Source of the DNA: Bradymonadia bacterium
GTDB taxonomy: Bacteria > Myxococcota_A > Bradymonadia > UBA7976 > UBA1532
Direction of reading: 5' to 3'
Length of the DNA stretch: 27,077 bases
Assembly (NCBI GenBank): GCA_049602795.1
Contig: JBMYRY010000001.1
Span: forward strand, 1-27,077
The notes beneath the pieces were generated by a model. It was not told the origin of the DNA. It was given only the letters and a program-made list of their open reading frames with translations, and did not search any database. Of this stretch, positions 1 through 27,077 are shown in pieces; within the stretch, counting starts at the first letter, position 1; every line of letters begins with the position of its first letter. The position numbers were made by a program, and so were the translations under genes.

Positions 1-252
1 GCGCTTCTACCAAGCTTAACGAGCTTTGGCATGGCCCTGGGATTCATTGTGAGCGGCGCGCTACTTACGGAAGTGGTGTTCTCGTATCCCGGGCAAGGCT
101 ACTTGCTCGTGAAGGCAGTGCTGGCTCAAGATTTCCCGCTCATGCAAGGTCTCTTTTTGGTCATTACGCTTTCCGTCTTGATCGCCAATCTTCTCGTGGA
201 TGTCCTCTACTGGTTTTTGGACCCAAGAACCCGGGAGGGCGCTACACAATGA
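1..252 (+). CDS. ABC transporter permease, DppB/OppB family (5'-truncated by the window edge)
   Basis: Frame is open from base 1 (ALLPSLTSFGMALGFIVSGALLTEVVFSYPGQG...QDFPLMQG...ANLLVDVLYWFLDPR). This matches the typical DppB C-terminus (E-x-VF-x-x-PG-x-G, D-x-P, LDPR). The stop overlaps the next ATG (ATGA). Confidence 0.93.
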   Translation, partial: ALLPSLTSFGMALGFIVSGALLTEVVFSYPGQGYLLVKAVLAQDFPLMQGLFLVITLSVLIANLLVDVLYWFLDPRTREGATQ

Positions 253-1142
253 GAGGATTTTGGGCCAACAAAAAAGCGCGCGTTGGATGCATCCTGGTTG
301 GCATGCTATGCCTGCTCACGGGCGCAGCGCATGTACTGATGGCATCGGATGCCGCATCATCGCAACACCATCCATCTCTGGTACCCCCAAGCTTGAACTA
401 TTGGTTTGGAACCACGATTCAAGGTCAGGATGTATTCGCCCAATTTATTCTGGGCGCAGCACCGACCATCTACTTCGCTGTAGTGATTGGCATCGGGGTC
501 ACAATCCTAAGTATTCTGATCGGCGTAACCGCCGGATTTGTAGGTGGTTGGGTCGACCACTTTCTGAGCCTGGTGATCAATATCTTTCTCCTCATTCCTG
601 GGTTGCCTCTGATGATTGTGCTGGCGGCTCTACTCCCAACTGGACCAGGCAGTATTGCTCTCGTCCTCATCGTGACGGGATGGCCATGGGGGGCACGCGT
701 CCTCCGTAGCCAAGCACTCACCCTGAGTCAACGTCCATTTATGGAAGCAGCAAGGCTATCTGGCGATGGGCGTCTGAGTCTAATCTTCATCCATCTTGTC
801 CCAAATATGGCCTCGCTCATCGGGACTTCATTCATTGGGGCAACAACATACGCAGTCGGTGCCCAGGTAGGTCTTGAGTTTCTCGGCTTTGGTGACCCGG
901 CTGCGGTCACTTGGGGCACGAATCTTTACTGGGCTACAAATGACCAATCACTGCTGACTGGCGCTTGGTGGACATTTTTGCCCACGGGACTCGGTATCGC
1001 CTTGTTTTCATTTGGACTTGTTCTGATGACCTTTGCACTTGATGAAATCACCAATCCCCTGTTGAGCACCCGAAGAGTCTTCAGGCGAGTCACCGGGAAT
1101 CGTCCCGATTTAGACACTGTGATTACGGAGGAAATGCCATGA
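249..1142 (+). CDS. ABC transporter permease, DppC/OppC family
   Basis: Motifs FGTTIQGQDVF, GxxAGFxGGxVD and the EAA loop (FMEAARLSG). Multiple hydrophobic segments. ATGA overlaps on both sides. Confidence 0.93.
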   Translation: MRGFWANKKARVGCILVGMLCLLTGAAHVLMASDAASSQHHPSLVPPSLNYWFGTTIQGQDVFAQFILGAAPTIYFAVVIGIGVTILSILIGVTAGFVGGWVDHFLSLVINIFLLIPGLPLMIVLAALLPTGPGSIALVLIVTGWPWGARVLRSQALTLSQRPFMEAARLSGDGRLSLIFIHLVPNMASLIGTSFIGATTYAVGAQVGLEFLGFGDPAAVTWGTNLYWATNDQSLLTGAWWTFLPTGLGIALFSFGLVLMTFALDEITNPLLSTRRVFRRVTGNRPDLDTVITEEMP

Positions 1143-1945
1143 ATATCCTCACCGTAGAACATCTGTCAGTGAAGTATGCAACAGCGCAAACCACAGTCAC
1201 GTCAGTTGATGATGTCAGTTTTCACATCAAGCCTGGAGAAACGCTGGGGCTTGCTGGTGAATCTGGATCAGGTAAGTCCACGGTCGCAAAAGCAATCATG
1301 CGGATCCTACAGGCTCCAGGTTTCATTGCTGGTGGTAGCGTTACTCTATGCGGCGAAGATCTTTTCCGCCTGCCATCCGAACACCTGAGGTCTCTTCGGT
1401 GGTCTGAAGTTGCTATGGTTTTCCAAAGTGCACTCGACAGTTTAAACCCAGTCATGCGCATTCGTAATCAGTTCGACGATCTGGCTCTTGCGAAGCGTAA
1501 TCAACGCTTCACACCCGATGAGCTCGGCGAGCTTCTTCGGCTTGTGGACCTTCCACCAACTGTCATGGATGCATACCCACATCAACTCTCTGGAGGTATG
1601 CGGCAAAGAGTCGGCATCGCGCTCGCCCTATCTCTCAAGCCTAAACTCCTCATTCTCGACGAACCGACCACCGCGCTTGATGTCGTCGTTCAACGCCACA
1701 TCCTTCGGAGACTGCTTGAAGCTCAAAAAACACTTGGCTTTGCGATTTTGTTTATTACGCATGACCTACCTGTGCTCATGGCAATTTCTCACAGAATTGC
1801 GATCATGAAGAATGGTCAACTCTGTGAGATTGATACGCCAGAACAACTAAGAAGCAACCCGGCACATCCCTATACACAGCAATTATTGAACTCAATGGGA
1901 TTACTCAAAACAGGTATCAAAGGCGCCGAGCGAGGGCACGAATGA
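1139..1945 (+). CDS. ABC transporter ATP-binding subunit, DppD/OppD family
   Basis: Walker A GESGSGKS, Q-loop MVFQ, signature YPHQLSGGMRQR, Walker B ILDEPT, H-loop ITHDL, and an HPYT motif. Confidence 0.95.
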   Translation: MNILTVEHLSVKYATAQTTVTSVDDVSFHIKPGETLGLAGESGSGKSTVAKAIMRILQAPGFIAGGSVTLCGEDLFRLPSEHLRSLRWSEVAMVFQSALDSLNPVMRIRNQFDDLALAKRNQRFTPDELGELLRLVDLPPTVMDAYPHQLSGGMRQRVGIALALSLKPKLLILDEPTTALDVVVQRHILRRLLEAQKTLGFAILFITHDLPVLMAISHRIAIMKNGQLCEIDTPEQLRSNPAHPYTQQLLNSMGLLKTGIKGAERGHE

Positions 1946-2769
1946 ACCAACTCATACTAGATGGATTGTCGAAGTCCTTTCGAGTCAACGGCCGAACACA
2001 TCAGGCAGTACACCCATTCGAATGTAGCCTCGATGCAGGTAAAATCGTCGCCATCGTGGGTGAGTCAGGTTCTGGCAAAAGCACCATCGCTAGAATGGTG
2101 GTCGGTCTTGAAACACCGGATACCGGTGGAGTGACCGTTAGCGACGGCTCTACATCCAGAAGACCAAAGCTGACAGACGTCCAAATGGTCTTTCAGGATC
2201 CATTTGCCTCGCTTAATCCGGTCCACACGGTGCATACGCACTTGGCACGCACGATACGCCGATTACGAACAGATATCATTGGGACCAAATCAATAAGCCA
2301 TGAGGTTCAACGATTGCTTGAGGTGGTGGAATTGAAACCCGTCGATGACTACATCGACCGATATCCAGGTTCACTGAGCGGTGGTCAACGTCAACGTGTA
2401 GCGATTGCGCGTGCCTTGGCACCTAAACCCGCATTCATCGTTGCCGACGAACCTACATCCATGCTCGACGTGTCGATCAGGAAAGACATTCTGAATCTAC
2501 TGTCCCAGCTTAAGGCTGAAAATGTGGGGATCATGCTCATTACTCACGATCTCTTAAGCGTCAAAAGCATTGCCGATCGGGTGTATGTCCTCAAGGACGG
2601 CGTCTGTGTCGAATCGGGACCCACGGAGCAGGTGCTTTCGAAACCATCACATCCATATACGCAGACGCTCTGTGCGGCTGTGCCCGACCCCGACGGTCAT
2701 TTCCTAAGGGACGAGGGCGAAAATTCAAATCAACATCAAGAACAAACACGTTCGACGCTGAACGTTTAG
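1942..2769 (+). CDS. ABC transporter ATP-binding subunit, DppF/OppF family
   Basis: Motifs GESGSGKS, MVFQDPFASLNP, LSGGQRQR, VADEPTSMLD, ITHDL and HPYT. Confidence 0.95.
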   Translation: MNQLILDGLSKSFRVNGRTHQAVHPFECSLDAGKIVAIVGESGSGKSTIARMVVGLETPDTGGVTVSDGSTSRRPKLTDVQMVFQDPFASLNPVHTVHTHLARTIRRLRTDIIGTKSISHEVQRLLEVVELKPVDDYIDRYPGSLSGGQRQRVAIARALAPKPAFIVADEPTSMLDVSIRKDILNLLSQLKAENVGIMLITHDLLSVKSIADRVYVLKDGVCVESGPTEQVLSKPSHPYTQTLCAAVPDPDGHFLRDEGENSNQHQEQTRSTLNV

Positions 2770-2780
2770 GGGTGAGAGAA

Positions 2781-4151
2781 ATGAAATATAAATTCCCAAA
2801 TGATTTTGTATGGGGCGTAGCAACCTCATCATTCCAAATTGAAGGTGCAACCCAAATCGACGGTAGAGGACCATCCATTTGGGACACCATGTGCGACGAA
2901 GCCGGACGCATCGCCGATGGCACCAATGGTCATATTGCCTGTGACCATTATCATCGATACGAGGAAGACGCTGACATCATGGCTAATTTAGGCATTCCAT
3001 CGTATCGCTTCTCGGTTGCTTGGCCACGCATCTTGCCAAATGGGGTTGGGCAGGTAAATGAGTCGGGGCTTGACTTTTACGACCGGCTCGTGGACGCACT
3101 CCTCAAACGAGGCATAGAGCCGTGTATGACGCTTTATCACTGGGACTTACCTCAAGCGCTTGAGGACCGTGGCGGTTGGACCGAGCGAATGATCGTGGAT
3201 GCTTTCGTGAACTATACCGATGTGGTGACGCGACGACTGGGCGACCGACTCGGTTCAATCATCACGCATAACGAACCGTGGTGCATTAGCGTTCTTGGAT
3301 ACGTCAATGGTGAACATGCTCCCGGCATCAAGCAAGACTGGAATAAAGCGCTTCGCTGTGCCCATCATTTGAACGTATCGCATGGAATGGCCATGCCCGT
3401 GATTAGACAGAATGCACCTAATGCACTGGCTGGAATCACCATCAACCTCTGCCCGAACGAACCTGCAAGTGACAGTGACGCAGACCGTGAAGCGACCCGA
3501 AAATTCGATGGTTTCTTTAATCGCTGGTACCTAGATCCCATCTTTAGAGGCACGTACCCACAAGATCGAATCGAAGACCTCGTTGCCGACGGGACCTTGA
3601 ACGAACCATCGTTAGATTTTGTTAAACCGGGAGATATGGACATCTGCAAGACACCTGTCGACTTCCTAGGGATTAATTATTACTCCCGCGCAGTCATTCG
3701 ATCAGATGCGGTCAAAGACGAAGAAAATGACCCCGTATTGCGCGTTCAAGACGGACCTCGAACAGATATGAACTGGGAAGTCCACCCGGAAAGCCTCGAG
3801 AGGCTTTTGGTTCGTTTGAAAGACGAGTACGCCCCTGAACGCATTATCATCACCGAAAATGGTGCAGCCTACCCCACCGGGGTTTCCGACGACGGCAAAG
3901 TACATGACCAAGAGCGCATCGACTATTTCCGTGGTCATCTCGTAAGTTGCGCCAAAGCCATTGAACAGGGTGTCCCACTCACCGGCTACTATGCATGGTC
4001 GTTAATGGACAACTTCGAATGGGCTTTTGGATACGAAAAGCGATTTGGTTTGGTGCACGTTGACTACGACACGCTTGTACGAACCCCGAAGGAAAGTGCG
4101 AAGTATTACGCGAGTGTCATCGCGCAGAATGAGGTCTCTGATGAAGAATAG
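2781..4151 (+). CDS. Glycoside hydrolase family 1 beta-glucosidase (no signal peptide, likely cytoplasmic)
   Basis: FPxDFVWGVATSSFQIEG N-terminal signature, YRFSVAWPRI, TLYHWDLPQ, acid/base THNEPW, nucleophile ITENG, and WSLMDNFEW...KRFGL. ATG at 2781 is preferred; in-frame GTG at 2772 is the alternative start. Confidence 0.96.
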   Translation: MKYKFPNDFVWGVATSSFQIEGATQIDGRGPSIWDTMCDEAGRIADGTNGHIACDHYHRYEEDADIMANLGIPSYRFSVAWPRILPNGVGQVNESGLDFYDRLVDALLKRGIEPCMTLYHWDLPQALEDRGGWTERMIVDAFVNYTDVVTRRLGDRLGSIITHNEPWCISVLGYVNGEHAPGIKQDWNKALRCAHHLNVSHGMAMPVIRQNAPNALAGITINLCPNEPASDSDADREATRKFDGFFNRWYLDPIFRGTYPQDRIEDLVADGTLNEPSLDFVKPGDMDICKTPVDFLGINYYSRAVIRSDAVKDEENDPVLRVQDGPRTDMNWEVHPESLERLLVRLKDEYAPERIIITENGAAYPTGVSDDGKVHDQERIDYFRGHLVSCAKAIEQGVPLTGYYAWSLMDNFEWAFGYEKRFGLVHVDYDTLVRTPKESAKYYASVIAQNEVSDEE

Positions 4152-7100
4152 GTTCGCGTTATTGGTGCTGTTTTTAGGCGCAATCGCCGCACAGAGCACG
4201 CCTGCGGTGGAGTTAAAACGCCTCCAACCCAATGATGCCAACCAGGCTCGTCTGCACGTCAAGCCCGTGACGGTGGTCGCAAACGAGAACGGTGCTCATT
4301 TAGAAGTAGATGGTACACCGTTTCTAGTTCGGGGCATGAACTGGGGCTATATGCCCATCGGGCAGAACTATAGTTATGACCTCTGGTCTAAAGATGAAGC
4401 GTTCATTACTACCGTTTTGCATCGCGAAATGGGTCAGCTAAAGGCGCTGGGCGTCAATGCCATCAGACTCTTTAGTGATGTCCCTCCCAAATGGGTGGAA
4501 TGGATGTACGACAAGTATGGCATTCGAGTGGCACTCAACCATTTGATGGGTCGTTACGGCTTCAATGTTCAAGGCGTTTGGGTCAGCAATATTGATTACG
4601 CGAACCCAACGCACCGCAAAGCGATTCTGGAAGACCTGGAAAAAAACATCAAACGCTACACCGGCACGCGCGGCGTCCTGATGTGGCTATTGGGCAACGA
4701 AAACAACTACGGATTGCACTGGACTTCCTTCGAAATCGAGCCCCTTCCCGGAGAGGAAGATAAGGTCCGTGCAAAACCGTTGTATACCCTAATGGAAGAA
4801 GCTGCGTCGCTGATCAAACGTCACGACACACTGCATCCCATCTCATTAACGAATGGCGACCTTCAATACCTAGACATCATCGTCAAGACCTGCCCGAGCG
4901 TAGATATCTTTGGCAGTAATGTGTACCGAGGCAAAAGTGCCCGCGACTTCTACAGCCGCATCTGGAAAAGCTTCAAGAAGCCAGCCATGTTTACAGAATT
5001 TGGCTCCGACGCATTTAACGCAAAAACCGGCAAGGAAGACGCATTGATGCAGGCTAAAATGCTGGAGCGCCAATGGCATGACATCTATGCAAACACCGAG
5101 CCCATTGGAGGGAGCCGAAATGCCATCGGCGGCTTCGTGTTTCAGTGGTCCGACGGCTGGTGGAAGTACAAACAAGAGGAAAACCTGGATGTACATGACA
5201 CCAATGCAAGCTGGCCGAATGGGGGCTATCCGGACTTTGTGGAAGGCTTCAACAATATGAATGAGGAGTGGTTTGGCATCAACGCGAAAAGCCGCCCTGA
5301 TGCTGATGGACACTACCAACTCTATCCAAGAACCGCGTATTTCACCCTGCAACACATCTGGCGCCTGGACCCGTATGCAGAGGGTACAACCATCGCGTCC
5401 GTGGACGAGCACTTCAATCAAGTCAACTTCGCCCAGTTCGATGCGACGTACACGACGATCTTGAACCAAAACCGGGTTGAAAAAATTGAAAAACTCAAAC
5501 TCAACACATTTCTCCTAAAACTATCGTCTAACTTCTCAACTCGGAATCCTGCCGCAGGAGGGAATGACCAACTCACCTTTGACCATACGGAGTCGTTCAC
5601 GGTGGGGTTTGAAGCCCGACCCACGGCAAGGTCTCGAGCAGACCTCAGCATCAATGTGGTGGGCAACGTCGCTCAGAACCGATTAAACCCAATTTTCTAC
5701 GAAAACCGTGGTGAAGAATTCACCGTGATTGATGTTGACGGCGAGCGCCAGCAAATGACCACCCTTGACCGACTCCGGGTGTATCAAAGTAGTTTTGAAA
5801 TCGAAGAGAAACAATTCGATCTCGAGGGCTATTATCGAACCGGTCACTACCACTGGGGTGATGAAGGTGACTTTTTCGGGCTTTACCGATTCGCTTTCTA
5901 CGGTGAAAACCTCGACATTTACGATGGGAATGCACCTTTCGGCGCCGTGTTTACTGGAAAGAAAAAAATGAAAGGGCTCAAGGTAGCGTTCGGTCCGGAG
6001 TTATACTGGGGCGCCAACCCAGCGGTGATCGCCAAGTATCGCAAGGCGCTATGGGGCACCACCTTAACTCTCATGCATCAGGAAGACCTGGCAAGCCGTG
6101 CAGATGTCACAACCAGCTCGGTGATCCCCGAACCACGGTCTCGAAAAACGACGGTCACAACCGAATGGGGCATTGGTAGTCTCAAACTACAAATTGGCGG
6201 TATCCTAGCCGGTACCCGTCGTTTAGGACGCACGTACTACGAAACTGAAAAGAGCGATGGACCGGGCTACCAGAATAGCGGCATTGATGTGTACTCGAAT
6301 ACCATTCAATGGGCTGACACCTGGGGTGTACGTGGACGACTCGATGGTGCGATCGGTCGAAGTTTGATCCACCTTCAAGCGTCATACATGGGCTTGGTCG
6401 CTGACGGCGGTCCCGATGCACGTGAAACCAACTTCACCCTTCGAGAGAGTGGGCGAGGCAACCACTATGCATTTGAAGCAGCAAGCTATTTTGCGCTTGG
6501 TCACTTCAGCTTCGGACCCAAGGGCATTTACCAAGTCCCACTCGTAGGTCCGATCGACCCAGTGGAAGGCGGAATCGACGCAGCCAATGGCATCTTTTAT
6601 CCGGCAGTTACACTCAGAAATGTCTTAGACGACCCATTTATTGTTAGAGAGAATCGGGAAACCATCGCCGGTCAATTCACCTTTGTTTACGATCCAACAC
6701 CAGCTACTTGGTTCTGGATGTGGGACCGAATTGACCGCGAAACAAGCCCGTTTGCAATGGCAATACGAAGTACGTATTGGCACCGGCCGACAGCACAGGA
6801 TGCGCGCGTCGCCATCTTTGCCAACGGTGTTCAAGGTCCATTCGGGAACAGTGTGCCCGCTCGAGACAGTTGGCGGACTGAGTTAGATTGGGTTGCAAAC
6901 TACAAAGGATTCCGTTTTTACGGTAATGGATTCATCGGTAAAGAGGACGCCTGGGGTGAAGCAACTCGACAAGTGTTTCACTTTGGGACGATGGCCGGGA
7001 TGAATCACCGCGGTACCTCGGCTCTCTTGGATGTTAGATTTAATGATTGGGGTCCGTACGACTATCACCGTGACTTTAACCTCACCTATCCATTTCAATT

Positions 7101-7278
7101 GCGCGGTGAACTTGCTTGGGGTCTCAAACCGAGCCGAGTCGGTCAAAATCGAACTCGCTTCGGGGTAAGAGGTATTTATCGTCAGTTGGACGTGTACTCA
7201 GAGGGCTACTCGGATCCGCTGTCCGAATCGCTAGGCATTGAATCTGAAATTCAAACCTTCATGGAGTTTGCGCTATGA
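4141..7278 (+). CDS. Secreted clan GH-A-like (GH2 TIM-barrel-like) glycoside hydrolase fused to a predicted C-terminal outer-membrane beta-barrel, 1045 aa
   Basis: Start re-called at ATG 4141, which gives the signal peptide MKNRFALLVLFLGAIAAQSTPA and an 11-nt overlap with the GH1 stop. The N-terminal half has VDGTPFLVRGMN, LGVNAIRLF, acid/base-like LLGNE (4693-4701) and nucleophile-like FTEFG (4993-5004). The C-terminal ~590 aa contains many short amphipathic, aromatic-rich strands. The barrel is inferred, not proven. Confidence 0.8.
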   Translation: MKNRFALLVLFLGAIAAQSTPAVELKRLQPNDANQARLHVKPVTVVANENGAHLEVDGTPFLVRGMNWGYMPIGQNYSYDLWSKDEAFITTVLHREMGQLKALGVNAIRLFSDVPPKWVEWMYDKYGIRVALNHLMGRYGFNVQGVWVSNIDYANPTHRKAILEDLEKNIKRYTGTRGVLMWLLGNENNYGLHWTSFEIEPLPGEEDKVRAKPLYTLMEEAASLIKRHDTLHPISLTNGDLQYLDIIVKTCPSVDIFGSNVYRGKSARDFYSRIWKSFKKPAMFTEFGSDAFNAKTGKEDALMQAKMLERQWHDIYANTEPIGGSRNAIGGFVFQWSDGWWKYKQEENLDVHDTNASWPNGGYPDFVEGFNNMNEEWFGINAKSRPDADGHYQLYPRTAYFTLQHIWRLDPYAEGTTIASVDEHFNQVNFAQFDATYTTILNQNRVEKIEKLKLNTFLLKLSSNFSTRNPAAGGNDQLTFDHTESFTVGFEARPTARSRADLSINVVGNVAQNRLNPIFYENRGEEFTVIDVDGERQQMTTLDRLRVYQSSFEIEEKQFDLEGYYRTGHYHWGDEGDFFGLYRFAFYGENLDIYDGNAPFGAVFTGKKKMKGLKVAFGPELYWGANPAVIAKYRKALWGTTLTLMHQEDLASRADVTTSSVIPEPRSRKTTVTTEWGIGSLKLQIGGILAGTRRLGRTYYETEKSDGPGYQNSGIDVYSNTIQWADTWGVRGRLDGAIGRSLIHLQASYMGLVADGGPDARETNFTLRESGRGNHYAFEAASYFALGHFSFGPKGIYQVPLVGPIDPVEGGIDAANGIFYPAVTLRNVLDDPFIVRENRETIAGQFTFVYDPTPATWFWMWDRIDRETSPFAMAIRSTYWHRPTAQDARVAIFANGVQGPFGNSVPARDSWRTELDWVANYKGFRFYGNGFIGKEDAWGEATRQVFHFGTMAGMNHRGTSALLDVRFNDWGPYDYHRDFNLTYPFQLRGELAWGLKPSRVGQNRTRFGVRGIYRQLDVYSEGYSDPLSESLGIESEIQTFMEFAL

Positions 7279-7757
7279 GAAGTTATCTTACCCTCGTGTT
7301 GTTGTGTGTCATCAGTTGTGGGGATCCTTCGGAGCCTCTCCTTGGTACTCCCATTGATCGTAGTCCTTTTGACCCGATAGACCAAACCGCAGGGATCCAT
7401 CCGAGCACGTCGGTGTTGACCGATCCAGCAAACCTTTATCGTAATCGACCACCAACTGAAGATGCGAAGTGGGATGTGCAATCACTAGGGGATCCGAAAT
7501 TGGCATTCTACGCGTTCGCCAGCGCCCTAACCCGAGTACCAACGGGGGAAAACCAATATTATGTAGGGATCAATCTTAAGCGTATGTCCGATCTCAATCT
7601 CGTGGCACCAGGTAAGGAGACCATGGTCCGAAACATGGCCATCAGAGCTTTTGAAACAGTCATTGAACAATTCCCCAACGATTTGACGTACGAGGCTGAC
7701 GGAGAAACGAGCTATAACGTAGCCGACTTCGCTCGAGACCAACTAACAAAGTTCTAG
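7275..7757 (+). CDS. Uncharacterised lipoprotein, last gene of the glycan operon
   Basis: Signal peptide II with lipobox (MRSYLTLVLLCVIS-C) and an ATGA overlap with the upstream gene. No recognised family. Confidence 0.8.
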   Translation: MRSYLTLVLLCVISCGDPSEPLLGTPIDRSPFDPIDQTAGIHPSTSVLTDPANLYRNRPPTEDAKWDVQSLGDPKLAFYAFASALTRVPTGENQYYVGINLKRMSDLNLVAPGKETMVRNMAIRAFETVIEQFPNDLTYEADGETSYNVADFARDQLTKF

Positions 7758-8064
7758 GTAGCCTCGTCATCCATAAACATGCCAGCCAACGTGTGAGAGA
7801 TTGATACCGACCTTGGCAACCCAGCCCGCTTGGTGCCGCTCAATGATGAAAAAGTGATGCCGTTCTCAATGACCGTCGCGTGAACCTCAACCTGTCATGC
7901 ACGGCTTACCTCAATCACAATTAATCACCGCTGTTGATGTTCGCTGCCACGGTTCTAAACACCACAGCTATGTCCGAGATGTCGGTTGTGATTGTAAAAA
8001 AAATGTCACCGATTTAGATTTTCATTTCGACCATAAATGACCGATCGGCAAGGACCCCAACGCT

Positions 8065-9372
8065 ATGATGACGAACTACACCGCGCGACAACAAGCTCAA
8101 GAGGCTCGAAGTGCGAGTCGCGCACTCAACCAGCTTTCATCAAATGAGCGTGCACAACTCCTAAATGATGTCGCCAATGCACTCCTCACTCAACAGGCGC
8201 GAATTATATCTGCCAACCAAGAGGACCTTGCCGATGCTCAACAAGCGGTCAATGAAGGGCGTCTCGCGACCGAGTTATACAATAGGCTCAAGATTGACAG
8301 CGCTCGACTCGAATCGCTTGCTGAAGGCATTAGAAGTATTGCCAATATGCCAGAGCCCATTGGTCAAATTCTCGTTGATCGAGACCTTGGTGAAGGCCTG
8401 CATTTGCAACAAGTCTCAGCACCGCTCGGTGTTGTACTCGTCATTTTCGAAGCACGTCCAGACGCATTGCCACAAATTGCAGCGCTCGCGCTGCGAAGTG
8501 GAAATGGCTTGATTCTCAAAGGTGGTCGTGAAGCTCGACGATCCAATGCCGTGTTGCATGATGTAATCGGTGAAGCGATTGAGACCTTTGTACCGCGCAC
8601 CGTCATCGGTCTCGTCGAAACGAGAGAAGAAATTCATGACTTGCTCGCACTCGACGACGTGATTGATTTAGTCATCCCAAGAGGATCCAATGCGCTCGTC
8701 CAGATGATTCAATCAAACACCAAAATCCCCGTAATGGGGCATGCCGACGGCGTATGCCACATCTACTTGGATGAAAGTGCTACTCTGGCTCAAGCAGTCG
8801 CGATCATTAACGACTCCAAATTAGATTACCCGGCGGCATGCAACGCGGTTGAGACGCTTCTTGTCCATCGAAAATGGCTCGAACAATATACGTTTGAGGC
8901 ACTGCAAGACGGATGCGCCGCCATCCTATTCCGAACAGCAGGTATTGACCCAACGCTTGCACAACTACCTCAAGCACCCGCTCTACATCATGAATACGGA
9001 GATGCTCAGCTCACGATCCACATTGTAGATACCTTGGATGACGCAATCGACCACATTCATCAATACGGGTCCGGACACACGGAATCCATTATTACGAATG
9101 ACACTGAGAAGGCTGATACATTTCTGAAGCGCGTGGATAGCGCCTCGGTCTTTTGTAATGCCAGTACTCGATTCGCCGACGGCTATCGATACGGACTTGG
9201 AGCCGAAGTTGGCATCAGCACCTCCCGTCTCCATGCACGGGGACCGGTTGGCGTAGACGGTCTCCTCACCACACGTTGGCTGATGCGCGGTAACGGACAT
9301 ACGGTAGGCGCCATCAAACGAGGTGAATGGGTCTTTGACTGGCGAGAACGACACATCGAAAGGCGAGACTGA
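8065..9372 (+). CDS. proA: Gamma-glutamyl phosphate reductase (glutamate-5-semialdehyde dehydrogenase)
   Basis: Motifs [44 protein letters not shown], catalytic [17 protein letters not shown] and NASTRFADG...GAEVGIST...HARGPVG. SD-like AAGGA at 8050-8054. Confidence 0.96.
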   Translation: [435 protein letters not shown]

Positions 9373-9374
9373 CG

Positions 9375-12300
9375 ATGGCATCGGAACGTACATTGATTGA
9401 AGGATGGTCGCGTCAAGAGCAAGGCATCCTGAAAGAAATTGAGACTCATCTTGCCACTGTTGAAGAAATGGTCCTAAGCCCTACCCAGCTGAACCAGGCA
9501 ACGTCTATGATCGCTGGGCTATGTTTAGCATTATCAAAACACTTGGAAACGAAAGCTGAGAAGAAACAGAGCGACCAATTATCGCAGCTGATGAATGACG
9601 ACCTCGGACAATTATTTTCAACACTACTCACCGACCGTGTGCCACGCCTAGCCGATGGCGCCGATGTCACACGTCAAGCAAGAAACGTCCTATCGAAAAC
9701 CGGTGTCCCAGCTTCCATGCCACTGTTGGACCAATGTCAGTTGATGGGTCTGAAGATGTTTGGAACGGTAGCGCCAAAGCTCATTGGAAATGCCGTGCGA
9801 AAGCGAATCCGGAAGGAGGCACAGACCTTTCTCATGCCCGGAGAGCAGCAAGCATTGTCTGCCGGCGTTAAATCACTCAAAGCCTCCGGTGTGCAGGTCA
9901 ATGTGAATCAACTTGGTGAGGAGGTATTAGGCGATATCGAAGCACGAAAGCATATGGATGCTTATCTAGAACTTCTCAATACGGAAAGCATCGATACCAT
10001 TTCGGTCAAAAGTTCCTCCATCTGTGCCCAACTCTCAGTGCTGGCATTCGACACCTCGCTCCATCGCATTTGCGATGCACTTCGGGAATTGTATCGCGCA
10101 GCCCGCGGCGAAAATGGTCAGTCGGATAAACTTGTCATGCTTGATATGGAAGCTTATCGAGACCTCGAAATGACTTTCACTGCGTTTAAAACAGTTCTTG
10201 ATGAACCGGAGTTTCTATCATTAAAGGCAGGGATTGTCTTACAGGCATATTTGCCAGACTCACATGATGTACATCAAGGTCTGATTGAATGGGCTAAGGC
10301 ACGTCGAGCACGAGGCGGTTCGGCAATTCAACTCCGTCTCGTCAAAGGAGCGAATCTCGCCGTAGAGAAAATTGAATCGGACATTGCCGGCTGGTCTATC
10401 CCCATTTTCCCAAGCAAAACCGATGTGGACGCCAGCTTTAAATTGATGGTGGAACGAGCGCTCACCAGTGAACATCTATCAAATGTAAAGGTCGGTATTG
10501 CGAGTCATAATTTATTCGACGTGGCGTATGCGCTGTGCTTAACGAAGCAACGTCATCTCACCGAAGGAGTGCACTTTGAGGTTCTCTCGGGCATGGCTGG
10601 GGGACTGTCTCGGGTGTTGCTCGGACTCGGTTGTCGCGTATTGGTCTATAGTCCAGCGGTCACCGATGCAAACTTGCACGCAGCAGTGGCATACCTTGTT
10701 AGACGACTCGATGAAAATACAGCCGACCAAAACTTCCTGAGGCATAGCTTCAATATGAGCGTGGGTGATGACGCGTGGCTGAGCCAGGAGCGAGGATTTG
10801 TGGAGAGTCGAAAGCGGAGCCTCACTCTATCGCTCAAACGCAGACGTCGCAGCCGATTGGAGCCCGCCCGCGAAACTGCCGAAGGCTTTAGCAATGCTCC
10901 GGATACCGACTTTACGTTGCGTGAAAATCGGACATGGCTCGCGGAGAAAATCACCACTCAACACCAGGCATCCATCCGGACCATTCGTTCGTCCCATTAC
11001 GACGCAAGCGAGTCCCATGTTACTCGTGACGGATATGACCCATCTGCACCGAATAGCACACCGTATACGATAGAACTCGCAACGTGCGCCGAGTTGGAAC
11101 AGATGCTCACAACCGCCGCAGCATCGACATCATCATGGTCAACCACGAGCCCCGAAAAACGTGTCTCGCTCCTTCGAACGCTAGCCGACCACATCGAATT
11201 ACGTCGTGGCGAGATCATTGCAGCGCTCATGCTGGATGGGGGTAAAGCGGTCATTGATGCAGATGCTGAAGTCAGTGAGGCTATCGATTTTTGCCGGTAT
11301 TACGCCCATCGATATAACCGTCTCATGGCGGATGAGCAACATGCGTACACAGCACGCGGAGTGACCGTGGTCACGCCGCCCTGGAATTTCCCATTTGCGA
11401 TTCCTTTGGGGGGCGTTGCAGCTGCATTGGTGACCGGAAACCCGGTGATTCTTAAGCCAGCCATCGAAACCCCCTATATCGCTCACGTTTTGTTTGAGTT
11501 GTGCCAAAAGGCGGGCATCCCCGGAGGGATTCTTCAATTCGTCGTGACCGACGACGAGACCGCTACCCCTCTAATCACCGACTCAAGAGTAAAAACGGTG
11601 GTTCTAACTGGCGGAACATCGACTGCCCACCTGTTCAAACGGATTCGACCGGACCTTCACCTCCTGGCTGAAACGGGGGGTAAAAATGCCACGATTGTGA
11701 GTCACTTTGCTGATCAAGATCTCGCGATTAACGCCATCATACAAAGTGCGTTTGGTCACGCCGGTCAAAAATGTTCAGCAACCAGCCTGCTGATCATCAC
11801 GGATGCGCTGGCACAGGACTCGAGCTTCCGATCACACCTAATCGATGCCGCGAAGAGCATGAGTGTAGGTCCTGCTTGGTCTCTCGACGCTCGAGTGACA
11901 CCGCTCATCAATCCGCCACAAGGTGACCTCTTGAAGGCCCTAACGACGCTAGATGAGGGGGAATCTTGGTGGCTCGAACCCAAGGTGAGCCCGGAGAACC
12001 CTCGCCTCTGGAGCCCTGGTATCAAGGGCCCGGTGCAACCTGGTTCGTTCAGCCATCTTACTGAGTTTTTTGGCCCCGTACTCAGTGTGATGGTCGCGAA
12101 AGACCTCTCGCAGGCGATTGAATGGGCGAATGCAACCCCCTATGGTCTTACGGCAGGCTTTCATTCACTCGACGAAAGTGAACAACGACAATTCCTTGAA
12201 ACCATGAACGCCGGTAACCTATACGTCAATCGCACTACAACCGGTGCGATCGTTCAACGACAGCCCTTCGGCGGACGTAAAGCATCGTGCTTTGGACCCG

Positions 12301-12971
12301 GTGCAAAGGCGGGCGGACCAAACTACTTGAAAATGTTCGTGCACCAAAACCCGATCGGGGCTGCCTCCCTCGCCAATGGTCAGGTACACCCAATCCTACA
12401 CCGCCTTGTAGAGTCATGGCGTGCGCTCAGTTTCGAGCTCACCGCCGCAGCGCGCTTGTTTTCAGACGAGATTACCCAGTTGAACAGGCGATACGACCCT
12501 TGCCAGATCTCGGGTCAAGACAACCTGTTCCGTTATCAGTTTTCACTGCGAGTCCTCGTGCTCGCCTTTGAGGGATTCGATCCAATAGACCTCGCACGCG
12601 TGCACCTAGCCCTTGCCATATGCGGAAATCCATACCAAATTATCATCGCAGGTCAACCAAGCTATTCAAATGCGGTTCAACTTCGCCACGTGCTATCAAA
12701 TGATCTACTCGACACACCGTGGGACGCCGCGATCGACGCCAAGCAACACGACCACATTCGCATTCTAGGAACTCCACCAGAGACACTCTACAACCGTTCA
12801 ACCTCTGCGCGCTGCATCGACAACACACCAGTCTGTCATGGGATAGAGGAACTCAGAAAGTACACAGTAGAACAAAGCATCTCACTTGACTATCACCGCT
12901 ATGGGCATCTCGGTCTGCGCGAAAAGTCTTTAGAGTCGGTCGTCGGTACGGTTACGCCATTCGCTCCATAG
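9375..12971 (+). CDS. putA: Bifunctional proline dehydrogenase / L-glutamate gamma-semialdehyde dehydrogenase (PutA); no N-terminal DNA-binding domain recognised
   Basis: PRODH motifs LDMEAYRDL, GIVLQAYLPDS, RLVKGANL, ASHNLFD and YLVRRLDEN. ALDH motifs PWNFP, ETGGKN, catalytic GQKCSA, EFFGP, YGLTAG and QPFGG. Confidence 0.95.
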   Translation: MASERTLIEGWSRQEQGILKEIETHLATVEEMVLSPTQLNQATSMIAGLCLALSKHLETKAEKKQSDQLSQLMNDDLGQLFSTLLTDRVPRLADGADVTRQARNVLSKTGVPASMPLLDQCQLMGLKMFGTVAPKLIGNAVRKRIRKEAQTFLMPGEQQALSAGVKSLKASGVQVNVNQLGEEVLGDIEARKHMDAYLELLNTESIDTISVKSSSICAQLSVLAFDTSLHRICDALRELYRAARGENGQSDKLVMLDMEAYRDLEMTFTAFKTVLDEPEFLSLKAGIVLQAYLPDSHDVHQGLIEWAKARRARGGSAIQLRLVKGANLAVEKIESDIAGWSIPIFPSKTDVDASFKLMVERALTSEHLSNVKVGIASHNLFDVAYALCLTKQRHLTEGVHFEVLSGMAGGLSRVLLGLGCRVLVYSPAVTDANLHAAVAYLVRRLDENTADQNFLRHSFNMSVGDDAWLSQERGFVESRKRSLTLSLKRRRRSRLEPARETAEGFSNAPDTDFTLRENRTWLAEKITTQHQASIRTIRSSHYDASESHVTRDGYDPSAPNSTPYTIELATCAELEQMLTTAAASTSSWSTTSPEKRVSLLRTLADHIELRRGEIIAALMLDGGKAVIDADAEVSEAIDFCRYYAHRYNRLMADEQHAYTARGVTVVTPPWNFPFAIPLGGVAAALVTGNPVILKPAIETPYIAHVLFELCQKAGIPGGILQFVVTDDETATPLITDSRVKTVVLTGGTSTAHLFKRIRPDLHLLAETGGKNATIVSHFADQDLAINAIIQSAFGHAGQKCSATSLLIITDALAQDSSFRSHLIDAAKSMSVGPAWSLDARVTPLINPPQGDLLKALTTLDEGESWWLEPKVSPENPRLWSPGIKGPVQPGSFSHLTEFFGPVLSVMVAKDLSQAIEWANATPYGLTAGFHSLDESEQRQFLETMNAGNLYVNRTTTGAIVQRQPFGGRKASCFGPGAKAGGPNYLKMFVHQNPIGAASLANGQVHPILHRLVESWRALSFELTAAARLFSDEITQLNRRYDPCQISGQDNLFRYQFSLRVLVLAFEGFDPIDLARVHLALAICGNPYQIIIAGQPSYSNAVQLRHVLSNDLLDTPWDAAIDAKQHDHIRILGTPPETLYNRSTSARCIDNTPVCHGIEELRKYTVEQSISLDYHRYGHLGLREKSLESVVGTVTPFAP

Positions 12972-13135
12972 CGCCCCCTCCCATCCAAGAAGGGCTACCT
13001 TGAGAACCATGAATATCGCAAATTATGTGATCAAGTAGGCTCAGTCTGTTATCTTTTGCCAATGGTTGATGCATCATCGTAGCATTCACTTACGCGGATG
13101 AACATTGACGAACCGACCAAGAACAGGGGGTATGG

Positions 13136-15655
13136 TTGAGGACGAAAAATATACAACTCTTTCTCTTGTCGTTTGCACTTAGTTTTAGCGCATGTAGTGA
13201 ACTACCTGATGTTCAAGGAGACCGGCAGTTTGGGGGCGAAGATGGATCAATTACTCCCCAGCAATTCGATGGAAGCACGGGGGATCAAGGCATCATGCCG
13301 ACCCAGGATGCTCAGGTCATTCACGAATGGAACACGCGCACCGTTTTCGAAGCGCTAGAGCCTATGTGCGGTGTTTGTCACGGAGAAGGACAAAGTAGTC
13401 CTTACTTTGCTAGTCTCTCGAATTTTGTCGATACCATCGTCGCGGATGAGAACTACATCGTACTCGGCGAGCCCGATAGTAGCGAACTCCTTACCTTGCT
13501 AGACGGAAGTTTCGACGGTCCCCTGTCACAAATGCCACCGTCAGGTGACACGTATTTCTCACGCATCGAGGGCGATTTAACGAAGCCAGACCTTGAAGAC
13601 TTGCGCGGTTGGATTGAAAGACTGACGTCGCTGCCGACCATTGACGATCAACGTACATGCGCAACGATACATGCACCGAAATTGCTCCACCGATTGAATC
13701 GACTTGAATATAATCGTTCTGTTCAAACACTGCTCGAAACAACTCAACTACCGGCAAACGACTTTCCGTCTGAAGACCAGAGCTTTGGTTTTGACAATAT
13801 CGCCCAGGCGCTGGCCGTAAGTCCGCTTCTTGTGGAGAAATATGACCTCGCCGCGCAGGCACTCGCTGAAGAGGCCCTACCTACCCCAAGTGCCCGACGA
13901 CAAACTTACTTCTTCGAAGCTGAGAGTGAAATGACCGCCTCAACAGGTGGTCCTTCCGGCGAAGGATGGAATCTATGGTCTAACGGCAGTCTGACAGCGA
14001 ACGTCAATCTGCCTGCACCAGGACGCTACCAAATCGTGGCATTTGCACGGCAACAGCAGGCCGGTCCTGATCCTGCACAAGCACGATTTACAATTGATGG
14101 ACAAGGCGTTTACACATTCAATGTGAGCGACACTGAGCGGCAAGAATATCGGTTTGAAAACATTAATATTGAGGCAGGTTTTCACATCATCGGCATCGAA
14201 TTCCTCAACGACTATTACTGCCCCCAAATGCGATTTGACAACGGTCAATGCGGCAACGGCAACCCTGCACTCATAGGAGACCGAAATCTCATCGTCGATT
14301 GGGTGTCGCTCGAAGGACCACTCGACGGACAACCTGTTCAAAGCCGTTTTGCAGACACCTTCCTACAGAACTGCGACCTCACCACGGGTCCGAATGCCCA
14401 CACGTGTGCTCGAGATGCTGTCGATCGATTTGCACGCTTCGCTTGGCGCCGCCCGATCACCCAGAACGAATCTGATAGATTATGGACACTTGCGAGCGCC
14501 GAATTTGACCAAGAAAACGGTCTTACAAATGGTCTGCGACAAGCACTTCATGCCATTCTCTTGTCACCCCATTTTCTGTTTAGAGTGGAACAAGCCGGGG
14601 CACCGGGTAGCCCGTTAAATGGATACGAAAGAGCAACTCGCCTCTCGATGTTCTTATGGCGCACCACACCATCAGAGGCATTGCTCGACCAAGCTGCGGA
14701 CGGCATCCTCGACACGCCTGAGGGCGTCGCCGAGGTCGCGTCAGCAATGTTCGACGACGCGATTCCCATGATGGATGACCTTGCCAACCAATGGCTACTT
14801 TTGCATCAAGCCCGCCTGGTGGATCCAGATTATGCGCTCTTCCCTGATTTTGATGAAGCACTCCGCGATAGCATGGTGACCGAAACCACCCTTCTATTCC
14901 GCACACTCTTTGTTGAGAACCGACCTCTCCTGGATTTAGTGAATGCTGACTTCACCTTTATCGATGAGCGACTTGCAGCACATTATGACCTGCCAGCGCC
15001 AACCAGCCGCTCATTTGAACGGATAGACCTACCCGCTGGCAACCGGAAAGGCGTGTTAACCCATGCGTCATGGCTGTCGGCAACGTCCCAACGCACCCGA
15101 ACCTCGCCAGTCAAACGCGGAAAATGGGTGTTAGAGGAATTATTATGTGCTGCACCACCACCGCCACCACCGAGCGTAGAAGGGCTACCGGAGGATGTAG
15201 ACCAGAATGCCTCGCTGAGAGAAAGATTGGAACAGCACCGAGCTGACCCTGAATGTGCGACGTGCCATACCCACATGGACGCTGCAGGGTTTGGTCTGGA
15301 ACAATTCGATGCGATTGGCGAATTTAGGACGCACGATGGAGATGACCTAATCGAGCCCACCGGGGCATTGAATGATGGGACACCATTCTCAAGCGCAATC
15401 GAAATGGCTGATGCAATTCGTCGTCACCCCGATCTCGGACCATGTCTCACCAATAAAATCCTGATCTATGCCCTCGGTAGGGGGCTAGAGGACAATGAGT
15501 TCTGTTTCGTTGACGATATTAGCAACCAAGCTGCCCGTGATAACTATGAGACCCGCTCTCTGATTAACGCAATTGTTCAAAGCCCTCTGTTTTTGAATCG
15601 CGGCGAAAACCAATCAGAAGCCAGTCAAATGAGCGACGAGGAGAATGACCAATGA
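13136..15655 (+). CDS. DUF1592-family (DUF1587/1595/1592/1588/1585) lipoprotein with an N-terminal cytochrome c-like domain and an inserted CBM-like beta-sandwich
   Basis: TTG start after AGGGGG. Lipobox LSFSA-C. CGVCH at 13367-13381 followed by GEPDSSEL...QMPP. Family motifs RLNRLEYNRSV, FARFAWRRP, LLSPHFLFR, RLSMFLW, RTSPVKRGKWVLEELLC, CATCH (15254-15268) and YALGR. The insert ends in EFLNDY...GDRNLIVD. Confidence 0.88.
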   Translation: MRTKNIQLFLLSFALSFSACSELPDVQGDRQFGGEDGSITPQQFDGSTGDQGIMPTQDAQVIHEWNTRTVFEALEPMCGVCHGEGQSSPYFASLSNFVDTIVADENYIVLGEPDSSELLTLLDGSFDGPLSQMPPSGDTYFSRIEGDLTKPDLEDLRGWIERLTSLPTIDDQRTCATIHAPKLLHRLNRLEYNRSVQTLLETTQLPANDFPSEDQSFGFDNIAQALAVSPLLVEKYDLAAQALAEEALPTPSARRQTYFFEAESEMTASTGGPSGEGWNLWSNGSLTANVNLPAPGRYQIVAFARQQQAGPDPAQARFTIDGQGVYTFNVSDTERQEYRFENINIEAGFHIIGIEFLNDYYCPQMRFDNGQCGNGNPALIGDRNLIVDWVSLEGPLDGQPVQSRFADTFLQNCDLTTGPNAHTCARDAVDRFARFAWRRPITQNESDRLWTLASAEFDQENGLTNGLRQALHAILLSPHFLFRVEQAGAPGSPLNGYERATRLSMFLWRTTPSEALLDQAADGILDTPEGVAEVASAMFDDAIPMMDDLANQWLLLHQARLVDPDYALFPDFDEALRDSMVTETTLLFRTLFVENRPLLDLVNADFTFIDERLAAHYDLPAPTSRSFERIDLPAGNRKGVLTHASWLSATSQRTRTSPVKRGKWVLEELLCAAPPPPPPSVEGLPEDVDQNASLRERLEQHRADPECATCHTHMDAAGFGLEQFDAIGEFRTHDGDDLIEPTGALNDGTPFSSAIEMADAIRRHPDLGPCLTNKILIYALGRGLEDNEFCFVDDISNQAARDNYETRSLINAIVQSPLFLNRGENQSEASQMSDEENDQ

Positions 15656-17049
15656 GCAAGAATAACTCACGCGGCCCCTTGATTCGCGGTTTTGACACTG
15701 GTTTATCTCGACGAACCTTTCTTTGGGGTGCGGGTGCAACCCTGGCACTACCATGGCTTGAGGCGATACGCGCTCCGGGCTTCATCAAGGGTGCTCGGGC
15801 ACAAACGCCTATGCTCACAAAACGCTTTCTCGGTTTCTATACGCCCTGCGGCTTCAATATGAATGAGTTTTGGCCCAACAGTGTCGGTGCACTGAGCAAT
15901 GCGACACTCACGGGTACATCTCTTGAAGGTTTAATCCCTCATCTCAATGAGATTCTGGTGATTCGTGGACTAGACAATCACGCCGGTTCAGCGCAAGGGG
16001 ACGGTCCAGGTGACCATGCACGAGGCACAGCCACATTTCTTACTTGTGTGCACCCTTACAAGCATGCTTCCGACGTACGTATTGGTCCATCAATAGACCA
16101 ACATATTGCACGCTTCTACGAAGCCGAAACTCGATTCGCGTCCGTGGAAATTGGATGTGAAGGCGGTGGTAATGAAAATGCCTGCGACTCGGGATACAGT
16201 TGCGCATACAGTCGAAACATTGCGTGGCGTGATGCTCAAACACCGCTGCCCAAGGAAACCAGTCCGCGACTCCTCTTTCAGCGTTTATTTGGTACCGTTG
16301 ATCCAAATGCAACGCCTGAAGCCATCGCGAACCGAAGGCGACAGCGGCGAAGTGTTCTAGACTTTGTTTTGGCAGATGCAAACCAACTCAGTCAATCGAT
16401 GGGACATGCTGACAGAGTTCGACTCGAATCTTATATGGATGGCATTCGCACGATCGAACAACGCATTGAATCGAGTGAGCAGGATACATCTCAGTGCGGC
16501 AGCGACCTTACGCCGCCAACATCAGCGCCCGCGGACCGAGCGGCCTATGCTGCATTGATGCTCGATATTCTCGTAGAGGCAATGCGATGCGACCTGACCC
16601 GCGTCGGCACATTTATGCTCGGCAATGGTGGCAGTAATCGCTCCCATACTGAAATCGGAATTTCACAAGGGCATCATGAGTTGTCACACCATCAAAATGA
16701 CGCGACGACTCTTAACCGGATCGCCCAAATTGATCGATGGGAAGTGGGTATGCTCGCAGCGCTATTGGATCGAATGAAATCGGTTGATATGGGTGGTCAC
16801 AGTCTTTTAGATGAAACCACCCTCTACTTTTCTAGCGAAATTGAAGATGGCAACGCACATCGGCATTACAACTTGCCTATCGTCGTCGCTGGACGCTCAG
16901 GTGGACTCACAAATGGCCGATTTGTAGATGTGAGTGGTGCGCAACAAAACAACGCCCCCGTCGCTGATCTCTTCCTGAGGTTTGCTCATGATGTCGGCGT
17001 CACACTGCCCGCATTCGGAGACGACGGCACAGCACCGCTTAACGTGTAA
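15652..17049 (+). CDS. DUF1552 (HXXSHH family) Tat-exported protein
   Basis: Twin-arginine signal LSRRTFLWGAGATLALPWLE, motifs SIDQHIA, CDLTRVGT, HELSHH (16675-16692), LLDETTLYFSSE and HRHYNLP...G. ATGA overlap with the DUF1592 gene, which is the usual partner. Confidence 0.92.
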   Translation: MSKNNSRGPLIRGFDTGLSRRTFLWGAGATLALPWLEAIRAPGFIKGARAQTPMLTKRFLGFYTPCGFNMNEFWPNSVGALSNATLTGTSLEGLIPHLNEILVIRGLDNHAGSAQGDGPGDHARGTATFLTCVHPYKHASDVRIGPSIDQHIARFYEAETRFASVEIGCEGGGNENACDSGYSCAYSRNIAWRDAQTPLPKETSPRLLFQRLFGTVDPNATPEAIANRRRQRRSVLDFVLADANQLSQSMGHADRVRLESYMDGIRTIEQRIESSEQDTSQCGSDLTPPTSAPADRAAYAALMLDILVEAMRCDLTRVGTFMLGNGGSNRSHTEIGISQGHHELSHHQNDATTLNRIAQIDRWEVGMLAALLDRMKSVDMGGHSLLDETTLYFSSEIEDGNAHRHYNLPIVVAGRSGGLTNGRFVDVSGAQQNNAPVADLFLRFAHDVGVTLPAFGDDGTAPLNV

Positions 17050-17078
17050 TCCAAGATTTCGACACCCGATGTAATCTA

Positions 17079-17519
17079 TCAAACAGACGCGGACACATCG
17101 TCAGGCGGTATCGCGTACGTCATGGTTGCATGGGCAACACACGCCTCCCCCATCTCATCGGTGAACAACCGAACTTCTCCCACACTCAGCTTTTTGCCCA
17201 GCTTCAAAATGGTTGCTTCGGCAGATAACGTGCGCCCACTAGGTCGACGTAAAAAGTTAATCGTTGCATTCGTCGTGACACTCAGAAGTTTTGGACCAAC
17301 CATTGCCAAGGTTGCGAGATAAAATGCACAATCGGCCATCAGAAACATCGTTGGACCTGAAACCGTCTCGCCAGGGCGCAGATGTTGTTGATCGATAGTC
17401 ATCTTGATGACAGTTCGCATGGGCGACACCTCGACTAAGGTGATCTGCTCACTGGCTTGTGGGAAATTCTCGATGACTGAGATTAATTCGTCCGCGGTCA
17501 TTTTCAACTTTTGCACCAT
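17079..17519 (-). CDS. PaaI-like hotdog-fold thioesterase
   Basis: Motifs HLRPGETVSGPTMFLMAD, SVTTNATINFLRRP and ILKLGKKLSVGEV. Start re-called at ATG 17519, which has GGGAG upstream; the ORF track extends the frame to 17567. Confidence 0.88.
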   Translation of the reverse strand: MVQKLKMTADELISVIENFPQASEQITLVEVSPMRTVIKMTIDQQHLRPGETVSGPTMFLMADCAFYLATLAMVGPKLLSVTTNATINFLRRPSGRTLSAEATILKLGKKLSVGEVRLFTDEMGEACVAHATMTYAIPPDDVSASV

Positions 17520-17746
17520 TTGCTCATGCTCCCAATTACTGCTTGCAGTCCCACGTCTCCCAAGCACTCTGGCAAAAACACTACCAGACTGTTTTCGAAC
17601 AACCTATGAAAACGCCTCCTGATTCGCGACGAAAAGAATCGAACTGAACACTTTAACGACATCCGCAAGATCCGATTACGTCTTGATCTGTAAGAAACCA
17701 GAAATGCCTCGTCTAGTAGGGCAGATGACTTATAGGAGTTAAGGTG

Positions 17747-17944
17747 ATGGCAAGTTTCAAGACCAGACCAGCATACTGTCCACTGTGTCAAAGACTCTAT
17801 CGCAAGCCGCCAAGTGATTATGTGTGTGTTGAAGATCACGGCGCCCTCATTGATATGGGCGATCCGCTGCCTAAGAGTGCTTTCATGTACCGCTTCAGAC
17901 ACAACCGGACTATGCGGATCCTATTGGGTCTCTCGGCACATTAA
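17747..17944 (+). CDS. Small hypothetical protein (65 aa) with a CPxC...CxxD zinc-ribbon-like motif
   Basis: Strong SD AGGAG (17734-17738) 8 nt before ATG 17747 (GTG at 17744 is an alternative). Motif YCPLCQRLY...YVCVEDHGAL. Fills an otherwise empty gap between two minus-strand genes. Confidence 0.62.
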   Translation: MASFKTRPAYCPLCQRLYRKPPSDYVCVEDHGALIDMGDPLPKSAFMYRFRHNRTMRILLGLSAH

Positions 17945-17950
17945 TACGAC

Positions 17951-18547
17951 CTAATCAGACGTCTTCGAGATCACTCGAATCTCATCCCCTACGCCAAATC
18001 CCCCCGACTTGACAACCGTCAACAGGACCCCTCGAATCCGCAAATTCTGTGCAGCATGTCGAAACGCGGGCTCACCAAATCGAGCTTTGAACTTAAGGCA
18101 AGGCGTATGAGGCTCCGCGCTCACCTCAAGATGGACAGTGCCAATTGCCAATTGACTCCCAACGGGCAAAGCAGTCTCGCTCAGATCAAAATCCACAAAT
18201 AAGTTATCACCCGACAGAACCACCGATTGACCGTTGGCGATGGTATACGCCACCATGGTATTCATTGCTGAAATCTGGTTACCAACATCGCGCTTACCTG
18301 TAGCCCATCGATCACCAAGAATGCCCTCCTCCACAGTGACGTTCGCTTCGGTGGGTTGACCGCGGGTACCATCCGCATAACGCACGACAATACCTGACAG
18401 CCTGTTCGGTTGCTGACTCAGAAGAGACGGACTAAGCTGAGCGACTGCCTCCGTAGACAAATGCGCGTCGGCATCAGGTATCCGACCACTAGGCGGATAT
18501 GGTCTGCATGCCCATTCATTGAGACGATGAGCGTCTATAGGAATCAT
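17951..18547 (-). CDS. MOSC domain-containing protein
   Basis: Motifs EEGILGDRW, GDNLFVDFDLS, LAIGTVHLEVS, conserved Cys in PHTPCLKF, RGVLLTVVKSG and VGD. The exact start is uncertain. Confidence 0.85.
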   Translation of the reverse strand: MIPIDAHRLNEWACRPYPPSGRIPDADAHLSTEAVAQLSPSLLSQQPNRLSGIVVRYADGTRGQPTEANVTVEEGILGDRWATGKRDVGNQISAMNTMVAYTIANGQSVVLSGDNLFVDFDLSETALPVGSQLAIGTVHLEVSAEPHTPCLKFKARFGEPAFRHAAQNLRIRGVLLTVVKSGGFGVGDEIRVISKTSD

Positions 18548-18579
18548 TAGTAGACCTTGAAAACGTACGGTTCTATCAT
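18547..18579 (-). CDS. Possible 10-aa upstream peptide MIEPYVFKVY coupled to the MOSC gene
   Basis: AAGGA about 10 nt upstream of ATG 18579. Its TAA overlaps the MOSC ATG (TAATG). It is short enough to be chance. Confidence 0.25.
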   Translation of the reverse strand: MIEPYVFKVY

Positions 18580-18594
18580 GTTCGCGACTTCCTT

Positions 18595-18609
18595 TCAGAC
18601 GTGTCTGAC
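18595..18609 (-). promoter_or_regulatory. GTCAGAC-AC-GTCTGA inverted repeat upstream of the MOSC gene
   Basis: Read on the minus strand: GTCAGACACGTCTGA-AAGGA. It lies in the 72-nt gap between the giant lipoprotein stop and the MOSC start. Confidence 0.3.
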
Positions 18610-18619
18610 GGTATTCGAC

Positions 18620-21600
18620 CTATTGAAGTTGAACATTCTTATAGATTGTCGCCTCACCCGGCAGGGCTGAATTTCCGCAGGATGCGACGCCTGGGTCTCC
18701 TCCACGGCCGTTAACGCCAATCGTATCCACATTTGTGCCCGTTCGAATGACCGATGCACTTGACGCCCCCCAAAAGCCGACGGAAGCACCGCCACGACCT
18801 GGCGCACCGCAGCCGCCTCGACCGCCGTTGCCACCACGCCCGCCATCGCCACCACAGACGCCATTACGACAGCTGCCAGCAAAACCGTTACCACCATTAC
18901 CGCCAGCACCACCATTACCGCCGTTACCTCCGCGACCGCCGCGTCCAATAATTAACGTGGAGTTATTCACACGTACGGTACTGTCATTGATGGCCACCCC
19001 CACACTCGGGGCCCCTGTTGAGCCGCCGAGACCGCCCGTGCCATAGCCACCGCCACCACCACCACGACCGCCATCGCCAGCACGATGAGAATCGAAGGCT
19101 GCATCACACCCGCCGCCACCACCGCCGCCGCCACCACCGCCGCCGGCGCGACCATTAGTGCCGTTCAAAGGCGGACCCGATGACCAGACTAAGGACTGAT
19201 TAAACGTTCCTGAACTTAGGGAGCCAGAGGGACTTGGACCCGATGCACCAATGATCCCAGAGAAACCATTACTACCTCGCCCGCCTTCACCGGAATCGCA
19301 CCACCAAAAGTTGTCGACGCTAATGCCACCAGCGCCGCCATTACCACCAGAACCTCCGCCACTTGCCCCATTTGCCCCGCGTGCCCCCGAAGAGCCATTC
19401 CCGACCTGACCTGCACCACCAACGCCGCCTCCGCCACCGCCCGGTGACCCACCACTACCGCCTGCGAACCCAGAAGCGCCAGGATTACCGGCAATGCCAC
19501 CTGACCCTCGGCCACCAGAGTTAACGGACAAGATGATACCGTTTAGGGACAAATGATCGTCCGAATTGCGGACCTTGATGCCAATATTGGGGTCATTTAG
19601 ACCGCGAGTACCAGTTGCTGCGATTCTCACATCATCAAATCGAGTCTCACGGGTTAGGTTTTCGACCACGAACACCGTCGCTGCCGTCGTATTTAGATGT
19701 GTGTTGAAACTGCTTGCCACTCGAGATTGATAGCTGTCAGTAAACCCACCAAAGATCTTGGCCCCATTAGGCACAGTGAGAGTACTACCCGTTGCATAGA
19801 CACCTTGCTCAATATAGATGTGATCCCTACCCAGATTTTGATCCATGGCAAAGAACGCCTGAGAGAGCGTAGGCAGTGGTTGGTCTGGTGTTAATCCACT
19901 ATTGCTGGCAATACCCGACAAACTGACAAAGACGGCTCGGTCAAGGGTACCAATGATGCCATCGCAATTCGTATCCAGTAAATCACCGGGCAAATCGTCA
20001 GCATTATAGCCAGCGATCTGAGTGTAGTCAGGTTCTTGGAATGACCCTTCTCCACAAATTTTAACCGCGCCTGAGCACACGCCCAATTGATTGTCTGCTA
20101 GACCTCCGGTGAGCGGTTCTCCCGTGGGTCCCTCATCCACAACCCCGTCACAATCATTGTCTAGTCCGTCGCAAGAGACCTCTACGGTTTCATGATTGGG
20201 CGCATCGGCGTAATTCGGCTCAATCTGACCCAATACACCACCACAAACCTTGGTCATGCCCTGACAAACTCCTTGCTGGTTATCGGCGAGATTCAATTGA
20301 ATGCCATCGTCAATCTCACCATCACAGTCGTTGTCTAACCCGTCACAGGTTGCTTCATTCGGTCCCGCCTCGTAGGTCTCAATCAAGGTATAATCAGGCT
20401 CACCAAATCCAGTCGGTCCATTACACACTTTGACTTGCCCTTCACAAACCCCAACGTTGAGGTCGGCAGGTGGTGCAACGAGGTTTTCATCCACCGCGTC
20501 ATCACAGTCATTATTGAGCCCATCACATAGGGTTTCCTCGTCAGCCTGATAGGCTGCAATGGCTGTATAATCTGGTTCTACCTGACCGTTGACACCATCA
20601 CATACCTTTAATGCCCCTAAACATACACCTCGCTGATTATCGGCGAGTTCAAAAGCAATCGATTCATCAGCAGCGCCATCGCAATCATTATCAGCACCAT
20701 CACAAACCGTTTCGGTCACTTGATAGTTGGGTATGGTTTCGTAGCTTGGCTCAATTAAGCCATTGATGCCCGCACACACTTTCACCGAGCCCAAACAAAC
20801 GCCCGCCTGTACATCCGCTAGCTGCGCCGTGAATGTCTCATCCACTTCACCATCACAATCGTTGTCTAATCCATCGCAACTCATTTCAGCGGAGTCCTCG
20901 AACAGCGGCACAGTATTCACATAATCGGGTTCAACAAAACCAGCAGCGCCCGCGCACACTCGACGGGCACCAAAACAGACACCGCGCTGTTTGTCAGAAA
21001 GCGGCAAGACCACATTTTCATCGGTCCGGTCATCGCAGTCATTGTCCACACCATCACACGTTGACTCATTGATTTCGTACGTTGCAATCTGAGTGTAGTC
21101 AGGCTCGCCAAACCCTTGAAATCCGTTACACACCTGACGACTGCCGAGACACACACCAACCTGCTTGCTCGCCAAAGGCGCAGTGATGCCTTCATCAATA
21201 TTCAAATCGCAGTCATTATTGAGACCATCACAGGTCACTTCTTCCGACTCGTAGGTTTGAATCAGCGCATAATCGGGTTCCACCTGACCCATCACGCCTG
21301 CACACACCTTTTGCGCGCCTTCACAGACCCCACGCTGAAGATCCGCAAGATTCAACGGTACATTCTCATCGGTTTCGCCATCACAATCGTTGTCTAAACC
21401 ATCGCAAATCGTCTCAATCCGGCGCTCGAAACCGACAATTTCTTCATAAGTCGGCTCTACAAAACCTTGTTCTCCCTCGCAGATACGCACGGCACCTGTG
21501 CACACACCTTCGGTCAATGATGCGGCGGGGGGCTCGATCATCTCATCAATCTGACCGTCACAATCGTTGTCTAAGCCATCGCAGGTGAGCTCTGCGTCAA

Positions 21601-23113
21601 CTTCCACGCTCATTCGTTGTGAACATTGCCACATTGCATCAATGCATACCGGCGCTGAATCAGCACACTCGCCAATCTGATTACACGCTAGATCCTCAGG
21701 TGCGAATGAGGGATCGATATTGTCATCGATCGACTCATTACAGTCATTATCGATCCCATCACATACTTCAGTCGCCCCGGCGTTGATGTCTGCGCTACCT
21801 TCATCACAGTCTAGACCGAGACACTCGCCTTCATTGCCGTAACCATCTCCGTCTTCGTCGACGCATGGATCGCAACTCGCCGCCTCGGGTATACAGAGTG
21901 GCACCTGTTGTCCATCGAGTACGACCTCGGTGCAGTCACTACCATCCGGACACTCCACGAGTGAACAATCCACAGCACATCGTTGAGACAATCCGATCTC
22001 CACACATCGATCAAACCCAAGTCCGCAAGCGGTATCAGCCTCGCAAAGATCACAGGCCGTCCCGAAATCAGGGACGCAGATGCGAACCGCGCCATTTTCT
22101 GAACCTCGAACGGCTCGACAAACATAATCTTGTTGGCAATCCTCATCCTCTTGACAAAATTCCGCGCAGACATCGACACCATTCAAGTCACGAATACAAT
22201 ATCCGGTGACACAATCATCATCATCTGAACATGGTTCGCCGGGCTGAGACGACACAGGATCAAAACCACATCCAGCCCCATCCTCTCCGGCAACCAAACA
22301 TGGCTTACCGCTCAATGAAATGAACACCGATGGCTCTAGTGAATTATTCTCAATGCGAATGCGACGCGTTCGCAGGTCAAGCGACATCGCATCCGCAACG
22401 AAGAAAACCGTGAATGTATATTGATCGCCGAATGCTAAAGCATTATCCGGTGCTTCCACCGGCTCACATTCGGCAGGCTCAGCCACATTGCCCGCGCATG
22501 CGACAAAACCGTCGACCACAGCCGAGCTTTCGCAGTCACCAGCCACATTGAGCAAACAAATCGTATTGACCTCTAGGGGAGCAAGACTCATTGACTCAAG
22601 CGTAACCGTTGCCCGCTGTGTTCGGTTGGGCGCCGCGTCAAAGAATTGAAGTTGCAAACCACTCTCATTCGTCGTGCCAATCGGTTCCGCACGGATGCGC
22701 ATGGAGGGATCAATGTCGGGTGTCTCCACCGCAACAGCCGTTTCGCGGCCATCCGCATCTGTAATCACGAGACGCCCGCGATCCGGGTTAGCGTCTATAG
22801 GCGTCCACTCAAGGACAATCAATTCACTGTCATTTGGCTCAATATAACGTTCACTCTGAAGGTCGTCTTGGTCCACCAAGAACAACTCTGTGCGACCATC
22901 ATCCTCCTCGATGCGAACACCTGTGATGGGCAAACGACCTCGCCCAGTATTCTGAAGCTCGACCTGCGCAAATACCGTTGTCTCATTTTCCATGAGACTT
23001 CTAAAACGAACCATTTCGGGTCGTACCGACAATTCACCCGTTTGCACCGATTGAATATCAGAGCATCCCGAGAGCATCATGAACGCCAGAAGTAATAACC
23101 GAAATCGATTCAT
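18620..23113 (-). CDS. Giant surface lipoprotein: Ig-like N-terminal domains, Cys-rich modules, 10-11 MopE-related (CDGxDNDCD) repeats, Gly-rich C-terminus
   Basis: SD GGGGAGG and lipobox MNRFRLLLLAFMMLSG-C. Ig-like segment VELQNTGRGRLPITGVRI. Motif CVDEDGDGYG...DCD...INAGATEVCDGIDNDC, tandem CDGLDNDCDG units, VFVS...G...QPLPTLSQA, and long GGxGGxGG tracts. Confidence 0.9.
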   Translation of the reverse strand: MNRFRLLLLAFMMLSGCSDIQSVQTGELSVRPEMVRFRSLMENETTVFAQVELQNTGRGRLPITGVRIEEDDGRTELFLVDQDDLQSERYIEPNDSELIVLEWTPIDANPDRGRLVITDADGRETAVAVETPDIDPSMRIRAEPIGTTNESGLQLQFFDAAPNRTQRATVTLESMSLAPLEVNTICLLNVAGDCESSAVVDGFVACAGNVAEPAECEPVEAPDNALAFGDQYTFTVFFVADAMSLDLRTRRIRIENNSLEPSVFISLSGKPCLVAGEDGAGCGFDPVSSQPGEPCSDDDDCVTGYCIRDLNGVDVCAEFCQEDEDCQQDYVCRAVRGSENGAVRICVPDFGTACDLCEADTACGLGFDRCVEIGLSQRCAVDCSLVECPDGSDCTEVVLDGQQVPLCIPEAASCDPCVDEDGDGYGNEGECLGLDCDEGSADINAGATEVCDGIDNDCNESIDDNIDPSFAPEDLACNQIGECADSAPVCIDAMWQCSQRMSVEVDAELTCDGLDNDCDGQIDEMIEPPAASLTEGVCTGAVRICEGEQGFVEPTYEEIVGFERRIETICDGLDNDCDGETDENVPLNLADLQRGVCEGAQKVCAGVMGQVEPDYALIQTYESEEVTCDGLNNDCDLNIDEGITAPLASKQVGVCLGSRQVCNGFQGFGEPDYTQIATYEINESTCDGVDNDCDDRTDENVVLPLSDKQRGVCFGARRVCAGAAGFVEPDYVNTVPLFEDSAEMSCDGLDNDCDGEVDETFTAQLADVQAGVCLGSVKVCAGINGLIEPSYETIPNYQVTETVCDGADNDCDGAADESIAFELADNQRGVCLGALKVCDGVNGQVEPDYTAIAAYQADEETLCDGLNNDCDDAVDENLVAPPADLNVGVCEGQVKVCNGPTGFGEPDYTLIETYEAGPNEATCDGLDNDCDGEIDDGIQLNLADNQQGVCQGMTKVCGGVLGQIEPNYADAPNHETVEVSCDGLDNDCDGVVDEGPTGEPLTGGLADNQLGVCSGAVKICGEGSFQEPDYTQIAGYNADDLPGDLLDTNCDGIIGTLDRAVFVSLSGIASNSGLTPDQPLPTLSQAFFAMDQNLGRDHIYIEQGVYATGSTLTVPNGAKIFGGFTDSYQSRVASSFNTHLNTTAATVFVVENLTRETRFDDVRIAATGTRGLNDPNIGIKVRNSDDHLSLNGIILSVNSGGRGSGGIAGNPGASGFAGGSGGSPGGGGGGVGGAGQVGNGSSGARGANGASGGGSGGNGGAGGISVDNFWWCDSGEGGRGSNGFSGIIGASGPSPSGSLSSGTFNQSLVWSSGPPLNGTNGRAGGGGGGGGGGGGCDAAFDSHRAGDGGRGGGGGGYGTGGLGGSTGAPSVGVAINDSTVRVNNSTLIIGRGGRGGNGGNGGAGGNGGNGFAGSCRNGVCGGDGGRGGNGGRGGCGAPGRGGASVGFWGASSASVIRTGTNVDTIGVNGRGGDPGVASCGNSALPGEATIYKNVQLQ
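19955..21770 (-). repeat. Coding tandem repeat: ten 58-60-aa units plus one degenerate unit
   Basis: The conserved NDC-encoding core recurs at about 20150, 20324, 20504, 20681, 20855, 21035, 21209, 21383, 21560 and 21740, giving spacings of 174-180 nt. Units differ at many synonymous and non-synonymous positions. Confidence 0.92.
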
Positions 23114-23281
23114 TCAAACACCTCCCCACAAACGAAACGAGAATCCATAACGCAGGTTAATGGCATGCATTACGCAGCCTCATTGAAACCCTTAATACAA
23201 TAGCGCTAAAGCTGAATTTGAGACTACACAAATCGCTCCGGCTCCATGCTGTCTTGAACGTGGAGGCGGGTGATGGACAAC

Positions 23282-24061
23282 TTACCGATAGTCTGCAAGC
23301 AGGTCACGAACTCGGTCGATGCGATCTTGAGTTGAAGGATGAGAGTCCCAAAGAGCCCCCCCCTGCTCGTTGCTTTCATCCAACGCCTTATTCAGAAACT
23401 CCAGAGCCCCGTCCGCATGCCCATAGGTCGCGAACATGATTTTGATGGCGAGCGCATCAGCTTCATGCTCCTGAGACTGAGAATAACGAGCAATCGCCAA
23501 ACCACTCAAATTCCCCAAAGTGGCATCTGATACGGATGAAACAAGAACGCCGAAGAGCATCAGAAGCAATCCGCGTCCCAACCGTTTGGTCACGTGCCGT
23601 CTCTGATGATGGGCAAGTTCATGCGCCAGTACGAAGGCAAGGCCTGAGTCGGTCTTGACCCAGTCAAATAATTTGGGAGACAGAGCAACTATCCCGCCAG
23701 GAATCGCAAAGGCATTGGGCGCGTCAAAATCAATCATCCTCAATTCGTAAGGTAGCTTTCTAAGATTAGGGTATGTCGTCAATTGCTTAAACACTGTCTT
23801 CGCGCGGTGCAAGTTCACGCCCTCTTCAGAGTCATCCCCATGACTCACTGCCGGATAGGCGCGTTCTAACGATCCAAGAAGAGCGACCTCTGTATCGTCG
23901 TCCATCCAAACAGCTGCGTAATCTACGAAATATCCCAAGGCAGCATAAGTAATGCCCAAAGCGGCCAAAAACGTCAGGAAGGCGACAATGAGACCCTGAT
24001 AGTCAGTGCGTCCTCGAGAAAGGTCGCGCGTTGCCTCAAGTCTCTTCGGCGTGAATTTCAT
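23282..24061 (-). CDS. M48-family zinc metallopeptidase with an N-terminal membrane anchor
   Basis: Motifs PNAFAIPGG, HExxH (LAHELAHH), third ligand in YSQSQEHEAD, and SHP...RI. Hydrophobic segment near the N-terminus. Confidence 0.92.
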   Translation of the reverse strand: MKFTPKRLEATRDLSRGRTDYQGLIVAFLTFLAALGITYAALGYFVDYAAVWMDDDTEVALLGSLERAYPAVSHGDDSEEGVNLHRAKTVFKQLTTYPNLRKLPYELRMIDFDAPNAFAIPGGIVALSPKLFDWVKTDSGLAFVLAHELAHHQRRHVTKRLGRGLLLMLFGVLVSSVSDATLGNLSGLAIARYSQSQEHEADALAIKIMFATYGHADGALEFLNKALDESNEQGGALWDSHPSTQDRIDRVRDLLADYR

Positions 24062-24530
24062 CTGATTGCCCTTCAGGGCTGTCTATCGCCGCACCATAGG
24101 TAATGGCAGTAGCGTAGGCAAGGACTTCGACCGTCCCCAGCGCTCGCTGTTGACTGCTTGAAATGCTACTCGTTTCCAAGCGGCAATTTGTGTAGATGTC
24201 CGCGTGGGGTGCCTGTTCCTTCATCCGCAGAATTGCTTCACGTCGTCCACGGTCTAACAGGGGTGAATACGTTGTGAGTTCGCCACCAAAAAGAATATGC
24301 CAGCCCGCCACAAACTGCTTAAAGTAGTCGATAGAAATCACCACCGATCCAACGACCATTTGACTGTTTGCAACCTCAAAACGCTCATCCCACAATTCTC
24401 CAGTCACGGCTGGTTGCTGTAGAAAGCCATCTTCACGACGCTTAATGGATCGATAATGCCTCGACTCAAAATATCGACCCGTAAACAGACCGAGTATGAG
24501 CAAAACAGTCGTAAGACCTAGTTCAAACAT
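24036..24530 (-). CDS. YbjQ/UPF0145-family protein with an N-terminal transmembrane helix
   Basis: N-terminal TM segment (LGLTTVLLILGLFTG), motifs VVGSVVISIDYFK, FGGELTTYSPLLDRGRREAILRM and EVLAYATA. Its start abuts the upstream stop and its end overlaps the M48 start by 26 nt. Confidence 0.88.
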   Translation of the reverse strand: MFELGLTTVLLILGLFTGRYFESRHYRSIKRREDGFLQQPAVTGELWDERFEVANSQMVVGSVVISIDYFKQFVAGWHILFGGELTTYSPLLDRGRREAILRMKEQAPHADIYTNCRLETSSISSSQQRALGTVEVLAYATAITYGAAIDSPEGQSDEIHAEET

Positions 24531-24872
24531 CTATTCGACCCGGACCGCCGTGCCATAGGCTAGAATCTCGGCCGCCCCCTGAGCGATAGACGATGTCGAC
24601 AAGCGCACATTGATCACTGCATTAGCACCGAGTTCCGCGGCCTGAGCACTCATTCGATTGAGCGCCTCATCACGTGACTCAGTCAACAACTCCGTGTATC
24701 CCGTCAATTCTCCACCAACAATGTTCTTGAATCCAGCGAGAATATCCTTTCCAAGATGCTTGGCACGGATTGTACTACCTTGGACGAGCCCATAATGCTC
24801 CACGATTGTTTTTCCCGGGACAGACTCCACATTGGTCAGAACAACTCGATTACTAAAGGAAGAATATTTCAC
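24531..24872 (-). CDS. ybjQ: YbjQ/UPF0145-family protein (soluble type)
   Basis: Motifs GLVQGSTIRAKHLGKDILAG, VGGELTGYTELL, A..LGANAVINVR and AEILAYGTAV. Start re-called at GTG 24872, which has AAGGAG 9 nt upstream; the ORF track extends the frame to 24974. Confidence 0.92.
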   Translation of the reverse strand: MKYSSFSNRVVLTNVESVPGKTIVEHYGLVQGSTIRAKHLGKDILAGFKNIVGGELTGYTELLTESRDEALNRMSAQAAELGANAVINVRLSTSSIAQGAAEILAYGTAVRVE

Positions 24873-24992
24873 GGCTAAGGACTCCTTAAAACACCAGTTC
24901 ATCGGTGATACATTACTCACTCTGACGTGAAAGCTGGCTTTAATCAAGAAAGTCAGAGGGGCCGAACAACTCAAGCCGTGCCCAACAGGATG

Positions 24993-25736
24993 TTACGGCT
25001 TTGACATTTGTCCCGTCGACAATTTCAACTCATCCCGGTTACGAACAATCTGAAAATAGGCCTTCATTCTTCGAAATCGAGCGAACCACGAATCATGGTT
25101 GCTTTCCCTGCTAGCGAACCGTGGAAAATGAATGAATGTCTTGATCTGGTCTTCCCCATACCGCTCGACGCCCACTTCCAATTTCAGGCGACTCGTTAAG
25201 TTCGGGTCATGGTGCACCAATGACTCGGTCAGTAGCAGATACTCATCCGAGTTAACCGAATTCTTCATCAGACGATGTGCAATGATGACATCATGACCTG
25301 CCAACTCAGTGAACTGAGCAACCTGCTTAATCAGAAAGTCCCCGTAATGGGCGAAAATCTTCACCTTCAGTTGTGTCATCTGCTGGCAACAATCACATAG
25401 GCAAGTCTGACAGAACATTAAGTCATGAACCCGTTGATTGAATGCATCAAACACCTTACTCAAGGTCTGAATCAGCGCACTCACTTCCTCTGCGCCACCG
25501 GCGGACTCACGGAAGAAAAAAATCGCATCGCCTTCCAATTTATTGAGGGTCAACGCATCGCCCACGCTATCAATCATCGTCTCCAACAGGTCGGTAATCA
25601 CAGTCTCTGCGTGTATCTGAGATGTGTTTGCCATTCTTTGACCAAGAAAAGGAATTTTGCCCATTTTATGAGAACGTACGAACGTCGTATAGCCACTGAT
25701 ATCTGCCAGCACCAAAAACCCTTTAGTTTCTCGCAT
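24993..25736 (-). CDS. DUF2652-family protein (class III nucleotide-cyclase-like fold)
   Basis: Motifs GFLVLADISGYTTF, KLEGDAIFF, CQTCLCDCC, LKVKIFAHYG and GHDVIIAHRLMKN. Start re-called at ATG 25736 after GAGGAG; the ORF track starts at 25772. Confidence 0.82.
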   Translation of the reverse strand: MRETKGFLVLADISGYTTFVRSHKMGKIPFLGQRMANTSQIHAETVITDLLETMIDSVGDALTLNKLEGDAIFFFRESAGGAEEVSALIQTLSKVFDAFNQRVHDLMFCQTCLCDCCQQMTQLKVKIFAHYGDFLIKQVAQFTELAGHDVIIAHRLMKNSVNSDEYLLLTESLVHHDPNLTSRLKLEVGVERYGEDQIKTFIHFPRFASRESNHDSWFARFRRMKAYFQIVRNRDELKLSTGQMSKP

Positions 25737-26115
25737 GATTCTCCTCTGATCTTTTGGATCCGATGTACCCACGCATTGACATGCAGCGGCTATGCCCTCG
25801 TATGATGCTCAGACAAACTCCACGAATGAGCAAGTCTTAGTTGGTATTGGTTGGGACATATCATAGCCCAAAAGGCTCTTTGTAGGTTCATTCACCGAGA
25901 CATCCATGTAAATTTCATAGAACCAAAATCAATTTTTGGCCTTCACCCCATTAGTCTCTCCTTCTCTCTCAAGTCAAGCCACGAGGATACCGTCGACGGT
26001 CCTCAACATTTCCCTGTCGAGGGGGCTCACTAAGATTAGAAGTGAGATACCTCTCAATAAAAGATAACGTGTTCACGGAACCCGCGGTGCTGTTCATGAA
26101 TGTTCGACCGCGGCG

Positions 26116-26134
26116 GTCAGACGGTCTGAGGAGG
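26116..26134 (+). promoter_or_regulatory. GTCAGAC-G-GTCTGA inverted repeat abutting the pfkA ribosome-binding site
   Basis: TCAGAC/GTCTGA arms at 26117-26129 overlap GAGGAGG at 26128-26134. A near-identical element lies at 18595-18609. Confidence 0.35.
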
Positions 26135-26138
26135 GACA

Positions 26139-27077
26139 ATGACACGACGTATTGGCATACTCACCGGGGGTGGAGATGCGCCAGGTCTAAACGCCGTCAT
26201 TCGGGCGGTCGTAAAGTCGGGCACCAACCAGTTTGATTGGCAAATCTTCGGTATTGAAGAATCATTCAACGGTCTGATGTACGACCACAAGGAGGTATGG
26301 CCCATAACGCCGAAGGACTGCAGAGGACTTCTCACCCGAGGCGGCACGGTGCTCGGAACCACCAACCGTGGCGATCCATTCAACGTGATGGACGATGGTC
26401 GGCCCTTCGCCGAGAAAGTAGCCTCAAATTTCAAAGCATTGGACCTCGAGGGACTTGTTGTCATTGGAGGAGATGGCACTCAGGCGATTGGTTACCGCCT
26501 AATGACCGACTATGGCATTCCGGTTGTAGGCGTGCCCAAAACGATTGATAATGACCTCGAAGCCACCACCTTTACCTTCGGCTTCTGGTCCGCTGTCGAC
26601 GTGGCCACTGACGCATTAGATCGATTACACACCACCACAGAATCTCACGATAGAGTCATGATCTTGGAAGTCATGGGACGAACCGCTGGCTGGATTGCGC
26701 TCTATGCCGGTGTTGCGGGTGGAGCCGATTGCATCGCAATCCCTGAAATTCCCTATGACCCAATACGCTTTGCGGAGAAAATTAAAGCTCGCAGAGCCCG
26801 AAATCGACATTTTACCATCATCGTCTGCGCTGAGGGCGCACTCCCTCATCATGGGACCCACGACCCGAAGCAACGCGCGGGACAAACTCTCGCCAACCTG
26901 ATTACGCCTCACGTTGACGCCGAAATGCGCGTCACCGTTCTTGGACATCTCCAGCGGGGCGGCTCTCCAATCCCATTCGATCGCGTGCTTGCTACCCGAT
27001 ACGGTGTCAAGGCAGTTGAACTCGTCGAGCAAGGACGATGGGGAGAACTTGTGTGCTTAGAGAACGATGTGATGAAG
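26139..27077 (+). CDS. pfkA: 6-phosphofructokinase, PfkA family (3'-truncated by the window edge; absent from the ORF track)
   Basis: My translation from ATG 26139 (SD GAGGAGG): MTRRIGILTGGGDAPGLNAVIRAVV...GGTVLGTTNR...IGGDGT...VPKTIDND...EVMGRTAGWIA...LGHLQRGGSP...DRVLATRYG. The frame is open to the end of the window. Confidence 0.96.
   Translation, partial: MTRRIGILTGGGDAPGLNAVIRAVVKSGTNQFDWQIFGIEESFNGLMYDHKEVWPITPKDCRGLLTRGGTVLGTTNRGDPFNVMDDGRPFAEKVASNFKALDLEGLVVIGGDGTQAIGYRLMTDYGIPVVGVPKTIDNDLEATTFTFGFWSAVDVATDALDRLHTTTESHDRVMILEVMGRTAGWIALYAGVAGGADCIAIPEIPYDPIRFAEKIKARRARNRHFTIIVCAEGALPHHGTHDPKQRAGQTLANLITPHVDAEMRVTVLGHLQRGGSPIPFDRVLATRYGVKAVELVEQGRWGELVCLENDVMK

Follow-up and report, generated by a model that had tools for sequence, protein, structure and literature searches.

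The window, i.e. the whole stretch of 27,077 nt that was analysed, is the entire contig C1 of a Bradymonadia MAG. It begins with seven genes on the plus strand, which are joined by ATGA overlaps at positions 249–252, 1139–1142, 1942–1945 and 7275–7278. A GH1 gene starts at position 2781 after an 11-nt gap (2770–2780), with GGGGTGAG ahead of its ATG, and overlaps the following gene for a GH-barrel protein by 11 nt (4141–4151). Checking the ORF listing and the junction sequences confirmed all of these positions, which an initial sequence-only reading had taken as signs of seven coupled genes. Overlaps of four bases are commonplace in operons; genes packed this closely are evidence of co-transcription but of nothing out of the ordinary.

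According to Pfam and NCBIfam searches, the products include a pair of BPD_transp_1 permeases, a pair of ABC ATPases bearing an oligo_HPY tail and a GH1 β-glucosidase. The first gene (1–252) is the 3′ end of a DppB/OppB-type permease (permease B; BPD_transp_1, 4.2e-16), of which 83 codons remain behind the contig start. It is followed from the ATGA at 249 by the gene for a DppC/OppC-type permease of 297 aa (permease C, 249–1142; BPD_transp_1, 4e-18), whose best NCBIfam match is Opp4C at 145.8 bits, under the cut-off of that model. The ATPases D (1139–1945, 268 aa; ABC_tran, 2e-30, and a partial oligo_HPY tail) and F (1942–2769, 275 aa; ABC_tran, 2.3e-29, and oligo_HPY, 1.4e-8) begin in the overlaps at 1139 and 1942. 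The GH1 enzyme (2781–4151, 456 aa; Glyco_hydro_1, 8.8e-168) matches the equivalog-level model TIGR03356 (BGL) at 612.6 bits versus a cut-off of 478.5, and its N-terminus, MKYKFPNDFVWG, contains neither a hydrophobic leader nor a signal peptide, which places it in the cytoplasm as initially proposed. The last two genes code for the GH-barrel protein P0001 (4141–7278, 1045 aa), consisting of a signal peptide, a clan GH-A domain, a linker helix and a predicted outer-membrane β-barrel of about 26 strands, and for the small lipoprotein P0002 (7275–7757, 160 aa).

Upstream half of the operon and the ABC importer

Because the window is the whole of contig C1, it contains no upstream flank. Another contig of this MAG, C130, supplied the missing half of the operon when read in reverse. 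Permease B is split between the two contigs: C130 holds its first 241 codons, equivalent to residues 1–241 of a 328-aa homologue and bearing a BPD_transp_1_N domain (Pfam), and the part in the window corresponds to residues 246–324. Judged against locus L102, about 11–12 nt are missing between the contigs. On C130, an AT-rich leader of 91 nt precedes, in this order, the genes for an 802-aa lipoprotein, a ROK protein, a GH16 lipoprotein, a family-5 binding lipoprotein (SBP5) and the N-terminal part of permease B. Together with permease C, the two ATPases, GH1, the GH-barrel protein and the small lipoprotein, the full operon comprises eleven genes.

The 802-aa lipoprotein contains three copies of a module that is otherwise attached to GH17 and GH16 enzymes. 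The ROK protein combines a winged-helix DNA-binding domain (HTH_24, 3.8e-7; MarR_2, 4.4e-7) with a ROK sugar-binding domain (7.7e-46). The GH16 protein (Glyco_hydro_16, 6.5e-26 in Pfam) has β-1,3-glucanases and laminarinases as its closest PDB relatives (7e-71 to 1e-64; 2hyk at 7e-71, 3azx at 1.2e-68) and is a predicted laminarinase, putatively of the GH16 subfamily-3 type. The gene of the binding protein (SBP_bac_5, 3.8e-73) comes immediately before that of permease B and overlaps it by 4 nt. Inspection of the upstream flank thus yielded both a solute-binding protein and a regulator.

The sequence-only reading had proposed that a peptide-family importer serves sugars here, and a PDB sequence search with the binding protein supports this. 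The best solved relatives are 6lzw (2.8e-80) and 1zty, annotated as "Chitin Oligosaccharide Binding Protein" (9e-78), followed by Thermotoga binders of mannosides and of cellobiose or laminaribiose at 1e-51 to 1e-43 (mannoside binder 4pfu, 4.7e-43; 4jsd, 5.2e-43), all at moderate identity with bit scores of 150–274. All 14 PDB matches below 1e-30 bind chito-, manno-, cello- or laminari-oligosaccharides, and no peptide or nickel binder was found below this value; with the homologue at locus L002 as the query, nickel and peptide binders scored only about 1e-20. The entries 4JSD and 4JSO represent the Thermotoga protein tmCBP with laminaribiose and laminaripentaose (PMC3850815). Because the best solved relatives bind chito- and not laminari-oligosaccharides, homology does not fix the ligand. 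By sequence, the transporter is best placed as an importer of the Dpp/Opp (PepT) family in its oligosaccharide-binding subgroup. Like the sugar-importing systems of Thermotoga and Vibrio (tmCBP 2O7I, 4JSD and 4JSO, PMC3850815; mannoside 4PFU; Vibrio 1ZTY), it consists of two permeases, two oligo_HPY ATPases and a family-5 binding protein nearest to theirs, and it is likewise clustered with β-glycosidases; it differs in that its binding protein is a predicted lipoprotein of a diderm with a putative oligosaccharide ligand.

The same gene order was found at locus L002 (71% identity) and in Corallococcus coralloides. Linkage is thus conserved among GH-barrel homologues, in which the ABC cassette proved to be optional. 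The cassette is present in four of nine relatives of the same family or order, missing from the five other, otherwise syntenic loci and absent from all Bacteroidota loci surveyed, so the barrel does not depend on the ABC importer. In the wider survey, which covered about 90 loci, 12 of about 80 carry the ABC-bearing version; in a few of these 12, the cassette lies downstream on the opposite strand. The partner genes in other lineages form a laminarin set of GH17, GH30 and GH3.

The GH-barrel protein and its lipoprotein partner

P0001 has more than 4000 full-length homologues, and its complete AF2 model reached a pLDDT of 82.7. The catalytic domain (about residues 40–430, positions 4258–5430) showed a weak match to the GH2_C TIM barrel in Pfam. 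Searching the PDB by sequence identified GH158 and then GH2 enzymes as its only relatives, with GH158(Pro) 9oro at 5.1e-8 from the single sequence, and 9oro at 1.1e-7 and 6pal at 1.7e-6 from the profile; the GH158 match is partial, covering about 140–190 residues at 18–24% identity. By fold, the β-1,3-glucanases GH157 (Z 27.3) and GH158 (Z 26.9) matched best, and GH2 and GH5 were about equal. In the alignment, the NE and TEFG motifs of P0001 coincide with GNE and TE(F/W)G in 9oro and 6pal, the catalytic residues of BuGH158 being N136/E137 and E220 (PMC7157763). The corresponding residues of P0001, the acid/base pair N186-E187 (positions 4696–4701) and the nucleophile E286 (4996–4998), were invariant in 35 sequences. 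Sequence and model indicate a clan GH-A (β/α)8 barrel with the Asn-Glu acid/base after strand 4 and the Glu nucleophile after strand 7.

P0001 shares this fold and the aligned catalytic residues with the GH158 enzymes BuGH158 (6PAL) and GH158(Pro) (9ORO), the latter of which processively releases laminaribiose and also cuts mixed-linkage glucan (PMC13195107). However, identity is low, GH157, GH2 and GH5 folds score about equally, and no β-sandwich is present in the P0001 model, which lacks the C-terminal Ig-like domain of BuGH158; the domain is described here as GH158-like. Because the GH158 match is weak and other clan GH-A folds are nearly as good, its linkage specificity is derived mainly from the genomic context.

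In the model, two helices (residues 418–427 and 431–449) directly link the TIM barrel to the strands of the C-terminal domain (about residues 452–1045, positions 5494–7275). Modelled alone, this domain formed a barrel of about 26 strands with a pLDDT of 90.3 and a pTM of 0.86. It matches no Pfam family, and its top structural matches are all outer-membrane barrels: FimD (Z 14.7), PapC and MtrB, which are among the best (Z 12–14.7), barrels of TonB-dependent transporters, porins, and also AlgE, PgaA and PelBC (Z 9.8–12.1). The predicted fold thus agrees with the outer-membrane GH-barrel that had been proposed for the locus. An assignment as type Va autotransporter was rejected, as there is no Autotransporter match in Pfam and about 26 strands are predicted versus 12. 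The enzyme domain is most likely periplasmic, since the first barrel strand starts on the periplasmic side as judged from turn lengths in the predicted model.

The lipoprotein P0002 matches no Pfam or NCBIfam family. It carries a signal peptide ending in a lipobox (LCVISC), and the cysteine of this box (Cys15) is conserved without exception in an alignment of 21 homologues. An HMM of its own family matched the gene directly 3′ of the barrel gene in 34 further loci (10 of them counted under two ids), and a gene of this type also follows two stand-alone barrels lacking the enzyme. Among the non-Bacteroidota loci with enough sequence, most have a small lipoprotein gene next after that of the barrel. 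This co-occurrence supports the view that P0002 is a conserved partner of the barrel, as initially suspected, and from it we infer its role. In barrel size class and in the small lipoprotein encoded with it, P0001 is similar to MtrB with MtrA/MtrC (26 strands) and to FimD/PapC (24 strands), and probably also to LptD/LptE (26 strands); under the usual topology of such large barrels, its N-terminal soluble domain would be periplasmic. In contrast to them, P0001 carries a fused enzyme, its cargo would be an inward-moving glycan, and it shows only 5–11% identity and no LptD or usher match in Pfam.

Absence of a nearby TonB-dependent receptor

The locus had been proposed to work without SusC/SusD or a TonB receptor, and this held for both contigs. 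No Plug, TonB_dep_Rec or SusD match was obtained with Pfam anywhere in the 27-kb window, including the 19 kb behind the operon, and neither a TonB-dependent receptor nor an adjacent SusC-like/SusD-like pair is present on C130 or in the operon. Elsewhere in the MAG, five Plug-domain genes, coding for TonB-dependent receptors, are located on five other contigs. On a 120-kb contig of 84–86% identity, no receptor lies within 10 kb of the operon, and divergently transcribed genes without Pfam match are found just upstream, the nearest four of them on the opposite strand.

P0001 itself did not match PF07715 or PF00593, even when its C-terminal half was searched at E 10, and barrels of TonB-dependent transporters match its barrel only as generic barrels (TM 0.3–0.38). 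We therefore rejected P0001 as a TonB-dependent transporter or SusC protein, as about 26 strands are predicted versus 22 and it has no Plug and no TonB box, and likewise the locus as a SusC/SusD-type polysaccharide utilisation locus, as operon and window contain no such pair. Three findings had been named beforehand as speaking against the proposed route, namely a TonB receptor upstream in the operon, a binding protein for peptides or nickel, and a lack of conserved linkage among homologues; none of these was observed.

Proposed route, substrate and relation to known systems

We propose, with a probability of roughly two in three, that the operon serves the use of a β-1,3-glucan of the laminarin or fungal-wall type via capture, barrel passage, ABC import and GH1. 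The 802-aa lipoprotein would capture the glucan and GH16 would nick it, after which chains or oligosaccharides may cross the outer membrane through the GH-barrel, which lacks both a plug domain and a TonB box and would work with the small lipoprotein. The GH158-like domain fused to it, a putative retaining glucanase on the probably periplasmic side, would trim the chains to short laminari-oligosaccharides, which the Dpp/Opp-family system with its binding protein of the oligosaccharide subgroup would import for release of glucose by the cytoplasmic GH1; the ROK protein, a putative repressor with a winged-helix domain, would regulate the operon. The data support this complete route of GH-barrel, lipoprotein, ABC importer and GH1 as initially drawn, with the substrate, the ligand of the binding protein, conduction by the barrel, the side of the enzyme and the role of the small lipoprotein as its inferred elements.

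The substrate might instead be another β-linked glycan, such as chitin oligosaccharides, cello-oligosaccharides or mixed-linkage glucan, given that the top solved relatives of the binding protein are Vibrio chito-oligosaccharide binders, that GH1 and GH16 include enzymes for other linkages and that GH158(Pro) accepts mixed-linkage glucan (PMC13195107). We regard this as improbable, since neither operon nor flanks contain a GH18, GH19, GH20 or GlcNAc-catabolic gene, the best GH16 matches are all β-1,3-glucanases or laminarinases, and the partner genes elsewhere belong to the laminarin set. The chance is slighter still that the operon exports or remodels a glucan of the cell itself: a barrel with a periplasmic-side glycosidase does resemble the porin and periplasmic hydrolase pairs of PNAG, cellulose, Pel or alginate systems, such as PgaA/PgaB, BcsC/BcsZ and PelB/PelA, and AlgE, PgaA and PelBC are among the fold matches, but the operon contains no glycosyltransferase or synthase, and in every lineage examined it is catabolic genes that surround the barrel gene (the importer and its binding protein, cytoplasmic GH1, GH16, ROK). 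Import of peptides or nickel by an ABC system placed next to glycosidases by chance is hardly credible. The nearest NCBIfam models are indeed Opp, Nik and Dpp, all under their cut-offs; against it stand the matches of the binding protein to sugar binders at 1e-80 to 1e-43 with no peptide or nickel binder below 1e-30, the flanking of the cassette by GH16 and GH1 in all four relatives that carry it and in most of the 12 survey loci, and the overlapping stop and start codons within the cassette of the present genome.

As for the barrel, it could serve solely as a surface-display anchor and not as a sugar channel, like an oversized autotransporter domain presenting the glucanase at the cell surface by way of the linker helix, with the oligosaccharides entering via unrelated porins or receptors encoded elsewhere, the MAG having five TonB-dependent receptors on other contigs. 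The modelled sequence of passenger, 19-residue polar helix (431–449) and barrel is similar to the passenger-helix-barrel layout of type Va autotransporters, and one homologue carries an N-terminal CBM_4_9, typical of enzymes meeting polymer; BuGH158 is also a predicted cell-surface enzyme (PMC7157763). Yet about 26 strands are far above the 12 needed for display, the enzyme-free barrels still have a lipoprotein partner, and in Bacteroidota the GH-barrel gene heads glucan clusters lacking SusC/SusD, and we consider display rather unlikely.

The closest described counterpart is the 1,3GUL of Bacteroides uniformis, consisting of HTCS, a SusC-like TBDT, the SusD-like SGBP-A, SGBP-B, GH16_3, GH158 and GH3 (PMC7157763). 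In both, a single co-regulated cluster for laminarin-type glucan combines an exo-β-glucosidase with a GH16_3 laminarinase and a clan GH-A glucanase of the GH158 type, along with lipoprotein glycan binders and a dedicated regulator. In contrast to 1,3GUL, the operon described here belongs to a host of the Myxococcota, as initially guessed, rather than the Bacteroidota, has no SusC/SusD, Plug or TonB box, carries its GH158-like domain fused to a barrel of about 26 strands where BuGH158 has an Ig-like domain, and uses Opp-type ABC uptake at the inner membrane with a cytoplasmic GH1 instead of a periplasmic GH3.

A targeted literature search found no paper on the GH-barrel or its lipoprotein family. 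We tentatively suggest, as a possibility more doubtful than the route itself, that the two form an undescribed TonB-independent outer-membrane glycan translocon in which hydrolysis makes uptake one-way. The barrel, with the lipoprotein as its gate or plug, would admit a β-1,3-glucan chain, which the glucanase at the periplasmic face, maybe processive like GH158(Pro), would cleave as it enters, hydrolysis replacing TonB energy; the product would pass directly to the Opp-type binding protein. If true, this would be a third way for diderms to take up polysaccharides, alongside TBDTs of the SusC/SusD type and specific porins that act passively. The design would be modular, the enzyme and the ABC cassette each being present in some cases and absent in others, and distributed over Myxococcota, Bacteroidota, Gemmatimonadota and other phyla.

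Operon structure across two contigs

The window spans the entire contig C1 of a 3.35 Mb MAG, which is 71% complete. It starts with seven genes on the forward strand, and the ORF listing together with the junction sequences confirmed the joining of these genes proposed in the sequence-only reading, with ATGA overlaps at 249, 1139, 1942 and 7275. An 11-nt gap at 2770-2780 contains the Shine-Dalgarno-like sequence GGGGTGAG, and genes also overlap by 11 nt at 4141-4151. Analyzed against Pfam and NCBIfam, the first two genes code for the tail of a permease and a second permease, the third and fourth for two ATPases, each with an oligo_HPY tail, and the fifth for a GH1 beta-glucosidase (TIGR03356, 612.6 bits vs. 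a cut-off of 478.5). The 1045-aa product of the sixth gene (P0001; 4141-7278) gave only a weak GH2_C TIM-barrel match, and the 160-aa product of the seventh (P0002; 7275-7757) matched no family. Position 7757 is followed by a 300-nt non-coding stretch and then by genes unrelated to the operon, namely a 435-aa aldehyde-dehydrogenase-like gene directly 5' of one for a 1198-aa bifunctional PutA (Pro_dh and Aldedh domains; both at 8065-12971, forward strand). Because the same pair also lies 3' of the glucan operon in a relative contig of 71% identity (L002), the 3' boundary of the operon is syntenic. Further along the window, a gene pair on the forward strand (13136-17049) codes for Planctomycetes-type DUF1585/1587/1588/1592/1595 (PSD/PSCyt) proteins, the first of which has a CBM60-like insert, and is followed by a gene for a DUF1552 (HXXSHH) protein. 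The reverse strand at 18620-23113 codes for a 1497-aa protein in which at least five putative copper-binding motifs of the MopE type occur.

The MAG was searched with the binding protein and the GH16 of a close relative, and both queries located their counterparts on a second contig of 6938 bp (C130), on which the operon genes read in reverse. Listed in operon order, these code for an 802-aa lipoprotein (4439-6847, reverse strand), a ROK protein with a winged-helix domain, a GH16 lipoprotein, a family-5 binding lipoprotein and the first 241 codons of permease B, which is cut by the contig end. The upstream flank, which the sequence-only reading had proposed to inspect for a binding protein and a regulator, thus supplied the binding lipoprotein and the ROK protein. 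All gene junctions on C130 are 0-4 nt, and an AT-rich leader of 91 nt lies 5' of the first operon gene. Aligned with a 328-aa homologue of permease B, the C130 fragment covers residues 1-241 and the window fragment residues 246-324, and both ends lie 11 nt apart on a contig of a near relative (L102; ENA ERZ28548094, 120,658 bp, 84-86% nucleotide identity), which carries the whole operon. Because the two fragments align end to end with this spacing, we conclude that the operon consists of eleven genes and that the assembly break falls inside permease B. The genes called on L102 have many frame breaks, and those for the binding protein and the permeases fall into pieces, a pattern that suggests indel errors in long reads and not decay.

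A TonB-dependent receptor immediately upstream in the same operon would have spoken against the sequence-only reading, and none is present on C1, including the remainder of the window, or on C130. The five Plug-domain genes of the MAG are all located on other contigs. L102 contains no receptor within 10 kb upstream of the operon; no Pfam hit is recorded for the adjacent upstream genes, and the nearest four are divergently oriented. We also scanned ORFs of at least 600 aa from homologous loci; 53 came from 19 additional loci of Bacteroidota, and 47 from 20 loci in other phyla. Neither set had TonB_dep_Rec or Plug among its 25 most frequently matched families, a result by which one or two receptors among the 100 ORFs could be missed.

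The enzyme-barrel protein and its small lipoprotein

P0001 starts with the signal peptide MKNRFALLVLFLGAIAAQS. Its full-length homologues, of 1000-1100 aa, number more than 4000, and their best annotation is 'GH2 TIM barrel-domain containing'. By sequence, GH158 enzymes were the only matches of the N-terminal domain of P0001 (9oro at 5e-8), and profile comparison yielded 9oro at 1e-7 and 6pal at 2e-6 with the Asn-Glu and TEFG motifs aligned. Across 35 sequences, residues N186/E187 and E286 do not vary; they correspond to the catalytic N136/E137/E220 of BuGH158 (PMC7157763). The fold search was headed by GH157 (Z 27.3) and GH158 (Z 26.9, 24% identity), with GH2 and GH5 within one Z unit. Both GH157 and GH158 are beta-1,3-glucanase families. 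As judged from the aligned motifs, the invariant residues and the predicted fold, the domain is an intact retaining clan GH-A enzyme, GH158-like in kind, with the folds of GH157, GH2 and GH5 fitting nearly equally well. Unlike BuGH158, P0001 has no Ig-like domain. In one homologue of 1218 aa (P0204), the catalytic domain is preceded by an additional CBM_4_9 at the N-terminus. GluM, an Oar/TBDT-like outer-membrane beta-1,6-glucanase of Corallococcus, was dropped as a possible identity of P0001 on the basis of domain features, because P0001 lacks those of a TBDT.

The last 600 residues of P0001 matched no Pfam family and contain no Plug domain. Because a structure search with the full-length model gave TIM-barrel matches only, the barrel was folded alone, resulting in a predicted structure with 26 long strands (pLDDT 90.3, pTM 0.86). 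Every good structural match was an outer-membrane barrel (FimD at Z 14.7, PapC, MtrB, TBDT barrels and 18-strand porins). With identities of 5-11% and TM values of at most 0.38 to these proteins, the modelled domain represents a new outer-membrane barrel family of the large size class.

The lipobox of P0002 reads VISC; across its family, one Cys and several motifs are invariant. Immediately 3' of the barrel gene, an HMM of this family found a match in 34 additional loci, of which 10 are present twice under two locus ids, and it also matched the gene directly following two diverged stand-alone barrels (1.4e-26 and 6.8e-14), which are 24-29% identical. The latter (P0173 and P0195; L103 2296-4636 and L104 4165-7206) are 588-598 aa long, have their own signal peptide and no enzyme domain, and are encoded on short contigs. 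Since the lipoprotein also follows enzyme-less barrels, its partnership would belong to the barrel and not to the enzyme; it is gene co-occurrence that suggests this partnership. The score of 0.24 (mark 0.32) from a predicted complex of the barrel domain with the mature lipoprotein was counted neither for nor against it. The HMM matched nothing in the loci of Bacteroidota, Balneolales and Gemmatimonadota. The gene after the barrel in Bacteroidota codes for a Big_2/CBM-bearing lipoprotein of 500-630 aa, and no homology between it and the P0002 family was detected.

Conservation of the locus and its accompanying genes

The linkage proposed from the sequence proved to be conserved, as the operon order recurs in L002 and in Corallococcus coralloides (CP034669.1, 4.776-4.800 Mb), whose locus additionally includes a GH3 with discoidin-type domains. 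It was also seen in Myxococcus, Archangium, Kofleriaceae and unclassified MAGs. In a set of nine genomes of the same family or order with a GH-barrel, all have retained the genes for the 802-type lipoprotein, ROK, GH1, the GH-barrel and the small lipoprotein, and eight have retained that for GH16. The ABC cassette is present in only four of the nine, inserted between GH16 and GH1, and in none of the Bacteroidota loci surveyed, which makes the importer a modular addition to a conserved core. The link to the ABC importer is real and recurrent, and not obligatory. Of 301 genomes sampled from the host phylum, 35 contain the barrel, which also occurs in Bacteroidota, Gemmatimonadota, Latescibacterota, Krumholzibacteriota and others.

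Searches of PDB and Pfam with the 802-aa lipoprotein were empty. Three modules of about 170 aa follow one another in its sequence, marked by the motifs PSGYMGDGE, FWQYPANNWG and GGFGW; proteins with a GH17 or GH16 catalytic domain have one or two such modules. This shared occurrence makes the module a candidate for an undescribed beta-glucan-binding module, and the lipoprotein is probably a surface glycan-binding protein. The Flavobacterium cluster contains, in this order, genes for a Y_Y_Y/LuxR regulator, the GH-barrel, the Big_2 protein, GH16, an unknown 1153-aa protein, a GH17-like protein and GH30. In two Flavobacterium/Chryseobacterium glucan clusters with the GH-barrel at the head, a conserved protein of 1140-1150 aa without Pfam hit is encoded between GH16 and GH17/GH30 (L074 15520-18978 and L036 16094-19507).

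A possible TonB-independent route of glucan uptake

We read the system best as a TonB-independent route of glucan uptake. Lipoproteins would capture and nick the glucan outside the cell, and the glucan would then pass through the lipoprotein-associated barrel; the fused GH158-like domain may trim the incoming chains. The products would be imported by the Opp-type system and cleaved by GH1. The solved enzyme GH158(Pro) produces laminaribiose processively, and its description makes no mention of an outer membrane, a porin or SusC (PMC13195107). In the barrel model, every turn of two or three residues leads from an even strand to the following odd one, and the long loops connect odd to even strands. 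Short turns usually mark the periplasmic side of outer-membrane barrels; by this rule, strand 1 would begin on that side, and the linker helix and the GH domain would lie there too. Alternatively, the linker helix (431-449) may pass through the barrel lumen in an autotransporter-like manner. That the barrel merely displays the enzyme is the most serious rival to an uptake route, and we consider it unlikely.

The importer might instead take up peptides, which is the least probable of all readings. Every solved relative of the binding protein below 1e-30 is a sugar binder, which speaks against the peptide or nickel type; these comprise chitin-oligosaccharide binding proteins (2.8e-80 to 9e-78), Thermotoga mannoside binders and the cellobiose/laminaribiose binder tmCBP of Thermotoga maritima, whose entries 4JSD and 4JSO contain laminaribiose and laminaripentaose (PMC3850815). 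Nickel and peptide binders appear only at about 1e-20 with the L002 homologue. Solved sugar-binding homologues carry 'peptide ABC transporter' names, just as mislabelling had been anticipated from the sequence. As for the substrate, the GH16 has only endo-beta-1,3-glucanases or laminarinases as its nearest solved relatives (7e-71 and weaker), and the enzymes accompanying the barrel everywhere form a laminarin set (GH16, GH17, GH30, GH3 and GH1). Mainly because of this set, we read the substrate as a beta-1,3-glucan, and another beta-glycan in its place seems improbable. Export or remodelling of the cell's own glucan by the system is very unlikely.

Sugar-importing Opp-type systems, GH16, GH158 and GH1 enzymes and ROK regulators are already known. 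A literature search, with most subscription papers outside its range, found no description of a fusion of a glycosidase with an outer-membrane barrel. As far as we found, neither this enzyme-barrel fusion and its lipoprotein nor a glucan locus that is built on both and lacks a TonB-dependent transporter has been described.

Beta-glucans of the laminarin type rank among the most abundant marine and fungal-wall glycans, and current models of their uptake by diderm bacteria involve SusC/SusD-type TonB-dependent transporters. This locus and hundreds of similar ones have no such transporter and encode an uncharacterised enzyme-barrel fusion and a dedicated lipoprotein instead; in the Bradymonadia lineage, the fusion is combined with a sugar importer from a 'peptide' ABC family. 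The system is compact and has culturable relatives with genetic tools (Corallococcus and Myxococcus), which makes it directly testable. If the barrel is the uptake route, genome-based predictions of laminarin consumers miss a whole class, because SusC/SusD pairs are what is counted, and annotation pipelines mislabel the importer as a peptide transporter. Predatory Myxococcota and Bradymonadia would then harvest the glucan of prey or algae.

What the first reader, a model, noticed from the sequence alone, without database searches (positions are those of the whole stretch)
4141..7278. Glycoside hydrolase apparently fused to a large outer-membrane beta-barrel (candidate enzyme-channel fusion)
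Seen: a Sec signal peptide, then about 400 aa with clan GH-A-like catalytic motifs (GNE and TEFG, both Glu intact), then about 590 aa of short amphipathic segments (e.g. FDLEGYYRTG, LKVAFGPELYWG, WGVRGRLDG, HYAFEAASYF, FQLRGELAWG, TRFGVRGIYR). The final strand has alternating hydrophobic residues (IQTFMEFAL). Established: Glu acid/base in an NE motif and a later Glu nucleophile define clan GH-A; autotransporter barrels are only about 280-300 aa. Inference: this barrel is about twice that size, so the protein could be a porin-like channel carrying its own glucanase, cutting polysaccharide and passing oligomers inward in one polypeptide. I do not know of a characterised protein with this architecture.
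Basis: partly seen in the sequence, partly recalled or inferred. Interest (0 to 1): 0.85.

Follow-up and report, generated by a model that had tools for sequence, protein, structure and literature searches.

The report
Beta-glucanase fused to giant outer-membrane barrel
This gene joins a laminarin-type (beta-1,3-glucan) cutting enzyme to a very large, unnamed outer-membrane barrel that sits in glucan-feeding operons of many bacterial phyla where a TonB-powered importer would normally be. It is therefore a strong candidate for an undescribed sugar-chain uptake device.

Summary
Window 4141-7278(+) encodes a 1045-aa secreted protein. Residues ~40-427 form a clan GH-A TIM barrel closest to the GH157/GH158 endo-beta-1,3-glucanases, and both catalytic Glu (E187, E286) are invariant. 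Residues 452-1045 are confidently modelled as about 26 long antiparallel amphipathic strands, and these match only outer-membrane barrels (usher pores, MtrB, TonB-dependent transporters).

The fusion is conserved full-length in at least 592 species of diderm phyla. It always lies in beta-1,3-glucan loci and is always followed by a lipoprotein gene. No SusC/SusD or TonB receptor recurred among the sampled neighbours.

Its long loops are more conserved than its strands.

Most likely it is a TonB-independent outer-membrane passage for laminarin fragments with a tethered glucanase. Which side of the membrane the enzyme faces is unresolved.

No paper describing this architecture was found. This scan has already noted the same family on other genomes, with the same reading.

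The parts
4141..7278 (+). Whole gene: 1045-aa glucanase-barrel fusion (P0001). It overlaps the GH1 stop by 11 nt and the next gene's ATG by 4 nt (ATGA).
   Evidence: full-length homologues
4141..4200 (+). Sec (SPI-type) signal peptide, residues 1 to about 20; no lipobox
   Evidence: read directly from the sequence; modelled as a low-confidence N-terminal helix
4258..5421 (+). Clan GH-A (beta/alpha)8 catalytic domain, residues ~40-427, closest to the GH157/GH158 endo-beta-1,3-glucanases
   Evidence: Pfam Glyco_hydro_2_C only, weak, E 2.4e-6. PDB sequence hits: GH158(Pro) 9oro E 5e-8 (single sequence) and 3e-8 (profile), BuGH158 6pal E 1.6e-6. Structure: LaGH157 Z 26.6, 9oro Z 26.5, 6pal Z 24.4
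4699..4701 (+). Glu187 (GNE motif), predicted acid/base
   Evidence: aligns to Glu143 of GH158(Pro) (residue numbers from PMC13195107); invariant in A1
4996..4998 (+). Glu286 (TEFG motif), predicted nucleophile
   Evidence: aligns to Glu229 of GH158(Pro); invariant in A1
5428..5484 (+). Linker helix, residues 430-448, directly before barrel strand 1; poorly conserved
   Evidence: DSSP on both models; mean column conservation 0.39
5494..7275 (+). Predicted outer-membrane beta-barrel of about 26 strands, residues 452-1045, from a family with no Pfam or NCBIfam model
   Evidence: AlphaFold2 domain model pLDDT 87.2, pTM 0.83; fold matches only to transmembrane barrels; amphipathic strands; no Pfam hit; stand-alone homologues with their own signal peptides
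5836..5937 (+). Long loop between strands 5 and 6 (residues 566-599, including HYHWGDEGDFFG); 17 positions conserved at 90% or more across phyla; candidate lumen constriction or sugar-binding loop
   Evidence: mean conservation 0.82; the role is inferred
7275..7757 (+). Translationally coupled 160-aa lipoprotein (lipobox VIS|C), helical and TPR-like; candidate partner of the barrel
   Evidence: found directly downstream of the fusion in 23 fetched loci by tblastn, 9 of which were aligned (A4); ESM Atlas neighbours are TPR-type, TM 0.5-0.58 (weak)
2772..4151 (+). Cytoplasmic GH1 beta-glucosidase (no signal peptide), same operon
   Evidence: Pfam E 9e-168; N-terminus
1139..2769 (+). Two Opp/Dpp-type ABC ATPases (oligo_HPY C-terminal region), same operon
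3..1142 (+). ABC permease (BPD_transp_1), cut by the contig end. In relatives the upstream genes are ROK, GH16, SBP_bac_5 and a first permease.
   Evidence: syntenic loci L001 and L002

Best explanation
The protein is a two-module outer-membrane device for using beta-1,3-glucan (laminarin or fungal glucan). After Sec export, the C-terminal 594 residues are inserted into the outer membrane as a barrel of about 26 strands. Its long, unusually conserved, aromatic-rich loops form a specific passage for beta-1,3-gluco-oligosaccharide chains, without a TonB-driven plug. The N-terminal GH157/GH158-like retaining endo-glucanase (acid/base Glu187, nucleophile Glu286) is tethered to the barrel by one helix and cuts the chain at the mouth or the exit of the channel. 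The fragments are then taken up by the SBP_bac_5 / Opp-type ABC importer of the same operon and split to glucose by the cytoplasmic GH1. The coupled small lipoprotein is probably a structural partner. Shown here: the sequence architecture, the conserved catalytic residues, the predicted fold, the conservation and the operon context. Inferred: membrane insertion, channel function, substrate, and the side of the membrane the enzyme faces. I put a periplasmic location slightly ahead, because a barrel with an even number of strands starts and ends in the periplasm.
For: (1) Fold. The full-length model has pLDDT 83.8 and the barrel-only model pLDDT 87.2, pTM 0.83. There are 26 strands of 7-17 residues. 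All eight 2-residue turns fall at even-to-odd strand junctions, that is on one face, as in classical outer-membrane proteins. Most strands have one hydrophobic and one polar face, with a mean Kyte-Doolittle difference of 2.3.
(2) Fold matches. The barrel matches only transmembrane barrels: FimD/PapC pores Z 14.9 and 13.5, MtrB with 394 residues aligned, and TonB-dependent transporters, porins and AlgE.
(3) Enzyme. The catalytic domain is nearest to endo-beta-1,3-glucanases (LaGH157 Z 26.6, GH158(Pro) Z 26.5, BuGH158 Z 24.4). E187 and E286 align to the published catalytic Glu143 and Glu229 and are invariant.
(4) Context. In the window and Myxococcota-type loci the order is ROK - GH16 - SBP5 - ABC - GH1 - fusion - lipoprotein. 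In 13 Bacteroidota-type loci GH16 is present in 13/13, a Y_Y_Y regulator in 8, GH17 in 7, GH30 in 4 and GH3 in 3. No TonB_dep_Rec, Plug or SusD family appeared among the families found in two or more neighbours.
(5) The barrel works as a module on its own. Stand-alone 564-624-aa homologues with their own signal peptides lie in barrel - SBP5 - permease - ATPases - LacI - GH16 operons.
(6) Loop conservation. The long loops hold 64 of the 112 positions that are at least 90% conserved, which points to a functional lumen or docking surface.
(7) Distribution. Among the 80 fetched loci, every record that names a phylum belongs to a diderm phylum.
(8) Expression. Metatranscriptome contigs at least 99% identical lie on the operon, one of them across the GH1/fusion junction (weak).
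Against: Nothing here is experimental. Membrane location, pore conductance, substrate and activity are all inferred. I could not inspect coordinates, so barrel closure and the position of the GH domain and linker helix rest on DSSP strings and fold matches alone. The C-terminal residue is Leu and varies in the family (L, W, F, I, K, N), so it is not the canonical aromatic beta-signal. Similarity to GH158 is weak at sequence level (21-23% identity, E about 1e-8) and not much better than to GH2 beta-galactosidases (E about 1e-6), so the substrate rests mainly on gene context. The neighbour tallies list only the 25 commonest families, so a single TonB receptor among the 188 neighbours could have gone unseen. 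TonB-dependent receptors elsewhere in these genomes could still do the import. The RNA evidence is four short contigs from RNA libraries that can contain DNA.
Confidence: 0.6

Rival explanations
1. Autotransporter-like surface display. The barrel is only a secretion pore and anchor. The linker helix runs through its lumen, and the glucanase (the passenger) is exposed on the cell surface to attack polymeric glucan. Oligosaccharides enter the cell through other porins or receptors.
For: The domain order (N-terminal enzyme, single ~19-residue helix, C-terminal barrel) is that of type Va autotransporters. Some homologues carry an extra N-terminal CBM4_9 carbohydrate-binding module, which is typical of enzymes that meet polymeric substrate (P0197). 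The protein has a single Cys. In Bacteroides uniformis both GH16 and GH158 are surface enzymes (my recollection of PMC7157763; not re-read here).
Against: The barrel has about 26 strands, not 12, and has no Autotransporter Pfam hit. Its loops are more conserved than its strands. It also occurs without any passenger, with its own signal peptide, in the same kind of glucan/ABC operon, so it has a function of its own. The linker helix is the least conserved part. This rival overlaps the best explanation if the enzyme faces outward and the barrel also conducts.
Confidence: 0.17
2. Exopolysaccharide exporter. The barrel would secrete a self-made beta-glucan and the fused hydrolase would trim or clear it in the periplasm, as with the BcsC/BcsZ, PelB/PelA, PgaA/PgaB and AlgE/AlgL pairs.
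For: Synthase-dependent polysaccharide export systems typically combine an outer-membrane barrel with a periplasmic glycoside hydrolase (established knowledge). AlgE, PelB and a polysaccharide secretin appear among the fold matches.
Against: No glycosyltransferase or synthase, and no OPX or PCP export-component family, appears among the tallied families in any of the loci examined. The neighbours are import and catabolic genes: solute-binding protein, ABC importer, cytoplasmic GH1, GH16, GH17, GH30, GH3 and ROK/LacI regulators. There is no TPR periplasmic scaffold in front of the barrel.
Confidence: 0.04
3. The C-terminal region is a soluble beta-rich accessory domain (beta-sandwich array, beta-helix or carbohydrate-binding region) of a secreted or periplasmic glucanase, and the barrel model is an AlphaFold artefact.
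For: No Pfam outer-membrane family matches. The C-terminal residue is not aromatic. All structural evidence is predicted.
Against: The models are confident. None of the 50 best VIA-align matches or the 50 Foldseek rows shown for the domain-only model is a soluble beta domain. The strand lengths, strict hairpin order, one-sided tight turns and alternating hydrophobic faces are those of membrane barrels. Every fetched locus whose record names a phylum comes from a diderm phylum. Language-model neighbours include porin and Treponema MOSP families.
Confidence: 0.03

Closest known systems
GH158 and GH157 endo-beta-1,3-glucanases (BuGH158, PDB 6pal; GH158(Pro), 9oro; LaGH157, 9fz9)
   Same: (beta/alpha)8 clan GH-A fold with Z 24-27. 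The acid/base Glu in an NE motif and the nucleophile Glu in a TEFG-like motif align residue for residue with GH158(Pro). Like them, the gene is found in beta-1,3-glucan utilisation loci.
   Different: Only 18-23% identity. By sequence it is barely closer to GH158 than to GH2 (E 3e-8 against 1e-6). The known enzymes are soluble proteins or lipoproteins with a C-terminal Ig-like domain. Here that position is taken by a helix and a barrel of about 26 strands.
SusC/SusD-type TonB-dependent glycan importers of Bacteroidota polysaccharide utilisation loci
   Same: The fusion gene occupies the same slot in laminarin loci: after the regulator, and before a surface-type lipoprotein, GH16, GH17 and GH30. 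It is a large outer-membrane barrel followed by a lipoprotein gene.
   Different: No Plug, TonB_dep_Rec, CarboxypepD_reg or SusD Pfam match. About 26 strands rather than 22. No plug domain or TonB box is evident, so transport would be passive. An enzyme is covalently attached.
Very large single-chain outer-membrane barrels: FimD/PapC ushers (24 strands), MtrB and LptD (26 strands)
   Same: These are the best whole-domain structural matches: FimD Z 14.9, PapC Z 13.5, and MtrB with 394 residues aligned. LptD also has an N-terminal periplasmic domain and a dedicated lipoprotein partner, LptE (established knowledge).
   Different: No sequence similarity (6-9% identity in the structural alignments). 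They have different cargo (pilus subunits, a cytochrome, LPS) and none carries an enzyme domain.
Sugar-specific porins (LamB maltoporin, ScrY, ChiP chitoporin, CymA)
   Same: These are TonB-independent outer-membrane channels for oligosaccharides encoded with the matching ABC importer and hydrolases. They also have conserved aromatic loop residues, and they appear among the fold matches.
   Different: They have 14-18 strands, are mostly trimeric and have no fused enzyme. There is no detectable homology.
Type Va autotransporter enzymes (e.g. the EstA esterase)
   Same: Order of parts: signal peptide, N-terminal enzyme, one linker helix, C-terminal barrel.
   Different: They have a 12-strand barrel of the Autotransporter family, which is absent here. 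Here the barrel is more than twice that size and also exists without a passenger.
GH17-MFS transporter fusion of Formosa laminarin loci (PMC6246565), and the outer-membrane beta-1,6-glucanase GluM of Corallococcus (as reviewed in PMC10800785)
   Same: Both are precedents for joining a beta-glucan hydrolase to a membrane transport or outer-membrane protein in glucan-feeding bacteria.
   Different: The GH17-MFS fusion is in the inner membrane. GluM is described as belonging to an outer-membrane barrel family of its own. From memory it is an Oar-like, TonB-receptor-type protein; the primary paper was not held, so this was not checked.

Membership tests
Clan GH-A retaining glycoside hydrolases | (beta/alpha)8 barrel fold | tested here: met
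   VIA-align Z 20-27 to more than 50 GH-A structures over residues ~36-430
Clan GH-A retaining glycoside hydrolases | Acid/base Glu after strand 4 (NE motif) and nucleophile Glu after strand 7 | tested here: met
   E187 and E286 align to the catalytic Glu143 and Glu229 of GH158(Pro); invariant in 49 sequences
GH158 | Family-level sequence similarity | tested here: inconclusive
   Profile E 3.2e-8 to 9oro and 1.6e-6 to 6pal, against 1.1e-6 to a GH2 enzyme; 21-23% identity. The CAZy/dbCAN models were not available.
GH158 | Catalytic barrel followed by an eight-stranded Ig-like domain | tested here: not met
   DSSP shows only three short strands and helices between residues 350 and 450, then the membrane barrel. 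The Ig-like domain is described in PMC13195107.
GH158 / GH157 | Endo-beta-1,3-glucanase activity | not testable with these tools
   Inferred only from the nearest structures and from GH16/GH17/GH30/GH1 neighbours
GH157 | Family-level sequence similarity | tested here: not met
   LaGH157 (9fz9) is the top structural match (Z 26.6, 18% identity) but is not found by sequence or profile at E <= 0.001
GH2 (the database label of the homologues) | N-terminal sugar-binding and Ig-like domains before the TIM barrel | tested here: not met
   Only a weak Glyco_hydro_2_C hit (27 bits). There is no Glyco_hydro_2_N or Glyco_hydro_2 domain, and the TIM barrel starts about 20 residues after the signal peptide.
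Outer-membrane beta-barrel proteins | Signal peptide, an even number of antiparallel strands, tight turns on one face and long loops on the other | tested here: met
   26 strands; all eight 2-residue turns lie on the same face. This rests on a predicted model.
Outer-membrane beta-barrel proteins | Alternating lipid-facing hydrophobic residues in the strands | tested here: met
   24 of 26 strands have one clearly more hydrophobic face in a 46-sequence alignment
Outer-membrane beta-barrel proteins | C-terminal beta-signal ending in an aromatic residue | tested here: inconclusive
   The last strand is amphipathic, but the final residue is L here and L/W/F/I/K/N in relatives
Outer-membrane beta-barrel proteins | Physical location in the outer membrane | not testable with these tools
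   Needs fractionation and heat modifiability tests
TonB-dependent transporters / SusC | N-terminal plug domain with a TonB box inside a 22-strand barrel | tested here: not met
   No Plug or TonB_dep_Rec hit even at E 10 on the barrel part; about 26 strands
Type Va autotransporters | 12-strand barrel of the Autotransporter family with the linker helix in the pore | tested here: not met
   No Autotransporter Pfam hit; about 26 strands. Whether the helix lies in the lumen could not be checked.

The most novel reading that the evidence does not exclude
This is a previously unrecognised, TonB-independent way of importing a polysaccharide. A giant plug-less barrel threads laminarin chains across the outer membrane. 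A covalently tethered glucanase at the periplasmic exit cuts the incoming chain, so that hydrolysis itself rectifies diffusion (a Brownian ratchet). The device replaces SusC/SusD or TonB-dependent receptors in many phyla. The stand-alone barrels would then be the same channel working with a separate enzyme.
Probability: 0.3. Interest if true: 0.9.

Novelty: new variant of a known kind. Interest (0 to 1): 0.78.

Why it matters
Laminarin is one of the largest pools of rapidly turned-over marine carbon, and beta-1,3-glucans are the main wall polymers of fungi. Current models of bacterial glycan uptake across the outer membrane rest on SusC/SusD-type or other TonB-dependent transporters and on a few small sugar porins. 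A barrel family with no Pfam or NCBIfam model is present in at least 592 species of Myxococcota, Bacteroidota, Gemmatimonadota and several candidate phyla. It is fused to, or encoded beside, a glucanase, and it takes the importer's place in glucan loci. That would add a new route for glycan uptake. It would also change how 'PULs without SusCD' are read in metagenomes, and it gives a compact enzyme-channel module for engineering. All of this is testable with ordinary genetics and biochemistry.

Tried and rejected
1. Pfam and NCBIfam on the whole protein and on residues 440-1045 gave only a weak Glyco_hydro_2_C hit and nothing for the barrel.

2. Literature searches found no paper describing a glycoside hydrolase fused to a large outer-membrane barrel. 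I searched GH158, GH157, GluM, outer-membrane barrel with glycoside hydrolase, and laminarin with porin. The GH157 of Bacteroides cellulosilyticus (PMC10229575) is an ordinary lipoprotein in a SusCD locus. The primary GluM paper was not held.

3. I tested whether the small lipoprotein of Myxococcota-type loci and the larger downstream lipoprotein of Bacteroidota loci are homologous. hhalign gave probability 1.6%, so this was rejected.

4. I tried to decide the side of the GH domain. No coordinates are returned by the tools, and fold-match ranges did not cover the linker helix. About 200 usable sequences are too few for coevolution over 1045 columns, so I did not attempt it.

5. RNA evidence consists of only four short near-identical contigs in two metatranscriptomes. 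That is suggestive, not proof of expression.

6. The exporter and soluble-domain readings were considered and scored low (see rivals).

7. The tree of barrel domains places seven stand-alone barrels in one supported clade next to a fused form. This fits loss of the enzyme domain, but the root is unknown, so no order of events is claimed. Two of the nine 'stand-alone' rows (P0159, P0161) lack a signal peptide and may be truncated gene calls.
Full report
**What is there.** The window carries one open frame at 4141-7278(+) of 1045 codons. The ATG at 4141 has a GAGG 9 nt upstream and is followed at once by a Sec-type signal peptide. The gene overlaps the stop of the upstream GH1 gene by 11 nt, and its own stop overlaps the ATG of the next gene (ATGA at 7275-7278).

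**N-terminal domain.** Pfam finds only a weak Glyco_hydro_2_C match (residues 90-299, E 2.4e-6).
- A sequence search of the PDB finds GH158(Pro) 9oro (E 5e-8) ahead of a GH2 beta-galactosidase. With a 49-sequence profile it also finds BuGH158 6pal.
- In the AlphaFold2 model (pLDDT 83.8), residues ~36-430 are a (beta/alpha)8 barrel. The best structural matches are the endo-beta-1,3-glucanases LaGH157 (Z 26.6), GH158(Pro) (Z 26.5) and BuGH158 (Z 24.4), followed by many GH2 and GH5 enzymes.
- The HMMER alignment puts Glu187 (GNE) on chain residue 135 and Glu286 (TEFG) on chain residue 221 of 9oro. With the 8-residue offset of the deposited chain, these are the published acid/base Glu143 and nucleophile Glu229.
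- Both Glu are invariant in the alignment.

So this is a catalytically intact clan GH-A enzyme. It is GH158/GH157-like, but at 18-23% identity it is not clearly a member of either family, and it lacks the Ig-like domain that follows the GH158 barrel.

**C-terminal domain.** After one helix (residues 430-448), both the full-length model and a domain-only model show 26 strands of 7-17 residues joined strictly as hairpins. The domain-only model was built on a 46-sequence alignment spanning Myxococcota, Bacteroidota, Gemmatimonadota and candidate phyla, and has pLDDT 87.2 and pTM 0.83.
- All eight two-residue turns fall at even-to-odd junctions, that is on one face. The long connections (up to 41 residues) lie on the other face.
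- Across the alignment, 24 of 26 strands have one hydrophobic and one polar face.
- For the domain-only model, Foldseek and an exhaustive VIA-align scan of 48,161 PDB chains return only transmembrane barrels in the rows shown. The best whole-domain matches are the 24-strand FimD/PapC pores (Z 14.9 and 13.5), the 26-strand MtrB (394 residues aligned) and 22-strand TonB-dependent transporters. The whole-protein searches add the same kind of barrels for residues ~450-1045.
- No Pfam or NCBIfam model covers this region.

**Distribution and context.** More than 4000 database proteins match full-length. They are labelled at most 'GH2 TIM barrel domain-containing protein'. A scan of one genome per species found at least 592 carriers. 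The best 80 include Myxococcota, Bacteroidota (Bacteroides cellulolyticus, Flavobacterium, Chryseobacterium, Sediminicola), Gemmatimonadota, Latescibacterota, Krumholzibacteriota, Eisenbacteria and Balneolales. Every record that names a phylum is from a diderm phylum.

In the window the gene follows an ABC permease, two Opp-type ATPases and a cytoplasmic GH1. The two closest syntenic loci show the full operon: ROK - GH16 - SBP_bac_5 - two permeases - two ATPases - GH1 - fusion - small lipoprotein.

| Loci sampled | Neighbour families found | Source |
|---|---|---|
| 19 non-Bacteroidota loci | GH1 in 10, ABC ATPases in 9, GH3 in 4, GH16 in 4 neighbour proteins | |
| 13 Bacteroidota-type loci | GH16 in 13/13, Y_Y_Y/LuxR regulators in 8, GH17 in 7, GH30 in 4, GH3 in 3 | |

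In the 13 Bacteroidota-type loci, no TonB_dep_Rec, Plug or SusD family appeared among the families seen more than once. The fusion thus stands where a laminarin locus normally has SusC/SusD.

The gene directly downstream is a lipoprotein in every locus where I read its N-terminus. In Myxococcota-type loci it is a helical, TPR-like protein of 160-205 aa. In Bacteroidota it is a 440-800-aa protein, in some cases with Big_2, with acidic residues right after the lipid Cys. The two are not detectably homologous. The GH16 enzymes of the Bacteroidota loci are also lipoproteins with acidic residues after the Cys. From published work on Bacteroidota lipoprotein export signals, that pattern suggests surface exposure.

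- A profile of the barrel alone, searched against 1.84 billion representatives, gave 584 hits. Besides the fused forms there are 564-624-aa proteins that consist of the barrel only and begin with their own signal peptides: P0179, P0192, P0195, P0208, P0209, P0214 and P0228. They have no Pfam match.
- Two of the six stand-alone barrels whose contexts I looked up lie in barrel - SBP_bac_5 - permease - ATPases - LacI - GH16 operons, with the barrel in front of or behind the same genes. That is the same ABC importer type and glucanase family as in the window. Of the other four, three contigs were too short to tell and one (P0214) lay in an unrelated neighbourhood.
- The barrel is therefore an autonomous module of beta-glucan uptake systems, and the enzyme domain is an optional covalent addition.
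- In a maximum-likelihood tree of barrel domains, seven stand-alone forms make one supported clade next to a fused form. This is consistent with loss of the enzyme domain, but the root is unknown.
- The long loops of the barrel are more conserved (mean 0.62) than its strands (0.55) and hold 64 of the 112 positions conserved at 90% or more. The loops at 566-599, 621-627, 751-774 and 971-981 stand out and are rich in W, Y, H, D and G. This is unusual for surface loops. It fits loops that fold into the lumen as a specific constriction, or that dock the enzyme.
- Some homologues carry an extra N-terminal CBM4_9.
- Two metatranscriptomes hold contigs at least 99% identical to the operon, one across the GH1/fusion junction. 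This is weak evidence of expression.

**Mechanism.** The best reading (confidence about 0.6) is a TonB-independent outer-membrane passage for beta-1,3-gluco-oligosaccharide chains with a tethered endo-glucanase. It feeds the periplasmic binding protein and Opp-type ABC importer, and finally the cytoplasmic GH1.

The side on which the enzyme sits is open. A 26-strand barrel begins and ends in the periplasm. Most large barrels with N-terminal domains (LptD, BamA, ushers, BcsC) keep those domains periplasmic, and surface GH16 lipoproteins are already encoded in the Bacteroidota loci. All of that favours a periplasmic enzyme that cuts the chain as it emerges. On the other hand, the passenger-helix-barrel order and the occasional CBM allow an autotransporter-like outward display. 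I could not see coordinates to decide.

Rivals are pure surface display with the barrel as anchor (0.17), a glucan exporter with built-in hydrolase (0.04, no synthase genes anywhere) and a soluble beta-rich domain (0.03).

**Comparison and novelty.** The enzyme works like GH158/GH157 but fails or leaves open their membership tests. The barrel is not a TonB-dependent transporter (no plug), not an autotransporter barrel and not a known sugar porin. Its nearest structural relatives are ushers and MtrB, without sequence similarity.

Conceptual precedents are the inner-membrane GH17-MFS fusion of Formosa laminarin loci (PMC6246565) and the outer-membrane glucanase GluM of Corallococcus (reviewed in PMC10800785). 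I found no paper on this architecture.

This scan has noted the same family repeatedly on other genomes, and earlier follow-ups reached the same reading. Those notes are not independent evidence. I tested the main claims again here.

I rate it a new variant of known kinds (glycan-uptake channels and GH-A glucanases) and of high interest because of its breadth and its ecological setting.

Noticed in passing
L085:56-1849 and L089:9001-10734 (also L090): Stand-alone homologues of the barrel (577-597 aa, own signal peptide, no enzyme domain) sit in marine metagenome operons with SBP_bac_5, Opp-type ABC transporter genes, a LacI regulator and one or two GH16 genes.
   Followed up: partly
L061:14520-17981 and the same position in most of the 13 Bacteroidota-type loci (e.g. 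L024:15094-18510, L076:15021-18563): A conserved protein of about 1150 aa with no Pfam match lies between GH16 and a GH17-like gene in the fusion-containing laminarin loci. It could be the GH149 phosphorylase named in laminarin loci in the literature, but this was not tested.
   Followed up: no
P0197, P0106 and P0087 (homologues, not in the window): Some fusion proteins carry extra N-terminal parts: a CBM4_9 module in P0197, and about 330 residues of unknown nature in the 1351-1378-aa forms P0106 and P0087.
   Followed up: partly
window 8065-12971: A ProA-like aldehyde dehydrogenase gene stops 2 nt before a 1198-aa PutA (proline dehydrogenase plus aldehyde dehydrogenase). They are separated from the glucan operon by a 300-nt gap.
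   Followed up: no
window 13136-17049: An 839-aa PSCyt3/PSD2-5 (DUF1585/1587/1588/1592/1595) protein with a CBM60-like insert is followed by a DUF1552 (HXXSHH) protein. This pair is typical of Planctomycetota-style envelope proteins.
   Followed up: no
window 18620-23113 (-): A 1497-aa protein with five MopE-type putative metal-binding repeats. Next to it are an M48 peptidase, two tandem YbjQ-like genes (24036-24974) and a DUF2652 gene.
   Followed up: no
own genome contig C53:4934-5398 (-) (L004): A second, more distant GH-A-like domain (32% identity to residues 218-381) lies in a 738-aa open frame elsewhere in the same 71%-complete marine assembly.
   Followed up: no
L029:6962-8668: In Bacteroides cellulolyticus the fusion gene is preceded by a DUF6377 protein rather than the Y_Y_Y/LuxR regulator seen in Flavobacteriia. 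It may be a different regulator class for the same module.
   Followed up: no
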